Assembly: GCA_963696385.1 (NCBI GenBank)
Contig: CAVOKF010000008.1
Location: 544,001-608,000 of the forward strand
DNA from: an uncultured delta proteobacterium
Lineage (GTDB): Bacteria > Myxococcota_A > Polyangia > Polyangiales > Polyangiaceae
Direction of reading: 5' to 3'
Length of the DNA: 64,000 bases
Part shown: positions 1-64,000 of the stretch, piece by piece
Layout of the letters: every line of letters starts with the position of its first letter
Position numbering within the stretch: position 1 is the first letter of the stretch
Translations under genes and position numbers: made by a program
The notes under the pieces: generated by a model
The model's database searches: none
What the model saw: the letters and a program-made list of their open reading frames with translations, nothing else
What the model was told of the DNA's origin: nothing

Positions 1-526
1 AGGCCGGACGCGAAGGGCGAATCGATGGCAACCCGTGCCCGCCCGCCAGCTCGACGGCTTCCGCGAGGGAAGGCAATACGAGCGTCTGGATGGCCCGCTT
101 GAGGTGCAGCGGGTGAGTCGGTAGCGCGTAGACGACACAGCGGTTGTAGATGCCGGCGCTCGCCCGGGCGAGCATCGCCGCCGAGCCCACTTTGAATTCG
201 TCACGAAGCATCCCCCGGTACGCGTCGCCGAACCCCTCGACGTGTCGCTCGAACAACGCGTCGAGCGCGTCGCAGGTCGTGTCACGGGGCCCGATTCCGA
301 CCCCGCCGATCATCAGAATGGCATCGGCTTCGTTGTCGTTCGACACGTGGGATACGAGCTGGCGGATGTATTCCGGCTCGCCCCGCACGACGACGCTTCG
401 AACGAGCGTGAAATGGCCCGCGCTCACTTCGTCGACCGCCATCTTTGCCGCCTCGTCCGCGGCGCGGGACCGAAGCGTCGCCACGGCAGCGACCATCACG
501 CGCGGCACGGTTCGTTCGACCGTCAT
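1..526 (-). CDS. MoaB/MogA-like molybdopterin-binding family protein, divergent; stop lies beyond the window edge
   Basis: Not in ORF track. Manual translation from ATG 526: MTVERTVPRVMVAAV...DAILMIGGVGIGPRDTTCDALDALFERHVEGFGDAYR...MLARASAGIYNRCVVYALPTHP, matching the MoaB/MogA GGTGxxxRDxT...GFGExxR...SRAxAG...LPG pattern. Confidence 0.7.
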   Translation of the reverse strand, partial: MTVERTVPRVMVAAVATLRSRAADEAAKMAVDEVSAGHFTLVRSVVVRGEPEYIRQLVSHVSNDNEADAILMIGGVGIGPRDTTCDALDALFERHVEGFGDAYRGMLRDEFKVGSAAMLARASAGIYNRCVVYALPTHPLHLKRAIQTLVLPSLAEAVELAGGHGLPSIRPSRPA

Positions 527-562
527 ATTCACGATAATCGGGCCGGATCACGACAATGTCCA

Positions 563-2389
563 TCACAGTTCGTCGTCGATCTCGATTCCCACGGCTCGCA
601 TGAGACGCAACGCATTGGAACTTCGTACGACGCCCGGGCGCAGGGCGTAATCGAACGACATTTGGGTCCCGTCGACTTGCTCTTCGAAGTGGACATTCTC
701 GACGCGCCCCGGCAGATCGCGCTCGAGGGCGGTGATCCCGAGATCGTGGGTGGACACGGCGCCCAGGGCACGGTGCGCCAATAGGTCGCGCACGACCGCA
801 CCGGCGCCGCGCACGCGCTCTCGGGAATTGGTGCCGTGAAGGACTTCGTCGAGCAGGAAAAAAACGGCGACGCCGTCGCGCTGCCGCGCCAGATCGACGA
901 TCCGCTTGAGGCGCAGGACCTCGGCGTAAAAGTGCGACACTCCCTGCGACAGCGAGTCTTCGAGACGCATGCTCGTCGCGATGCGCATGGGGCCGATGCG
1001 CATCGAGCGAGCGCACACCGGGGCGCCCGCGCACGCGAGTACGGCGTTGATGCCCATGGCCCGGAGCAGCGTGCTTTTTCCGGACATGTTCGAGCCGGTG
1101 ACGACCAGCGCGCGGCCGGCCTCGGGCAACCGAACGTCGTTGCCCACACGGCGACCGGCGGGGATCAGCGGATGACCCAAGGAACGCGCCTCGAACATCG
1201 GCTCGGCCGTCGTTTCCGGCCAGGCAAAGTCGGGGTGCTCGAACGCGAACGCGGCGAGGCTCGCCAACGCCTCGATCTCGCCCAACGCATCGAGCCAACC
1301 GCGCAGGCGCGGGCCGACGCGCGCACGCCAGCGCAGCAGCGCCACCGCGCAATGCACGTCCCACATGAGCAGCGGACCGATCACGAACCGGAACACTTCG
1401 TTGCGACGCGCGTCGACAAAGCCGACGATGCGCTCGAGCGCCGCCATTTCGGCGCTCGCGGAAGGCCCCGGACCGGCCAGCCGGCCGCGCAAATTCAGCA
1501 AAAGCGGCGCCTCGAATCGCTCGCGTTCGACCGTCGCCAACGTGGCACGCCAGCGCGTAGCCAACGATTCGCGCGCCGACACGGTGGCGAGAAGCGCGTT
1601 GAGTCGGGAACCAAGGGCCAGGGCCAAGGCCATTTCCGCGAGCACCGCCACCGTGAGGGTGCTGGAGGCCACGTGCGCGCTCGCCCCCAGCGCAAAGCCG
1701 ACGCCCAGCAGCGCCGGAACGACCCACGCCAGCCCAACCACCGCCGGGTGGATCTCGCCCCCGGTTCCCTCCGCCCACCGAATCAGCGGCAAAGGATCGG
1801 GCTTTTCGTCCGACAGGACCCCTGCGGCCGTAGCCAGGGCCTCTCGGAGCGCCACCCGGGGAGCGAGCTCACGCGCCGCGTTGCCCCGGGCGATCGCATC
1901 GTTCGGCCAGTCCCCGGGACTTTGCAACGAAAGGAGTGCGGCGAGTCGCTCTTGGCCGAAGCGCGTCTCGGTCGCATCCACCACCTGCATCAGCGAGGCC
2001 CGCCCGAAGACGTCGAGATCGTGGGTGAAAGGGTGATCGGCGGCGCGAAACCGGTCGCTGTCCGACGGCAGAGCGTCCCAGGCCAGGGCGAGCCGGCAAA
2101 GGCCCCGATCGTGAAAGCGCGCCGCGGCGAGCGCCCGCTCTTTGGCCTTTTCGGTCTGGGCATGCACCACCACGAGGGTCACGAAAACGAGCGCCAACGC
2201 ACCGAGCGCATCCCATGCCCAGGCGCCCTGGCGCCCCCACACGACGCTCGCGATCAGCGCGAGGGCGGCCGCCGCCACCGACAATCGTGCCGCCCCGAGC
2301 GCTTTCTCCCGCGACTCGAGGGCGGTGGCCGCTCGGACGTGGCTTTCCCGACCGCGTTCGTACGTGGTCCGAGCGTCGGGTTCGGTCAT
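563..2389 (-). CDS. Membrane-anchored MutS-related ATPase (MutS domain V only)
   Basis: GHPLI, TGSNMSGKSTLLR (Walker A), DSLSQGVSHFYAEV, LLDEVLHGTNSRER, STHD; N-terminal TM segments; no mismatch-binding domain. ATG 2389 overlaps the upstream stop (ATGA). Confidence 0.9.
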   Translation of the reverse strand: MTEPDARTTYERGRESHVRAATALESREKALGAARLSVAAAALALIASVVWGRQGAWAWDALGALALVFVTLVVVHAQTEKAKERALAAARFHDRGLCRLALAWDALPSDSDRFRAADHPFTHDLDVFGRASLMQVVDATETRFGQERLAALLSLQSPGDWPNDAIARGNAARELAPRVALREALATAAGVLSDEKPDPLPLIRWAEGTGGEIHPAVVGLAWVVPALLGVGFALGASAHVASSTLTVAVLAEMALALALGSRLNALLATVSARESLATRWRATLATVERERFEAPLLLNLRGRLAGPGPSASAEMAALERIVGFVDARRNEVFRFVIGPLLMWDVHCAVALLRWRARVGPRLRGWLDALGEIEALASLAAFAFEHPDFAWPETTAEPMFEARSLGHPLIPAGRRVGNDVRLPEAGRALVVTGSNMSGKSTLLRAMGINAVLACAGAPVCARSMRIGPMRIATSMRLEDSLSQGVSHFYAEVLRLKRIVDLARQRDGVAVFFLLDEVLHGTNSRERVRGAGAVVRDLLAHRALGAVSTHDLGITALERDLPGRVENVHFEEQVDGTQMSFDYALRPGVVRSSNALRLMRAVGIEIDDEL

Positions 2390-2655
2390 GCCGCGCGAGA
2401 GGCGCGACGCGAGGAGATGCGAGCGGGAGGTGCAGCCGGAAGAAGAGCAATCGCAACCGCAAGGCCCGACATGGTCAGCCGAGCCTCGCAGGTCCCGCGG
2501 ATTTCCACCAGCCCACCGGCCCGCAGCCGCCGCATGGACGCTCGCACCTGGGAAGCCGTTCCGCCCACACGTAAGGCGAGCGCGTCGTCTGCCGCCGCCT
2601 CGCGGCGCCGCGCCAGCCGCAACATCGCGCGAAGTATATTTGCGTCGATACTCAT
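2386..2655 (-). CDS. Small winged-helix DNA-binding protein (putative)
   Basis: MSIDANILRAMLRLARR...LALRVGGTASQVRASMRRLRAGGLVEIRG...RLTMSGLAVA has a wHTH-like pattern; ATGA-coupled to the MutS-like gene. Confidence 0.65.
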   Translation of the reverse strand: MSIDANILRAMLRLARRREAAADDALALRVGGTASQVRASMRRLRAGGLVEIRGTCEARLTMSGLAVAIALLPAAPPARISSRRASRAA

Positions 2656-2676
2656 GAGCGTCCTCATAGTCCGATA

Positions 2677-2692
2677 CTGAACACACGTCCAG
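2677..2692. promoter_or_regulatory. Putative LexA (SOS) box
   Basis: CTGAAC-ACAC-GTCCAG near-palindrome; reverse complement CTGGACGTGTGTTCAG closely fits the Myxococcus-type LexA consensus as I recall it (CTRHAMRYBYGTTCAGS); ~20 nt upstream of ATG 2655. Confidence 0.6.
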
Positions 2693-2800
2693 AAACCCAC
2701 CCAAACCGAACGCCCGAATGGGGCCCCTGAGCCGCGACACTGCGCGGCCGAACGGAACCCGAAGCGAACGGCGAAGCGCTCATGGTATGCCGTGGCCCCT

Positions 2801-3589
2801 ATGCCCGAGCGACTGCTGGTGTTGCTCTCGAACGACGATGGATACGCGAGTCCTGGCATTGGCGCAGCGCGCGCCGCGCTGGTGGCCGCCGGTGCCGAGG
2901 TCGTTACATTGGCCCCGGAGTCCGAACAGAGTGCGTCGAGTCACTCGCTCAGCCTACACCGTCCGCTCCGCTTGCGCGCAGTGAGTGCGGGGGTCTTCGC
3001 GCTCGACGGCACCCCGGCCGACTGCGTTTATCTCGCACTCCATGCCGGGACCCGCGTCTTGCCGCGACGGCCGGATCTGGTGGTCGCGGGCGTCAACCAC
3101 GGGATGAACCTCGGCCAGGACGCATTCTATTCCGGCACGATTGCCGCGGCGCGCGAGGGGGCTCTGCGCGGAATTCCAGCGCTGGCGGTGAGCGCGCATC
3201 CTTCTGTCGATCTCGACGTCGCGGCCGAATTCAGCGCACGGGTCGCCCTCGCCCTTTCGCGCGTCGCGCTCGGACGCGGCCTGCTGCTCAATCTGAACAT
3301 CCCGCCCGAGTGGAATGGCACCCTGCGCGCCACCCGGCTCGGATCGCGCATTTACGACGAGGTGACGGACTTCCGGGTCGACCCTCGCCAACGCGAGTAC
3401 GTCTGGCTCGGGGGCCCGGGCGTTCGGCACGAGCGCGACGCAGGATCCGACACCGACGCCTACGACGAGGGGGTTGCTTCCTTGACTCCGCTTCTGCTCG
3501 ACCTGACCCACACGGTGGACGTGCCCATGGTCGCATCGCTGATCGAGCAGATCCCATCGATCGTGCCGATTCCACCCCGGACCGGGTGA
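2801..3589 (+). CDS. surE: 5'/3'-nucleotidase SurE
   Basis: LLSNDDGY, APESEQSASSHSLS, GTPADCV, GVNHGMNLG, YSGTIAAAREG motifs. Confidence 0.95.
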   Translation: MPERLLVLLSNDDGYASPGIGAARAALVAAGAEVVTLAPESEQSASSHSLSLHRPLRLRAVSAGVFALDGTPADCVYLALHAGTRVLPRRPDLVVAGVNHGMNLGQDAFYSGTIAAAREGALRGIPALAVSAHPSVDLDVAAEFSARVALALSRVALGRGLLLNLNIPPEWNGTLRATRLGSRIYDEVTDFRVDPRQREYVWLGGPGVRHERDAGSDTDAYDEGVASLTPLLLDLTHTVDVPMVASLIEQIPSIVPIPPRTG

Positions 3590-3609
3590 GGCGGCGGGAG
3601 GAGCAGACC

Positions 3610-4281
3610 ATGGCGTCCAAGAAGCAACGGATCCCTCGACGGGCAGCGCGCCCCGCCGCCGGCGGCGCAAAGCGAACCGGCGGCGCGAAGCGAGCGAAGA
3701 AATCGAAGAGGGCGCCCCGCCCCCTATCCCCCACCCTTCCGCTCGTAGCGCGCCCCATCGCGAGCTTCGACTACTGCCGCTCCCTCATCCGCGACGTTCC
3801 CGATTTTCCGACCCCCGGCATCGTCTTCAAGGACATCACACCTCTTTTGGCGAGCCCGCGCGCCTTGCACATCGTGCTCGACGGGATCGCCGAACGCTTC
3901 ATCGGCGAGCACATCGATGTCATCGTCGGCATCGAAGCCCGTGGCTTCATCTTTGGAGGCGCGCTCGCGGCCCGCCTCAACGCGAGCTTCGTCCCAGCGC
4001 GCAAGCCCGGCAAGTTGCCCGCGGCCGTCGACCATGTCGACATCGTCACCGAGTACAGTCGGGACGCTCTCGAAATGCACAAGAAGAGCATGCCGGAGGG
4101 TGCACGCGTGCTCGTGGTCGACGACGTTCTGGCCACCGGGGGCACGGCCGGCGCCGCGGCCGAGCTCGTGCACAAGCAGGGCGGCTACGTGATCGGATAC
4201 GCCTTCGTCGTGGAGCTCTCCGCGCTGGGAGGACGAGAGCGCCTGCTGCCGCTGCGCGTCGAGAGCTGCATCCCGTATTGA
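3610..4281 (+). CDS. apt: Adenine phosphoribosyltransferase with basic N-terminal extension
   Basis: IRDVPDFPTPGIVFKDITPLL, GIEARGF, RKPGKLP, VVDDVLATGGT (PRPP loop); GAGGAG RBS before ATG 3610. Confidence 0.95.
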   Translation: MASKKQRIPRRAARPAAGGAKRTGGAKRAKKSKRAPRPLSPTLPLVARPIASFDYCRSLIRDVPDFPTPGIVFKDITPLLASPRALHIVLDGIAERFIGEHIDVIVGIEARGFIFGGALAARLNASFVPARKPGKLPAAVDHVDIVTEYSRDALEMHKKSMPEGARVLVVDDVLATGGTAGAAAELVHKQGGYVIGYAFVVELSALGGRERLLPLRVESCIPY

Positions 4282-4336
4282 GGTTGGGGGGCAGAAGGGC
4301 CGGCGGGACGTGTCCGATGGCGCGAGGTGCGCAATC

Positions 4337-4354
4337 TGACCCTATTAGTGGTCA
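4337..4354. promoter_or_regulatory. Inverted repeat, putative antitoxin operator
   Basis: TGACC-CTATTAGT-GGTCA immediately before ATG 4356 of the Phd/YefM gene. Confidence 0.5.
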
Positions 4355-4355
4355 A

Positions 4356-4769
4356 ATGAAGTCTGTCGCTGTGTCCGAGTTCAAGTCGCACTGCCTCTCT
4401 CTTCTCGAGGACGTGGCTCGGACGGGTGAACCGCTGCTCGTCACAAAACGGGGCCGACCTCTCGCGCGGATCACCCCGAGCGGAAACATCGCGGTCGCCC
4501 GACCCCAAGACACGCTCCGCGGGAGCGTCTCCTACGAGGGGGACTTGCTCGCGCCCGTCCTGCCGCCTGAAGCCTGGAACGCCGTGCGCGGCATCGTGCT
4601 TCCCGACGACGAGGGAAGGCGCGATGGTCGCGGTCGCGGTCGCGGTCGCGGTCGCGGGTCGAGGTCGGGGTCGGGATCGAGGTCGGGGTCGGGATCGAGA
4701 TCGAGGTCGGGGTCGGGATCGGGATCGAGGTCGCGGTCGCGGTCGGGGTCGGGGTCGAGATCGGGGTAA
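4356..4769 (+). CDS. Phd/YefM family antitoxin (orphan), C-terminus extended by repeat-encoded GR/GS/RS tail
   Basis: MKSVAVSEFKSHCLSLLEDVARTGEPLLVTKRGRPLARITP is a typical Phd N-terminus; no toxin gene follows. Confidence 0.85.
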   Translation: MKSVAVSEFKSHCLSLLEDVARTGEPLLVTKRGRPLARITPSGNIAVARPQDTLRGSVSYEGDLLAPVLPPEAWNAVRGIVLPDDEGRRDGRGRGRGRGRGSRSGSGSRSGSGSRSRSGSGSGSRSRSRSGSGSRSG

Positions 4770-4791
4770 GGTCGGGGTCGTCGCGGTCGGG
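4626..4791. repeat. Degenerate hexanucleotide tandem repeat (GGTCGC/GGTCGG/GATCGG/GGTCGA)n
   Basis: Directly visible 6-bp periodic tract. Confidence 0.9.
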
Positions 4792-4793
4792 AT

Positions 4794-5585
4794 TCAGTGT
4801 AGGGCGGCGCGCTGTCGCGCTACGTTGACGGGCGGGGCCCCGAGCTCTTCGGCGTGATCGAGGGCCCGCTTCGCCTCGTCGGTTCGACCCAGCTTCGAGA
4901 GCGCCCACGCGCGGCCGAGCTCAGCCGGAGCAAAACGCGGCCGGCGTATGAGCAGCTCGTCGTACGCGTGGAGCGCCGCTTGTGCGTCCCCTCGCGTGAG
5001 CGCGACGGTCGCCAGGCCCAGCCACCCCTCGGGAGCACCCGGATCGGCTGCAGCCGCCTCGCGGTACGCTTGCTCGGCGCGATCGAAGTCGGCAAGGTTC
5101 AAGCGGACCAGGCCCAAAGTGTGCCAGGTTTCGGCATCGCGCGCGCCGCGGCGTACGGCCTCATCCAGTCGCGACGCCGCCTGCTCGGCTTCCCCCCAGT
5201 GCGCGCATCGAAGACCGCCTTCGCGAGGCCCGTCCGGCCGCAACGGAGCGACCGCCGCCGCGCGGTCGTAGGCCTCGAGCGCTTCGTCGTATCGATGGGC
5301 GAGTTCGAGCGCGTGCCCGAGCTCGATGTAGGGCGACGGATCGGCGACCGGCAACCGCTCGGCGAGATGTTCCACCTCGGCGCGGGCGCCGAGCATGTCG
5401 CCGGTCAGCGCCAGCACGCGCACCAGCAGTCGGCGCGCAGCGATGTCCTCCGGGTGAGCGCGCAGCCGGTCTCGGAGCGCCCGGACGGCCTCGTCCTCGC
5501 GATGCCGGCGCACGAGCGACTGGGCGGTCTCGGTCGCGCTGGGGTGCGCGCAGCCTGCCCCGAGGGCGAGTGCGAGCCAAAGCAT
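4794..5585 (-). CDS. TPR-repeat lipoprotein
   Basis: Lipobox-like LALGAGC; repeated TPR patterns (ELGHALELAHRYDEALEAYDRA; WHTLGLVRLNLADFDRAEQAYREA). Start uncertain. Confidence 0.8.
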   Translation of the reverse strand: MLWLALALGAGCAHPSATETAQSLVRRHREDEAVRALRDRLRAHPEDIAARRLLVRVLALTGDMLGARAEVEHLAERLPVADPSPYIELGHALELAHRYDEALEAYDRAAAVAPLRPDGPREGGLRCAHWGEAEQAASRLDEAVRRGARDAETWHTLGLVRLNLADFDRAEQAYREAAAADPGAPEGWLGLATVALTRGDAQAALHAYDELLIRRPRFAPAELGRAWALSKLGRTDEAKRALDHAEELGAPPVNVARQRAALH

Positions 5586-5620
5586 GGTATGCCGCGGCGC
5601 GACCATCGGGAGATCCGGGG

Positions 5621-6499
5621 ATGATGGCACAAGCCGACGAAATCAAGACACTCGGGGTATTGGGCGCCGGGCAAATGGGAACCGGCATCGCGCAGGTGGC
5701 GGCGACCCACGCCATCCAGGTCGTGCTGGCCGACGCCACGCTTCCGGCCGCGGACCGGGCGAAGGAAGCGATCGCGACCGCGCTCGAGAGGCAAGTGCAC
5801 AAGGGCAAGATGACGGGCCACGCCAAGGACGCCGCGCTCGACCGCATCCGCACGGCAAGCGGGAGCGCGGGCTTCGCCTCGTGCGATTTCATCGTCGAGG
5901 CCGCGACCGAGCGCCTCGACATCAAGATCGCCCTGCTTCGGGAGTGCGATCGCGTCCTGCCACCGGGCAAATGGATCGCGAGCAACACATCGAGCCTGTC
6001 GCTCACGCAGCTTGCGGCCGCGACGTCGCGTCCCAGTCGGGTGATCGGCATGCATTTCATGAATCCGCCGCCATTGATGAAGCTCGTCGAGATCGTTCGC
6101 GGCGTTCAGACGAGCGACGAGACGTACGCGGTCACCAAGGCCCTGGCCGATCGACTGGACAAGACGACGATCGTCAGCCGCGACTCGCCGGGATTTCTGG
6201 TCAATCGCGTGCTCATCCCCATGCTTTGCGAGGCGTGCTTTGCGCTGCAAGAGGGCGTCGGAACGCCGGAGGACATCGACCGCGCCGCCAAGCTTGGCCT
6301 CAATCACCCGATGGGACCGCTCGAATTGAGCGACCTCATCGGACTCGACACGGTCCTGTCGATCGCGGAAGTGCTGCATCGCGACATCGGCGACGACAAG
6401 TACCGCCCCCCCACTCTGCTTCGCAATCTGGTGGCAGCCGGCTGGCTCGGACGAAAGACCGGACGCGGTTTTTACTCCTACGACGGCACAGCCGGGTGA
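5621..6499 (+). CDS. hbd: 3-hydroxybutyryl-CoA dehydrogenase
   Basis: GVLGAGQMGTGIAQ, EAATE, SNTSS, GMHFMNP, PGFLVNR, NHPMGPL, GRKTGRGFY. Confidence 0.93.
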   Translation: MMAQADEIKTLGVLGAGQMGTGIAQVAATHAIQVVLADATLPAADRAKEAIATALERQVHKGKMTGHAKDAALDRIRTASGSAGFASCDFIVEAATERLDIKIALLRECDRVLPPGKWIASNTSSLSLTQLAAATSRPSRVIGMHFMNPPPLMKLVEIVRGVQTSDETYAVTKALADRLDKTTIVSRDSPGFLVNRVLIPMLCEACFALQEGVGTPEDIDRAAKLGLNHPMGPLELSDLIGLDTVLSIAEVLHRDIGDDKYRPPTLLRNLVAAGWLGRKTGRGFYSYDGTAG

Positions 6500-6514
6500 G
6501 GATACGGGTCCACC

Positions 6515-7291
6515 ATGCCTGTCCTCGACGTCGATCGACAAGACCCCATCGCCGTATTCACGCTCAACCGGCCCGACAAGCTCAACGCCCTGAACGAAGA
6601 GGTGTTTCGCGAAATGCTCGAGGCGATCGACGCGATCGACCGGACGCCTGCCGTGCGCGCCGTGATCGTGACGGGCGCCGGCGACAAGGCCTTCGCCGCC
6701 GGCGCCGACATCGCCGCGATGACGGAGATGAGCTCGGCCGAGGCCAAGCGATTCGCCGATCTCGGGCATCGGGTCGGGAGGGCACTCGAGTCCGCCCGGA
6801 TTCCGTTCATCGCGGCGGTGAACGGCTTCGCGCTCGGAGGCGGTTGCGAACTCGCGATGGCGTGCGACTTCATTTACGCGAGCGACAAGGCCAAGATCGG
6901 ACAACCCGAGGTCAACCTGGGCGTCGTGCCGGGTTTCGGCGGAACCCAGCGGCTGTCGCGCCGGGTGGGAGCCGGCCGGGCGCTGGAGCTTTGCATGACC
7001 GGCGAGATTCTCGGGGCCGAAGCGGCGCTCCGCATCGGGTGGGTGGACGCCGTCGTGCCGCACGACCAGCTCCGAGCCCACGCGGAGCGCGTCGCGCGCA
7101 CGATCGCCAGCAAGGCGCCGCTCGCGATTGCGGCGATCAAGCGGACGATTGTCCGCGGTCAAGACGTCGCTCTGTCGACCGCCAACGAGCTCGAGGCGGC
7201 GACCTTCGCGTCTCTCTTCGGCACCCACGATCAGCGCGAAGGAATGCGAGCGTTCGTCGAGAAGCGCCCCCCGCAGTTCACAGGATCGTAA
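6515..7291 (+). CDS. crt: Enoyl-CoA hydratase (crotonase family)
   Basis: LNRPDKLNAL, AFAAGADI, VNGFALGGGCELAMACD, GQPEVNLGVVPGFGGTQRL. Confidence 0.9.
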   Translation: MPVLDVDRQDPIAVFTLNRPDKLNALNEEVFREMLEAIDAIDRTPAVRAVIVTGAGDKAFAAGADIAAMTEMSSAEAKRFADLGHRVGRALESARIPFIAAVNGFALGGGCELAMACDFIYASDKAKIGQPEVNLGVVPGFGGTQRLSRRVGAGRALELCMTGEILGAEAALRIGWVDAVVPHDQLRAHAERVARTIASKAPLAIAAIKRTIVRGQDVALSTANELEAATFASLFGTHDQREGMRAFVEKRPPQFTGS

Positions 7292-7466
7292 CGGTTGCGA
7301 CGGTCACGTCGCCGAGCCGAGGCCCCCAAGCGCCCCCGGTTGGACGGGTGCCGGCCACGCGCCAGGCGCGTTTCACCCCGGGCGACGCGACGCGAGGTTG
7401 GCGCCACGAGCGGCACGTGGCATCGTCCGCACCGGGCGCGATCGTGGCCCCGGAGAAGCCCATCCG

Positions 7467-9452
7467 TTGGATGCTCGCGCGATCCTCGTCTGCGGCCTTG
7501 GGAGGCTTGGGCAGCACGTCGTCGCGAGTCTGAAGGAGTTCGGCCTGCCGCTCTATGGCTTGGACCTCCGAACCCCCGACGACTCGGACGTCCCGGAGCT
7601 GCGTGCGATGCTCGACTCGTTCGCGATCGGCGACTGCCGGCTGGCGTCGCACCTGCAGAAGGCGGGCGTGGAAACCTGCCGCGCCATCGTGATCGCGACC
7701 GGAGACGAGCGCGTCAACGTGACCGCCGCACTCGCGGCGCGATCGGTCAGCGCCAACGTCCGCATCGTTCTGCGGAGCGACAAGCGCAACTTGAACGAAC
7801 TGCTGCAGCGGCACTTGGGCAACTTCGTGGCCTTTGACCCCACCCTGCTGTCGGCTCCGGCGTTCGCGCTGGGCGCTCTCGGCGGCGAGACGCTCGGCAT
7901 CGTGCGGCTGGACCGCGAGATCGCCCGGGTCCACCGCGTGACGGTGACCGGCGACCACCCCTGGCTCGGGCGCAGGCCGCATCAGCTGAATACGTCGTAT
8001 CGACGCGTGCTCACCACACACCCTGCGGGCTGCATGCCGTGGGCTGGCTTTCACGCGTTTCCCTCCGACGAGCCCCTCGGCGTGGACGACGTCGTCACGT
8101 GCGTCGAGCTCGGAGCCCATTCGCCCCATTCGGCGCCGCGGTCCGCCGAGGTCGGCTCCGCACTGCCGACTCACTCGTTCGGAACCGGCGAAAGGCGTAA
8201 CGGCCGGAGTCTCGGCAGACTGTGGCGGCAGGCCCCCCAGATCGCTCGGGTGGCGATGTTTTGCTCGGCCGTCCTATGTGCGCTCGGGCTCGGCGTGATC
8301 GCCTCGTACAAGATGATCTATCCGGATGTCGGGTTCCACGATGCCGCCAACGTCGCCGTCGTGCTGCTGCTTGGCGGTTACGACAACCTGTTCGGGCAAC
8401 TCAAGCTGCCCTTCCCCATCCCCGTTTGGCTTCACGCCTTCAGCGTGCTCGTCAGCGTCTCGGGAACGGTGGGCATCGGCGTCGTGTATGCGTTCTTGAC
8501 CGAGCGGGTGCTGTCGGTTCGCTTTCCGTTCTTCTTGCACCGTGCTCGGCTGCCCAGAAACGACCACGTCGTTCTCGTCGGTCTGAGCGCGCTCGGCATC
8601 GAAATCGCAAAAATATTGAGCGGATTGAAGCACTCGGTCGTGGCCATCGGCGAGCAGACCCCGGACCCCAGCGTGACGGCCAGCATCCCTTGCATCCTTG
8701 GAGGCGCCGTGGACTCGCTTTCGCGGGCTCGCATCGCGTCGGCGCGCAGCGCCCTGCTGCTCACCGACGACGACGTGACCAACCTCGAGGCCGCGCTGTC
8801 GGTACGCGCCGCGAATCCCGCTTGTGCTCTCGTCATCCGCACCGACGACGCGCGCTTGCGGGAGAGTGTGGCGCACATGGTGCCTGGAGCGCGTCCACTC
8901 GGCGTGCTGGCGCTTGCCGCCCAGGCCTTCGCGGCCGCCGCGCTGGGCGAAAATGTCCACGAGCTCTTGCAGGTCGACGGCCGAACTCTGCTCGTGACGG
9001 AGTATCGGGTGCAAGCGGGCGACACCCTGAACGCCAAGCTGGTGAGCGACGTGGCCTACGGCTTCGGGGTCCTGCCCCTGCTGCTTCGCCGCCACGAGAC
9101 CGCGGCCGTCGAGTGGCTGGCCCCCGACGACACGCGGCTGCGCGTGCACGACACGCTGGTCGTACTCGCCGCCGTGGAAGGGCTGCGAAATATCGAACAG
9201 GGATCGATCCTGGCTGCCGAGTACCGCGTGCGCGTCGAGGCGAGGCCGTCGCAGCCCGCGGCGTTCGACGCGGCTCTGCTCATGGCGCGGATGTCCGGCT
9301 GCGAAGTGGCCGTCGCCCGAGCCGCGCTCGACCAAGCCCCGGCCCTATTCGACGTCGCGCTCTATCGCCCTCAGGCCGAGCGACTCGCGCGCGAACTCGC
9401 CAAGAACGGCGTCGACGCCCGGGTCACATTCGAAGCGGCCGAGTCGCGATGA
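7467..9452 (+). CDS. TrkA-N/RCK domain potassium-channel-like membrane protein
   Basis: Two RCK-like NAD-binding modules ([21 protein letters not shown]...[10 protein letters not shown]) flank a TM region. Start (TTG 7467) uncertain. Confidence 0.8.
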
Positions 9453-10165
9453 GATTCGACGCCGAAACGCTCCGAGCGCCGCACGCCCTCTTGCCCTGGC
9501 CGCGAGCCTTTGGAAAGCTGGAGTCCGTGACGGTCCATCGGCCGAGCGGCACGCCGGAAAACGAAGAGAAGTCGCCGTGGCTCGCGTGCGGCGGCGCCGG
9601 CGACGTCGATCCCATCGCGCGGGCGCAGATGAAGGGCCAGCGGCCCTTGGTGCTGTGGTTTACGGGACTGTCGGGCTCGGGCAAATCGACCCTCGCGAGA
9701 CGGGTCGAGCGCCTGCTCGCCAGGCAGGGGCGCCATACCGCCCTGCTCGACGGAGACCTCGTGCGCCAAGGCCTCAACCGGGATCTGGGGTTTTCCGACG
9801 CCGACCGCACCGAGAACATTCGCCGCGTGGCCGAAGTCTCGAAGCTCTTCGTCGATGCGGGCCTCATCGTCCTCGTGTCGTGCATCTCCCCGTTCCGTCT
9901 GGACCGGGACCACGCGCGCAAGCTCGTCGGCGAAGGACAGTTCATCGAGATTTTCGTGGATACGCCGCTCGATGTCTGCATCGCGCGCGACCCCAAGGGG
10001 CTCTACCGCAAGGCGATCGCCGGCGAGATCAAGAACATCGCCGGCATCGACACGGCCTACGAAGCGCCGGCGAGCGCCGAGATCGTTCTGAAGACCACCG
10101 ATGCCCAAGCGACCGTCCTCGCCGAGCGGGTCGTCCTCTACCTCAAGAACCGAGCGGCGGGGTAG
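9449..10165 (+). CDS. cysC: Adenylyl-sulfate (APS) kinase
   Basis: [54 protein letters not shown] overlap with upstream gene. Confidence 0.93.
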
Positions 10166-10183
10166 CCCGACAGGGGCGGCGGC

Positions 10184-10633
10184 TCAAAAGCTCTTGAAGC
10201 TGGCCACGATCGTGGCCAACACGGCGGCGGTGATCGCCAATCCCGCGGAGGCGATGAAGGCCCAGTGGGCCGCTCGCCGGAGCGAGGGGCGCGCCGTCGC
10301 ATCGGCGTAAAGGGCACCGATGTAGGCGAAGGCCCCCACCCAAGCGAACACGACGCTTCCAAAGGCGAGGTGCTCCTTGCGTTCGAAGAGGTATCCAAGG
10401 GTAGGTGCCTCGGCAAAGATCGGCTGACGCAATGCGTCGCGGTAGGGGGTGTACAAGGCCGCTCCCAGGGCGCCGACCAGCGTGACCAGCCCCACCGCCA
10501 GCGCCACGGACAGGTGCGCGGCGCGTTTGACGCGGCGAAGCAGAATCGCCGGATGCAAGAGCGCGGCCGCCGAAAGCCATCCCAAATGGCCATGGATATG
10601 CTCTCCAACACGGATGAGGTCGAACGGCGCCAC
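10184..10633 (-). CDS. Small His-containing integral membrane protein
   Basis: About four hydrophobic segments; HIHGHLGWL and FERKEH motifs. Confidence 0.7.
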   Translation of the reverse strand: MAPFDLIRVGEHIHGHLGWLSAAALLHPAILLRRVKRAAHLSVALAVGLVTLVGALGAALYTPYRDALRQPIFAEAPTLGYLFERKEHLAFGSVVFAWVGAFAYIGALYADATARPSLRRAAHWAFIASAGLAITAAVLATIVASFKSF

Positions 10634-10708
10634 GCGAGGGCTGAGCTTACCCGCGCCGGCAGTGGGCGGGCGCCCGGTCTGCTATTGAGGAGCGTTCGGA
10701 GCGGTCGC

Positions 10709-12229
10709 ATGCACCACCTCTCGGAAAAGGCGGCACCGGTCGGCGCGCTTGCGGGTGCGGCCGGTCACATCCTGCTTTTCGAGGACGACGACACGCTGGC
10801 GGCGCTGCTCGCCCGGGTCCTTCGCACCGAGGGGTATCAGGTCGACACCTTCGACACGGCCGACGCCGTGCCCCCGCCGGCGAAGCTGGCCCGGTACGAC
10901 GTCGTCCTGAGCGACATCCACCTCGCCGACAACACGAGCGGGCACGACGTCTTGCGCCGGGTCCGTGACTCGAGCGGAACGACGCCGGTCATCTTGATGA
11001 CGGCGTACGCGGACATCGAGGGGGCGATGAACGCCGTCGGCGAGGGGGCTTACGACTACCTCGCCAAGCCGATTGATCCGACCGACCTGAAACGCATGGT
11101 GTCGGAAGCGATCGGGCGGCGCAAGCTCGCCAAGTCGTCGGACCCGCGGCCGGACCTGCCGAGCGGCCTGGCGGTCGCGGCCCAGATCGTCGGTACGACG
11201 CCCCCTATGCTGTCGGTGTACAAGACGGTCGCGCACGTCGCCCCCACCACGGCCACGGTGCTCATCGTCGGCGAAAGCGGGACCGGAAAAGAGCTCGTGG
11301 CCCGGGCGATCCATGCCAAGAGCGCGCGCAGCCTCAAGCCCTTCGTGGCCGTCAACTGCGGGGCCCTGCCGGAGTCGATCCTCGAGAGCGAACTGTTCGG
11401 CCACGAGCGAGGATCGTTCACGGGGGCGAGCGCTACCAAACGCGGCCTCTTCGAGGAAGCGACGGGAGGCACCCTGTTTCTCGACGAGATCGGCGAGATC
11501 AGCCCCAAGATGCAGGTGCAGCTGCTGCGGGTGCTTCAGGAAGGCGAGATCCGCCGGGTCGGCGCGGCCGAGACCATCCGGGTCGACGCGCGGGTCGTGG
11601 CGGCGACCAATCGCGATCTGAAGGTGGAGGTCGGCGCGGGACGGTTCAGAGAGGATTTGCTCTTCCGGCTTCAGGTCGTCACGGTGCGCGTGCCGCCGCT
11701 GCGCGACCGCAAGGGCGACGTCGCCCTGCTCATTCGGCACTTCATCGCCCGGCATGCCGACCGGCTCGGGCGTCCGGCTCCTCGGGTCGCAGCCGAAGTG
11801 TACGATTGCCTTTCGGCCTACAACTTCCCTGGAAATGTCCGCGAGCTCTCGCACATCATCGAGCGCGCGATGCTGCTTGCCCGCGAGGGGGTCATTACGG
11901 CGACCGACCTGCCTCCGGAGGTGCTGCGGGGCTGGGGCACGCAGGGTCTGAGCGGGGCCGAGACCGCCGGCGCCTCGATTGCCGATGACTGGCCGACTCT
12001 CGGAGTGCTCGAGCGTCGGTACATCGACCGGGTGCTGTCGCGCACGAGCGGCAACAAGACACGCGCGGCCGAAGTGCTTGGAATCGATCGACGCACACTG
12101 AATCGGATGTTCGCCAGGGAGAGAGCTACCGAGCAGGGCAAACCGCTGTCGGAGGCGGAGCTCGACGCCATGGAACACCTCGACGCGCAAGCCGAGGAAG
12201 AACGCGACGAAGAAAGCCTGAAAAAATGA
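10709..12229 (+). CDS. Sigma-54-dependent response regulator (NtrC family)
   Basis: Receiver (FEDDD, LSDIHL, KP), AAA+ GESGTGKE, ESELFGHERGSFTGA, LFLDEIGE, FPGNVREL, Fis-type HTH (GNKTRAAEVLGIDRRTL). Confidence 0.95.
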   Translation: MHHLSEKAAPVGALAGAAGHILLFEDDDTLAALLARVLRTEGYQVDTFDTADAVPPPAKLARYDVVLSDIHLADNTSGHDVLRRVRDSSGTTPVILMTAYADIEGAMNAVGEGAYDYLAKPIDPTDLKRMVSEAIGRRKLAKSSDPRPDLPSGLAVAAQIVGTTPPMLSVYKTVAHVAPTTATVLIVGESGTGKELVARAIHAKSARSLKPFVAVNCGALPESILESELFGHERGSFTGASATKRGLFEEATGGTLFLDEIGEISPKMQVQLLRVLQEGEIRRVGAAETIRVDARVVAATNRDLKVEVGAGRFREDLLFRLQVVTVRVPPLRDRKGDVALLIRHFIARHADRLGRPAPRVAAEVYDCLSAYNFPGNVRELSHIIERAMLLAREGVITATDLPPEVLRGWGTQGLSGAETAGASIADDWPTLGVLERRYIDRVLSRTSGNKTRAAEVLGIDRRTLNRMFARERATEQGKPLSEAELDAMEHLDAQAEEERDEESLKK

Positions 12230-12867
12230 ACCTCTTATCAGTCCGCGACCCGAGCTTGAATTCGCACGCTTTTTCGCCGGATCGAGCGGCGTTGCCCCCG
12301 AACGTCATCCGGGTTCCGGTCGTCCAACAACGGCAGGGCTATAGCTGCGGGCCGGCCGCCACCCTGGCGATCTTGCGCTACTGGCTCGTCGAGTCGTACG
12401 CGGCGGTCGAAGAGAGCTCGCTCTACGAGCCGCTGCAGACGACCGACGCCCGCGGAACCGAGCCGGAGCCCATGACCGATCTGCTGATGGCCGTCGGGCT
12501 CGGGGCCCAATACCTGCACGGAGACGTGACCCTCGCGGATCTGGAGCGCGCGGTCGATGCGCGCGAGCCGCCGATCGTCGACTTGCAGGCGTGGAGCGAT
12601 CACGGCGCCCCATGGCGCGAGACCTGGGACGCCGGCCACTATGTCGTCATGGTCGGTTACGACCGGGACCGGCTGTTCTTCGTCGACCCGAGCCGAGCGA
12701 CACCGCTCGGCTACGCGTTCCTGCTGCGCGACGAGCTGGAAGAGCGCTGGCACGACTTGGCCGGCGATCGGGACGAGCCGCGACACCGCATGGCGATCTT
12801 CGCGCGCGGAGCCCGCCGCTGGGACGCTCGCGACCCGCTGCCTTCGTACGCAACGAAGCTCGGCTGA
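12226..12867 (+). CDS. Stand-alone C39-like cysteine peptidase
   Basis: QQRQGYSCGPAA (Q...C), GHYVVMVGYD (H), FFVDPS (D). Confidence 0.85.
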   Translation: MNLLSVRDPSLNSHAFSPDRAALPPNVIRVPVVQQRQGYSCGPAATLAILRYWLVESYAAVEESSLYEPLQTTDARGTEPEPMTDLLMAVGLGAQYLHGDVTLADLERAVDAREPPIVDLQAWSDHGAPWRETWDAGHYVVMVGYDRDRLFFVDPSRATPLGYAFLLRDELEERWHDLAGDRDEPRHRMAIFARGARRWDARDPLPSYATKLG

Positions 12868-12882
12868 TCGAGGAGCCCTGTC

Positions 12883-13884
12883 TTGGTACCGTGGCTCTCG
12901 ACGTTGCGCGGCCAGCCCACCGCCTTGGCCACGTTGCGCCGAGCCATCGGGTCGGGTCGGGTGCACCACGCCTACCTGTTCGACGGCCCCGACGGCGTCG
13001 GCAAAGAGCTCGCGGCATTCGGATTCGCGCAAGCGCTCGTTTGCGAGCGGCGCGCCGAAGGCAGCGCCGAAGCCTGCGGCGAATGCCGGGCGTGCGCACG
13101 CGCCGTCCCTCGAGCGGGCCAACGGGCGCCGCTGCATCCCGACGTGGTCGTGCTGGAACGCGGACTCTACGATCCGGCCACGATCGGCCGCCGCACCCCG
13201 GAAACGCAGGATCTGAGCATCGACCAGATTCGCACGCTCGTGATCGAGCGAGCCGCCTTTGCCCCCTACGAGGGGCGCGCGAAGGTCTTCGTCGTTCGCC
13301 GGGCCGAGGAGCTCAGCACGGCGGCCGCCAACGCCCTGCTCAAGACGCTCGAGGAGCCCGGACCCCGCACCCACTTCGTGCTGCTGTCGTGCGCCGCGGA
13401 CTCGCTTCTGCCGACGATCCGGTCCCGATCGCTGCGCGTGCGCTTCGGCGCACTGTCCGACGACCTCGTGACCGACCTGTTGGTCGAACGCGGATCCGGA
13501 CGGACCGAGGCGGCCGCCATCGCTCGGCTCGCGGCGGGCAGCATGGCGGCCGCTCTCGCGCTCGACGACCCCGATGCCACGGCGGTGCGCCAGCATTTCG
13601 TCTCCCGCGCCCTGGCCGCGATCGAATCGCGCGATGCCGGCGCGGCGTTCGAGCTGGCCGAGGAGTCCAAGAAGCTGAGCAAGGACACTCTGTTGCTTCA
13701 GATGCAGGCGCTCGCGGCGTCGATCGGCGACCAGGGACGCGCCGCCGCAGCAGCCCCCGACGACCGCGCCGAGACGGCTTCCTTGCGGTACGCGATGGCC
13801 ATGAACGCGATCGTGCAGATCGAGTCGAACGCGTCGGTCCAGCTTGCCCTCGAGTCGATGATGCTACGCATGCGTAACGCGTGA
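12883..13884 (+). CDS. holB: DNA polymerase III delta-prime subunit
   Basis: HAYLFDGPDGVGK, CGECRAC zinc motif, HPDV, SIDQIR, AANALLKTLEEP, LLPTIRSR. Confidence 0.92.
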   Translation: MVPWLSTLRGQPTALATLRRAIGSGRVHHAYLFDGPDGVGKELAAFGFAQALVCERRAEGSAEACGECRACARAVPRAGQRAPLHPDVVVLERGLYDPATIGRRTPETQDLSIDQIRTLVIERAAFAPYEGRAKVFVVRRAEELSTAAANALLKTLEEPGPRTHFVLLSCAADSLLPTIRSRSLRVRFGALSDDLVTDLLVERGSGRTEAAAIARLAAGSMAAALALDDPDATAVRQHFVSRALAAIESRDAGAAFELAEESKKLSKDTLLLQMQALAASIGDQGRAAAAAPDDRAETASLRYAMAMNAIVQIESNASVQLALESMMLRMRNA

Positions 13885-14004
13885 TCGGCCCGTGCAGGTG
13901 GGCCGTCGCATGCGGCACGGCACTTTTGTCGGAGCCACGAGCGACAACGGCCGGCCCGCGGTCGTGAAGATAAACGTCACCGCTCGCCTGAACGAAGAGA
14001 AAGT

Positions 14005-14628
14005 CTAGGTCTCATCCGGCCCTGTGGGCGCGCTGGCGGGCAGGACGTCGTACTCGCGCTCGGAGAGAGCCACGCCGCGCCAGGCGAGAACGGCGCCCTC
14101 GCCCGCGACGATCACGAGCCGCAGGACACCCGGACCGGAGTATTCCGCGATGAGCGCCCGCCCCCCGATTTCCGGGGCACCCGCACCGAGTCGTTGCACG
14201 CGCACGGGCAAACGACGCGTTCGTTCGAAGCGCACCCGCTCGATCTCGATCGCCGACGGCGGTTCGCCCCGTGGCGCCAGAGCGCCGGTCGCCATCGGGG
14301 CCAGCCACGCCACTTCGGACCGGGCGGCGCGCGCATAGACGGCGCGATCCTGCACGGCTTCGGGCGCGATGAAGAGCGCGGCGACGGGGCGATCCTCGGA
14401 CAAGACGAGCGCACCCGCGAGCCACGCTTCGTCCCGCTCCACCCGGCGCACCAGGACATCGCCCAGCCGGCAGGGAAACGCCGTAAACACGTCGACGGAC
14501 TCGATCGGCTCTTCGGGGCCGATCCGCCGGCGCGACCGGGACCGGGCGCGCGCCAGGGCCTTGCGCATGACCCGGCGGCCGACCCAAAGGCCCCCCACGA
14601 CGGCCAGCGCATCGACGAGGAGTGTCAA
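14005..14628 (-). CDS. Hypothetical protein with N-terminal membrane anchor
   Basis: TTG start overlapping the thiE stop; hydrophobic N-terminus followed by a globular region. Confidence 0.6.
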   Translation of the reverse strand: MTLLVDALAVVGGLWVGRRVMRKALARARSRSRRRIGPEEPIESVDVFTAFPCRLGDVLVRRVERDEAWLAGALVLSEDRPVAALFIAPEAVQDRAVYARAARSEVAWLAPMATGALAPRGEPPSAIEIERVRFERTRRLPVRVQRLGAGAPEIGGRALIAEYSGPGVLRLVIVAGEGAVLAWRGVALSEREYDVLPASAPTGPDET

Positions 14629-15308
14629 CGCCGGGCCTGCCCGGCGGGCCCGGCCGCGAAGAGGTCCTGAAGTGCGCGGGCGCGCCGCGCGACCTCCGCG
14701 AGCCCGTCGGCGGACCCGCCGTCGCCGAACCCGACCGGCGGCAACAGCGCGGCAATGACCGCGATGGCGTCGCAGCATCCGACGAGCCGATGCGCCCGAT
14801 CCAAGGTGATACCCCCGATGGCCACGAGCGGCACCCCGCGCGATCGGGCGCGAAGAGAGGCGGCGCCGAGTCCGGCGAGGCCGACCACGGGGTCGGGGTT
14901 GTTCTTGGTCGACGTCTCGAAGACCGGGCCGAAGGCCACGTACCGCGGCCCGAGCGACAGCGCCGAGTCGAGCTCATCGGGCGTATGCGTGGAGACGCCC
15001 ACCCCGAGGTCGGGCGCGACCTGCCGCACGCCGTCGATCGGCAGGTCCTGCTGTCCCACGTGCACCATGTCGCAGCCGGCGGCGACCGCCAGATCGACGC
15101 GGTCGTTGGCAACGAGCGGAACGCCGATCCGGCGGCACATCGGAGCCAGAATGCGTAAGAGTTCCAGCGTTTGTCGGGCCGTCGCGTCCTTCGCCCTGAG
15201 CTGGAGCGCCGCCGGCTCGGCTGTCAGCACGGAGCCGGCGAACGCGATCGGGTCGATGCGCCGCGCCCCGAGCAGCCCCACGTCCACGATCGCGTACAGA
15301 CCGCGCAT
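14625..15308 (-). CDS. thiE: Thiamine-phosphate synthase
   Basis: MRGLYAIVD, LQLRAK, NDRVDLA, HVGQQDL, GVSTH, FGPVFETSTK, VAIGGI. Confidence 0.93.
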   Translation of the reverse strand: MRGLYAIVDVGLLGARRIDPIAFAGSVLTAEPAALQLRAKDATARQTLELLRILAPMCRRIGVPLVANDRVDLAVAAGCDMVHVGQQDLPIDGVRQVAPDLGVGVSTHTPDELDSALSLGPRYVAFGPVFETSTKNNPDPVVGLAGLGAASLRARSRGVPLVAIGGITLDRAHRLVGCCDAIAVIAALLPPVGFGDGGSADGLAEVARRARALQDLFAAGPAGQARR

Positions 15309-15358
15309 CGAACGACCGTCGATGGGCACGGATGCGACGTCCCCGCGACCGGGCACGG

Positions 15359-16583
15359 TCACCCGACCCCGCCCACCGGCGGGGCCACGACGCCCGCAAG
15401 CCGCACGGAGCTCGACGGGCCGACACGCGCGCGGTCGAGATCGAGCGGCGGGTCGACCGAGACCACGTCCCCGCGTGCGAGCGTGTCCCATGCCCGGTTG
15501 GCCGCGCTGGCCGCCCGGTCGAGTCTCACGACGCGACCGCGCGCCGGCTGGCGGCGGCCGTCCGGTCCCCGGAAATCGCCGCACAAGAAGGCCTCGCATT
15601 TGCCTTTGCTCACGATTCGATCCGAGACGACCCGCAGCCGGTACGACAACGGGTCCGAGAGCGCATCCACCAGCCGCACGCCATCCCGACGCACGACGAG
15701 GTAGCTGTAGGACAGGCCTTCATGCCGCAGCCCGGCCGCCCGCGCAATCGGCACGAGCCACGCCGGAAGATCGATCGGCACGTGCTCGTGGCACCAATCC
15801 GAATCGCGCGTCAGCGCGGGGCACGGGGCGGCGTGCAAGCAGGGGGCGAAGACCGTGAACCCGAGATCGACGAGCCGGTCCCGCGTGCGATGCAGCCGGC
15901 GGGTGCGATCCTGGAGCGCCGGTTCGACGACGACCAGCGACCCGGCATCGCGGGTGTGCCGGTCGAGCAGCGTCCGCAAGAGCGCGACGTGCCGCTCGAC
16001 CCGAACGTCTTCGGCCTCGCCCACCCCGATCTCGCTCAGCACGTGCCCGACCAAGACCACGTCGTAGCGCCCGAAGCCGTCGAGCAGAGACAGGGGACCG
16101 GCGACGGCGCGCGCACGCAGATCCACGCGCCCGCGCCCCCGCCGGGCCCGCGCGATGGCGAGCCCCAGATTCGAGCGCCTCGGGGTCGGCATCGATCCAG
16201 GTCGCGTCGATCGCGGTCGAGGCGGCGGCCGCCCGGTCGATCGCGCGCACCAACCCCCACGTCATCGCACCGAGTCCGGCGCCGACGTCGAGGACCTCGA
16301 CCGGGCCTTGGCACCGAAGCACGCCGGCGGCGACGAGCTCGCGGACCGCGGCCGAGGCCTTGGGGACGTCGCGCGCAAACGAAAAGCCGAGGCGGGCCGC
16401 CCCGGCGTCGCGGACCGAAGCCCGGGCCCGCCGAGGATCGTTGTACGCATCCGACAGGTCGGCCACGCGCGCCGCGAGCCTCGCCACGTCGCGACTCGTA
16501 GGCCACCCTCGCCCGCGGGCGACCTCGTCGAGCGTGTCGCGCCAGTCGTCTTCCAGCGGACGCACGAGATCGAGACCGACCAT
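15359..16583 (-). pseudogene. Rsm22-like SAM-dependent methyltransferase split by an apparent +1 insertion near 16170 (possibly a sequencing error)
   Basis: N-half (LDVGAGLG) is in the 16583 frame and C-half (VLSE, VVEPA, APCLHAAPCP, DWCH, SYLV) in the 16192 frame. Removing one base of TT 16170-16171 restores EALDLGLAI. Confidence 0.8.
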
Positions 16584-16635
16584 GGCAAAGCGCTCACCCG
16601 GTTCGCATCCGGGATGGCCCCACTATACTCGCCGC

Positions 16636-17199
16636 GTGCCCCTTTGCCCGCCGCACCCGCCCTCGGACTTGGATCCCCTCGGGCCGGCCGAGCCCTACGA
16701 GCCTCCGGGCCGACCCGAGCCGCCCACCGACGCCGGCCGCCGGCCGTCGGCACCGAGCGATCCCATTGTCGCGGTCGGCGCCGTCTGCCTCGGGCCGGAC
16801 GGTCGGGTGATCGTCATTCGCCGGGGCCGCCCGCCGTCCGTGGGCGCGTGGACGCTGCCGGGCGGCCGTGTCGAACCCGGCGAAACGCTCGATCGGGCCG
16901 TCGTGCGCGAGGTCCGCGAGGAGACGGCCCTAAAGACCCGCGTCGTATGCGCGCTCGGTCCGGTGACGATCGATCGAGAGGGCACCCGCTACCTGATCCA
17001 CGAGCATCTGGTCGTCCCGGTCGACGACACGCCGCCTCAGGCCGGAGACGACGCGGCCGACGTAGCTTGGGTTTCGCGCGACGCGCTGTCGGAGCTCGGC
17101 GTGCGACCGGATGCGATCGCGGTCGTGGATCAGGCCTTGGCCGAAGCCGACCGCCGATCGACCGGGACGCCGGCGCCCGCCGGGTCGGGGTGCCCATGA
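16636..17199 (+). CDS. NUDIX hydrolase
   Basis: NUDIX box GGRVEPGETLDRAVVREVREETAL; AGDDAADVAW. Start uncertain. Confidence 0.88.
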   Translation: MPLCPPHPPSDLDPLGPAEPYEPPGRPEPPTDAGRRPSAPSDPIVAVGAVCLGPDGRVIVIRRGRPPSVGAWTLPGGRVEPGETLDRAVVREVREETALKTRVVCALGPVTIDREGTRYLIHEHLVVPVDDTPPQAGDDAADVAWVSRDALSELGVRPDAIAVVDQALAEADRRSTGTPAPAGSGCP

Positions 17200-18188
17200 G
17201 CCCGTCCGCGCGACCGCCGCGCCGGGCCGTGGGCCCGCTCGATCGCGCAGGACAGGGGCGCGCGCCGACCCTCGCGGCCGCCCTCGGACGCTTCCGGCTT
17301 CCGACCGCCGCCGTCGGGATCACGTCGATTCTGGGCGCCGGTTGCGCTCGGGTACTGCCGCCGCCGTCGGCGCCGCCGAGCGCCGACGCCGCACTCGCCC
17401 GGATGCACGCGACGTTCGCGTGCGCGAATGCCGTGCAGGCCAACGCGAAAATCGATCGCCTCGGCAAGGAAGGCCGTATCCGTGGCGACCTGCTTCTCTT
17501 TGCGGCGCGCCCGGCGCGCATTCGCATGGACGTCATCAGCCCGTTCGGCGTCGCTCTCGCGACGTTGACGAGCGACGGCACGCGATTCGCGCTCGCGGAT
17601 CTGCGCGACAAGCGCATGTTCGTGGGACCGGCGAGCGCGTGCAACATTGCCCGGCTCACGACGGTGCCGATCCCCGGACACGTGCTGGTCGATCTGCTGC
17701 GCGGAGAGGCCCCGGTCCTCGTGCACGACAGCGGCGCGACGTCGATCGCCTGGAACCCGCGCGGGTACTGGGCCGTGACCGTCGAAGGCACGACCGGCGA
17801 CGGCCGCTATGCCACGCGCGAGGACATCCGGCTGGTGCCCCGCCCCGAGGACTGGAATCTGGCCTGGCAGCGCCAGCGCATGCGGGTGCTCGACGTGCGC
17901 GTCTCGGAGGTCGGATTCGAGCTCTATCACGCCGAGCTGTCCGAGCACGCGCCCGCACCCACCGCAGGGCCACGCGTCGACCCGGACAACCTCGAGCCCC
18001 CGCTGCCGCCGAGCGGTCCGCCGTGCGACGCCGAGATCCCGCGCAAGATCCACGTCGAAGTCCCCGCACCGGAATCGGACGTGCGCTTTCTGTATCGGGA
18101 TCTCTTCTGGAACCCCCCGCTCGTCGACACGACGTTCGATCCCCCGGCCTGGGCGGGCATGCCGATCGAGCCGGTCAGCTGCCCGTAA
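17196..18188 (+). CDS. Putative lipoprotein, possibly LolA/LolB-like fold
   Basis: ILGAGC lipobox-like; ARPARIRMDVISPFGVALATLTSDG; ATGA overlap with NUDIX gene. Confidence 0.7.
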   Translation: MSPSARPPRRAVGPLDRAGQGRAPTLAAALGRFRLPTAAVGITSILGAGCARVLPPPSAPPSADAALARMHATFACANAVQANAKIDRLGKEGRIRGDLLLFAARPARIRMDVISPFGVALATLTSDGTRFALADLRDKRMFVGPASACNIARLTTVPIPGHVLVDLLRGEAPVLVHDSGATSIAWNPRGYWAVTVEGTTGDGRYATREDIRLVPRPEDWNLAWQRQRMRVLDVRVSEVGFELYHAELSEHAPAPTAGPRVDPDNLEPPLPPSGPPCDAEIPRKIHVEVPAPESDVRFLYRDLFWNPPLVDTTFDPPAWAGMPIEPVSCP

Positions 18189-18954
18189 GCGGACGCGTCG
18201 ATCGATCGAGGTTCGCGGATCGGATCGCGTGCAGGACCGCGCCGGTGCGATCGGTGATGATCCAGCGAGCGCCGCATCGCACGAGGTCGACGGCTTCGGC
18301 CGGATCGTTGACCGTCCATACGCCGACCCACAAGCCGCGGCCCGCGTAGCGGCGCACCGCCTGCGGGCCGGCTTGCGAACGCTCGAGGTGCAACGCGCTC
18401 ACGAGCGGCGGCCGTATGATTTCCTGCACGGCCGCGGCCCAGCGCGACTGGTCGAGGTGCGTCAGCAGAGCGCGCGGCACCGAGGGGGCCCATACGGCCA
18501 TCAGGGCGAGCAGCCGCGGGTCGAACGACGACAGCAAGACGTCGGCCGGGCACGCGCGCAGCGATCGGGCCGTCGCCCGGACGAGATCGCGCCGGTTGGG
18601 CACGTCGTATTTCAATTCGACGTTGACGCCCATGCCGACGCCGCGCGCCCATTCGAGCGCCTCCGACAGCGTGGGAATGCGCGCACCCGCTCCGAGGTCG
18701 AGGGCACGCAGCGCCGAAAGCGGCCGATCGGCGACCAGTCGAAGGTCGGCCGATCCGCTCACCGCGCGCAGCGTCGGATCGTGGAAAACGACCGCTTCGC
18801 CCTCCACGCACGTCCGCACGTCGAGCTCGATCGCGCGCGCCCCCTCGAGCCGAGCGCGCTCGAAGGCGGGCAGCGTGTTCTCGGGGGGCCACCCCGGCCC
18901 TCGCCCGCCGCGGTGTCCGACGACCAACGGCGCGCCGTCGCGCCAAACGCTCAC
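18175..18954 (-). CDS. Glycerophosphodiester phosphodiesterase
   Basis: VGHRGG, ENTLPAF, IELDV, VFHD, NVELK, VWTVND, IITD. Confidence 0.92.
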   Translation of the reverse strand: MSVWRDGAPLVVGHRGGRGPGWPPENTLPAFERARLEGARAIELDVRTCVEGEAVVFHDPTLRAVSGSADLRLVADRPLSALRALDLGAGARIPTLSEALEWARGVGMGVNVELKYDVPNRRDLVRATARSLRACPADVLLSSFDPRLLALMAVWAPSVPRALLTHLDQSRWAAAVQEIIRPPLVSALHLERSQAGPQAVRRYAGRGLWVGVWTVNDPAEAVDLVRCGARWIITDRTGAVLHAIRSANLDRSTRPLTGS

Positions 18955-19946
18955 GCCGACAGCTCGACCGCGATCGATCGCGCGATGGCGCGTGCCTCGT
19001 CGACCCGCTCGGCCGACAGCGAGATCGCCCCCACCACCGCGTGCCCGCCGCCGCCGTAGCGTTCGCAGATGGCGGCGATGTTGTGCCGCCGCGCCACGGG
19101 CGACCAGGGGTTGTACCCGACGCTGATCTTGCACCGGGTCTTCGAGCGGCTCACAAGGACCGAGTAGGCGCTTTTCGGATAGAGCGCGTACGTGACGAAT
19201 TTGCCCGCGACCTCGATGATCTCGTCGCTCAGATCGACCAGCACGACATCGCCCAGCATCTGCGCCTTCTGCTCGACACGCCCGATGAACGCCTCCTGCG
19301 TCTGCCCGAGCGGTTCGAAGGCCTGCATCACGTCGTCCGATCGGGCCACTTCCGACAGCGGCCGATCGATGAGACGCGGCACCATGGCCGCGATGAACGC
19401 GTCGTCGGCCGCGTGTTCGACGAGCGTCATCAGCTTGAGCTCCGGCTCCGCGCGGTCGACCACCATCCGGGCGCTCGGAAACGCCGCGGAGTCGATCATG
19501 TCCGCCCAGCGCACGAGCTCCGCGGTCGGCTCGGGATCGAGACCAAAGCGTTCACGCCCGATGTCCGCGATGAGCTTGGTGGCCGAGCCGTACGCCCCAT
19601 CGTGGAAAAAACGGCGCTGGCCGTGCCGTTCGCCGTCGGCGGCGGAGCGCTCGTAGAGCGCGCGGTCCTCGGGCGTGACGAACGCGCTGATGTGGTGATC
19701 GAAGTACCAGGTGAGCTGGGGCAGGGCCGTGAAGCGGAAATCGAGGATCGCGTTGACGTCGCCGACCAAGACCGCCGGATCGACCCCGTTCTGGCCGGGG
19801 CCGTAGCCCGCGCCGTGGTAGCTGAACGTGGCGCCGTCGTCGGGCGACACGTGACGGTACAGCCGCGTGAACATCACGGCCGAGCAGAGGCCATCGAAAC
19901 AGTGACCGTGCGTGGCGACGACGACGTGGGGGGGACCGGAAGTCAC
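18951..19946 (-). CDS. DHH/DHHA1 family phosphoesterase
   Basis: HGHCFDG, LDF, FDHH, GGGGHAVVG motifs. Confidence 0.85.
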   Translation of the reverse strand: MTSGPPHVVVATHGHCFDGLCSAVMFTRLYRHVSPDDGATFSYHGAGYGPGQNGVDPAVLVGDVNAILDFRFTALPQLTWYFDHHISAFVTPEDRALYERSAADGERHGQRRFFHDGAYGSATKLIADIGRERFGLDPEPTAELVRWADMIDSAAFPSARMVVDRAEPELKLMTLVEHAADDAFIAAMVPRLIDRPLSEVARSDDVMQAFEPLGQTQEAFIGRVEQKAQMLGDVVLVDLSDEIIEVAGKFVTYALYPKSAYSVLVSRSKTRCKISVGYNPWSPVARRHNIAAICERYGGGGHAVVGAISLSAERVDEARAIARSIAVELSA

Positions 19947-19983
19947 GCACCCCGGCTTAGCACGGCCACGCGACCGGATGACC

Positions 19984-20340
19984 TCAGGGCGCTTCGGCCG
20001 TTTGGAGCGCGATGTCGAGTGTGTGCAGGTCTTCGACCGATAGGGCCCCCGGATGCCCGGCTTCGATGGCCTTCGCCTCGCGCAGCCACATCACCGACGG
20101 CGCTCGATCGCCGAGCGCCGCGAGGGTCAGTCCGCGATACAGGGCGTACTCGGCGCGCTTCGGGTCATCCCAACGGGAGGCGTCGGGCTCGAGCCACGCA
20201 AACGTCTGCTTGGCCTCCCGATACCGTCCTCTGTGGAACTGGTCCTCGCCTTCGGACAAGGCCCCCGCGCACGCCGCTGGACCCAAGAGCAGAGCCAAGG
20301 CGCAGAGCGTGGCCCATCGATCGCCGGCTGCCGTCCCCAT
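19984..20340 (-). CDS. Small lipoprotein with TPR-like helices
   Basis: LLLGPAAC signal; YALYRGLTLAALGD. Confidence 0.7.
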   Translation of the reverse strand: MGTAAGDRWATLCALALLLGPAACAGALSEGEDQFHRGRYREAKQTFAWLEPDASRWDDPKRAEYALYRGLTLAALGDRAPSVMWLREAKAIEAGHPGALSVEDLHTLDIALQTAEAP

Positions 20341-20552
20341 CTTGACCCCCAACGTCCGGGCGCCCTCGGGCTAGTGCGCAGAACCGGTGGACGGAGCGAG
20401 GATTTCAAGGCTCTGGGCCTCTCGCAAGGCGCGACAACGAGCGATGCTGCAGCCGGGTGAGGACAAGCCACGCCGGCAGAGGCGGGAAAGCCACGGAAAG
20501 CCAAAGGCAGCCACCATGTTCGATACTCTAGGGTACCGCCGGAGCGTTCCGG

Positions 20553-22370
<1,818 letters not shown>

Positions 22371-22482
22371 ACTCTTTGCCTAGCACACATTCCGGCCCCG
22401 CGCCGCGGCCACCCGGGTCGCCGGGCACACAGCCAAGGTTGTGTTCGATGCCCCGCACGCGTAAGGAGACTGTCGGCGAGCG

Positions 22483-23511
22483 ATGGACCAGCTGTCCTTG
22501 TTCCCGGGTGGGGCGGAGCGACACGAGGCGCCGATCGCGGCGCTCGGGGTCGACCAAGCGCGGCCCGAAGCACCCGGGGTCGATGCCCACCCGTCGCAGA
22601 TCGGGCTCTTCGATGCGCGCGTGCGCGAGCTTCGAGCCGTCCGCCAGGCCATCGCCTCGGGCGAGCTCGGTGAAGCCCTGGATCGACTCCGGTCCATCGA
22701 GGCCGGATCGGACTTCGATCCGAGCGCCATGCAGAAGAAGATCGCGAGGATCTCGGCCCAGATCTCGGACGCGAGCCGATGGACTCGCCCGGAGTCGGCC
22801 GCGGCGACCGCCGCACTCGGCCGCCGGATCGCCGCGGATGGGGAGCCTTGGTCGAGCCTTGGCCGACGGCTGCTGGTCCGCGCGGCCGCCTCGGTCGAGG
22901 ACGACCTAAGCCCCCTTGCCGGTCGGCTTTATCAGGAGGCCGGGGATCTGGAACGCGCGCGATCCGTGCTCGCTTCTGCGCTCGAGCGCCACGCCACGGC
23001 GAGCCTGCTCTTTGCCCTGGGCGACGTCGAGACGCTGCGCGGCAATCGCACGGCGGCTCGTCGATGCTACCGCGATGCCTTGCTGCTCGACCCCTTCGAC
23101 GCGGCATTCGAGAATGTGATCGATGACGAGGTTCGTGCGCTGCCCCAGGTGGCCGAGGGGGACGTCGAGATCGAGAGCGAGCCGCGCGCGTGGGCCGCGG
23201 CGGTCGGGATCGTCGCCGGAGTGCTGGCCTCGCCGGGCCAGGCCGACTTGACGTCACCCGAGCCGGATCCGATCCCCACCGCCGCGTTCGATGCGCTCGT
23301 ACGCATGAGGAATTTCGTCCGGGCGCTCGGGCTCACCGCGGCGCCCGACGGACCGCCTCGGCCGAACGCCCTCATCGAAGCTCGGCGGGCGATGAAGCAG
23401 GCGTCGCCTGCGCTTTTCGCTTGGTACATGGCTCGGCGCACGGGCTCCGAACGAGGCCCGAGCCTCGCACCCCGATTTCGCTCGGCACCCAGCGGATCCG
23501 GCGGCGGCTGA
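22483..23511 (+). CDS. TPR-like hypothetical protein with N-terminal QLSLF motif
   Basis: MDQLSLF...QIGLFD; TPR-like AGRLYQEAGDLERAR and LGDVETLRGNRTAARRCYRDALLLDP. Confidence 0.7.
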   Translation: MDQLSLFPGGAERHEAPIAALGVDQARPEAPGVDAHPSQIGLFDARVRELRAVRQAIASGELGEALDRLRSIEAGSDFDPSAMQKKIARISAQISDASRWTRPESAAATAALGRRIAADGEPWSSLGRRLLVRAAASVEDDLSPLAGRLYQEAGDLERARSVLASALERHATASLLFALGDVETLRGNRTAARRCYRDALLLDPFDAAFENVIDDEVRALPQVAEGDVEIESEPRAWAAAVGIVAGVLASPGQADLTSPEPDPIPTAAFDALVRMRNFVRALGLTAAPDGPPRPNALIEARRAMKQASPALFAWYMARRTGSERGPSLAPRFRSAPSGSGGG

Positions 23512-23601
23512 GCTCAGACGGCGGTGCGCTGGCCCCGGGCTTGCCGCTCGGCGCCGCGACGGATGCTCGCTGCCTTCGGCGCGGCACGATAGGATCCACG
23601 C

Positions 23602-23964
23602 GTGAGCGTGCGACCCGAAGAACTGGCCGACGCCATGGTCCGGCGCGCACGCGCAGAGCGGCAACGCCACTGCGAGCGCGCCGTTCGCCTACGCACTCAG
23701 CTACGGAGCGCGATCCAGGCTTTGCGCGTCGCCGGGACGGTCGACGCTGCTTGGCTCATCGGATCGCTCGCGTGGGGCGGCTTTGGCCACCGATCCGATG
23801 TCGACGTGGTCGTGCGCGGCGCCGACCCGGCGCGCATCGGTGCGCTGGGCGGAACCCTGAGCGACGCGCTCGACATCGACGTCGACGTTTTGCGCCTCGA
23901 GGATCTGGCCCCGGCGTTCCGGGATCGGGTTCTGGCCGAGGGACTGAGGCTCGATGGGGCCTGA
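23602..23964 (+). CDS. Minimal nucleotidyltransferase (MNT/MntA-like antitoxin)
   Basis: LIGSLAWG...SDVDV (GS-x10-DxD), IDVDV. Confidence 0.85.
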   Translation: MSVRPEELADAMVRRARAERQRHCERAVRLRTQLRSAIQALRVAGTVDAAWLIGSLAWGGFGHRSDVDVVVRGADPARIGALGGTLSDALDIDVDVLRLEDLAPAFRDRVLAEGLRLDGA

Positions 23965-24460
23965 GCGGGCAGGCGCGACCGCGGCGATCGCCCGCCTTCG
24001 GGGCGAAGTGGCCGACGACCGCGCCGCCATGACGCGCCGTGCGAGCGACCTTCGGGAGGCCGGCCGGCGGCTCGAGCTGGACCCTACCGACCCCGCCGCC
24101 ATGGCACTCCAAGCGTGGGCGATCCACGGGTGGTACACAGCGCTCGAATCGATCCTCGAGCGCATCGCTCGGCAGATCGATGGCGATCTGCCCACCGGCG
24201 ACCGCTGGCACCGCGCGCTGCTCGCGCAAGCGGCCGTGGCTGTGCCGGGGTTGCGCCCGGCCATCCTCAGCGGCGCCGTCCGCGCCGAGCTCGAGGAACT
24301 GCGCGCAACGCGCCATTTTCTTCGTCACGCGTACGGCGCTGAGCTGGATGGGGCTCGCCTCGCCGCTCAGGGCAAACGGCTACAAAGTGTGGCGCCCGCG
24401 GTGGAACAGGCGCTCGACACGTTCGATCGCTTTCTCGAGGCGGCGGGCCAGGCGACTTAG
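23954..24460 (+). CDS. HEPN ribonuclease (HepT-like toxin)
   Basis: YTALESILERIA, PTGDRWHRALL, RHFLRHAY (RX4HXY); overlaps the MNT gene. Confidence 0.85.
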   Translation: MGPERAGATAAIARLRGEVADDRAAMTRRASDLREAGRRLELDPTDPAAMALQAWAIHGWYTALESILERIARQIDGDLPTGDRWHRALLAQAAVAVPGLRPAILSGAVRAELEELRATRHFLRHAYGAELDGARLAAQGKRLQSVAPAVEQALDTFDRFLEAAGQAT

Positions 24461-24492
24461 CGCCGAGATCCGCTGCGATCCGCGCTGCCTGT

Positions 24493-24633
24493 TTACGCCG
24501 GGATCGCGGCGCTACTCGCTGGCTGCTCTTCGCGGTCGACGTCGACCGGCGACGTGGGCTCATCGTCCGCCTGGTACGCGCCGATCTCTGCGTCCATCTT
24601 GATTTCGACGAATGTCGGGGCCGTCCACTCCAT
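24493..24633 (-). CDS. pqqA: PqqA-like precursor peptide (46 aa), orphan
   Basis: Not in ORF track. AGGAG RBS 6 nt before ATG; MEWTAPTFVEIKMDAEIGAYQADDEPTSPVDVDREEQPASSAAIPA; W-x-x-P-x-F leader plus E-x-x-x-Y core. Confidence 0.8.
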   Translation of the reverse strand: MEWTAPTFVEIKMDAEIGAYQADDEPTSPVDVDREEQPASSAAIPA

Positions 24634-24741
24634 GGCACGCTCCTAGGACCCGAAGGGGTAACCGGGTCGGACCCGTATCTTGGGCGGCTTCGGCGCCGAT
24701 GGCAACCCCGCCGCGGGATCGCCGCGAGAACGCCGCGGCTC

Positions 24742-24807
24742 CTTCTTGACGCGATCGAGGTAGTCCTATGTGCGCGTCGCTACTTATTGACGCGCTCGAG
24801 GTAGTCC
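24742..24807. repeat. Imperfect direct repeat duplicating the efp 3' end
   Basis: cttcttgacgcgatcgaggtagtcc (24742-24766) vs cttattgacgcgctcgaggtagtcc (24783-24807), 23/25 identical. Confidence 0.75.
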
Positions 24808-25340
24808 CCCGTGCGCGTATCGACCTTGACCCACTCGCCCTCCTTAATGAAGAGCGGGACGTTGATGGTCGCTCCCGTGGACACTTTGGCGGGCTTGGTG
24901 GCACCGCTCGCCGTGTCGCCCTTGACCCCGGGCTCGCTCTCGGAGACTTGCAGGACGACGCTCGGCGGCAATTCGATGCCGATGGGGTTGCCATTGTAGA
25001 TCGTGACTTCGCAGTCGAGCCCCTCGCTGACGAAGCGCACTTCGTCGCCGACGGCTTCCTTCATCACGTGGATTTGGTCGCCGGTGTTCGTGTCCATGAA
25101 CACGAGGCTGTCGCCCTCGTGCCAGGAGAAGGTCATTTTGCGCGTCTCGACGTCGGCCACTTCGACCGACTCACCCGACTTCCAGGTGCGTTCGATCACG
25201 GCACCCGTCTGCAGGTTCTTGATGCGGGCACGCGTGAAGGCTTGCCCTTTGCCCGGTTTGACGAACTGATGCTCGACGACGGCATACGGCACGCCATCGA
25301 TCTGGAGCTTGAGTCCTTTGCGGATGTCGGTCGTCTGCAT
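24780..25340 (-). CDS. efp: Elongation factor P
   Basis: KPGKGQAF, PGVKGDTASGATKPA, VPLFIKEGE, DTRTGDYLER. Confidence 0.97.
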   Translation of the reverse strand: MQTTDIRKGLKLQIDGVPYAVVEHQFVKPGKGQAFTRARIKNLQTGAVIERTWKSGESVEVADVETRKMTFSWHEGDSLVFMDTNTGDQIHVMKEAVGDEVRFVSEGLDCEVTIYNGNPIGIELPPSVVLQVSESEPGVKGDTASGATKPAKVSTGATINVPLFIKEGEWVKVDTRTGDYLERVNK

Positions 25341-26326
25341 GGCCCGCTTTCCGTGAAAGGCCCAGCTAGCACGCGCTCGTACCGCGCAGCAACCGGCGCT
25401 TTCCGAAAGAACGCGATCAGAGCGAGCCAAGCGCAAGCGACAAGCGGCGCGATCAGAGACAGGGATCGGGGGGAGGTCAGGGACGCTGTCAGAGTCGGGG
25501 TCGCGGTCGAGGTCGGGGTCGAGGCCGTGGTTATCGCGATTGGGGTCGGGGTTGTCCGGGTCGCGGTCGCGGCCCCCGGCGCCATGAGCGTCGACAGGGG
25601 CCCTAAGAGCCGGTCGCGATCGACGGCGCCGGCGATGCCCGCCACTTCGCCTCGCCACGAGTACTGCCACACCGCTGCCGCCGCCCACGGTTCGGGAACG
25701 TAGAAGCAGACTTGAGAAGTCGGATTCGCAAGAAATAGCGGGAAGCCGCCGAGGCCCGTCGTGTCGATGGCGTTTGCCTCGAAGTAGCTGCCGAAGGTGT
25801 ACACGATCGGCGTTCGGCCGGTCGCCTGGGCGACGGTTCTGAGAAAATCGCGCATGCGCCTGGCGATGTCGGCGGCGGACGCCGCGCCGGACCCACCCGG
25901 ATACAAGCAGTCGGCATCGCCGTCAGGGCACTCGATGTCGAGTATGGGGGATAGATCGCGCGGGCCGAGCGGCCCCACGACAGAGAGAAAGCGTTGCGCC
26001 TGGGCGACCCCGTCCTGCGTGGAATCGAAAAAGTGATACGCGCCCCGAACGACACCCGCCCGCTCGGCCTGCCCCCAGTTGGCCGCAAAGCTCGCTTGGG
26101 TGTCGTAGGTGCCCTGCGTCGCCTTGATGATCGCGAACGTGACGCCTGCGGCGGCGACGGCGCGCCAGTCGATGGGCCCCTGGCCGTCGAAGACGTCGAT
26201 GCCTTCGACCCCGGCTGCCGTGCACTGCAGCAGCGGCGTGGTGGCCGATCCGGTCGGGGCTCGCCGCCGGATGCCCCCGCACGCCAAGACCAGCACGATG
26301 CCGAGCACCCAGACCCGCTTGCGCAT
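25196..26326 (-). CDS. GH25 muramidase (lysozyme), probably secreted; true C-terminus uncertain
   Basis: GIDV, IKATQG, GAYHFF, LDIE, VWQYS, VDRD; N-terminal VLVLAC. The frame runs through a TP repeat and overlaps efp by 145 nt. Confidence 0.85.
   Translation of the reverse strand: MRKRVWVLGIVLVLACGGIRRRAPTGSATTPLLQCTAAGVEGIDVFDGQGPIDWRAVAAAGVTFAIIKATQGTYDTQASFAANWGQAERAGVVRGAYHFFDSTQDGVAQAQRFLSVVGPLGPRDLSPILDIECPDGDADCLYPGGSGAASAADIARRMRDFLRTVAQATGRTPIVYTFGSYFEANAIDTTGLGGFPLFLANPTSQVCFYVPEPWAAAAVWQYSWRGEVAGIAGAVDRDRLLGPLSTLMAPGAATATRTTPTPIAITTASTPTSTATPTLTASLTSPRSLSLIAPLVACAWLALIAFFRKAPVAARYERVLAGPFTESGPCRRPTSAKDSSSRSMACRMPSSSISSSNRAKGKPSRVPASRTCRRVP
25494..25572. repeat. Degenerate GGTCGG/GGTCGC hexamer tract
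   Basis: Same 6-bp periodic family as 4626-4791. Confidence 0.75.
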
Positions 26327-26417
26327 GCCCTCCGGTTCGGCCGCCCCGGCGACTTTGTTGCGAGCCTCGCGGTTGCCGCTTGCGAGCGGGCGCGACCGCG
26401 GCGTAGAGCGTGGGGCG

Positions 26418-27278
26418 ATGCATGAAATCGACGACGAGCTCCGCGAGATCAAACGCGAAATCATCGAGTCGCGCGGGCTCGTCATCAAAACGAACAATCT
26501 GGCGAACGCGCTCAGCGCCGACATCAAGTCGATCGCCAAGCGCCAGCAAGGCTACGAACGGCGCCTCGGGTGGAACAGCGCGACGGCGTACATCGTCTTC
26601 GTCGTCGTCGTCTTCGCCGCACTCAAGTTCGCGGTCGACGCGCGCGTCGATGCGATCGAGGCGACGAGCAAGCACCTGCGCGACGAAAATGGACGGCTGA
26701 GCTCGGACTTCGGGGCGCTGCGCCAGCGAGAAGCGGAACGGCAGGCCGCCGAGATCGAAGCGGCGAAGTTTTACGACCTCGCCAAACAAGGCAAGCGCCC
26801 GGAGCTCATCCGGGGATGGGAGACGATGCGATCGAAGCCACTGAGCAAGGCGGAGGCGCAGTTTCTGGCGGACGCCGTGGACAAGGCCAAAAACGAGCAG
26901 GCCGCTTTGCTGTACGTGCAAGGCTTGGACAGCGAGCACCTGCAGCGCTGGCAGGAAGCGGCCACCGCGTTCGAGGAATCGCTGCGCTACTCCGATACCA
27001 GTGCCGTGGCGCCTCAAGCGAAGCTGCGGCTCGGCAACGCGTACCGCAAACTTCACAGGCAGAAGGACGCGATTCCGCTGCTCGAGCAGCTCGCCGACTC
27101 GACCACCGACCGCGACGCCCAGGACGACGCGCTCGAGATCCTCGCGTGGTGCCAAACAGAAATCGAGTCGTACGACGACGCCAAGAACACCTGGCGGACG
27201 CTCTTACGGCGATTTCCCGACTCTCACTTTGGCCCCGAGGCGAAGCTCGCGCTCCAGACGCTCATGATCAATCACTAG
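26418..27278 (+). CDS. Membrane-anchored coiled-coil/TPR protein (CpoB/YbgF- or BamD-like C-terminus)
   Basis: Coiled N-terminus, one TM (AYIVFVVVVFAAL), TPRs ending LLRRFPDSHFGPEA. Confidence 0.8.
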   Translation: MHEIDDELREIKREIIESRGLVIKTNNLANALSADIKSIAKRQQGYERRLGWNSATAYIVFVVVVFAALKFAVDARVDAIEATSKHLRDENGRLSSDFGALRQREAERQAAEIEAAKFYDLAKQGKRPELIRGWETMRSKPLSKAEAQFLADAVDKAKNEQAALLYVQGLDSEHLQRWQEAATAFEESLRYSDTSAVAPQAKLRLGNAYRKLHRQKDAIPLLEQLADSTTDRDAQDDALEILAWCQTEIESYDDAKNTWRTLLRRFPDSHFGPEAKLALQTLMINH

Positions 27279-27293
27279 CTCAGGGGCGACGGC

Positions 27294-27566
27294 GTGGGAG
27301 TAGAGAGAGCACCGGGCCGCCGGCCCCCTATCGACAGGTTGCATGCTAGATTCGACGGGGTGCTTCGCCCCGATCTGAACCAGGACGAATGCCGATGGGT
27401 CGAGGCGAACGAAGCCCTGTGGCGACGCGCACACGACATCGTGCGGAAGAATCCGGGGCTCGACGTCGGCGACGTGTACCACGTGCTCGCCACGCTCCAC
27501 GAGACACCGACGCAGCGAGTTCGTCGTTCCCTCGCCCATGGCCGACTCCGCTCTCGCTCCGGCTGA
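27294..27566 (+). CDS. Small hypothetical protein, putative partner of the downstream nucleotidyltransferase
   Basis: Overlaps the next gene; TPTQRVR C-terminus. Start uncertain. Confidence 0.55.
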   Translation: MGVERAPGRRPPIDRLHARFDGVLRPDLNQDECRWVEANEALWRRAHDIVRKNPGLDVGDVYHVLATLHETPTQRVRRSLAHGRLRSRSG

Positions 27567-28017
27567 GCGCGCGTTGCTTGCGGCGCTGGTCGATCTCGGC
27601 GTCCAGTTCATGGTCGTCGGCGTCACGGCTGCGTCCATGCAAGGCGCGCGAGTCGCGACGGACGACATCGACCTGTGGTTTTCCAAATTGGACGATCCGA
27701 GGCTCGGGGAGGCGGCACGCCGCGCAGGGGGCCTTTGGGTAAGCGCGCACTTCGGCATGCAGCCGCCGACTTTTGGCGGAGCCCTCGGCGACCGCTTCGA
27801 TGTCGTCCTTTCGATGAGCGGCCTCGGCAGCTTCGAAGAGGAGTATCGGGCGGCCAGATCCATGGAGATAGACGGAGTCTGCGTTCGGGTGCTGCCGCTA
27901 CGACGAATCATCGCGTCCAAACGCGCCGCGGACCGGCCGAAGGACCGTGCAGCCCTGCCGGCGCTCGAGGCGGCGCTGTCGGTCATCGAAGACGAAGACG
28001 ATCGCGGATGCGGTTAG
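27538..28017 (+). CDS. Nucleotidyltransferase (AbiEii-like superfamily)
   Basis: FMVVGVTAASMQGARVATDDIDL; IIASKRAADRPKD. Confidence 0.8.
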   Translation: MADSALAPAERALLAALVDLGVQFMVVGVTAASMQGARVATDDIDLWFSKLDDPRLGEAARRAGGLWVSAHFGMQPPTFGGALGDRFDVVLSMSGLGSFEEEYRAARSMEIDGVCVRVLPLRRIIASKRAADRPKDRAALPALEAALSVIEDEDDRGCG

Positions 28018-28173
28018 CCTGAGGCTCCCGCCGTGTGGGCGGTCGCGTCACTCCCGCTCGAAGTGCCGCGCGATTCGAACATGCTGGAAGTGTACTCGCA
28101 AGCGACTCTCCGCCGGAGTTAGGAGTCCGCGACGGCCTGACGCCACACGCTCCGGAATGGCGTCGGCTGCACT

Positions 28174-29115
28174 TCAGACGGGCGCCCCTGCCGCCCACTT
28201 GCGCCAGGCGCCACCCTCATGGCGCGGGGCGAAGGCATCGGGATGCAGGATTTCCGCCAGGATCATCGCCGTGTCCAAGACGCTTGGACCCGATCGGTTG
28301 AAGTAGCGGTTGCCGTCGGCGACGAACACGCGATCGGTCCGCACGGCGCGCAGATCGTGCCAGCCCGGACGTTCGGCAAAGAGCGGCATCTCCGCCGTCG
28401 TGCGATCGAGGCCGAAGCCGCATGGCGCGACAACGAGCACCTCGGGGTCCGCCCGGCGCACGTCCTGCCAGGGGATCGCCTTCGAATGCTCGCCCGGGGA
28501 TCCGAGCAGGTGGGTCCCGCCCGCCCAGTCGACCAGCTCCGGTCCCCAGTTTCCCATCGCAAAGATGGGGTCGATCCACTCCAAACAGACGACCGACGGT
28601 CGCCGGAGCGCGCGCGTGGTCTCGGCGAGAGCGGCGAGTCGGCTGCGGACGCAATCCACCAGCGACTCACCGGCCGAGGCCAAGTCGAGCACGCGGGCCA
28701 CGGTGACGAACCCATCGAGGATCGCCTCGAGCGATCCGGTATGGAGGGCCACGACCTGTTTTCTCAGCAGCTCGGCCGCCATCGCCCCATGAGCCAAATC
28801 CGCGGGGCTGACCGCACACACCTCGCAGTGGGTCTGCGTGATGAGCACGTCCGGCCTGAGCGCTGCGATGGCTGCTTCGTCCACCTCGTAGAGAGGCTGA
28901 CCGGCGTGAAGCCGCGTGCGCACACGCTCGTCGATGTCGCGGCTCGATCCGCTGACGTCGAACGTGGGGCGACTGACGGTCGGCAATCGCGTGACCCAGC
29001 TCGGCCAGTCGCACTCGTGCGACCGGGCGACCAATCGGTCCCCCGCGCCGAGCGCGCAGACCAGTTCGGTGCCACTGGCCAGGAGAGAAACGACGCGCGT
29101 GGGTGGGTGGTTCAT
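28174..29115 (-). CDS. BtuF/cobalamin-binding-like substrate-binding protein
   Basis: RVVSLLASGTELVCALG, SHECDWP, TQTHCEVCAV, EWIDP, PCGF, FNRSGP; no obvious signal peptide. Confidence 0.88.
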   Translation of the reverse strand: MNHPPTRVVSLLASGTELVCALGAGDRLVARSHECDWPSWVTRLPTVSRPTFDVSGSSRDIDERVRTRLHAGQPLYEVDEAAIAALRPDVLITQTHCEVCAVSPADLAHGAMAAELLRKQVVALHTGSLEAILDGFVTVARVLDLASAGESLVDCVRSRLAALAETTRALRRPSVVCLEWIDPIFAMGNWGPELVDWAGGTHLLGSPGEHSKAIPWQDVRRADPEVLVVAPCGFGLDRTTAEMPLFAERPGWHDLRAVRTDRVFVADGNRYFNRSGPSVLDTAMILAEILHPDAFAPRHEGGAWRKWAAGAPV

Positions 29116-29374
29116 GCGAGAGGCTCGGGCGTCCTTTTTCGAACGACGGAATCGAGGCACGACGTCCCCGTCGAGCCCGCCTTGCGGCAGGCCTCCTGTC
29201 CACCCTACCGCGGGGCGCCACCGAAGCGAATGAGTCCGACAAGACTCCCACGGCCACGCGCGCACTCGGATCGCGCCCGAGCCCTCGGAAACAAAAGTCG
29301 CCGCGCGCCGATTCGGAGGAGATCCGAGAGGCAAAGCCTTGGCGCGGGCGGCCGAACGGCGTCATTGTTCGGCC

Positions 29375-29941
29375 ATGGCCAGCGTGCCGGCAGAGAAGCG
29401 GCGAAGCGTCTACGAGGCGTTTCTCGCGGTACCGAAGCACCTCGTCGCGGAGATCATCGGCGGGCAACTCCGGACCCATCCGCGGCCGGCGACGCCTCAC
29501 GCGCGCGCTTCGACGCGACTCGGGATCCAGCTCGGCGGGCCGTTCGATCTCGGCGAAGGCGGCCCCGGCGGCTGGGTCGTGCTCGACGAGCCTGAACTGC
29601 ACCTGCTCGGAGCCATTCTCGTGCCGGACCTGGCGGCATGGCGTCGCCAGCGCATGCCGGAGATGCCCGACGCCGCGTTTCTCGACAGTGCGCCCGATTG
29701 GGTCTGCGAGGTGCTCTCGCCGTCGACGGAGGCGGAGGACCGGGCCGACAAGATGCCCGTCTACGCAGGCGCGGGTGTCCGCCACGCGTGGTTCGTCGAT
29801 CCGATCGCGCACACGCTCGAAGCGTTCGCGCTCGAAGGCGACGCCTGGCGCGTGCTCGGCTCCTGGCGCGGCGACGCGCGCGTGCGCGTCGAGCCTTTCG
29901 ACGCGATGGAGCTCGAGTTATCCTCGCTTTGGGCGCGGTGA
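29375..29941 (+). CDS. Uma2 family (PD-D/ExK) endonuclease
   Basis: AEIIGG, GGPGGWVVLDEPEL, VPDLAAWR, APDWVCEVLSPST, DKMPVYA, WFVDP. Confidence 0.92.
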   Translation: MASVPAEKRRSVYEAFLAVPKHLVAEIIGGQLRTHPRPATPHARASTRLGIQLGGPFDLGEGGPGGWVVLDEPELHLLGAILVPDLAAWRRQRMPEMPDAAFLDSAPDWVCEVLSPSTEAEDRADKMPVYAGAGVRHAWFVDPIAHTLEAFALEGDAWRVLGSWRGDARVRVEPFDAMELELSSLWAR

Positions 29942-30079
29942 TGTAGGCGTCGACCGCAGCGTCAGCGCGCGAAAGGCCACCCAGCATGAAAGGGAGCACC
30001 GGGCCGATGCGCTTGGTCCCCTCGACGCCCGGTGAACGCGGCCCCGACGCGATCGAGAGAGCCCCCTCGGGCCTCACGT

Positions 30080-31820
30080 TCAGATGAGGTCGAGCAGCGC
30101 ATCCGAGAGCTCGTCGCTCCGGTCCATCACCTCGGCCGCTCTCGCCTCGATCGCGGCCGCCAGGGCGGCGGCGGCGGCCCGCGCGCGCTCCCGGCCGGCC
30201 TCGTTGCCGCCCTCCTTGTCGAGCGCCCGCGCGGCTCGTCCCAGCATCGCTTGTGCCAGCGACAGGTCGCCGTCGCTCGGGCCTTCGGCCGCCTCGGGAG
30301 CCGCGGCCCGCATCGCCTCGACCTCGGCGCCGGCGCGCCGGCGGTGCTGCTCGGTGAGGCGGTAGGGGCTGTCGGCGATCTGCACGTCGGCGCTCTGGCC
30401 TGAAGGCAGGTGCTGCGCTCGGACGTGGAGCACCCCCGAAAGATCGAGCTTGAAGGTCACCTCGACCGGAGCGCCGGCGGGGCCGGGAGGCAACGGATCG
30501 ACGCGCACGGTGCCGAGCTGGGTGTTGCCCGGAAGCCGCGGGTGCTCGCCCTGCACGATCGGCAACTCGGCCGCGCGCTGGTCGGCGACCATGGTGAAGA
30601 CCGTCTGCGTCCGCTCCACGGGCACGACCGTGTCCCTGGGGATGACCGCCGCCACAGCCAAATCCTCGGCTTCGCCTTCGAGGTAGTCCTCGTCGGCGAC
30701 CCCTACCGCCAGCGTGTGCGGCGTGATGTCCACGAGCACCTCGTCGATCTCGGCCCCGCCGATGCGCCCGGCCAGGATCGAAGCCCCCAGCGCGACGGCA
30801 CGGTCGGCGTCGAGATCCACATGCACCGGACGGCCCAAATGCGCAGCCACCATCCGCCGCACCAGCGGCATCTTGCTCGCCCCGCCGACCAGCAGGATCC
30901 GGCTGGCGTCGGCGGCGGAGATGCCGGCATCGCGCATCGCCGCCGCGATGTGTTCGAGCGTGCGCAGCACGAAGGGCCGCGCCGCCGCCTCGACATCTTC
31001 GCGGGTCAACGCGGAGATCGAGGTGGACGGCGTCGGCCCCCTCGCCGGCCAGGAAGGGATCGAAGAGGCGCACCTCGTCCTTGTCGGAGAGCGCGATCTT
31101 CGCTCGCTCGACGGCCTCCGCCAGCCGCGTCATGGCCCGCGGATCTTTTTCCACCGCCGCACGCTGAGCGCCCAGACGGCCGAGCACCCACTGGCCGAGC
31201 GCGTGGTCGATGTCGTCGCCTCCGAGGTGGGTGTCGCCGCGGCTAGCCCGCACTTCGAGCAGGCCTTCATCGCGTTCGAGGATGGAGACGTCGAACGTGC
31301 CGCCGCCCAGGTCGTAGACCAGGACCAGCTCCTCGGCACCGGACTGGTAGGTCAGGGCGGCGGCGGTGGGTTCGTTCACCAGCCGCTCCACCGTAAGCCC
31401 CGCCATCGCGCCCGCGTCGCGCGTCGCCTGCCGCTGCGCCTCGCCGAAATACGCCGGGACCGTGATGACGGCCCGGGTCGGACGGTGCCCGATCGCGGCC
31501 TCGGCTCGGTCGAGCAGCGCACCGAGAATGAGCGCGGAAATCTGCGGTGGCGAAAGCAGCTTGGTCCCCACCGCCAGGCGCGCCTCGGTGCCCATCTGTC
31601 GTTTCACGGAGACCACCGTGCCCGCCGGATCGAGCAGCCGGCGGTTCTTCGCGGATCGCCCCACGTACAGCTCGCCGGCCGGTCCGCCTCCGACCACGGA
31701 GGGCAAAAGCTCGACGCCGGAACTGTCGGCGAAGAGTTTCGCCTTGCCGTCCACCACCGCGCCGATGAGGGAGTTGGTCGTCCCCAGATCGATGCCGACC
31801 GGAAGCTGCTCGCTATTCAT
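30080..31820 (-). pseudogene. Hsp70 (DnaK-like) chaperone paralogue, split by an apparent +1 insertion near 31008 (possibly a sequencing error)
   Basis: GIDLGTTNS, ITVPAYF, NEPTAAA, YDLGGGTFDVS, LGGDDID in one frame; LVGGASKMP, DITPHTL, QGE in the other. Deleting one A at 31008-31009 gives DLRVTRED. Confidence 0.9.
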
Positions 31821-32509
31821 GATCTCCTCACCGGATCGCCTTGGCTGTCCTCGGGGGGCGGTCGCGCACCCGACGCACCCCGGTTGCCGTTGGCTCCTGC
31901 GCCGCCCGCGCGGTCGGCATCCGCGACGACCACCTCGGCCTCGCGCAGAATCCGATCGCCGATCGCATAGCCCGGCCGCACGACCTCGACCACGGTGCCC
32001 CGGCGCTCTCCGGGAGCCGGCGCCCGCACTTCGACCACGCGCTGCCGCTCGCCATCGACCGGGCCTCCGGTGGCCCGATCCACCGAGACCCCCAGATCGC
32101 GAAGCGCGCCCTCGAACTGCGCCTGAAGCACGCGCAAGCCCCTGCCCAGGGATCCGTGGACGCCGGCGTCGAGCGGCCGTGCGGCGGCGAGCCAGCGCGC
32201 GAGCAGCCCCCGGGGTGCCGTCCGGCGGCGCAGGTCGAACGCCGCGGCTTCTGCCGCCACGCGTTCGATCGCGTCGGCGACCGGGATGAGCGCCCGCAGC
32301 CAGCGCTCCCCGTCGTCGGCCTCCGCGGTCGCTGGATCGACCGTGTCTTCGAGGTCGTCGTCTCGCATCTCTTCGGCCTGCGCACGGAGCGCATCGAGGC
32401 AGGACTCGGCCGCGGCCTGCGCCGCAATCGCCGCACGCCCCTGCCGCCGTACCTCTTTGAGCAAATCGTCGAGGCGCACAGCCAGATCTTCCAGAGACGG
32501 ATCGCTCAT
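31817..32509 (-). CDS. GrpE-like nucleotide exchange factor
   Basis: LIPVADAIER; VVEVVRPGYAIGDRILREAEVVV; ATGA overlaps on both sides. Confidence 0.85.
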   Translation of the reverse strand: MSDPSLEDLAVRLDDLLKEVRRQGRAAIAAQAAAESCLDALRAQAEEMRDDDLEDTVDPATAEADDGERWLRALIPVADAIERVAAEAAAFDLRRRTAPRGLLARWLAAARPLDAGVHGSLGRGLRVLQAQFEGALRDLGVSVDRATGGPVDGERQRVVEVRAPAPGERRGTVVEVVRPGYAIGDRILREAEVVVADADRAGGAGANGNRGASGARPPPEDSQGDPVRRS

Positions 32510-32895
32510 ACCCCCCCCTGGGGCGGCCCCGGGGCCTTCGCGGTCCGAGCCCGGGCCGGCGTCGCGACCGACCACGACTCCGAATCGGCGTTCATCGCAG
32601 CCAGCCGCAAGAGCGCCACCGCCGTCGCGCCCGGGGGCGCCATCGGCGGCGCAGCGGGCGGAGCGGGGGGCGGGATCTCGGGCACAAACCGAGTCAAGAG
32701 CTGCTGGGCCCGTGCCCACGGGTCGCTCAGCAGCTCGTAGGCGTCGCGGACCCGCCGAAAGCCCTCCGGATCGGTGTCGGGAGCGTGACCGACCACGGCG
32801 CGTCGGTAGGCTCGCTTGATGACCGACGGGTCGTCCTCGGCGTCGCCGATTCCCAGCGCCGATCGGGCCTGCTCGAACGGGGTGACGAGACTCAT
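32506..32895 (-). CDS. J-domain protein with HAPD variant motif
   Basis: LGI...IKRAYRRAVVGHAPDTDPEGFRRVRDAYELLSDP. In frame with the upstream large ORF but has its own ATG. Confidence 0.8.
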   Translation of the reverse strand: MSLVTPFEQARSALGIGDAEDDPSVIKRAYRRAVVGHAPDTDPEGFRRVRDAYELLSDPWARAQQLLTRFVPEIPPPAPPAAPPMAPPGATAVALLRLAAMNADSESWSVATPARARTAKAPGPPQGGV

Positions 32896-35199
32896 GGCCG
32901 CGGACTCGGTCGCCGCCCGCGCCGGGGGGGCGGCGCGATCCCGCTCTCGTTTGAAGAAATCCGCGACCGCCTCCATCATCGCGGGGCTCGGCGGCCCACG
33001 CTGGATGATCTCCCCGAGCTTCTGCTCGAGGCGACCCAGCTTGTCCGCGGGGATGTCCTGCATCTCGTCGAGTGGAACATCGAGCGCGTCGAGCACCCTG
33101 GCGAACAGTCCCTGCTGCCCATCGAAGAGGTCGAATTCCGGATCGCCGTCGTCGTCTTCGCAGATGAACGCGGCAATGCTGAACTCGGGCGCGAGCACCA
33201 GATCGAAGTCGCGCGCGGCCTGGGCCGGATCGGGCGTGCCGGCAATCTCTACGGGACGACGGCCGGTCGCGAGCCCCTTGAAGAAGGCGATCCGGTCGCG
33301 CGAAAGGCCGGGCGCGATGCGCGGCAGCAGCTTCGCTGCGAGCTCGACGGCGCCGGCCACCGCGAGCGCCTCCGCCATCGCGATGAGGGCCGGCCGATCG
33401 TCGGCCCTGCTCAGATCGCGCGACGCGACGACCAGCTCATCGCCGAGGCTCGCGAGCACGGCCACCGCCGAGAGCTTGGCCACATCGCGAGGCGACGTGC
33501 GCCAGGCCACCACCGTGGCGCGCAAATGCTTGCGCGCCACGTCGTCGGCGGCCTGGGCCCTGGCGATGACGACGGAGGCGGCGTCGAAGGCGAGGCGCGC
33601 GGCGGGACCCAGCGCATCGCGAAACGTCGCGGCGAGCGGGAGGGGAAAATCGTCGTCGTCGGCCGTGCGCGCGAGCTCGCGCGCGAGGGCGCCGGCCGTC
33701 GCGGCTCCAGGCACCATCCCCTCGAACGGAGCGATCCGACAGCGATCGCCGAGGATCTGCCGCGCTTGGGCGGCGAGCTCCGGATCCTGGGTCGCTTCCG
33801 CGGCGGCAAGCAGAAGCGTGTCGGCCCGATCCGTGTCGCCTTGGGACGCGGCGAGCGCCATGCGCTGCTTCCACGCCTCGATGTTGCCAGGCGCCTGCTC
33901 GAGCAGAGCGTCGAGACGCCGCTCGGCATCCGCCGGATTCCGCACGGCAACCGCCTCCGTCTCGACCAGGTCGAGCGTGTCTCGGAACTTACCAAACGCC
34001 AGCGGACGCGCCCGCGCCACCGACTCGAGCGCGGCCTTCGCGTCACCGGCTTCGAGCCATTCCTGGGCGGCGAGCTTGCCGGTCACGGCCGCGAGCGGCC
34101 CCGCACGGGCCGTCCTTTCGAGCACATGCGCGAGCCGATCGGCGGCCGCCGCCGCATCGCGGAGCGCCTGGCGCCCCGGCTTGCCGTCCCGCCGGTGGGC
34201 GATCTCAAGGGCGGCGAGCCATTTGCCGCGCAGCGCCTCGATCAGATCCGCCCCGAGCGCGATGCCGCGATCGAAGCTCTGCGAGGCCGCGGCGGCATTG
34301 GATCGGATCTGCGAGAAGCCGAGGTAGAGGGCCGCGGCCGGACGCTCGCTCGGGTCGAAGAGATCGATGCCGGCCTCGCCGATGATCGCGGCGGCCGTGC
34401 CCGGCGAGGTCGCCGCGGCAAGCCGTGCCGGCATGACCCGCGCGCGCAGATGCGGATCCGCCAACAGCACCGGGGGCAGGGCTGCCAGCTGATCGACGCG
34501 GAGGGCGGCCTCGGCCGCCATCCGTCGGCGCGCCTCCGCGTCGCGCGGCACGCGGGCCGACCGACTGAGGGTGACCAGGGCCGCGACCGCGCTCTCGGGC
34601 GCCTGCAATCCGGCGGCAGCGCCAATCTCCTCCGCGAAGGTCTGCGATCGCGCCGCTCTCGGGATGCGACGCACGACGGCTTTGGCCAGGTCGACTTCCC
34701 CGCGAACCGCGTGGCCGACCGCGCGAGCCGCGGCGTGCAGCGCACGCAGCGGCAGCGCCGCAGTCGCGGGCGCAGCGACCTCGCCGCGCACCGCCTGCAG
34801 CAAGGGTCCGATCGCCGTGGCGACCCGGGGGTCGGCGGCGACGAGCTGCGCGGCCACCTCGTCGTTTCCTGTGGCGAAAGCGGCGAGGGCCTCTTCCATT
34901 CGGAGCTCGGGCGTACGCCGGCCGCCTGCGGCGGCGACGGCGAGCGCCGGCACGGGCTCGCCGGCTCGGCGCAGCTTGCGGGAAAGCCGCACCGCGATCG
35001 CGTCGAGTTGGGCGCTGCGATCGTCCTGGGCCGCAGCGCCGGCCGCGGGCGCAGCGCCGTTCGCGAAGGCGCGCGTCAGGAGCGCGACGGCCGAGCGCGG
35101 GCTGCGCTCGACCTCGCTCTCCAGAACCGAGAGGTCACCCTGGACGAGTGCCCGCTCGTGCCGATGGGCCCTGCGATCGCGGCGGCTTCGTTTGCTCAA
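32892..35199 (-). CDS. Large Ala-rich helical/TPR-like protein, first gene of the Hsp70 operon
   Basis: ~770-codon open frame with basic N-terminus (SKRSRRDRR) and acidic patch (EDDDGDPEFD). As sequenced it reads into the J-domain; removing one base near 32950 gives a TGA overlapping the J-gene ATG. Both ends uncertain. Confidence 0.7.
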
Positions 35200-35324
35200 C
35201 AGTGCGTCGGGTACACGACCGGGCAAGCGCGTTCAAGAGGCAACCGGCTCGACTCGAAACGGGCACGATTTCTAGGCCGTGGTGAGCCGGTCCCGGACAG
35301 ATGACGGAGAGATCGTCAAAGGGA

Positions 35325-35368
35325 CGACCTCGACCCGCGACCTAACCCCGACCGCGACTACCGCGACC
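35325..35368. repeat. Short hexamer tract (CGACCN)n, reverse orientation of the GGTCG family
   Basis: cgacctcgacccgcgacctaaccccgaccgcgactaccgcgacc. Confidence 0.6.
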
Positions 35369-35564
35369 AGGCTTGCACGCGCGCGACGAGTGCCTATTTC
35401 TCAGCCGCGGTCTTTGCCAAACGCCGTTCGTCTCGACCCACTAACGGGCCGGGATTCGCCGGCGCGGCGGCCGTGCAGGGAGAGAAATCGATAGGGCCCG
35501 GCTCGGCCCCGATGCGCACCCGGATGGGTTGCACCTTCGCCGCACAACGCACACCCTTCGTTCG

Positions 35565-36135
35565 ATGGCCGCGAAGCCGACACCGCCGCTCGATGACCTG
35601 CTGGCGCAGCTCAATGCGCTGCCGCCCGGCATGACGGGAGAGATCATCAAGGGGACCCTCTACACGATGCCGCGCCCCCTCGCGCGCCCCATGAGCATCG
35701 AAGGACTGCTCGTCGGCGACCTGACAACGCCTTACCAACGCGGCCGGGGCGGGCCAGGAGGATGGTGGATTCTTCCCGAGCCCGGCATCGGCTTGGCGGG
35801 ATCGCCTGAGTTTTCGCCCGAGGTGGCCGGGTGGCGTCGCGCACGCCTGCCGCAGCTACCCGAAGGCAGGCTTACCCTCGCGCCCGACTGGCTGTGCGAA
35901 ATCCAATCGATGAAGACCCGCGGATTTCGATTTGCGCGTTAAGCGGCCCTTCTACGCCGAGATCGGCGTCGAGTGGCTGTGGTACGTGGATGCCGACGCA
36001 CGGACACTCTCGGTGAGTCGGCTCCACGAAGGACACTGGCTCGAAGTCGGCGTCTACGGGGATCGCGAGAAGGTGCGCGCCGCGCCGTTCGACGCAGTCG
36101 AAATCGATCTCGCCGAGTGGTGGGGAGAGCCGTAG
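35565..36135 (+). pseudogene. Uma2 family endonuclease split by an apparent +1 insertion near 35925 (possibly a sequencing error)
   Basis: GEIIKG, GGPGGWWILPEP, APDWLCEI, then KRPFYAEIGVEWLWYVD in another frame; GGATTTCGAT minus one T restores TRGFDLRVKR. Confidence 0.85.
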
Positions 36136-36343
36136 GCGAGAGGATTTGCGACGCCGCGCGCCTCGCGGTCGCCCGCCGGCAGCGAGCTCCAGTTTTCAAG
36201 CGAGCTCGATCGGGATCGCAGCGAGCGGTGATTTACGTCGCTCAGCGGGGAGTTCAGTGGAGAGCTCCGCTCGTTGCGAGTCGATTGCGAGTCGCCGGTA
36301 CACCGGCTCCGGACCTCCGGACACGTGCTAGCCTTCGAGGGCC

Positions 36344-36682
36344 GTGAACGGGCGCGCTCTGCCGGCCGACCTTCGCAGCGCCATCGAGTCGTACGCGCGG
36401 CGGCTCTCCTTGCGTTTCGAGGGTCGCCTGCGCTTCGTGCGCCTCTTCGGATCGTGGGCGCGACACGAAGCCACCGAGGACTCCGATATCGACGTTGCGG
36501 TGGTGGTCGACGGGCTGACGCGAGACGAGTGGCGGGACGCCATATCCGACGCGGTCGAAGTCGAGCTCGCGGGTGGAGCGACGTTGTCGCCGTTCGTCGT
36601 CTCGGGGGAGCACTTCGATCTTCTCGTTCGCAGAGAGCGGCGAATCGCGACCGACATCCTCGAAGAAGGCATCGACGCATGA
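36344..36682 (+). CDS. Minimal nucleotidyltransferase (MNT antitoxin-like)
   Basis: RLFGSWARHEATEDSDIDVAVV; ILEEGI. Confidence 0.88.
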   Translation: MNGRALPADLRSAIESYARRLSLRFEGRLRFVRLFGSWARHEATEDSDIDVAVVVDGLTRDEWRDAISDAVEVELAGGATLSPFVVSGEHFDLLVRRERRIATDILEEGIDA

Positions 36683-36905
36683 CCGGCGAAAACATCCGAG
36701 CCGGTGTTGCCGACGAAATGCGGCTCGCGCAGAGCGCGCTTCGAGCGGCGGACGCCTTGCTCGGGTTGGGGCTCGTCCCCGATGCGGCCAGCCGCACCTA
36801 GCGGTCGCCGGGCGAATCGGATGCCCACCGCTCGGAGTTGCCGCTCCAACTCCTTCACGCGACGGGCATGGCCACCGGTGCTCACGCCGGAGTGCTCGCA
36901 GAGCC
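36679..36905 (+). pseudogene. HEPN-domain gene remnant
   Basis: ATGA-coupled to MNT; AQSALRAADALL...DAASRT, then TAG at 36799 where SRxYY is expected; in-frame LLHATG...HAGVL remnant follows. Confidence 0.65.
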
Positions 36906-36920
36906 TGTCGATATCGTCGT

Positions 36921-38090
36921 CTACCTTCCCTCGAGCTCGGTCCCGGCCCGCAGCTTCTCGAGGTACGCCGAGTACGCGAAGCTCCGGTCCCGCCGCTTCC
37001 CGCTCGTCTCGGTGAGGACGCCGAGGCGCTCCAGAAGCTGAACGGCCTTGCCGGCCGTGGGCTTGGTGCTCTTGAGCAGCTTGACGACACCGGGGATCGT
37101 GACGATGGGGTGAACCGGCAGCTGATCGAGCAGGCGGATCGCCATGACGGATGCGCCCGGCGCAGTGAGCAGCCGTTCGCGGTCCGTGCTCACCAGTGTG
37201 AACACTTCGCGCGCCGCAGCAACCGCCTCGTCGGCGATCGTGGCGACGCCCTCAAGGAAGAAATCGGTCCACGCCTCCCAAGCACCGGTGCGCCGGACGG
37301 CGCCGAGCAGACGGTAGTACTCCGCCCAATGACGCTTGAAGAACAGACTCAGGTAGAGAAGCGGCGCGGACAGTAGCTTCCAGTGCTCGAGCAGAACCGT
37401 GATGAGCAGCCGTCCGATCCGGCCGTTGCCGTCAAGGTACGGGTGGATGGTTTCGAACTGCACGTGCGCCAGGCCGACGCGCACCAGCGCAGGCAAGTCG
37501 TTCTCGGCGTGAAAGGACTTCTCCAGATCGCTAAGAAGCGCGGGCAACTCCTCAGGCGGAGCTGGGACGAAGACGGCGTTGCCCGGTCGCGTGCCGCCGA
37601 TCCAGTTCTGGCTGCGGCGAACCTCGCCGGGCTGCTTGGTGGCGCCTCGAACGCCGCGCATGAGTCTGCGATGCGCCTCGTTGAGCAGTCGCATCGACAG
37701 GGGCAACCCCTTCGGGCTCTTGAGCTGCGCTCGCGCGTACTTGACCGCGTCGAGGTAGTTGCAGACCTCGCCCACGCTCTCGACGGCGGCGCGGTCGTCC
37801 TGCTCGGCTTCGTACTCGAGCAGGTCGATCAGGGTGGCCCGCGTGCCCTCGATCTGCGAGGACACCACGGCCTCCTTGCGCACGAAGGCGTAGATGAACC
37901 AATCGAGCGACGGGACCATCTCGCCGGCCACCTCGAGCCGGGCCAACGCCTGCTGCGCGCGCGCCACGAGAGCGGCCCGCTTCGCGTCCATCTCAGGCGT
38001 CGGTGCCCGAGGGGGGAGCGGATGGGGCACGAACATGGCGACTGACTCGCCCGCCGTGGTTCGCTCCAACGTTCGGCCGGTTACACGCAC
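36921..38090 (-). CDS. Fic family protein with C-terminal wHTH
   Basis: EAVVSSQIEGT, PGEVRRSQNWIGG, HPYLDGNGRIGR (intact Fic motif), C-terminal LERLGVLTETSGKRRDRSF. Confidence 0.93.
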   Translation of the reverse strand: MRVTGRTLERTTAGESVAMFVPHPLPPRAPTPEMDAKRAALVARAQQALARLEVAGEMVPSLDWFIYAFVRKEAVVSSQIEGTRATLIDLLEYEAEQDDRAAVESVGEVCNYLDAVKYARAQLKSPKGLPLSMRLLNEAHRRLMRGVRGATKQPGEVRRSQNWIGGTRPGNAVFVPAPPEELPALLSDLEKSFHAENDLPALVRVGLAHVQFETIHPYLDGNGRIGRLLITVLLEHWKLLSAPLLYLSLFFKRHWAEYYRLLGAVRRTGAWEAWTDFFLEGVATIADEAVAAAREVFTLVSTDRERLLTAPGASVMAIRLLDQLPVHPIVTIPGVVKLLKSTKPTAGKAVQLLERLGVLTETSGKRRDRSFAYSAYLEKLRAGTELEGR

Positions 38091-38104
38091 GTCGATTCCT
38101 TTGG

Positions 38105-38150
38105 GAAAGCATTCTTTACTGAGGACGGTCGCTAGTAAAGGAACGTTTTC
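38105..38150. promoter_or_regulatory. AT-rich inverted repeat upstream of fic, putative operator
   Basis: gaaagcattCTTTACT-N13-AGTAAAGgaacgttttc. Confidence 0.55.
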
Positions 38151-38339
38151 TAGCGATGCACGCTCGGAAAGCGCGCTTGCCGAGCGGTCTGCTCGCCGAT
38201 CCGTAGTGACCGACTTGCCGCCTCCGGCGGGTCCCGGGACGCGCCCCTTGAACGACCGCCGCGCATTCCTCGTGAGCACGCCGGCGAGACTCACCACGAC
38301 TCCCAGTTGGGACCGGACCCGGTCGACGAGCGTGCTCGG

Positions 38340-38418
38340 AGAGCGGCCGGTCGCCCGCCAGGGCGACGGGCGGCGCCTCGGTCGGCAGGCCGAGATGGCC
38401 GAAGATCTGGCCCACGGC
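38340..38418 (-). mobile_element. Possible IS91-family transposase C-terminal remnant
   Basis: AVGQIFGHLGLPTEAPPVALAGDRP resembles the ILxHLGLPTxPPxxxxARxP tail of IS91-like transposases (from recall). Confidence 0.4.
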
Positions 38419-38419
38419 C

Positions 38420-39148
38420 CTACGCCACGAGAGAGCGATAGGCGTCGGTGAGCTTCGCGAACCGGACTTGCAGTGAGCAGCGCTCGACGTCGCTTGCCCC
38501 AGGGTGCAAGTCCGGGTGGACCGCTCGGGCGAGTCGCCGGTAGGCGCGCTTCACCTCGGTCACGGCGGCGCCCGGCGCCAGACCGAGCACGTCCCACGCG
38601 CTCGACTCGACGGGAGCGGCATCGGCGACGGCGGTTCGTTCGCGCGCACGCCGGCGGCCGTGCAGGAATTCGGGCGGGCCGAGCGGGACGTCCCACGTGT
38701 CGGGACCGCGCCGGTCGTGCCACGTTCCGAGGAGGGCACCTCGGGGCGGGCGCACCGTGACGCGAAACGCGACCCGCGCGTCCTTGACTTGCTCGAGAGC
38801 GACCAGGCGCGCGCAGAGCTGACGGCGAAGGGCGCGGCCGACGACAGACGGAGCGAGGTTGAACTCGTCGACCAGCACCTGGCCGTGCAGCCGCTTGGAC
38901 ACCAGCGCGCGAAGGAGCGATCGCCGCAAGACGTCCTCGTCCAACGCGTTTTCGACGCGCAGAAACTCCGCGAGTGACGGGCTTGCCCCGTCGAGCTCCA
39001 CGGCCGACACCAGGCCCCCGGTCAGGTGGACCCTGTGAACGCGCCCTCGATCTTCGACGAATTCGAGCGAGCCGGTGGCCGCACCGCGGTGCAACACCCC
39101 GAGAAGATCGCCGAGTGTCGTCGACCGCAAACGACCCTGGAGCTGCAT
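38420..39148 (-). CDS. J-domain protein with N-terminal DUF4388/PATAN-like domain
   Basis: MQLQGRLRSTTLGDLL...TGSL N-terminus; WDVLGL...VKRAYRRLARAVHPD C-terminal J-domain. Confidence 0.85.
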   Translation of the reverse strand: MQLQGRLRSTTLGDLLGVLHRGAATGSLEFVEDRGRVHRVHLTGGLVSAVELDGASPSLAEFLRVENALDEDVLRRSLLRALVSKRLHGQVLVDEFNLAPSVVGRALRRQLCARLVALEQVKDARVAFRVTVRPPRGALLGTWHDRRGPDTWDVPLGPPEFLHGRRRARERTAVADAAPVESSAWDVLGLAPGAAVTEVKRAYRRLARAVHPDLHPGASDVERCSLQVRFAKLTDAYRSLVA

Positions 39149-39267
39149 GGTCACCCATTGTCGACCGATTGCGGCGCGAGGCCAAGTTCGCGGAAACGGG
39201 CCGCGGCGGAATTCGTGCCGGCGGGGCCTCCGAGGGGCGCCGCAAGGGCCGCGTATGCGTCGCCCTA

Positions 39268-39678
39268 TCATTCGCCAACGACGACGGCGCCCGCGATCGG
39301 CACCTGCCGCGGCTCACACAACGCACCGCGGCATACGACCAAGCGCACTCGTCCTTCGACCACTCCGCTCGCGGGGCCGTGAGCCACGAGCGCTAGCCCC
39401 CAGCGCCAGTGCGCGGCCTCCTGGACCGTCGCGTCATGCGGTCCGATGCGACCGCGAAGGGCGGATAGGAACGACGGCACGACGACGAGAATCACGTCTC
39501 CCCAGGAGATGGATTCCCCGTCCGCGACGCGCGCGTCGACGACGCAGCGCACCCGGCCCGGCCCTGGGACGGGATCGCACGTCATCGTCGCCACGGTCGG
39601 CCCGGCATCGTCGGCGTGCGCCCGCCGACCCGCCATCAGAACGACGAAGCACGCAGCGCACGCGGCGACTCGGCCCAC
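39268..39678 (-). CDS. Small secreted Cys-containing protein
   Basis: Signal-like N-terminus ending AHA-D; VVCRGALCEP. Start uncertain. Confidence 0.6.
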   Translation of the reverse strand: MGRVAACAACFVVLMAGRRAHADDAGPTVATMTCDPVPGPGRVRCVVDARVADGESISWGDVILVVVPSFLSALRGRIGPHDATVQEAAHWRWGLALVAHGPASGVVEGRVRLVVCRGALCEPRQVPIAGAVVVGE

Positions 39679-39682
39679 CGAT

Positions 39683-41371
39683 TCACGGGATACCAGACCT
39701 CGATGCGCTTGGGTCGACGCCGTGAAGCAATCCCCCCGCCCTTTCACCCTCAACCGCGGCTCTACCGGTATTGCCGACCACGCGCCCGCCTTCGAGCGTC
39801 ACGACGTGGGCCGCGACGCCCAAAAGCTCCGGTGTATGGGCAGCGAAAATGACCCCGTGCTCCCGGGCGAGCTCTCGGATCACGTCGGCTACGAGAGCGA
39901 TTCCGGCGCGGTCGAGGTTGGCGTCCGGTTCGTCGAGAACGAACAGACTCGCGTCGCGGCTCAGAAGACGGGCCAGCGCGATGCGTTGCCGCTCGCCGAC
40001 CGAGAGCGTGTCGACCCGCACTTTCAACGGATCGCGCCCGCCTCGTTGCAGCGAAGGCAAGATACCGACCCGGTAGAGCGCCCACAGCACGCGTTCATCG
40101 TCCGCTGCCGGCGCAAGCCAGCGCACCGCCTGCGCCACATCCGAGCGGGGCGGCAGGTACGGCCGTTGAGGCATGAAGGCGACCTGCCGCCGCCACGCGT
40201 CGGCGTCGACCTGCGCAAGGGCCACGCCTCCGACGCGCACAGCGCCCGACACAGGAGCGGCTAGTGCCAGAAGCAGCCGTAGACACGTGCTTTTGCCCGA
40301 CCCGTTGGGCCCCGCGAGCGCGAGCGCCCCCCTGCCCTCCCAGGTGAAACTCACCTCGCGCAGCGCGGGCGCACCGGCGACGCCCGGGTAGCCAAACGAG
40401 ACCTGGTCGAATCTCACCTCGCCGCGAGGCGTCTCCGAAGCGCAAGTCCCCCCAAGAGGCGCCACCGCGGATCGAATCACATGGGCCACGACGCCCACCC
40501 AGCGCTCGACCCGCGTGAGGCCGTGAATCCCTTGGGCCACACCGGCAAACGCGGGCGTCACACTGGCGAAGAGGGCCACTTCGGCGAGGCTCGCACTGGC
40601 CGACTGTCGGATCGAGGGGCTCAGCACGAGCGCGACCGCCACGAGAATGGCGATCGCCAAGAGAGGCAGGCGCCCGGAAAGGGCCGAGGATCCCGCGACG
40701 GCCGCTCCCGCCGCGCCCCAGTCGGCGGTCCGCCGTCGAAGCTTTTCGAGAAATGGCCCTCGAAAGCCGGAGGCGACGACTTCGAGCCGTCCGTCGAGGA
40801 TATCGGCGAACGTCTCGTAGGCCTGCTCCTGGACGTCCCACGCACGCGCCACCGCCCGCTCGACGGATCGACGCGACACGAGGAGCGCGCCCGCCGCGAC
40901 GACGGTGAGAGTCCCTGCGAGCAGGACAAACCGCGCGGGCTCGACCCGGACCACCCAGGCACCGAGGATCACGCACGACACGAGGTCGGCGACCAAATTG
41001 GGCAAGGTCCGCGAGACGGCCTGCGCGGCGTGAAAAATCGCCGTGACGATCTCGATTCGGGCGTCGTCTTCCGAAGAGACGTTGGCCCGCAGAACGTCGC
41101 CGTCGAGGACGGCTGCGGCGGTGCGATCGAGGAGATCGGCCTCGGTGCGCGCCGCGAACGCGTGCTGCGTCAACGTATGCGCCGTGAAGACGACGCTGAG
41201 AACGAGAGCCAGGCCAAGCTGTAGGGGAAGGCTTGACCCGAAGAGGACCCACGCCATGGCCGGCGCGAGGAGGCGTTGCATCAGCGCGGACCCGCTGACG
41301 ACGGTCGCTCGCCGCAGGATCGCTGGCGTGGCCAGGAGGCGACCTTCGTCGAAGACCGTGCGAAGCCGCAT
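39683..41371 (-). CDS. ABC exporter, fused permease and ATPase
   Basis: N-terminal TM helices; GPNGSGKST, LSVGERQR, VLDEPDANLD, AAH. Confidence 0.9.
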   Translation of the reverse strand: MRLRTVFDEGRLLATPAILRRATVVSGSALMQRLLAPAMAWVLFGSSLPLQLGLALVLSVVFTAHTLTQHAFAARTEADLLDRTAAAVLDGDVLRANVSSEDDARIEIVTAIFHAAQAVSRTLPNLVADLVSCVILGAWVVRVEPARFVLLAGTLTVVAAGALLVSRRSVERAVARAWDVQEQAYETFADILDGRLEVVASGFRGPFLEKLRRRTADWGAAGAAVAGSSALSGRLPLLAIAILVAVALVLSPSIRQSASASLAEVALFASVTPAFAGVAQGIHGLTRVERWVGVVAHVIRSAVAPLGGTCASETPRGEVRFDQVSFGYPGVAGAPALREVSFTWEGRGALALAGPNGSGKSTCLRLLLALAAPVSGAVRVGGVALAQVDADAWRRQVAFMPQRPYLPPRSDVAQAVRWLAPAADDERVLWALYRVGILPSLQRGGRDPLKVRVDTLSVGERQRIALARLLSRDASLFVLDEPDANLDRAGIALVADVIRELAREHGVIFAAHTPELLGVAAHVVTLEGGRVVGNTGRAAVEGERAGGLLHGVDPSASRSGIP

Positions 41372-41659
41372 CGGACGGCATCTTAGGCGACAGGGCGAAA
41401 TTCGAATGGCTCATCGCCCTCGTTGGACGTCCGCAGCAGCCGCGCTTGCTGGCTTGGTCGGGACAGCGCGGCTGCCGCTCGCCTTGGTTACGCTGGCACT
41501 CGGCCTATAGTGCCGCCGCGTTAGCTCATGACAAATAGATTGTTCTTGAGCCACGGCATTCCCGCAGACGGTCCTAGCAAGGAATTGCGAATCGGCCGTG
41601 GCACCAATTGGCTAGCACGCCTCGCCGAGGCCAAGCACCCCGTCGATATCAGAGGACGG

Positions 41660-44600
41660 ATGTTTCGCTACCGAGTCTTGCTGGCTCTCCTCGGGTGCCT
41701 GACAGCGATCGGTGCGCCGGCGACTGCGAACGAGACGACTCTGGTCGTGTCGCGTGAGGACCCTTCGTTCGACGTTGCTACCAGCCGCCTTGCAGCGGGC
41801 CGGGATGGTCGCGTCTATCTTGCCAGCAACCGCTTCGTTTTGGGCCTGTGGCCCGATGGATCCGGCAAGGCGGGCGGTGCCGTAACCTACGCGTTGCAGA
41901 TGGCGGCGGCGAACGCGGCCGGCGTCATCGCAACCGCGAATGCGCACTTCAATCACAGTGTCAATCTTTGGAGTCGCGATTTCACACACATCGGCGCGGT
42001 CGCGGACTTTCTCGTAAACGACCAGGTCCAGTGGTGGTCGCCGACGGACGTCGAGGCTGGCGAGAGCGGCGACTTCTACGGTCTCGACGCGAACCGACGT
42101 CGCATCGTCCGGGTCGCAGCGCCTGGACGCATCGTCACCACGTACTCGCTGGAACGCATCGCCGAGAGCACCGTCGGCAAGGTGCCCCAGCTGCGGGTCT
42201 GGGAGCGGGGCCGCCGGTTTTACGTGCTCAGTCAAAGCGGAATGGTCTCCGTTGTCGCCTTCGACGGGGCCTTGCTGTGGTCGACGCGTCTGCGCCCAGG
42301 CGGCTTCGACGTCGACGACAACGGCCGGCTCCTCGTCCTCGCAGGGACTGAAGACACCGTTCAGATTTACGACCCCGCGGGGAAAGCTTTGGCGCCGTTG
42401 CACGTGCATATGGGTGAACGCAAAGGCCGCGTGAGCGACTTGCGGGTGTTCCACGACAACCTCTTCGTCAAGCGGACAGACCCCACCGAGCTTTTCGAAG
42501 TATACGACCGCGCTTCTGGGGCCTTTCGGCGCGTTGTTCCGGCCGATGCGGAGGTCTTTCGAATTTCGCTTCCGAGCGCGATCTGGACGGCCGGCGCCGA
42601 CGTGCCTATCTCGGTTCAGCCGCTGCCATCCGACCACCCACCGCCGTCGCGGTGGCGCGCGTGGATCCGGCCGCTGGGCTTACCGGATTTCGCGGAGCTC
42701 CCATTTCGCAACGGACAGGCGAGCATTCCGCCCGACCTCGGGGGGCTCTATCAGCTGCGCCTCTCTCCCGACCTGCGAGGGGGGGACGGAGAATACCAAG
42801 TCGACAGCTCGGTCGATATCGTGGCACCGGGCCACCGCGGCGGGATTTCGATTTTCACCCCCAACAACCGATTCTACTACGGACGCGGAGAACCCATTCC
42901 CGTCACCGTCGTCGTTCGCGTGGGTGACACGTCCGAGAGGCCTGCGAGAATTCCGATCAAGCTCGTTGAGCATGGCCAAACGATCGCAGAGTGCGACGTC
43001 GATGTGCACCCCGAAGCGGTTTCACATCTCGATTTGAGTCCAGCACTGACCCGCGCCCTTCGGCCCGACCGCTACTCGCTGACGACCGAGGTCGCAGGGT
43101 TCACCGTAGCGTCTCAGCCGATCGAGATCGGCCCGGGCATCGAGCAGGCCCCAACGTTTAGCCTCGTCCAACATGGCGACTACGCGGCGTCGTTCCCTGC
43201 CGGTGGCATCTTTACCGCCCCCGAGAAGGTCGAAGCGCATTTGAACCGCGCGAAAAAGCTCGGCATCAATATGTTCGTCGATCGCTTGGGTCACGGCTTT
43301 GCAGGTGTATTGCCGCGAGTGGACCAGATGCTCACGGCCCAGGATCTGGTCTCGACCTTGAATGGCGACCCAGCTGCTGTCTCGCCCGAGAAGGCGACGG
43401 TCGAAGGGCCGGTACGCGCGAGCATCGCAGGATATGGGGCCTACGGCATTGAGGAGCGCGCCATTCTGCTCAGCATGGATGCGGGGCTTCCGCTCGGGAC
43501 CGGATACGACTCGCGCACGCCGGAGCAGATGATGGAAGCGGTCCGACACGTGACGACGAGCTTGCTGCCGTATCCGGCATTTCGCGGGTGGAGCTGGGCC
43601 GCAAACTGGTGGGTCCAGAAGCTCGGCGAGGATGCTGCCGACGGGCCCGCGGAAAGGGCCGACTACCGCGCAGCCCTCGGCCGGGCGGAGACCACTGGGA
43701 AGTGGGATCCGGTGCTCGACCGCGTCTCGGACCGGATGCTCGCTCCGGCGGTCGACGCGGAGCAGCGGCTCGATGCCGTCCTGCAACGAACGGCGCCCGG
43801 CAAGCTGAGCGTTATGACAGGCCCCTACCGCGCGGTGGGAGTTCTGCCGCCCGTCACGTTTCGCGCAGCCGACGAAGTCGACCTTCACTATCAAGCCGAA
43901 CAGATTCAGCCGCCGGAGGTCACGCCCGAGAACGTGGACTTCTACAAACGTCCGGGCAAGCGCGCGTGGGGTCACCCCGAGATCTGGAACGACGACGGCA
44001 CCGGCGCCATGCTTTTGCCCACGTTGTTGCAGATGGCCATGCGGGGTGCCGACGGGGTCGGCTGGTCCGGGGAGCAACCATGGAACGGTTCCGGCCCGAG
44101 CGATCCCCGGGCTTCGGCGCCCGGACAGCTGTCGGTCCTACGTGCGGTCGGTCAGCTGCTTCGCAACTATGGGCCCTGGCTCACCACGCTGCACGGCGCC
44201 GATCGCGTGGCCATCGCGGTGTCGTCGCGGATGATGCGAATCGATCATTGGGGGTCGAGCACGATGGGAGAGTACTTCGGTCGTCTGTACGAGGCGTACG
44301 GTGCGTGCCTTTACGCACACCGGCCCGCGAGCTTCGTATTTTCCGATGACGCTACACCCGAGACGCTGAAGCCTTTTCGCGCCGTGCTGGTCGTCGACCA
44401 ACGCGTTGAACTCGATCCCAGTCTTTCTGCCGCGCTCACGCAGGCCCGCGCCGCCGGCGTTGTGGAGTTCTACGACGGGGCGTCGCGTCCGGAGGTTCTT
44501 GGTGGCCTTACGCCGCTCGGAATCGCCTTCGATCAAGTTCCCCGAGATCCGAGCGTTTGGCAGGACGATTCCGCATACCGCCGAATTCCTGCTTACTTTG

Positions 44601-47548
44601 AGAAGGACGCCGAGACATTGCGTCGCGTCCTCGCCCCGTCGGTCACGCCTGTCGCGGAGGTCGACGACGCGGAGATTTTGCTCACCGAGCGCGTCTCCGG
44701 ACCGGGCCACTTCGTGTGGGTCGTCGACAACATCATCCCCGATCTGGATCCCGGACTCGCCTGGCGCACGGGGTTGATCATGTCGACGCGGTTGCCGCGG
44801 ATGGCACCCGTCAAGTTGAGCCAACCAGGCGGCGCGATTTACGATGTATTCGCTCTACGAGAAGCAAAAGCCACGAACGGAGTCATCGATGCGGATCTCC
44901 GCACCATGCCAGCGCGCCTTTACGCGATCCTGCCGCGCCGGATCGATGCCGTCGAGGCGACCGCGCCCGCAACCGTCGATGCCGGAGCGACGTTCGACTG
45001 GAGCGTGATCGTCCGTGACGACCGGCATCGTCCAATGGCTTCGAGCCTTCCGGTGCACGTCACGCTCGTCGCCAGCGACGGCTCCGTGATCCAGGAGACG
45101 ATCGGGGCAAGCTCCGCCGGCGGAATGATCGCCGGTCGTTGGGTCATGCCGCTCAATGCACCCTCCGGCCCGCTTGCCTTGCTGGCGTCGGAGCTCATCT
45201 CGGGCAAAACCGTGAGCGTTCCGATCCGCGCAGTCGTCGCTTCGCAGCCGGCAAATCTCCAGCAACGGGTACCGCATGCGGACCGGGCCACCGACGCCCC
45301 GATCACCGCGATAGGGCGCGCAGCGGACGCCGCAGACGCCCCCATCGAAGCGCGCTTCGGGCCCCACCTCAAAGACGTTGCCGTGTCGGGTAGCGGCGAC
45401 CTCGCCGTCTTCAACGCCATGAACTGGGACCAGAACCTGTATGCGGTGGATCTAAAGACTGGGGATGTTCGATGGCGTCGTCGCCTTGGGCATCATTTCA
45501 GTTACGATCCCCGCAGCACGGCGAGCGCCTTCGCCGTCCAGGCGTTCGATCGAACCTCCGCCGAGGGATACCACCTCTATCTGCTCGACCCGAACGGCAA
45601 GCCCGAGCGTCGCTTCGCGCTCTACGGCTTGCCCAAGCGAGCAACTACCTGGGACACGGGCCTCTACCCGGCCGACCGCATCGATCAATTTGCCGCGTCG
45701 CCGGCGGGCGATTGGGTCGCTAGCTCCGGCGATCTCGGTGTCGTCGTGTGGGATCGCGACGGTCGGCGACGTTGGAGCGTAGACGGGTGGAAGACGGGCG
45801 AGCGTCACATCACGCTGCTCGCCGCATTGGATCGCGAGACGCTCGTCGGCGTCGATTCGACGACGGTGACCGCGTACGACGCGCGCCACGGATCCCGTCG
45901 GTGGACGATTCGACTCGCCGCAACGGGCCATGCTCTCGGTGCGGTTGTGGGCGCGCCAGCGTCGAAAATGCTTGCGGTTCGGACCGACACAGACGGGGGG
46001 CAAGTATTTCTCATTCGCGACGGGAAGCTCCTGGCGGCCGTTCCGTCGCCGGCGGACGACCTGGCGCTATCGCCGGACGGTGAGCGGTTGGCCGTCACGA
46101 CGGGCACGTCGCTCAAATGGTACTCGAACTCGGGCGCCTTGATCTGGAGTTTCACGGGCGACGACGTGCTGCGCCGTCCGACGATTAGCGTCGATGGTCA
46201 GCGGATCGCGGTCGGAAGCGAGCTCGGGACTCTGTACGTCCTGTCTGCCTCTGGGCAGATTTTTTGGGAGCACGATTGTCAGGCGTTGCCGGTAGCCCAC
46301 TGGCTCGACGGAGGTGATTTGCTGGTCGGATCGTGGATGGGACACGTGCAGCGTTTCGACGACGGCTACCGTGAGATCTGGCACACGCACCTCTCGCCCA
46401 CGACCCGCGACATTCGTCCGGCGCTTCTAGCCAAGGATGCAACGCCGACGACGCGCGTCGAGTCGTGGGGCAACGCGGCGCCCACGGCCGCACCGCTCGT
46501 CCCGAACCTGCTGACTGAAACGCACGCGCTCATCCACGCGACGATGAACGACCGCCGTCAGGAGTGGCAGAACCCGATCGCGGCGATGACCGACGGTAAG
46601 CCCGACCCACCGCCTGGGCCGTGGCTCACGTGGACGTCGATCAACTACGTCGACTCGGGCTGGTTTGGGCCCCTGAGCTTCGAAGTCGACACCTTCCATT
46701 CGCAGATCCGGCTTCGAGGCATCACGTTCGTCGAGGATGAGTCGCACCCGGAATCGTGGTCGCGCGATGTCCGCCTCCAATCCTGGGATGCTGCGCAAGA
46801 GCGATGGACCGACGGCCGTTGCCTGCTGTCGGACACCGCAACGCACACTCACTGGCTGGATCCGCCCCTCGAAGCGGCTCGCTTTCGATTCGTCACGACG
46901 GGTGGCGCAGCGTGGCCCGTTGGCAACATCCGTTTGGGAGAGATCGTGTTTCACGGAGAGCTGCTCGGCGGCTCCCATCCCGACGTCGCCGCGAAGAGAG
47001 CCATCGCCGTGCTGTTCGACGAGCAAGAGAGCGACTTTCGGACGATGATCCGTGGACGGGACCACCCGTTTTCGATCGCCTTCGGAGACGCGTATTCAGG
47101 CGGCAAGTCGCTCGTATTGACGGCGGCGGGCACGACCGCGCCCGCGTACGAACCGCCGTTCGGTCATGCCCTGCCCGATTGGGACTTTGAAATCGAAGAG
47201 CACCCCAAGCCGGGACAATACCGATGGATTCAGTTCGCGTGGAGAGCGCTCTCGCCAGACACCACCGGCATGTCGCTGCTGCTTGGCAAACCGTGGCCCG
47301 GCGGCGGTTATGCCTTCGAGGCGGGGACGCAAGCATGGCGCGAGGGCGTCCTTGCGACGAAGAGTGTGGCAGCGGCGCCGCCGCAGGCCTGGCAAGTCGT
47401 GCGTGCGGATCTCTGGTCGCTATACCGGCATCCACTCCGCATCCAGGAGATGAGCCTCGCCGCTACCGGTGGGGGCGCTGCGTTCGACCAAATCGTGCTC
47501 GGACGGACAGAAACCGACCTGGATCGCGTGGCGAGAGCCCCGCCATGA
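41660..47548 (+). CDS. Giant secreted multidomain protein (~1960 aa) with beta-propellers and a possible glycoside-hydrolase-like core
   Basis: AGAGGA RBS then MFRYRVLLALLGCLTAIGAPATA signal; NHL-like N-terminal repeats; PQQ/BamB-type repeats (YAVDLKTGDVRW, AYDARHGSRRW, GALIWSF, GQIFWEH); Trp-rich C-terminal modules. Confidence 0.8.
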   Translation: MFRYRVLLALLGCLTAIGAPATANETTLVVSREDPSFDVATSRLAAGRDGRVYLASNRFVLGLWPDGSGKAGGAVTYALQMAAANAAGVIATANAHFNHSVNLWSRDFTHIGAVADFLVNDQVQWWSPTDVEAGESGDFYGLDANRRRIVRVAAPGRIVTTYSLERIAESTVGKVPQLRVWERGRRFYVLSQSGMVSVVAFDGALLWSTRLRPGGFDVDDNGRLLVLAGTEDTVQIYDPAGKALAPLHVHMGERKGRVSDLRVFHDNLFVKRTDPTELFEVYDRASGAFRRVVPADAEVFRISLPSAIWTAGADVPISVQPLPSDHPPPSRWRAWIRPLGLPDFAELPFRNGQASIPPDLGGLYQLRLSPDLRGGDGEYQVDSSVDIVAPGHRGGISIFTPNNRFYYGRGEPIPVTVVVRVGDTSERPARIPIKLVEHGQTIAECDVDVHPEAVSHLDLSPALTRALRPDRYSLTTEVAGFTVASQPIEIGPGIEQAPTFSLVQHGDYAASFPAGGIFTAPEKVEAHLNRAKKLGINMFVDRLGHGFAGVLPRVDQMLTAQDLVSTLNGDPAAVSPEKATVEGPVRASIAGYGAYGIEERAILLSMDAGLPLGTGYDSRTPEQMMEAVRHVTTSLLPYPAFRGWSWAANWWVQKLGEDAADGPAERADYRAALGRAETTGKWDPVLDRVSDRMLAPAVDAEQRLDAVLQRTAPGKLSVMTGPYRAVGVLPPVTFRAADEVDLHYQAEQIQPPEVTPENVDFYKRPGKRAWGHPEIWNDDGTGAMLLPTLLQMAMRGADGVGWSGEQPWNGSGPSDPRASAPGQLSVLRAVGQLLRNYGPWLTTLHGADRVAIAVSSRMMRIDHWGSSTMGEYFGRLYEAYGACLYAHRPASFVFSDDATPETLKPFRAVLVVDQRVELDPSLSAALTQARAAGVVEFYDGASRPEVLGGLTPLGIAFDQVPRDPSVWQDDSAYRRIPAYFEKDAETLRRVLAPSVTPVAEVDDAEILLTERVSGPGHFVWVVDNIIPDLDPGLAWRTGLIMSTRLPRMAPVKLSQPGGAIYDVFALREAKATNGVIDADLRTMPARLYAILPRRIDAVEATAPATVDAGATFDWSVIVRDDRHRPMASSLPVHVTLVASDGSVIQETIGASSAGGMIAGRWVMPLNAPSGPLALLASELISGKTVSVPIRAVVASQPANLQQRVPHADRATDAPITAIGRAADAADAPIEARFGPHLKDVAVSGSGDLAVFNAMNWDQNLYAVDLKTGDVRWRRRLGHHFSYDPRSTASAFAVQAFDRTSAEGYHLYLLDPNGKPERRFALYGLPKRATTWDTGLYPADRIDQFAASPAGDWVASSGDLGVVVWDRDGRRRWSVDGWKTGERHITLLAALDRETLVGVDSTTVTAYDARHGSRRWTIRLAATGHALGAVVGAPASKMLAVRTDTDGGQVFLIRDGKLLAAVPSPADDLALSPDGERLAVTTGTSLKWYSNSGALIWSFTGDDVLRRPTISVDGQRIAVGSELGTLYVLSASGQIFWEHDCQALPVAHWLDGGDLLVGSWMGHVQRFDDGYREIWHTHLSPTTRDIRPALLAKDATPTTRVESWGNAAPTAAPLVPNLLTETHALIHATMNDRRQEWQNPIAAMTDGKPDPPPGPWLTWTSINYVDSGWFGPLSFEVDTFHSQIRLRGITFVEDESHPESWSRDVRLQSWDAAQERWTDGRCLLSDTATHTHWLDPPLEAARFRFVTTGGAAWPVGNIRLGEIVFHGELLGGSHPDVAAKRAIAVLFDEQESDFRTMIRGRDHPFSIAFGDAYSGGKSLVLTAAGTTAPAYEPPFGHALPDWDFEIEEHPKPGQYRWIQFAWRALSPDTTGMSLLLGKPWPGGGYAFEAGTQAWREGVLATKSVAAAPPQAWQVVRADLWSLYRHPLRIQEMSLAATGGGAAFDQIVLGRTETDLDRVARAPP

Positions 47549-47593
47549 AAAGCGGCTACGAAGGTCGGGCCTCTGACGCTACAGTGGGGACGC

Positions 47594-47731
47594 ATGCCCT
47601 GGCGACGCACCGGCCGCAAACGTAAGAAGAGCCTCAAACCAAGCCCCTTGCCAGGACCGGGGCTGAGCCTCTTCATCGTCGTCCTCGCCACTGCCGTGGG
47701 AGCGTTTGCGGCAAAAAACTGCGGGGCCTAA
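47594..47731 (+). CDS. Possible 45-aa small membrane protein
   Basis: Not in ORF track: MPWRRTGRKRKKSLKPSPLPGPGLSLFIVVLATAVGAFAAKNCGA; GGGGA before ATG. Confidence 0.4.
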   Translation: MPWRRTGRKRKKSLKPSPLPGPGLSLFIVVLATAVGAFAAKNCGA

Positions 47732-47800
47732 GGGGCCAGTATCTGTGTCGCCGAGTGGTGAGGACTGTAGGCTACCGAGTTGCGGCTCGGCCGGTTTGCG

Positions 47801-48361
47801 ATGATCCGGATCTGGTCTTTCGCGCCGATCCTGGTGCTCTCGTGCGATACGCCAGGCCCCCTCGCTGGCGTTGACGCTTCGTCGCCCTGGCCCCACGCCT
47901 CGGCGCCCTCGGTGACCCAGAGCGCTGCTTCGTCTTCGGCGATCGACGCCGCGGCTTCCGGCGGCCGGTCGATGCCGCCCCGACCGGTCCCAACGACCAG
48001 CCCAACGGTCCGAATCACCATGCCGGTCGAGACGCAGCTGCAAGCCATTCAATACATGCAAGCGATGCAGGCGCCGCAACCGAACGACGCGCCGGCGGAC
48101 CCGGCGTACGCTAAGCAGATCGCCGCTGCGCTGGCACCGATCGGCAAGCCCGACGTGGTCTCGAGCGGACGCCGCATCGACGTCGTCTTGTCGAAGGGTT
48201 GCGACGCGACATGGCCGAAGCAGGCCATCGCACGGCACACGGGCGCTACACTCGGCGCGATGCTGGCGCACGGCGTGCTCGTCCTTCGTTGTGCCGATCG
48301 CGAGGTGCAATGCCTTCAGAGCACTCGGGACGCGGACGATGTTCTTTGCACGCACAAGTGA
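47801..48361 (+). CDS. Putative lipoprotein
   Basis: ILVLSC signal, Ser/Pro linker, Cys-containing C-terminal domain. Confidence 0.65.
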   Translation: MIRIWSFAPILVLSCDTPGPLAGVDASSPWPHASAPSVTQSAASSSAIDAAASGGRSMPPRPVPTTSPTVRITMPVETQLQAIQYMQAMQAPQPNDAPADPAYAKQIAAALAPIGKPDVVSSGRRIDVVLSKGCDATWPKQAIARHTGATLGAMLAHGVLVLRCADREVQCLQSTRDADDVLCTHK

Positions 48362-48414
48362 CGGGACGTTCGTCCCATCGTTCACCTCAGCATGGATCCC
48401 ATGAGGGGCTGAAC

Positions 48415-50277
48415 CTACGGCGCGTCCCACGTTCCGACCCATGCGCGGCCCGCCCGAACGCAAGCCACATGCGTCGTATCGTTACTGATTGCGCAATCGC
48501 GCTGCTCGGCGAACGTCCCGTCGAGCTCAGAGCCGCGCAGCCAGCGCGAGCGCCCAGGACCGCGAACGATGAAGCCCACGTCGGTTGGCACGACGTAGGT
48601 CCGGCCGTCGGGCGAGCGCGGGGCGCCCGGGCGCATCGGCTGGCCCAGAAACGTGGCCAAAAGCGATGCGCGCGTGAGATCGGACGAGACCAAAATCGGC
48701 TCGCCATCGACGATGGCTTCCAAGCCGGCCGGGCCCCACGCCACAGGGGTCGTCTGCGTCGGCGCTCCGCGCGACCCCGTGCATCGGCCCGCGAGGGGCG
48801 GCGCCACCGGCAGCGCCACGTCGCGATTGTCGTCGCCGCTGGCGAGCTCGAACGTCGCTCGGAGCGGCAGGCCGTCGCACGGGTCATACGCCTCAATCCA
48901 GCGGGCGCCACCGTCGGGGGATACAACGCGCGGATCCCAATCCGGTACGTTCGCGGCGGCTTCGTCGCCGAAGTCGGGGTCGACGCGCACAACGCCAGCT
49001 CGTGTGCGAACCAGAAGCTTGCCGCCTGGTTCAAACGCGAGAGCGCCCCACGTCGGCTCGTGACTGCGAGGCGCGACCGGGACCGCCGCCACGGCACGCA
49101 CCAAGCGGGCGGTCGCCGCGGGGGCCAGTGCTGCGAGCCACTTCTGCGCCTCGGCCACACGCTGCGCCGTATGCGTCGCGGGCGGACGCTCGGCGCGATC
49201 GAGCGCCAGCGCGGTTCGAAGCGGATCGCCCATCGTGGCATACGCGCGTACGACGGCGAGGCCGAGGTCTTCCAGCGCGCGCCCGCTCCCGCACGTGATG
49301 GCGCCCGTGCCGGCCACGGCGAGCAGGCGCGGCGAGCCGCCGTCCGCGCACGCGGCGCGCCAAAGGGCACGCACTTGCGACGCATAGTTGGGCACTTCGG
49401 GAGCGTCCTGCATGTTCTTCGCGTGCCTCGTGGCGAGCGCCGCGAGCATCGAGAACGAGACCTCGGTCACCGTTGCGTCGCGGCTCAGACCGGCGGGACG
49501 ATCCGACCAGGCGAGAGTCGCCGAAACGCGTGGCCCCGGCTCGAGCGGTGGCCCACCGCCCTCGAGCATGACACGCAGGGCCACGTCGTCGCGCCCGTCT
49601 GCGTCCCGGTCAGAGACTTCTGCGTCGAGGGTCAAGGCGGGGGCGCCCTCAGGATCGGCGACGGTCGCGGCGAGGCGCACTTTGGGGTTCAGGCCACCGT
49701 CGATGACCGCGACCCAGCGCGCAGGACCCGTGGGCGGATGCTGGAGGCACTGCGCGCCCAGCTCCGCAAGGACGGAGCGCGCGCCGACGGCGACCAGCCG
49801 ATCGATCGCCAAGCAGTCGGCGTCTCGCGAAAGGCCCGCGGGCGGCGCAAATGTCGCCGCAACGGCCAGGATTCCGTCGTCGCCCGCTCCTCGGTAGTAG
49901 AGCACCTCACCGGGATCGTTGCCTTCCGCGGGGCGCGCGATGGCAAACGCTTCTTTGGCCCCGTCGCCGTCGAAGTCGCCGATGAGCGCGGAGGCGAAGA
50001 CGAGTCCATCCGGAGCGCCCAGCGTCACGCCCTCGACGATCCATTGCGTCGTGTTGGGCGGGGCTGCGGTCGCGTCGCGCTCGGCAAACCCGTCACCCGA
50101 CGAACTGGCGTCGGTGCCTCTCGACGCCGCGCTCATCGCCCCCTGCCCCATCGCCCCCTCCGGCTGCGCCGAGCCGATCGTGTACGGCACATAGGGACGA
50201 CCCCCTCGGCAGCCATGGCACCCCGCGCCCGCAACGAGGAGGACGGCGAGCAACACTCCGGGGACGACGTTCGCCAT
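48415..50277 (-). CDS. Large lipoprotein with FG-GAP-like Ca-binding motifs
   Basis: LLVAGAGC lipobox; GDFDGDGAKE and DRDADGRDDV motifs. Confidence 0.75.
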   Translation of the reverse strand: MANVVPGVLLAVLLVAGAGCHGCRGGRPYVPYTIGSAQPEGAMGQGAMSAASRGTDASSSGDGFAERDATAAPPNTTQWIVEGVTLGAPDGLVFASALIGDFDGDGAKEAFAIARPAEGNDPGEVLYYRGAGDDGILAVAATFAPPAGLSRDADCLAIDRLVAVGARSVLAELGAQCLQHPPTGPARWVAVIDGGLNPKVRLAATVADPEGAPALTLDAEVSDRDADGRDDVALRVMLEGGGPPLEPGPRVSATLAWSDRPAGLSRDATVTEVSFSMLAALATRHAKNMQDAPEVPNYASQVRALWRAACADGGSPRLLAVAGTGAITCGSGRALEDLGLAVVRAYATMGDPLRTALALDRAERPPATHTAQRVAEAQKWLAALAPAATARLVRAVAAVPVAPRSHEPTWGALAFEPGGKLLVRTRAGVVRVDPDFGDEAAANVPDWDPRVVSPDGGARWIEAYDPCDGLPLRATFELASGDDNRDVALPVAPPLAGRCTGSRGAPTQTTPVAWGPAGLEAIVDGEPILVSSDLTRASLLATFLGQPMRPGAPRSPDGRTYVVPTDVGFIVRGPGRSRWLRGSELDGTFAEQRDCAISNDTTHVACVRAGRAWVGTWDAP

Positions 50278-50336
50278 GCTCGAAATGTGGATGCACGATA
50301 GACAAGTCTCCGCCCGCGTGGGAGCTTCCGTGAGCC

Positions 50337-51188
50337 ATGGCGCGAGCCGTCGCGATCGCGATTGCTTTTCTCGGGGTCGTCTCGCTCGCGGCGACCGCGA
50401 GCGCATCGGACGACGCCTCGAGCGCCGAGCCGCTATCGAGCCTCGATCGAATCCGGAGCGATCCTGCGGTCGCCAACGATCCGCGCGAGATCGATGCGTT
50501 GGCCCGCGAGGCCGAAGGCCTTGCGCCGGGTCCGTTGCGGACCCAAGCGCGGATGATCGTGGCCGAGGCCTGGCGGGGACGCATGCAGCGTCCAAACGAC
50601 GCCATCGATGAGCTGCGCAAAGTCACGGGCGATCCAAGCACCGATCCAGTGACCGCAAGCCTTGCTGAGCGAGAGCTCGTCGACGCCCTTTTGGCCAACG
50701 GCAAGCTCGAGCAAGCCGCCGAGGAGGCACGCGCCCACGCCGCACGACTCGATCCGCCGTTCGTCGCACGCGTGCTACGGCTTGGTCGAAGGCCGACCTG
50801 GACCCTGGCGGCGATGGCGGATCTTACGGCGTACTTCGCCCTGGCCTTGCTCGCCATCGTGCACACACGGCGCACACGCACGTGGGAAAGGGTGGTCCGT
50901 TCCGTTCGGCAAATGACCCCACTCGCCGTCGGGTTCGCGGCTTACGTCGCGATCGTGGGAGGGGTGCTGGCCGCGCAGTACGAGACCGGCAACTCAGGCC
51001 CCTTCCTCGTCCTCGGCGCCGCCCTCGTGCCGCTCGTTCTGGTGGCGCGGGCCTGGAACGCCGCGTCGTCGGGGAGTCTTGCCGCACGCCTCGGCCGGGC
51101 CATTCTGTGCACGACGAGTGTCTTCGCCGTGGCGTTCCTGGTCCTACGCGCTATCCGGTCCGATTACCTCGACGGGTTCGGCCTGTGA
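50337..51188 (+). CDS. Membrane protein: signal peptide, TPR-like helical domain, four C-terminal TM helices
   Basis: Hydrophobic N-terminus (ATASA-S), helical region, four hydrophobic segments, ends YLDGFGL; GTGA overlap with next gene. Confidence 0.75.
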   Translation: MARAVAIAIAFLGVVSLAATASASDDASSAEPLSSLDRIRSDPAVANDPREIDALAREAEGLAPGPLRTQARMIVAEAWRGRMQRPNDAIDELRKVTGDPSTDPVTASLAERELVDALLANGKLEQAAEEARAHAARLDPPFVARVLRLGRRPTWTLAAMADLTAYFALALLAIVHTRRTRTWERVVRSVRQMTPLAVGFAAYVAIVGGVLAAQYETGNSGPFLVLGAALVPLVLVARAWNAASSGSLAARLGRAILCTTSVFAVAFLVLRAIRSDYLDGFGL

Positions 51189-51427
51189 GTGGGGAGCGCG
51201 CCGTCGACGAACGGAGCATTCGCCGTGTCCGCATCGGGTCCGGCGCCAACTGCTCGAGCATCGGAAGCGCCATCGACACGCTGTTCGCGACAGCGGTCAC
51301 GGGAGCCGCGATCTTCGCGGCCGTCGTCGCGGCGCTGAAAACCGAGCCCATCCAAGTCGTTGGACAGACGTCCAACGACAATCCATTGCGCGCGCCGGGC
51401 ACGCGCGACCCGGAGTCACCCCCGTGA
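51185..51427 (+). CDS. 80-aa membrane-anchored protein, candidate radical SAM substrate
   Basis: GTGA overlaps at both ends; MSGERAVDERSIRRVRIGSGANCSSIGSAIDTLFATAVTGAAIFAAVVAALKTEP... Confidence 0.7.
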   Translation: MSGERAVDERSIRRVRIGSGANCSSIGSAIDTLFATAVTGAAIFAAVVAALKTEPIQVVGQTSNDNPLRAPGTRDPESPP

Positions 51428-52590
51428 TCGTCCGCTATGAGCCTTGGGGTGCTTGGGTCAAGCTTGAATCGACAGCCGCCATCGTGGCCCTCGACCGGGA
51501 CGGTGTCCGCGCCCTCGGACTCAACGGCGGAGCCACATGGCAAGGACCGCCGCGGCCCAGCGCGCCGCTGGAAGTTCATCTCGCCGTCACTTCACGCTGC
51601 GGCGCGGGGTGCGATGGGTGCTACCTGGACGCCCAGCCGGATGGGGTCGAGCCGCCTCGCGCCGCGATCGAGCAGGAGCTCGACGCCATGCGCGACGCAG
51701 GTGTCTTCACGGTCGCGTTCGGCGGCGGGGAGCCGACGACACGCGAAGACATCGACCTCCTGGCCGCGAGCGCGCGGGCCAGGGGCCTGACGCCAGTCGT
51801 CACGACGAGCGGCCTTGGGCTCACCGACATCCGCGTCGAGCGACTGCGCTCCTTCGCGCAAGTCAACGTAAGCTACGACGGGCCTGATGCGACCTACGCA
51901 ACCGTGCGCGGCTTTGATGGCGCCGCCCTGGCCGAACGGGCCATCGAGAAGCTCGCGCGCGCGGGGATCCGCGTCGGCGTCAACGTGGTGCTTACGCAGC
52001 AGAGTTTCCCGCGACTGGCCGAGACGATCGAGCGTGCACGAACGCTCGGCGCGTGCGAGGCCCAGCTGCTCCGCTACAAGCCCGCAGGGCGCGCAGCCAC
52101 GGTGGAGTACTGGACGCGGCGGATGCACCCCGATCAAGCTCGGACGTTGGGTCCGACGCTCCGAGCGCTCACGACGGCTTACGCAGCCAGCGGGTTTTCG
52201 ATTCGCATCGATTGCGCCCTCGTTCCGTTCCTTTCGGCCGACGAGGAGCTCGGCCAGGACGCGACGCGCCTGGCCCGCTTCGGCATCTTTGGCTGCGAAG
52301 CCGCTGGAGGTCTCGCCGCGGTCACCGTGGACGGGCTCATCGCCCCGTGCAGTTTTGCCAAACCGTCGCAGCTAAGTGCTGCCCATCTGAACGGCGGCTA
52401 CGCCGTGGACGCCGAGCTCGGGCGCTGGCGGGCGTACAACGACGCGCCGGCGGAGCCGTGCGCGTCGTGCTCACTGCGCCCGGTCTGCAAGGGCGGGTGC
52501 AAGATTGTAGCGGGGTGGGTCACGGGATCTCACGGACCTGACCCGGAGTGCCCACGCGTTCTCGCATATCGCGAGCCCCGCGCCACGTGA
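51424..52590 (+). CDS. Radical SAM/SPASM-domain enzyme
   Basis: CGAGCDGC (CxxxCxxC), FGGGEP, GCEAA...APCSF, CASCSLRPVCKGGC...DPECP (SPASM). Confidence 0.92.
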   Translation: MIVRYEPWGAWVKLESTAAIVALDRDGVRALGLNGGATWQGPPRPSAPLEVHLAVTSRCGAGCDGCYLDAQPDGVEPPRAAIEQELDAMRDAGVFTVAFGGGEPTTREDIDLLAASARARGLTPVVTTSGLGLTDIRVERLRSFAQVNVSYDGPDATYATVRGFDGAALAERAIEKLARAGIRVGVNVVLTQQSFPRLAETIERARTLGACEAQLLRYKPAGRAATVEYWTRRMHPDQARTLGPTLRALTTAYAASGFSIRIDCALVPFLSADEELGQDATRLARFGIFGCEAAGGLAAVTVDGLIAPCSFAKPSQLSAAHLNGGYAVDAELGRWRAYNDAPAEPCASCSLRPVCKGGCKIVAGWVTGSHGPDPECPRVLAYREPRAT

Positions 52591-52898
52591 AGACCGCCTG
52601 GATTCCGGGAACACTGCTCGCGCTCGCATGGGGCCTCGTGATTGAGGTGGACGCGTACGCGGCAATGCGGGTGGTCCAGGTGCTCACTGGGCCCCAGGCC
52701 GACCCCGCCGCGATTTCCTGGAGTGTCCACTCGGGCTTTTTCTGGCGCGTCCTTACTGTCGCGTACGGTGGGGGAATCGCGGCGTTCGTCGCGTTCGTTG
52801 TCGTGCGCCGACGAGTCGCGCTCGCAGCGCGCGGGCTCGTGCCGGCCGTTGCGATTGCCGGCGGTCTATTGGCCTTGCAGAGTACGTTCTTTCCTTGA
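52587..52898 (+). CDS. Small three-TM membrane protein
   Basis: GTGA-coupled to the radical SAM gene; three hydrophobic segments, DPAAISWSVHSGFFWR loop. Confidence 0.7.
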   Translation: MKTAWIPGTLLALAWGLVIEVDAYAAMRVVQVLTGPQADPAAISWSVHSGFFWRVLTVAYGGGIAAFVAFVVVRRRVALAARGLVPAVAIAGGLLALQSTFFP

Positions 52899-53074
52899 GA
52901 ATTTCAGCGCTGTGCCCACACCCGCGAGCAGGGCTTGCGCAAGCAGGACATCCAGGCACCGGGTGCGGATCTTCCGTCGCGGACGACGTCGGCTTCGTGT
53001 AGGGTGCGCGTCGCGCGAAGGAAGCTCACGCGAAGGAGACTGCGAGAATCTTGCGACTCGATGGGCCGTCGCGC

Positions 53075-53818
53075 ATGGGCGCACTCGCGGGCGCAGTACT
53101 CTGCCTTTCCGGCTGCCCGAACCCGAACGCCTACACCGTGCCGCGAACGCTCGAACCGGGCGACTTGCAGGTTGTCGTCGCGGCCGAAGTGTATGGATTC
53201 GGCACCAACATTGCCAATCCAGCCACAGCGGGCAGTAGCCCTCCGTCGTCCACGGTCTGGGGAGCGACCCCGCTATTGCCGACCATCGGCATTCGGTACG
53301 GTCTCGTCGAAGGAGTGGATGTCGGAGCGCGCTTCGAGAACTTCCAATCGCTCGCCGGTGACTTGAAGCTTCGTTTGCTTCGAGGCAATTTGGACATGGC
53401 GATCGACCCTGGCTTGGATGCCATCTATGTGGATACCGAAATAACCAACGCGGATACGACCACGGTGACGCGGAACGCCGGCGTGTTCTATTTGCATGCG
53501 CCGCTGCTGCTTGGCCTCAACTTCTCGGACTCCCTGACGCTGGTTGCGTCTCCCGGCCTGGCCTACGCCATTGCGACAGGACCGTTGGCCGGGGCGAGCC
53601 ACGCCGAGCAGGCCGGCGCGTCAACCGCGCTCCTGGCACGTCTCGGGTTGGGCGTGGATGTTCGCACGAGCGACCAGCTTGCCATCCACCCGGAACTGAC
53701 CTGCATGAGGGGTTTCAACAGTGCGCAGTCGCTTCTGTGCATAGTCGGTTTGGCTTTGAACATTGGCGCGCAGGCCAACTACGACGACCTGCGTCCCGCC
53801 CAGCCGTCGGAGCAGTAA
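53075..53818 (+). CDS. Putative lipoprotein with outer-membrane beta-barrel-like domain
   Basis: LCLSGC lipobox; alternating beta-strand patterns (IRYGLVEGVDVGARF, LGLGVDVR). Confidence 0.7.
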   Translation: MGALAGAVLCLSGCPNPNAYTVPRTLEPGDLQVVVAAEVYGFGTNIANPATAGSSPPSSTVWGATPLLPTIGIRYGLVEGVDVGARFENFQSLAGDLKLRLLRGNLDMAIDPGLDAIYVDTEITNADTTTVTRNAGVFYLHAPLLLGLNFSDSLTLVASPGLAYAIATGPLAGASHAEQAGASTALLARLGLGVDVRTSDQLAIHPELTCMRGFNSAQSLLCIVGLALNIGAQANYDDLRPAQPSEQ

Positions 53819-53835
53819 CAGCTCATCCGTGGGAG

Positions 53836-54894
53836 CTACGACGCCCAATCCTCGAACGAGCACCCAACGAGAACCGGCTCCAGTTCGAGCCTCACCCCGA
53901 AGCGGTCCCAAACGGCATCGCGAATGCGTGCGGCGACGCCGAGAAGCTCGCGGCTCGTCGCACCGCCCCGGTTGACCAACGCGAGCGCGTGCTTCTGCGA
54001 CACGCCCACCCGCCCGTCCCTCCACCCCTTCGTGAAACCGGCGCGCTCCACGAGCCACGCGGCAGCCAGCTTGAATCGCCCGCCGTCGAGCGGAAACGAC
54101 GCAGGGCGCTCGCCCGCACGCGCTTCCACCTCAAGAAGTCCCTGTGCATCGACGACCGGATTGACGAAAAACGACCCTGCGCTGACCGATTCGGGATCGT
54201 TCGGGTCGACCACCATCCCCTTCCCGCGTCGCAGCGCGAGGATCGTCTCGCGAACAAGGGCGGTGGGGGGTCGGCTGCCCTCGGGCGTCGCTAGCGCGCG
54301 CGCTAGCTCGGCGTAGCGGATCGGAGCCGCGAGGGGGCTCACGTCGAACGCAAACCGAACGCTCGTGACGATCCAGCGGTCGTTGCGTTTGAAGACGCTC
54401 GCTCGGTAGGACAGGCCGCATGACGCCGCGGGCAGCGTCACGAAGTCCCCCGCTACGCGATCGTACGCCCGCACCGAAACGAGCGTGTCGCTCACCTCCT
54501 GTCCGTAGGCTCCGACGTTCTGGATCGGCGTCGCGCCGACGAGCCCGGGAATGCCGCTCATGCACTCGATGCCGCTCCACCCGTCGGCAATCGCGCGGGC
54601 GACCAAGCCGTCCCAGTCTTCTCCCGCTGCCACGTTGACGACGACCTGCATCCCGTCGCGCCGGACGTCGACGCCGCGAAGGCCCATCGCCACGACGGTA
54701 CCCGGAAAGCCCTCGTCGCCGACGACCACGTTGCTGCCCCGGCCGAGAACGAAAACGGGGTCTCCTCGCAGCCGAGCCTGCCGAAGCACGGGCGCGACGT
54801 CGCCTTCGGACTCGACCTCGACCCATCGCGACGCGAGCCCCCCCAGCCGAAGGGTGGTGAGCGGTGCCAGCGAAACGTGCTCGCCCTCGCGCAT
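53836..54894 (-). CDS. murB: UDP-N-acetylenolpyruvoylglucosamine reductase
   Basis: TTLRLGG, LGRGSN, GIPGLVGATPIQNVGAYG, YRASVFK, SAGSFFVNP, KHALALVN, LELEP. Confidence 0.96.
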   Translation of the reverse strand: MREGEHVSLAPLTTLRLGGLASRWVEVESEGDVAPVLRQARLRGDPVFVLGRGSNVVVGDEGFPGTVVAMGLRGVDVRRDGMQVVVNVAAGEDWDGLVARAIADGWSGIECMSGIPGLVGATPIQNVGAYGQEVSDTLVSVRAYDRVAGDFVTLPAASCGLSYRASVFKRNDRWIVTSVRFAFDVSPLAAPIRYAELARALATPEGSRPPTALVRETILALRRGKGMVVDPNDPESVSAGSFFVNPVVDAQGLLEVEARAGERPASFPLDGGRFKLAAAWLVERAGFTKGWRDGRVGVSQKHALALVNRGGATSRELLGVAARIRDAVWDRFGVRLELEPVLVGCSFEDWAS

Positions 54895-54925
54895 GATAAA
54901 GGGATCTACCGCAAGCGGGTCGTCG

Positions 54926-57460
54926 ATGCAGTCGCTCCCCATCGATCCCCTCCTGCCCGACATCGTCGCGTCGTTGCGCGCCCGGCCCACGCTGGTGCTC
55001 GAGGCGCCGCCAGGAGCCGGAAAGACAACCCGTGTCCCGCGCGCGCTGTTCGACGCGGGGTTCGCCGAAACAGGCGAAATCCTGGTCCTCGAGCCGCGCC
55101 GCCTGGCCACACGCCTGGCGGCGCGTCGGGTCGCCGACGAAATGGGGGAGCGGGTGGGCAGCACCGTCGGCTATCAAGTCCGATTCGAAGACGTGTCGAG
55201 TACCCGCACTCGCGTGCGGTTCGTGACCGAGGGGGTACTCGGGCGCAAGTTTCTCGCGTCGCCTTGGCTCGAGGGCGTGAGCGTCGTCGTCCTCGACGAG
55301 TTCCACGAGCGGCACTTGCACAGCGACGTCGGCCTCGCGCTCCTCGAGCGGCTGCGTCGCGGCCGCCGACCCGATCTCCGTATCGTCGTCATGAGCGCGA
55401 CTTTGGCCACCGAGCCCCTCGCCTCGTATCTCGGGGCGCCGGTCTTGCGCGCCGAAGGCCGGCGCTTTGAGGTCACAGTCGATCATGTGGCTTCTCCCGA
55501 CGATCGACCCGTTGGACTGCAGATCGCGTCCGCGGTCCGGCAGCTGGTCCACGAAGGACTCGATGGCGACGTGCTCGTCTTTCTGCCTGGAGCCGCGGAG
55601 ATTCGCCGGGCGCAAGAGGCTTGTACGAAGATTGCGACCGACGCGGCGCTCGCCCTTGTCCCGTTGCACGGTGACCTCTCGCCCCAGGAACAGGACGCCG
55701 CCGTACGACCGGGGACGACGCGCAAGGTTATCTTGTCGACCAACGTCGCCGAATCGTCGGTCACGATCGAAGGCGTCGTCGCCGTCATCGACTCGGGCCT
55801 GGCGCGTATCGCCTCGCAAGCCCCCTGGTCTGGACTGCCACGGCTACGTGTCGAGAAGATCAGCCGCGCATCGGCCATTCAACGCGCCGGACGTGCGGGG
55901 CGCACCCGACCGGGCCGCTGCATGCGCCTGTACACGCGCGCCGACTTCGATTCGCGCCCGGAACACGAGGCCCCCGAGATCCGCCGGCTCGATCTCGCGC
56001 AGACCTGGCTCGAGCTCGCGGCGACCGGCACCGCAGAAATCCCTTGGCTCGAGCCCCCGCCGCCGGCGCATGTCCGAGCGGCCGAGGATCTTCTTCGCCG
56101 GCTCGGCGCGATCGACACGCAGGCTCGGTTGACCGAGACGGGAAGCGCGATGCTGCGGCTCGGCGTCCACCCGCGCGCCGCGCGCGTCGTCGTCGAAGGC
56201 GAACGACGAGGCGTGATCCATGCCGCCTGCGCCGCCGCGGCCGTCCTCGCGGAGGGAGACCCCCGGGCCTTGAGCCGGACCCGTTTCGGCCCCGGCCGAG
56301 GCGATGATCGAGCTACCGAGGGCTCGGACGTCGGCGCGATTCTCGACCTCTTACGCGAAGCGCAAGACGCCCACCTTTCCGCCAGCGCGATCCGCGCTGC
56401 GGGGCTCGACCTCGGCGCCACGCAAGCGATCGTGAGAGCCGCCGCGCAGTTCGAGCGTGCGTGCCCCCGGACGGGTGCCGACGATGCGCACGACGAAGAA
56501 GCCGCGCTCGGTATCGCGCTCCTTTCGGGATACCCGGATCGCGTCGCGAAGCGGGTGCGCCCCGGGGGGCGCCAAATTGCGCTTGCGGCCGGAGGATCCG
56601 CCGAGATTGCGGAGTCGAGCGTCGTCCGCCAAGCCGAGTGGCTCGTGGCGCTCGAAGCGGAAGAGCGGAGCGACGGGCGGTCCCGCGGCGGCGTGGTCGT
56701 GCGTCTGGCGAGCGCGATTGACCCCGCCTGGCTTGTCGACCTTTTCCCCGATCAGGTGAAAGAGCACCGTGAGATAACCTGGGACGCGCCCTCGGAGCGC
56801 GTCCGCACGGGCGAGTCTCTCGAGTGGGACGGACTGACGCTCTTGCGATCGGAGCCCCCAGATGGCGCGTCGGACGAGGCGTCGCGGGTGCTCGCAACCG
56901 CCGCCCTAGCCGCGGGTCCGTCGGCGCTGGCACCCGTCGAGGCGTTCGACGCATGGGTGGCGAGGACGCGCTTTGCCGCCTCCATCGACCCATCGATCGA
57001 GATTCCGGACGACGCGGCGTTGCATGCGTCGATCGTGCAGCTCTGCGAAGGACGCCGCAGCTTTGCGGAGCTTCGAGAGGCCGGGTGGCTCGAGACCCTG
57101 CGCCGATCGCCCCGATGGCCCGCGGAGGCCATCGCGCGCCTTGCCCCAGATCGCGTCGTGCTCGCCGGCGGCCGATCGGTGGCCGTGCGTTACGAGATCG
57201 GTCGGGGTCCGAGCCTCGCTTCGCGGTTGCAGGACTTCTTCGGAATGACCGACGGGCCCCGCGTCGGCGGAGGCCGGGTGCCCGTGATCTTAGAGCTCTT
57301 GGCGCCCAACGGTCGAGCCGTGCAAGTCACAACCGATCTCGCAGGTTTCTGGCAGCGCCACTACCCTGCGATTCGCAAGGAGCTCATGCGGCGCTATCCG
57401 CGCCACTCGTGGCCCGAGGATCCGACGAAGCCAGCGCCGCGGATGCGCGCTCCGCGGTGA
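54926..57460 (+). CDS. hrpB: ATP-dependent RNA helicase HrpB
   Basis: APPGAGKTT, DEFHER, MSAT, STNVAESSVTI, QRAGRAGR, ELLAPNGRAVQVTTDLAGFW, RYPRHSWPEDP. Confidence 0.96.
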   Translation: MQSLPIDPLLPDIVASLRARPTLVLEAPPGAGKTTRVPRALFDAGFAETGEILVLEPRRLATRLAARRVADEMGERVGSTVGYQVRFEDVSSTRTRVRFVTEGVLGRKFLASPWLEGVSVVVLDEFHERHLHSDVGLALLERLRRGRRPDLRIVVMSATLATEPLASYLGAPVLRAEGRRFEVTVDHVASPDDRPVGLQIASAVRQLVHEGLDGDVLVFLPGAAEIRRAQEACTKIATDAALALVPLHGDLSPQEQDAAVRPGTTRKVILSTNVAESSVTIEGVVAVIDSGLARIASQAPWSGLPRLRVEKISRASAIQRAGRAGRTRPGRCMRLYTRADFDSRPEHEAPEIRRLDLAQTWLELAATGTAEIPWLEPPPPAHVRAAEDLLRRLGAIDTQARLTETGSAMLRLGVHPRAARVVVEGERRGVIHAACAAAAVLAEGDPRALSRTRFGPGRGDDRATEGSDVGAILDLLREAQDAHLSASAIRAAGLDLGATQAIVRAAAQFERACPRTGADDAHDEEAALGIALLSGYPDRVAKRVRPGGRQIALAAGGSAEIAESSVVRQAEWLVALEAEERSDGRSRGGVVVRLASAIDPAWLVDLFPDQVKEHREITWDAPSERVRTGESLEWDGLTLLRSEPPDGASDEASRVLATAALAAGPSALAPVEAFDAWVARTRFAASIDPSIEIPDDAALHASIVQLCEGRRSFAELREAGWLETLRRSPRWPAEAIARLAPDRVVLAGGRSVAVRYEIGRGPSLASRLQDFFGMTDGPRVGGGRVPVILELLAPNGRAVQVTTDLAGFWQRHYPAIRKELMRRYPRHSWPEDPTKPAPRMRAPR

Positions 57461-59206
57461 TCAGAAGCCCGGACCGGGTCGATCCACCACGGCTCCCCAA
57501 GCCTTCCAGCCGGTTGCGTGTCCGCCGGGGGCCGGACGGATCTCCGAAGCGGACGGCTCCCCTGGCGGTCCGCTCGCGCTCGACGTCGAGATGGCGACTT
57601 CGGACGCTGGACGACGCCGGATTGGGCGATCGCTCCGGGCCGGCTCGTCGAGCGCGGGGGGCGCAATCGTTGGTGCGGGGACCGTGAACCCGGGACTTGC
57701 CGACGGGATGGCGGGCGTGGCCGATCCGCGCGGGGGGGCTCCGGCGCTTTGAGGATGCCGTCGCCCGGGCAGGGCCACTAGGCCGAGAGCCACGAGCCCC
57801 GAGACGCCCAAGGCCACTGCGGCGATGGCACGCCACGGCGGGGGCGAAGGCGGCGGTGGCCCAAGGGACCGGACCTGCGGCCCTTCGCTGCGAAGAGATT
57901 CCCTCTCCATTGCCCATTCGTGGGCTGCGCCCGCGCTGGCGCTCAGTGCCGAAATGTCTTCAGCCTTATCGGCCGGCGCGCACGGGTCCGGGAGCGACAC
58001 GCTAGAGGGGGTCAGCACGTCCGTCCCTGGGCCCGGAGCCCGCGTGGCATCCTGGATGATGCTCCGGGTCGGAGCCAGGCGATCCACGGCTTCGGCCGGA
58101 GGGGTCCCGATCGCGGACCAGTGTGCCCCCGTCGTCGCTCCTAGGGTCGGCGGGGACATGCCCACGATCGTCGCTCTCGGCAAGCGGGTCGGTGCCCGGT
58201 GTGGCGTCACCGGCGAAAGGACGTCGCCCCGCGCCGGCGACGAATCCCGAACGTCGATCGGAGCCTCGGGGGTGGGCGCGGAGGCGTCGACGCCCCGCGC
58301 CGTCGACACACGTGGGACGGTGAGTTCGGAGCGCCGCGTCATCTGCGGTTGCGAGCGTTTGAAGTTGCGCAGTACCGTGGCGAAGGAGAACGCGTCCTTG
58401 GGCCTCTCCTCGGGGTTCTTGGCAAGGGCAGCCATCAGCAGGGCGTCGAGTTCGCTCGGAACGGCGACGAAATTCGATAGCGGCGGGGGCGTCTTGTGCA
58501 GATGGGCGGCGCTGATTCGATGGGAGTCGCCCAGGTCATCGAACGGGCCCCGGCCCGCCAGAAGCTCGTAGAGGACCAACGCAGCCGCATAGACATCCAT
58601 TTTCGGCGTGGGCTTGTCCCCCCTCAGCTGTTCGGGGGCGGCGTAGCGGAGCGTGCCGAGGAACCGTCCCGCCGTCTCGGCTTCCCCCGCGTCGAGCAGG
58701 GAAACGATTCCAAAATCGAGCAGTTTCGTAATCGTGACACCCGCGGTTTGGTGCAGGAATACGTTGTCGGGTTTGACGTCGCGGTGGACGACCCCCTTGT
58801 CGTGCGCGTGATCGAGCGCGTCGAGCAGATCGATCCCGATGCCGTAGGCCTGCGAAATTCCGAGTTTGCCGCCTTCCTCGAGAACCATGCGGAGCGACTT
58901 GCCCCTCAATCGCTCCATGACGTAAAAGGGCAGCCGCAGATCGTCCGCGGTCATCCCGGCGGTGAAGATTTCGACGATGTTGGGGTGGTGAAGTCGCGCG
59001 AGCGTTCGCGCTTCGTTCTGCATGCGCCGGGCGAGGTCCTCGCGGTCGCCGAGTCGCGGATGCAGCGTCTTGACCACGTACCGCTTGCCGATCGTCGTGT
59101 CCTCGACGTCGTATACCGTGCCCATGCCGCCTGCGCCGATGACGCGACGGACTTGATAAATCGTGCCGGGAATGACTTCGCCCGGCTCGTAGGTGCGCTC
59201 GTGCAT
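57461..59206 (-). CDS. Hanks-type Ser/Thr protein kinase with C-terminal TM helix
   Basis: GAGGMGTVY, VVK, HRDVKPDN, DFG, APE; Pro-rich linker; TM AIAAVALGVSGLVALGLVAL. Confidence 0.95.
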   Translation of the reverse strand: MHERTYEPGEVIPGTIYQVRRVIGAGGMGTVYDVEDTTIGKRYVVKTLHPRLGDREDLARRMQNEARTLARLHHPNIVEIFTAGMTADDLRLPFYVMERLRGKSLRMVLEEGGKLGISQAYGIGIDLLDALDHAHDKGVVHRDVKPDNVFLHQTAGVTITKLLDFGIVSLLDAGEAETAGRFLGTLRYAAPEQLRGDKPTPKMDVYAAALVLYELLAGRGPFDDLGDSHRISAAHLHKTPPPLSNFVAVPSELDALLMAALAKNPEERPKDAFSFATVLRNFKRSQPQMTRRSELTVPRVSTARGVDASAPTPEAPIDVRDSSPARGDVLSPVTPHRAPTRLPRATIVGMSPPTLGATTGAHWSAIGTPPAEAVDRLAPTRSIIQDATRAPGPGTDVLTPSSVSLPDPCAPADKAEDISALSASAGAAHEWAMERESLRSEGPQVRSLGPPPPSPPPWRAIAAVALGVSGLVALGLVALPGRRHPQSAGAPPRGSATPAIPSASPGFTVPAPTIAPPALDEPARSDRPIRRRPASEVAISTSSASGPPGEPSASEIRPAPGGHATGWKAWGAVVDRPGPGF

Positions 59207-59359
59207 GGGGTGGGTGGAAGGCTGAGATGTAGCATTGATTTTAGGCAGGTGAACCCTGCCAGTCCAAGCCATCACGTCCGAGGGGGGCCCCCCAAAGCCG
59301 ATCCTCCCACGGCGGATTGGACGGCAAACCGCGCTATGTTGCGCTGCTCGGCGGGACCG

Positions 59360-61957
59360 ATGGAGGCAACGAGGCGCGGCTCGCACATCTCTTGGACTCG
59401 CACGCTCGGTTCGTGGCTCTTCGCCCTAGCGATCGCCGGTGGCGCGCTCGCCGCCGGCACCGTTCACACCATCACGCTCTGCATTCTGACCGGCGTTCTC
59501 GCGACGTCGGCGCTCCTGGTTTCGTGGACCGCCGAGCCCGGACGGCCGCGACGCGCGGCGACCCTTCTGCTCGTAACTTGCTGCGCGCTGACCGCGTACA
59601 CCGCGATTCAGTGCGTGCCGCTGCCCATCGCCTGGCTCGCAAGAATCGCTCCCCAAAACGCCGACGTCTGGTCGCGATCGCTGTCGCCCCTTCACGAGGT
59701 GGGCCCGAGCTGGGCACCCATTTCGGTCGATCCAACGGCCACTCGGATCGAGGTACTCAAGGGCATTGGCTATTTGCTGGCATTCCTTACGGCGACCGCT
59801 CTGGCCCGATCGCGCGCCGGGGTCGGGTTCCTGAGCCGGATCGTCGTCGTAACTGGGCTGACGCTCGCCATCGCGGCACTGCTCCACCCCGCATTTGGCG
59901 CCCACAGACTCTACGGAATTTGGGAGCCCAGGGCCCACAGTGAACTCTACCTGCGGCACCTGGCACCGCTATTGAATCCCAACAACCTCGCGGGTTACAC
60001 CAATATCGCATTGTGTTTGGCGATGGCGGCCGCGCTGGCGCCGGAGCCCTATTGGCCGCGGCCGCTCCTAGCGGCTGCAGCCATCGTCCTGGCAGGAACG
60101 CAGGTGTGGGTGGCGTCGCGCGGTGGGGTCGCGACGATGATGGTCGGCGCCACGTTGGTCGTCGCGCTTGCGCGCGGCGTCGGCTTGCGGAGCTTGCGGA
60201 AGAGAGCCGGTGTTTCCCTCGTGGCCGCCTTGGTCACAGCAGCGGGTGTCGTCATCGTTGTGCTGGTCGGGTCGGAGCGAGCGAACTCGGAGCTTTTCGA
60301 ACATGATCTTTCAAAGATTCAGCTCGTCGCACAGGCTCTAGGCATGCTGAGAGCGTATGGCCTGTGGGGAACAGGGCGCGGGGCTTTCGAGAGCGCATTT
60401 CCCGCGTTCCACCATCTTGGCGGGCTTTACTCTTGGTACGTCACGTTCACCCATCCCGAGAACGTCCTTGCGCAGTGGCTGGTCGAGTGGGGAGTACCGG
60501 TCGGCGGAGCGGCGCTCGTCGCGGTCGGGATTGCGCTACGGCCGAGCGCCGTGCTGGCTCGATCCACGACGGCCGCCGGGGCCTGGGCCGGGCTTGTGGC
60601 CTTTGGGCTTCAGAACCTGGCCGACCTGGGCACCGAGGTACCGGGCCTCATGCTTGCGCCGCTCGTATGCGCAGCCATCGTGGTGGGCGGCACGGCGGGT
60701 CAGGATCCCGCCTGGGCGGTCGAGCGGTGGGCGCGAACGCCCAGAACCATCGCGGTTGCAGGCGCGCTTGCCACGGTTTGCGCTTTGCTGGCCGTGGCGC
60801 GCGGCCTCGGCCGCGAACTGGACGACGACCGGCTCCGGCTGCGAAACGCGGCGCTTGAACAGCGTCTTGCCACGGGCGAGTTGGACGTGCTTGCGCGCGA
60901 AACGATGCTGCGTCACCCGGCAGAACCGTACTTGCCGTTTGTCGTGGCGGTAGGTCGCGTTTATTACGGACGCCACGGGCGCTCACCGCTTGCCTGGATC
61001 GAGGCGACACTGGAGCGGGCGAGCGTCTATGGGCCGGCGCATCTCGTGCTTGCGCATTGGCTGGCTCCGCGCCGACCGCCGCAAGCGCGTCTTGAGTACC
61101 GACTCGCCGTAGACGAGGCCAATGAACTCGTCTGGAGCGCGACGGGCGAGGGCGCTCCATTGGTGACGAACTACGACGACGCGATGGAGCTGGTCTCGGC
61201 AGCCGTCGCGGTCCAACACCTCGAGCTTCTGCGCGACGCTCTCGACGCGCGATTACCATCCACCGCGCAGCGATTGGACGAGGAGATCGTCCGCCGCGCA
61301 GCCGACGACCCCGGACCGATGGTTCGGTCCGCAAGAGCCGCGGTCGACGACCTTCGAGCGGGCCCGAGCGCGCCGTGGTGCGACGGACCCACTCGGCGGG
61401 GCGAGTGCGAGAGAACGGCGCTTCGCCAAGCCGACCGCGTCGAGCACCTTCAACCGAGTGCGTGCGAACCGCATCTGCTGCGCGCCCGTGCGCTGGTCGA
61501 GACCGGCAAGGGAGATCAGGGGCTCGGCGAGCTGGCAGCCGCGACCGCGTCGATTGCCGAGCGAAAGCCGTGCTTGCAAGCTCTGTTCGAAATGGCCCAA
61601 GAGGCCGGCAACGAACGCGTCGCGGCGCACGCGCTCGAGCGTCTCACCAACCTCGGCTGCGCTGACGATCTGGACTGCGCGGCCAACCTGACGTGGGTGG
61701 CCCAGGCCGAAGAGCACCGGGGCAATACGGGCAAGGCGCTGGCCCTCTACACACGCGCGTACGAGCGAAATCCAGACGGACCGACGGCCGACGGATCGTT
61801 GCAGAACATCGCGCGACTCGCCGCGGCGACCGGACTGCACGCGGTCGCAGCCGAGGACTACGAGAGGCTTGCCCGCAGGCACCCGACCGACGACCAATGG
61901 CGAAAGGCGGCCTCGGAACAGCGAGACCAAGCTATGGGAAAATCAGCGCCCCAATAG
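59360..61957 (+). CDS. O-antigen ligase/Wzy-like membrane protein with C-terminal TPR-like domain
   Basis: Many TMs; NPNNLAG, SRGG, GTGRGAF, HPENVLAQWLVEWG. Start uncertain. Confidence 0.85.
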   Translation: MEATRRGSHISWTRTLGSWLFALAIAGGALAAGTVHTITLCILTGVLATSALLVSWTAEPGRPRRAATLLLVTCCALTAYTAIQCVPLPIAWLARIAPQNADVWSRSLSPLHEVGPSWAPISVDPTATRIEVLKGIGYLLAFLTATALARSRAGVGFLSRIVVVTGLTLAIAALLHPAFGAHRLYGIWEPRAHSELYLRHLAPLLNPNNLAGYTNIALCLAMAAALAPEPYWPRPLLAAAAIVLAGTQVWVASRGGVATMMVGATLVVALARGVGLRSLRKRAGVSLVAALVTAAGVVIVVLVGSERANSELFEHDLSKIQLVAQALGMLRAYGLWGTGRGAFESAFPAFHHLGGLYSWYVTFTHPENVLAQWLVEWGVPVGGAALVAVGIALRPSAVLARSTTAAGAWAGLVAFGLQNLADLGTEVPGLMLAPLVCAAIVVGGTAGQDPAWAVERWARTPRTIAVAGALATVCALLAVARGLGRELDDDRLRLRNAALEQRLATGELDVLARETMLRHPAEPYLPFVVAVGRVYYGRHGRSPLAWIEATLERASVYGPAHLVLAHWLAPRRPPQARLEYRLAVDEANELVWSATGEGAPLVTNYDDAMELVSAAVAVQHLELLRDALDARLPSTAQRLDEEIVRRAADDPGPMVRSARAAVDDLRAGPSAPWCDGPTRRGECERTALRQADRVEHLQPSACEPHLLRARALVETGKGDQGLGELAAATASIAERKPCLQALFEMAQEAGNERVAAHALERLTNLGCADDLDCAANLTWVAQAEEHRGNTGKALALYTRAYERNPDGPTADGSLQNIARLAAATGLHAVAAEDYERLARRHPTDDQWRKAASEQRDQAMGKSAPQ

Positions 61958-61969
61958 AGCCAATTGTCC

Positions 61970-64000
61970 TTAGTTGGGTGGCGCGGCGCTCTGCCCCTCA
62001 ACAACCGGCGGGGCCGAACCCCCGGGGCCCCCTCTCGCATAATAGCCATCGCGCTTGTAATAGAAATAATAATAGTTGTATTCATGATGATTGATGTCAA
62101 CCGCATTGAGGACGGCCCCGACGACAGGTGCCTCGACGTCGCGCAGACTGCGAAGCCCCTGAGCGCTCAAGTATTTGCCCGTCTTGAACGCGCGTATCAC
62201 GAAGACGGCAGCATCGACCAGGGTCGAAATGATCGCCGAGTCAGTAACGGCGATGATGGGTGGACTGTCGATGATGATGCGATCGAAGCGATCCGAGAGG
62301 TCCCGGATGAAATTGCGGAAGCGCTCGGAATGGAGAAGATCGGCCGGATTCGGGGGTAGCGGGCCGGCCGGAATCGACCAAAGGTTGGGGATCGAGGTCG
62401 GCTTGGCGACTTCGTCGAGGGTCGCCTGCCCGACGAGGACGCTGGTGACGCCCGCGTCCCCCACCCGGTCGAAAATTCGATGCAAGCGCGGCCGACGTAA
62501 ATCGCAGTCGACAACGCAAACGCGCTGCCCACCTTGCGCGAACGCGATGGCGATGCTGCAGGCGACGGTCGTCTTACCTTCGGCAGGTGCCGCGCTCGAC
62601 ACGAGAATTTTCTTGAACGGTTTATCCGGATTCATGAACATCAAATTCGTCCGGATGGACCTGGCGGCCTCCGATACTCCGCTGAGCGGGCGGTGATGGA
62701 CGATGAGTTCCGGCGGACCGTTCGCACCCGTGTCGGTCGCTGAGTCGCGCCGGCGGCGCCGACGAGACGACCGACCTGCAACGTCGGCCGCCTGCACCTC
62801 GGGGAGCAAGCCGAGAAAGGTGAGGCCTAGCTTTTTTTCGACATCGTCCGGGGTCTTTATGGTGCTGTCCAACTGCTCTCGCAGCCACGCGACACCGAAC
62901 CCGAGCAAGAAACCCGCGATGAGACCGATGGCTACGTTCAGGGCAACACGAGGCCGGCTTGGCGCCCCCGGCACGACCGCTGACTCGACGACGCGCAGGT
63001 TGTTGGCGCGCATCATTCGAGCCAGATCCGTCTCCTTCATGCGGGAGAGCAGCACCCCAAAGAGCTTCTCGTTCTGCTCGCGCGCCCGGTCGAGACGGTG
63101 GAACTCAATCTCCTTCATGTTGAGATCGACGGCCTTTCGCCTGGCCTCGTTGAACAAAGCCGCCTCGTTCTCTTCCTGTCGCTCCACAACCCCCAAGTCG
63201 CGCGCGACGCCGGCCTTCGTATTTTCGATTTCGGCAAGCAACGCCACCTTGGCCTCTTCCATGCGATCCGTGGCTTCTTTTACGAGCGGATGGCTCTCGC
63301 CCTTACCCTGCGCCAGCAGTGCACCCCGCTGTTCTGCAAGGCTTCGATACTGACCTCGCAGGTTCTGCAGAAAGCCACTCGACAACAGCTCGGACGCCGG
63401 AACGGCATCCGGGTTGTCGCCCGTGACCTTCGCCAGTTCCGAAAGACGTGCTGCGAGCTCCGCCTTGCGGGTGCGCGTGTGGGTCAGTGCGGCGTCGTAG
63501 TCCTGCATCTCTTGACGCAGAAAATTCGAGGCCTCGTTGATCGACAGGCTCGGGAGATTGTTCTTTTCCTTAAACTCATAGAGCGCATTTTCGTCGCGCT
63601 CGAGTTCACCCTTAATGTGGCCAATTTGCCCATCGAGCCACACGACCGCATCGGAACTCGAATTGACCGCAGCCTGAAGGTTTTGATCGATGTACGCGCT
63701 CGCGATCGCGTCGCAAAGTTCCTTTGCGCGCTTCGGGTTTGGGTCGGACACTCGGATAAAGGCCAAGCGACTGTTCTTGACGGGGTCCACCGTCACGCGC
63801 GAACCGAGCAGAGCGGCCGCGGTTTCGATGGACACGGGCTTGGTCACAGGTCCTTTGATACCAAGAAAATCGTAATCCGATTGCAGCGCCAGAGCTTCGA
63901 CCGCAGCCTTCATGACTGGAGTGGACGTGATGATCCGAAACTGGGTCTGGTAATAACCTGTGATGTCTCCAAAAATCGCAGTGCCGAGATCGAGCGTTCC
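61970..64000 (-). CDS. wzc: Polysaccharide co-polymerase/tyrosine autokinase (Wzc family), 5' end outside the window
   Basis: EAARSIRTNL, SSAAPAEGKTT, DCDLRRP, DSPP, C-terminal Tyr cluster EYNYYYFYYKRDGYY; frame open to 64000. Confidence 0.93.
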   Translation of the reverse strand, partial: GTLDLGTAIFGDITGYYQTQFRIITSTPVMKAAVEALALQSDYDFLGIKGPVTKPVSIETAAALLGSRVTVDPVKNSRLAFIRVSDPNPKRAKELCDAIASAYIDQNLQAAVNSSSDAVVWLDGQIGHIKGELERDENALYEFKEKNNLPSLSINEASNFLRQEMQDYDAALTHTRTRKAELAARLSELAKVTGDNPDAVPASELLSSGFLQNLRGQYRSLAEQRGALLAQGKGESHPLVKEATDRMEEAKVALLAEIENTKAGVARDLGVVERQEENEAALFNEARRKAVDLNMKEIEFHRLDRAREQNEKLFGVLLSRMKETDLARMMRANNLRVVESAVVPGAPSRPRVALNVAIGLIAGFLLGFGVAWLREQLDSTIKTPDDVEKKLGLTFLGLLPEVQAADVAGRSSRRRRRRDSATDTGANGPPELIVHHRPLSGVSEAARSIRTNLMFMNPDKPFKKILVSSAAPAEGKTTVACSIAIAFAQGGQRVCVVDCDLRRPRLHRIFDRVGDAGVTSVLVGQATLDEVAKPTSIPNLWSIPAGPLPPNPADLLHSERFRNFIRDLSDRFDRIIIDSPPIIAVTDSAIISTLVDAAVFVIRAFKTGKYLSAQGLRSLRDVEAPVVGAVLNAVDINHHEYNYYYFYYKRDGYYARGGPGGSAPPVVEGQSAAPPN

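Follow-up and report, generated by a model that had tools for sequence, protein, structure and literature searches.

Radical SAM enzymes with a SPASM domain have been mined chiefly for the secreted, modified peptides that they make. PqqA, the partner of PqqE, is the precursor of PQQ, and MftA, the partner of MftC, is that of mycofactocin. The motif by which a sulfatase is recognized is (C/S)-x-(P/A)-x-R. SuiB acts on SuiA in the Lys-Trp cross-linking of streptide (PDB IDs: 5v1q, 5v1s and 5v1t). The anaerobic sulfatase-maturating enzymes AtsB and anSMEcpe (PDB IDs: 4k36-4k39) are SPASM enzymes whose substrate is a protein and not a free peptide; as outlined in PMC10114670, enzymes of this type accept Cys or Ser and abstract a C-beta hydrogen to give formylglycine. 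In Methanococcus voltae, CrpC installs thioether cross-links on the protein CrpA, as outlined in PMC13692751.

The family analyzed here, in which a small protein (B) is encoded next to or as part of a SPASM enzyme (C), departs from the secreted-peptide pattern. It is mostly vertically inherited, it has no protease or exporter, and its putative target carries a membrane-like helix and in many members is placed on the enzyme itself. In the full-text literature searched, which takes in few subscription journals, neither the motif of B, nor a helix-bearing substrate, nor a fusion between a SPASM enzyme and its substrate was found described. Where PMC10288494 speaks of fusion, the term refers, in the parts of that article on this subject, to fused recognition domains and tags and not to substrates.

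The four-gene locus and its distribution

The window, by which we mean the whole stretch of 64,000 nucleotides that was analyzed, contains four genes on the forward (+) strand, on which all features given below are located. Gene A (50337-51188) encodes 283 aa with a signal-like N-terminus, a helical-repeat (TPR-like) domain and four hydrophobic helices. Gene B (51185-51427) encodes 80 aa, comprising a basic strand, an invariant loop, a hydrophobic helix and a variable acidic/Pro-rich tail. Gene C (51424-52590) encodes the radical SAM/SPASM enzyme of 388 aa, and gene D (52587-52898) a small hydrophobic protein of 103 aa with two to three helices. An earlier note on this DNA had described the genes as chained by three GTGA stop/start overlaps, and the sequence bears this out exactly at 51185-51188 (A stop/B start), 51424-51427 (B stop/C start) and 52587-52590 (C stop/D start). 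Among 75 non-redundant loci from the taxonomic order to which the window belongs, the 4-nt overlap is kept in 61 of the 65 scoreable A/B pairs, in 64 of 72 B/C pairs and in 40 of 48 C/D pairs. The overlaps are therefore no local accident. In three further B/C pairs of this set the two genes are in frame without a stop. In-frame B-C reads within this taxonomic order occur at L002 (the same as L033), L020 (the same as L072) and L045; two of these cases may be assembly errors, L020/L072 has a garbled stretch within C, and these reads were left out as evidence. A promoter and terminator scan of 50000-53300 gave nothing sensibly placed for the operon.

Protein B (MSGERAVDERSIRRVRIGSGANCSSIGSAIDTLF...) has a single Cys and one hydrophobic stretch, as had been noted before. 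Its homologues (241 sequences; 273 clusters at 50% identity) share the same start, with the N-terminus MS-x-ER. The core is almost invariant and reads R-x-G-x-G-A-N-C-S-S-x-G-S, followed by the hydrophobic helix. The near-invariant motif of residues 16-28 (R-I-G-S-G-A-N-C-S-S-I-G-S) is encoded at 51230-51268, with the Cys23 codon at 51251-51253, and the helix of residues 29-53 at 51269-51343 (Kyte-Doolittle 2.26 over 19 residues). In an alignment of 23 diverse sequences (A2), N22, C23, S24, S25, G27 and S28 are invariant and V15, R16, G18, G20 and A21 near-invariant, whereas the tail varies freely. B is a real, conserved gene.

The module was found in 49 of 401 sampled Myxococcota genomes, and the four-gene operon is conserved in soil myxobacteria. 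Labilithrix luteola DSM 27648 (locus L066) is a cultured carrier. A species-wide scan yielded 71 loci, and in 67 of them a C homologue directly follows B; three of the four exceptions are contig ends. The same arrangement was seen in 24 of 26 loci taken from relatives, one of the two exceptions being a cut locus. As the earlier note had predicted, a conserved motif, R-x-G-x-x-x-N-[CS]-S-[SA], accompanies this radical SAM clade in the same 67 of 71 loci, and the motif adjoins the radical SAM enzyme in all 30 more distant loci that were examined. At one locus with room to spare (L087), A and B are present and C is absent, an observation that counts against a dedicated substrate.

Outside the taxonomic order of the window, the module is fused in frame to the N-terminus of the enzyme in 22 of the 30 distant loci and is followed by a Pro/Gly/acid-rich linker. 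The remaining eight have the split form with Ser replacing Cys (G-[YF]-N-P-N-S-S-S). Across the family, the motif takes the form G-x-x-[AP]-N-[CS]-S-[SA]-x-G. When the 120 best homologues of one fused protein were compared, the strict motif was present within residues 3-34 in 93 of them, and 13 more show a variant when inspected by eye. There are hundreds of database proteins that carry the putative target on the enzyme itself; they are unnamed or named only 'radical SAM protein'. Three of the database names include 'Alphaproteobacteria bacterium'. In an unrooted tree the Ser-type loci form one well-supported clade (100/99), and the split-Cys forms and the split-Ser forms each fall into one clade. 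Since, in addition, the housekeeping neighbor MurB stays beside the operon, the family is mostly vertically inherited. The existence of a whole clade with Ser at position 23 of B indicates that the Cys is not essential to the chemistry across the family.

The mean Kyte-Doolittle value of the helix is 2.3 in the split Cys forms, 2.1 in the fused forms and 1.6 in the Ser type. In the fused forms the two flanks of the helix carry 2.7 and 2.45 Lys plus Arg per 15 residues, values that do not discriminate between its two orientations. In most lineages the small protein forms the N-terminus of the enzyme itself, so that a simple single-span tether with its N-terminus inside is difficult to square with a cytoplasmic location of the enzyme; a membrane-spanning helix would leave the motif and the enzyme on opposite sides in the fused forms. 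Some further roles of this region were considered and rejected. The Arg pair of a twin-arginine or Sec signal peptide is not conserved at the fused N-terminus (R-L, R-P, H-L and K-F occur), and a radical SAM enzyme exported in this way would be without SAM and reductant. A lipobox of a lipoprotein does not fit, with Asn before the Cys and the helix after it instead of before it. Nothing among the tests that were run favored a glycyl-radical-type site at the conserved V-R-x-G. In many fused forms, an A-x-A-like sequence, N-A-[FW]-A, is found after the helix.

The earlier note had also described A as a TPR-like protein with four transmembrane helices and D as a protein with three. For A, the helical-repeat domain and the four hydrophobic segments were found, together with an N-terminal signal-like stretch that had gone unmentioned. 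For D, two segments pass the hydrophobicity threshold of 1.6, while the first putative helix stays below it. The AF2 model of A is all-helical (pLDDT 91.3, pTM 0.81). Its Foldseek search against the PDB gave no match at E of 0.001 or below, the best rows being generic TPR proteins (E 0.06). In the ESM Atlas, A matched only 'TPR hypothetical, Myxococcota' and D had no match. Against Pfam and NCBIfam, no family was matched by A, B or D, which agrees with the initial view that the operon has no protease, exporter or sulfatase. Neither a leader peptidase nor an exporter was found in the conserved block, and the flanking genes vary between lineages; a sulfatase-family ORF occurs near one distant locus only (L109) and none in the conserved block. 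A is upstream of B in 64 and D downstream of C in 49 of the 71 loci, and in 11 of 14 distant loci the ORF that follows C is matched by an HMM of D. By this conserved gene order, A and D are candidate partners of B and C.

Enzyme C and its predicted complex with B

C matches the radical SAM family of Pfam (PF04055) with 56.3 bits against a cut-off of 29.5, and the SPASM family TIGR04085 with 35.1 bits against a cut-off of 27. The cluster motif CX3CX2C, C59-x3-C63-x2-C66, is encoded at 51598-51621; C63 and C66 are invariant and C59 is near-invariant in 56 sequences. In the SPASM region (52213-52551), the eight conserved Cys (C264, C291, C309, C346, C349, C355, C359 and C376) occupy columns that are invariant in alignments A3 and A4 and can be read as C-x12-G-x4-C and C-x2-C-x5-C-x3-C plus a distal Cys. 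The assignment of C as a radical SAM enzyme with a complete SPASM motif is thereby confirmed. Residues 1-45 (51424-51558) are predicted to form a short N-terminal beta-sheet and a helix, a putative truncated RRE-like element that would pair with residues 11-16 of B.

No curated equivalog cut-off of NCBIfam was reached by C. Its two best rows are the mycofactocin maturase MftC (TIGR03962; 80.8 bits, cut-off 265) and PqqE (TIGR02109; 64 bits, cut-off 381.35); NirJ (TIGR04051) gave 64 bits with a cut-off of 515.45 and AhbD (TIGR04545) 63.8 bits with a cut-off of 500. Membership in the NirJ/Ahb, PqqE or MftC families, which the earlier note had named as a finding that would overturn its proposal, was thus not observed (64-81 bits against cut-offs of 265-515), and an identity of C as a heme, PQQ or mycofactocin enzyme was dropped. 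Among the best 25 of the 50 NCBIfam rows for C, the anaerobic sulfatase maturase is absent. A profile search of solved structures gave PqqE (PDB ID: 6c8v; 6.8e-23), SuiB (2.5e-18) and SkfB (7.4e-15). By profile comparison, the closest solved relatives of C are peptide-modifying SPASM enzymes.

A complex of C, residues 1-55 of B, SAM and three 4Fe-4S clusters was modeled. Its score was 0.83 (0.72, 0.83 and 0.83 in the separate runs), and the best control reached 0.02; of 157 solved complexes 116 attain the mark applied to this score, and of 215 mismatched pairs only 2 do so. At least 92% of the contacts are common to the runs, and the pLDDT of the partner is at least 64. The score may partly reflect likeness to peptide-bound SPASM structures (PDB IDs: 5v1t, 4k38, 5wgg and 9gm3), and the run, unlike the calibration of the tool, used custom alignments and contained small molecules. 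In the model, residues 11-34 of B contact residues 14-32, 49-54, 67, 96-104, 123-127, 145-148, 183-187, 212-219, 246-267, 282-297 and 309-311 of C, the contacts of lowest error being those of C 19-30 with B 11-16. The basic strand of B pairs with the N-terminal sheet of C, and the N-C-S-S loop enters the catalytic cleft. The model thus supports the binding of B in the active-site cleft of C.

The fused homologue modeled with AF2 belongs to another clade. Its N-terminal strand 3-8 accompanies strands 68-72, 75-81 and 84-89, with pLDDT of 89 for the N-terminal strand, only a moderate 61 for the motif loop and 56 for the linker. SuiB is its best fold match (E 1.4e-15, TM 0.68, 436 aligned columns). 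Between the Ser clade and both Cys groups, only four enzyme positions differ (L141C, Q214E, R261K and A265S), and three of the four are within the predicted interface, which comprises 78 of the 388 residues of C. The probability of finding at least three of four there by chance is about 0.03 (binomial, uncorrected), a value that concerns four positions and one evolutionary event.

A probable tethered substrate and its alternatives

We consider it reasonably probable that B is a dedicated, tethered substrate of C and that it is modified at residue 23 or at a residue beside it. The substrate would be the enzyme's own N-terminal module in most Myxococcota and, in the taxonomic order of the window, the product of a separate, translationally coupled gene of 80 aa. 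RiPP leader peptides bind their recognition elements by strand addition, and in the model strand 11-16 of B (SIRRVR) is added to the short N-terminal beta-sheet of C in a comparable manner. The G-A-N-C-S-S-I-G-S loop would thereby come to lie with the SAM-binding cluster on one side and the first auxiliary cluster on the other, where the 5'-deoxyadenosyl radical may remove a hydrogen at or beside residue 23. Since Cys and Ser alternate between clades at this residue, the chemistry most likely takes place at a C-H bond common to both. One conceivable outcome is a formylglycine-type aldehyde formed by oxidation; another is a cross-link, thioether or ether, which either heteroatom could form. If gene order is a guide, the helix would keep the loop, once modified, at the membrane or in contact with A and D, and the product would thus be a fixed membrane-associated element and not a secreted peptide.

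A bolder proposal, which we regard as possible but rather doubtful, is that the radical SAM enzyme modifies itself. The substrate would be its N-terminal loop, tethered by a flexible linker and, in the taxonomic order of the window, split off as the 80-aa partner. The product would be a protein-derived reactive group, a formylglycine-type aldehyde or a cross-linked residue, held by the helix at the membrane as the working part of a membrane complex with A and D.

A plain membrane anchor would likewise be expected to take the form of a fused N-terminal module, and this counts against the substrate reading. The module might be such an anchor, or an autoinhibitory pseudo-substrate, and the enzyme, tethered to the membrane or to A and D, would act elsewhere, for instance on a membrane lipid or a neighboring protein. 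The N-terminal fusion with its linker in 22 of 30 distant loci is in keeping with this, as are a helix above the classical hydrophobicity threshold in all three subfamilies and the presence of two membrane proteins without known function. A lipid-modifying SPASM enzyme, tetraether synthase (PDB ID: 7tol), is also detectable (9.6e-13; NF045702, 39.5 bits). This match, however, is weaker than those of the peptide maturases and is confined to the radical SAM core (46-180). The invariant N-[CS]-S-x-x-G loop would be superfluous for a simple anchor, the split forms retain both the loop and the translational coupling to the enzyme, and the model has the loop inside the catalytic cleft, beyond mere surface contact. 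We therefore regard this explanation as unlikely. Less likely still is a role of B as the precursor of a diffusible small molecule, such as a peptide-derived redox cofactor or a natural product, with a protease encoded elsewhere and A and D for handling or export. The two best NCBIfam rows, PqqE as the best solved relative by profile and the invariance of the core motif, as in cofactor precursors, speak for it. Both family scores, however, are far under their cut-offs, the conserved block has no protease, transporter or gene like PqqB/C/D or MftB/D/E, and the flanks vary. Moreover, the helix shares the conservation of the motif, although a part that is to be discarded would not be expected to do so, and in the fused forms the enzyme itself would need to be cut.

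It is very improbable, in our view, that B is a permanent, chemically unchanged subunit whose Cys or Ser holds or tunes an auxiliary iron-sulfur cluster, or which completes the truncated recognition domain. The modeled B 11-34 does lie against the N-terminal sheet, beside the SPASM residues C264, C291 and C309, and the fused model aligns with SuiB over its full length, including the region of the SuiB N-terminal domain. In solved SPASM enzymes, however, eight SPASM Cys suffice to ligate two clusters fully, and the eight are already present in C. A loop fixed in the cleft would also block any other substrate. If the substrate reading is true, the family would offer a natural enzyme-substrate fusion for the study of SPASM catalysis, a natural Cys-to-Ser switch with which mechanisms can be told apart, and an entry point to an undescribed membrane function in Myxococcota.

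Relation to known SPASM systems

SuiB is the best fold match of the fused homologue and the second-best profile match of C. Three clusters, an N-terminal peptide-binding region and an adjacently encoded peptide substrate are common to both, the last two being predicted in the case of C. The identity, however, is only about 16%, and the N-terminal region of C comprises about 45 residues and not a full recognition domain. Unlike SuiA, B has a hydrophobic helix, lacks the Lys/Trp pair and, in most lineages, forms part of the enzyme polypeptide, and in contrast to the SuiB-SuiA system the operon has neither exporter nor protease. The PqqE-PqqA and MftC-MftA pairs, the source of the best NCBIfam rows and, with PqqE, of the best PDB profile match, resemble B and C in that a SPASM enzyme and a small conserved peptide are encoded together in an operon that is passed on vertically and not in a patchy antibiotic cluster. 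The accessory genes of both pathways are absent here, and the motif of B has neither Glu/Tyr nor a C-terminal Val-Tyr.

The choice of Cys or Ser by the anaerobic sulfatase-maturating enzymes parallels the alternation at residue 23 of B. Their fold similarity is TM 0.55-0.58, and their sequence relation to C is weak (profile E 1.9e-10, the best stretch being the SPASM part only). B reads N-C-S-S-I-G-S in place of the sulfatase motif, and the operon has no sulfatase. In sactipeptides and ranthipeptides a Cys thiol is the cross-link donor in every member, whereas 8 of the 30 distant loci here have Ser. CrpA, as far as it is outlined in PMC13692751, is Cys-rich and receives several cross-links, whereas B, which is membrane-like and in many cases fused to the enzyme, has a single Cys, and in the Ser clade it has none. 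On the same outline, CrpC-CrpA and the present family are alike in pairing a SPASM enzyme that has a recognition element with a neighboring protein as its target, a putative one in the present family, and not with a classical secreted peptide.

Operon, neighbourhood and conservation

Genes A (50337-51188, 283 aa), B (51185-51427, 80 aa), C (51424-52590, 388 aa) and D (52587-52898, 103 aa) lie on the plus strand, and at every junction (GTGA at 51185-88, 51424-27 and 52587-90) a GTG start overlaps a TGA stop. All four ORFs and three junctions were found as the earlier note had claimed, and its observation as a whole was confirmed in the window sequence. C carries the cluster motif C59-x3-C63-x2-C66, together with eight Cys spaced as in SPASM domains. 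Its description as a radical SAM enzyme with a complete SPASM domain held: both PF04055 (Pfam, 56.3 bits; cut-off 29.5) and TIGR04085 (NCBIfam SPASM model, 35.1 bits; cut-off 27) matched above their cut-offs. A, B and D showed no Pfam or NCBIfam match at E<=0.1. The small protein B has a single Cys (Cys23) and a single hydrophobic stretch, residues 29-53. A has a signal-like N-terminus followed by a helical-repeat domain and four hydrophobic helices; a fold search with its AF2 model (pLDDT 91.3) returned generic TPR proteins only, with E of at least 0.06. In D, two hydrophobic segments exceed the usual threshold and the first segment is weaker, so that the proposed three transmembrane helices are plausible rather than secure.

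The operon is in conserved synteny within the window's order. A divergent predicted lipoprotein of 620 aa (48418-50277, minus strand; N-terminus MANVVPGVLLAVLLVAGAGC), with D-x-D-G-D-G-type stretches and no Pfam family, is its upstream neighbour and is found there in 60 of 97 loci. On the downstream side, 71 of the 97 have MurB, a constancy that would fit a vertically inherited locus, not a mobile cluster. In the window, a putative MurB-like UDP-N-acetylmuramate dehydrogenase (53836-55164, minus) and a putative HrpB-like helicase (54551-57460, plus) were read from translation. The flanks differ beyond the order. As had been stated for the operon, no protease, exporter or sulfatase was found in the conserved block.

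Several other neighbours were observed. The 255-aa ORF directly after D (53051-53818, plus) gave a weak outer-membrane beta-barrel match (PF13505, E 0.013, below cut-off) and adjoins the operon in no other locus compared. The 2006-aa ORF upstream of the lipoprotein (41528-47548, plus) was not found in any related locus compared. In 8 loci of the order, a plastocyanin/azurin-family copper protein (PF00127; L056:513-953, 9.5e-16) is encoded upstream of the lipoprotein, at about 3.8 kb before B. In 8 of 14 wide-flank loci outside the order (L098, L099, L100, L101, L104, L105, L108 and L110; also L119), the operon has a purple-acid-phosphatase-like metallophosphoesterase (PF16656 and PF00149), usually convergent or divergent, no more than a few kb away; a phosphate-selective porin stands beside it in L099 and L110. 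Neither the window nor the loci of its order showed such a gene.

The sequence evidence shows B to be a genuine, conserved gene that goes together with C. By word-index search, 241 relatives of B were found among 244 candidates; a profile search of 1.84 billion representatives gave 273 clusters with E<=0.001 (145 with E<=1e-10). In 30 close B sequences, R16-x-G18-x-G20-A-N-C-S-S-x-G-S-x-x-D-T-L-F-A is invariant or nearly so; N22, C23, S24, S25, G27, S28, L33 and F34 are still invariant across 23 diverse sequences, and the C-terminal tail is freely variable. A C homologue occurs in 26 of 41 related genomes, the window's own included, with B directly 5' of it in 24 of the 26 loci; the two misses are a cut locus and one undetected by tblastn. 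The unpublished genome G010 (locus L015) is one row in both tallies and in the working alignments, and none of the conclusions rests on it. A motif scan of one genome per species (185,579 species) gave 71 loci, whose labels are confined to Polyangiaceae, Labilithrix, Myxococcales, Polyangiales, Myxococcota, "delta proteobacterium" and "Proteobacteria bacterium". In 67 of these loci B is followed by C, which bears out the expected conserved motif adjoining this radical SAM clade; in L047, L075 and L095, where no C was seen, a contig edge ends the locus. Of the 71 loci, 64 contain A and 49 contain D, and the 4-nt overlap is kept in 61/65 (A/B), 64/72 (B/C) and 40/48 (C/D) scoreable pairs.

Three genomes of the window's genus (G003, G004 and G017; 92-100% complete) showed no C homologue at E<=1e-20 with this query. 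Frequent as the system is, it is thus not universal even in the window's close relatives. One MAG holds the A-B pair in two copies on two contigs: L093 has a complete A-B-C-D set, and L087 has A, B and a D-like ORF on the opposite strand, with no C despite a 4 kb flank.

Fused and Ser-type forms

The B profile matched 49 of 401 Myxococcota genomes sampled phylum-wide (43 of 340 high-quality genomes; 39 of 254 genera), of which 30 are outside the window's order. In all 30 of these distant loci the motif directly precedes a C homologue (38-47% identity, from 14 loci), and in 22 it is in frame with the enzyme. These fused proteins begin with a short N-terminus and [RK]-x-G-x-x-[AP]-N-C-S-[SA]-x-G, followed by a hydrophobic helix and then a basic patch; a linker of about 20-45 residues, rich in Pro, Gly and acidic residues, leads into the enzyme. 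One of the 22 (L118) matched the looser motif pattern only. The other eight have a separate small ORF with G-[YF]-N-P-N-S-S-S-[VI]-G-S, in which Ser stands at the Cys23 position. Judged from these loci, the commonest form of the family is the fusion. Across 14 distant loci, the D HMM matched the ORF following C in 11 and the A HMM the ORF before the enzyme in 3; by eye, the upstream ORF tail resembles the window's ...YLDGFGL in most of the 14.

For one fused protein, the 8000 candidates scored included 875 relatives at E<=1e-30; those that bear a name from their source are called only "radical SAM protein", some with mention of a SPASM domain. Among the best 120, 93 have the strict motif at residues 3-34 and 13 a variant (judged by eye), four with Ser for Asn22; nine start within the helix or at its end and five after it. 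These last two groups most likely reflect gene-start calls.

B and C also read in one frame without a stop in three genomes of the window's own order (L002=L033, L020=L072 and L045), and the representative protein P0340 is likewise a B-C fusion. A garbled stretch within C of L020/L072 suggests assembly indels there; in L045 the helix is joined straight to the enzyme start.

In a tree of 87 enzyme cores (L015, L020 and L072 left out; L002 and L045 labelled split by group), one branch (support 99/98) sets apart the split enzymes of the window's order, which are of the Cys type, and a second branch (100/99) sets apart the Ser-type enzymes. The fused enzymes form two groups, of 8 and 14. The midpoint root serves for drawing only and does not give the order of fused and split states.

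Predicted complex and topology

The complex of C (56-row alignment) with B 1-55 (30-row alignment), SAM and three 4Fe-4S clusters was modelled. The scores were 0.72, 0.83 and 0.83, against 0.00, 0.00 and 0.02 for three controls. In the calibration of the score, made without custom alignments and added ligands of the kind used for C and B, 116 of 157 solved complexes attained this mark, as against 2 of 215 mismatched pairs. The runs had at least 92% of contacts in common and partner pLDDT of at least 64. The lowest-error contacts join B 11-16 to C 19-30, so that B extends the N-terminal sheet of the enzyme by one strand. B 17-34 contacts C at 49-54, Y67, 96-104 (the G-G-E stretch), 123-127, 145-148, 183-187, 212-219, 246-267, 282-297 and 309-311, including the SPASM Cys C264 and C309 and residues flanking C291. 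The helix middle (B 35-45) makes no confident contact, and B 46-55 does. A fused homologue belonging to another clade, modelled independently with AF2 (97-row alignment; mean pLDDT 93.0, pTM 0.92), had pLDDT of 89 for the N-terminal strand (3-8), 61 for the motif, 92 for the helix and 56 for the linker. The complex model supports binding of B to C and falls short of showing it; likeness to existing peptide-bound SPASM structures may lie behind part of the score.

Mean helix hydrophobicity is 2.3, 2.1 and 1.6 in the three subfamilies, all passing the classical threshold. If the helix spanned the membrane in the fused forms, motif and enzyme would be on opposite sides; the enzyme must be cytoplasmic, since it needs SAM and reductant. 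The fused forms have basic residues on both helix flanks (2.72 and 2.45 K+R per 15 residues) and a long flexible linker after the helix, and both helix ends contact the enzyme in the complex model. These observations would point to both ends being cytoplasmic while the loop sits in the cleft. Alternatively, the loop would be modified first and the short N-terminus would then cross the membrane and could be bound there by the TPR-like domain of A, which would be outside provided that A's signal-like N-terminus is functional.

We consider it rather probable that B is the enzyme's dedicated tethered substrate. The earlier note's interpretation is supported in the part that sequence comparison could check, namely a conserved motif tied to the clade and an enzyme outside the small-molecule families. 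It has to be amended in that the peptide is usually part of the enzyme (22/30 distant loci), not a separate small protein, and in that Cys is not universal, Ser taking position 23 in 8/30. A module acting as membrane anchor or pseudo-substrate would also be compatible with a helix carried on the enzyme, and seems unlikely to us. That B is a cofactor or natural-product precursor is less likely still, and a purely structural role as a subunit, which the modelled contacts would allow, is very improbable. A third amendment is that tethering of B in the membrane with A and D should be taken as putative.

Relation to known SPASM enzymes

By its sequence, C is outside every characterised family, the best NCBIfam scores all being far under their cut-offs: MftC 80.8 bits (265), pseudo-SAM TIGR04347 69.6 (525), PqqE 64 (381), NirJ 64 (515) and AhbD 63.8 (500). 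A profile of 56 family members matched the solved structures of PqqE (6.8e-23), SuiB (2.5e-18), SkfB (7.4e-15), tetraether synthase (9.6e-13, core only), CteB (4.8e-11) and anSME (1.9e-10), and a fold search with a modelled C homologue placed SuiB nearest (TM 0.68), then SkfB, PqqE, CteB and anSME. By these matches, C is distantly related to SPASM enzymes that modify peptides and proteins. Full-text literature searches found no description of this system.

The eight SPASM Cys of C are conserved in the family alignments, and in solved enzymes eight such Cys are enough to ligate both auxiliary clusters fully. This is compatible with a mechanism in which no substrate thiol serves as cluster ligand. 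Only four positions are uniform in the Ser clade and differ from the residue shared by both Cys groups (L141C, Q214E, R261K and A265S). Of these, three fall within the predicted interface (78 of 388 C residues), and A265 adjoins the SPASM Cys C264; since they represent one evolutionary event and a small count, we take them as a hint only.

At residue 23, Cys and Ser are exchanged between clades, with Asn22 and Ser24 constant. For the modification of B, the obvious candidates would be an oxidation of the formylglycine type and a cross-link through a thioether or ether. Anaerobic sulfatase maturases, which are SPASM enzymes, convert Ser or Cys to formylglycine via C-beta hydrogen abstraction, according to PMC10114670. 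B resembles their substrates in the Cys/Ser alternation, but lacks their substrate motif, and C is not close to these enzymes in the profile comparison with solved structures. The likeness to the sulfatase maturases is therefore one of logic, not of membership.
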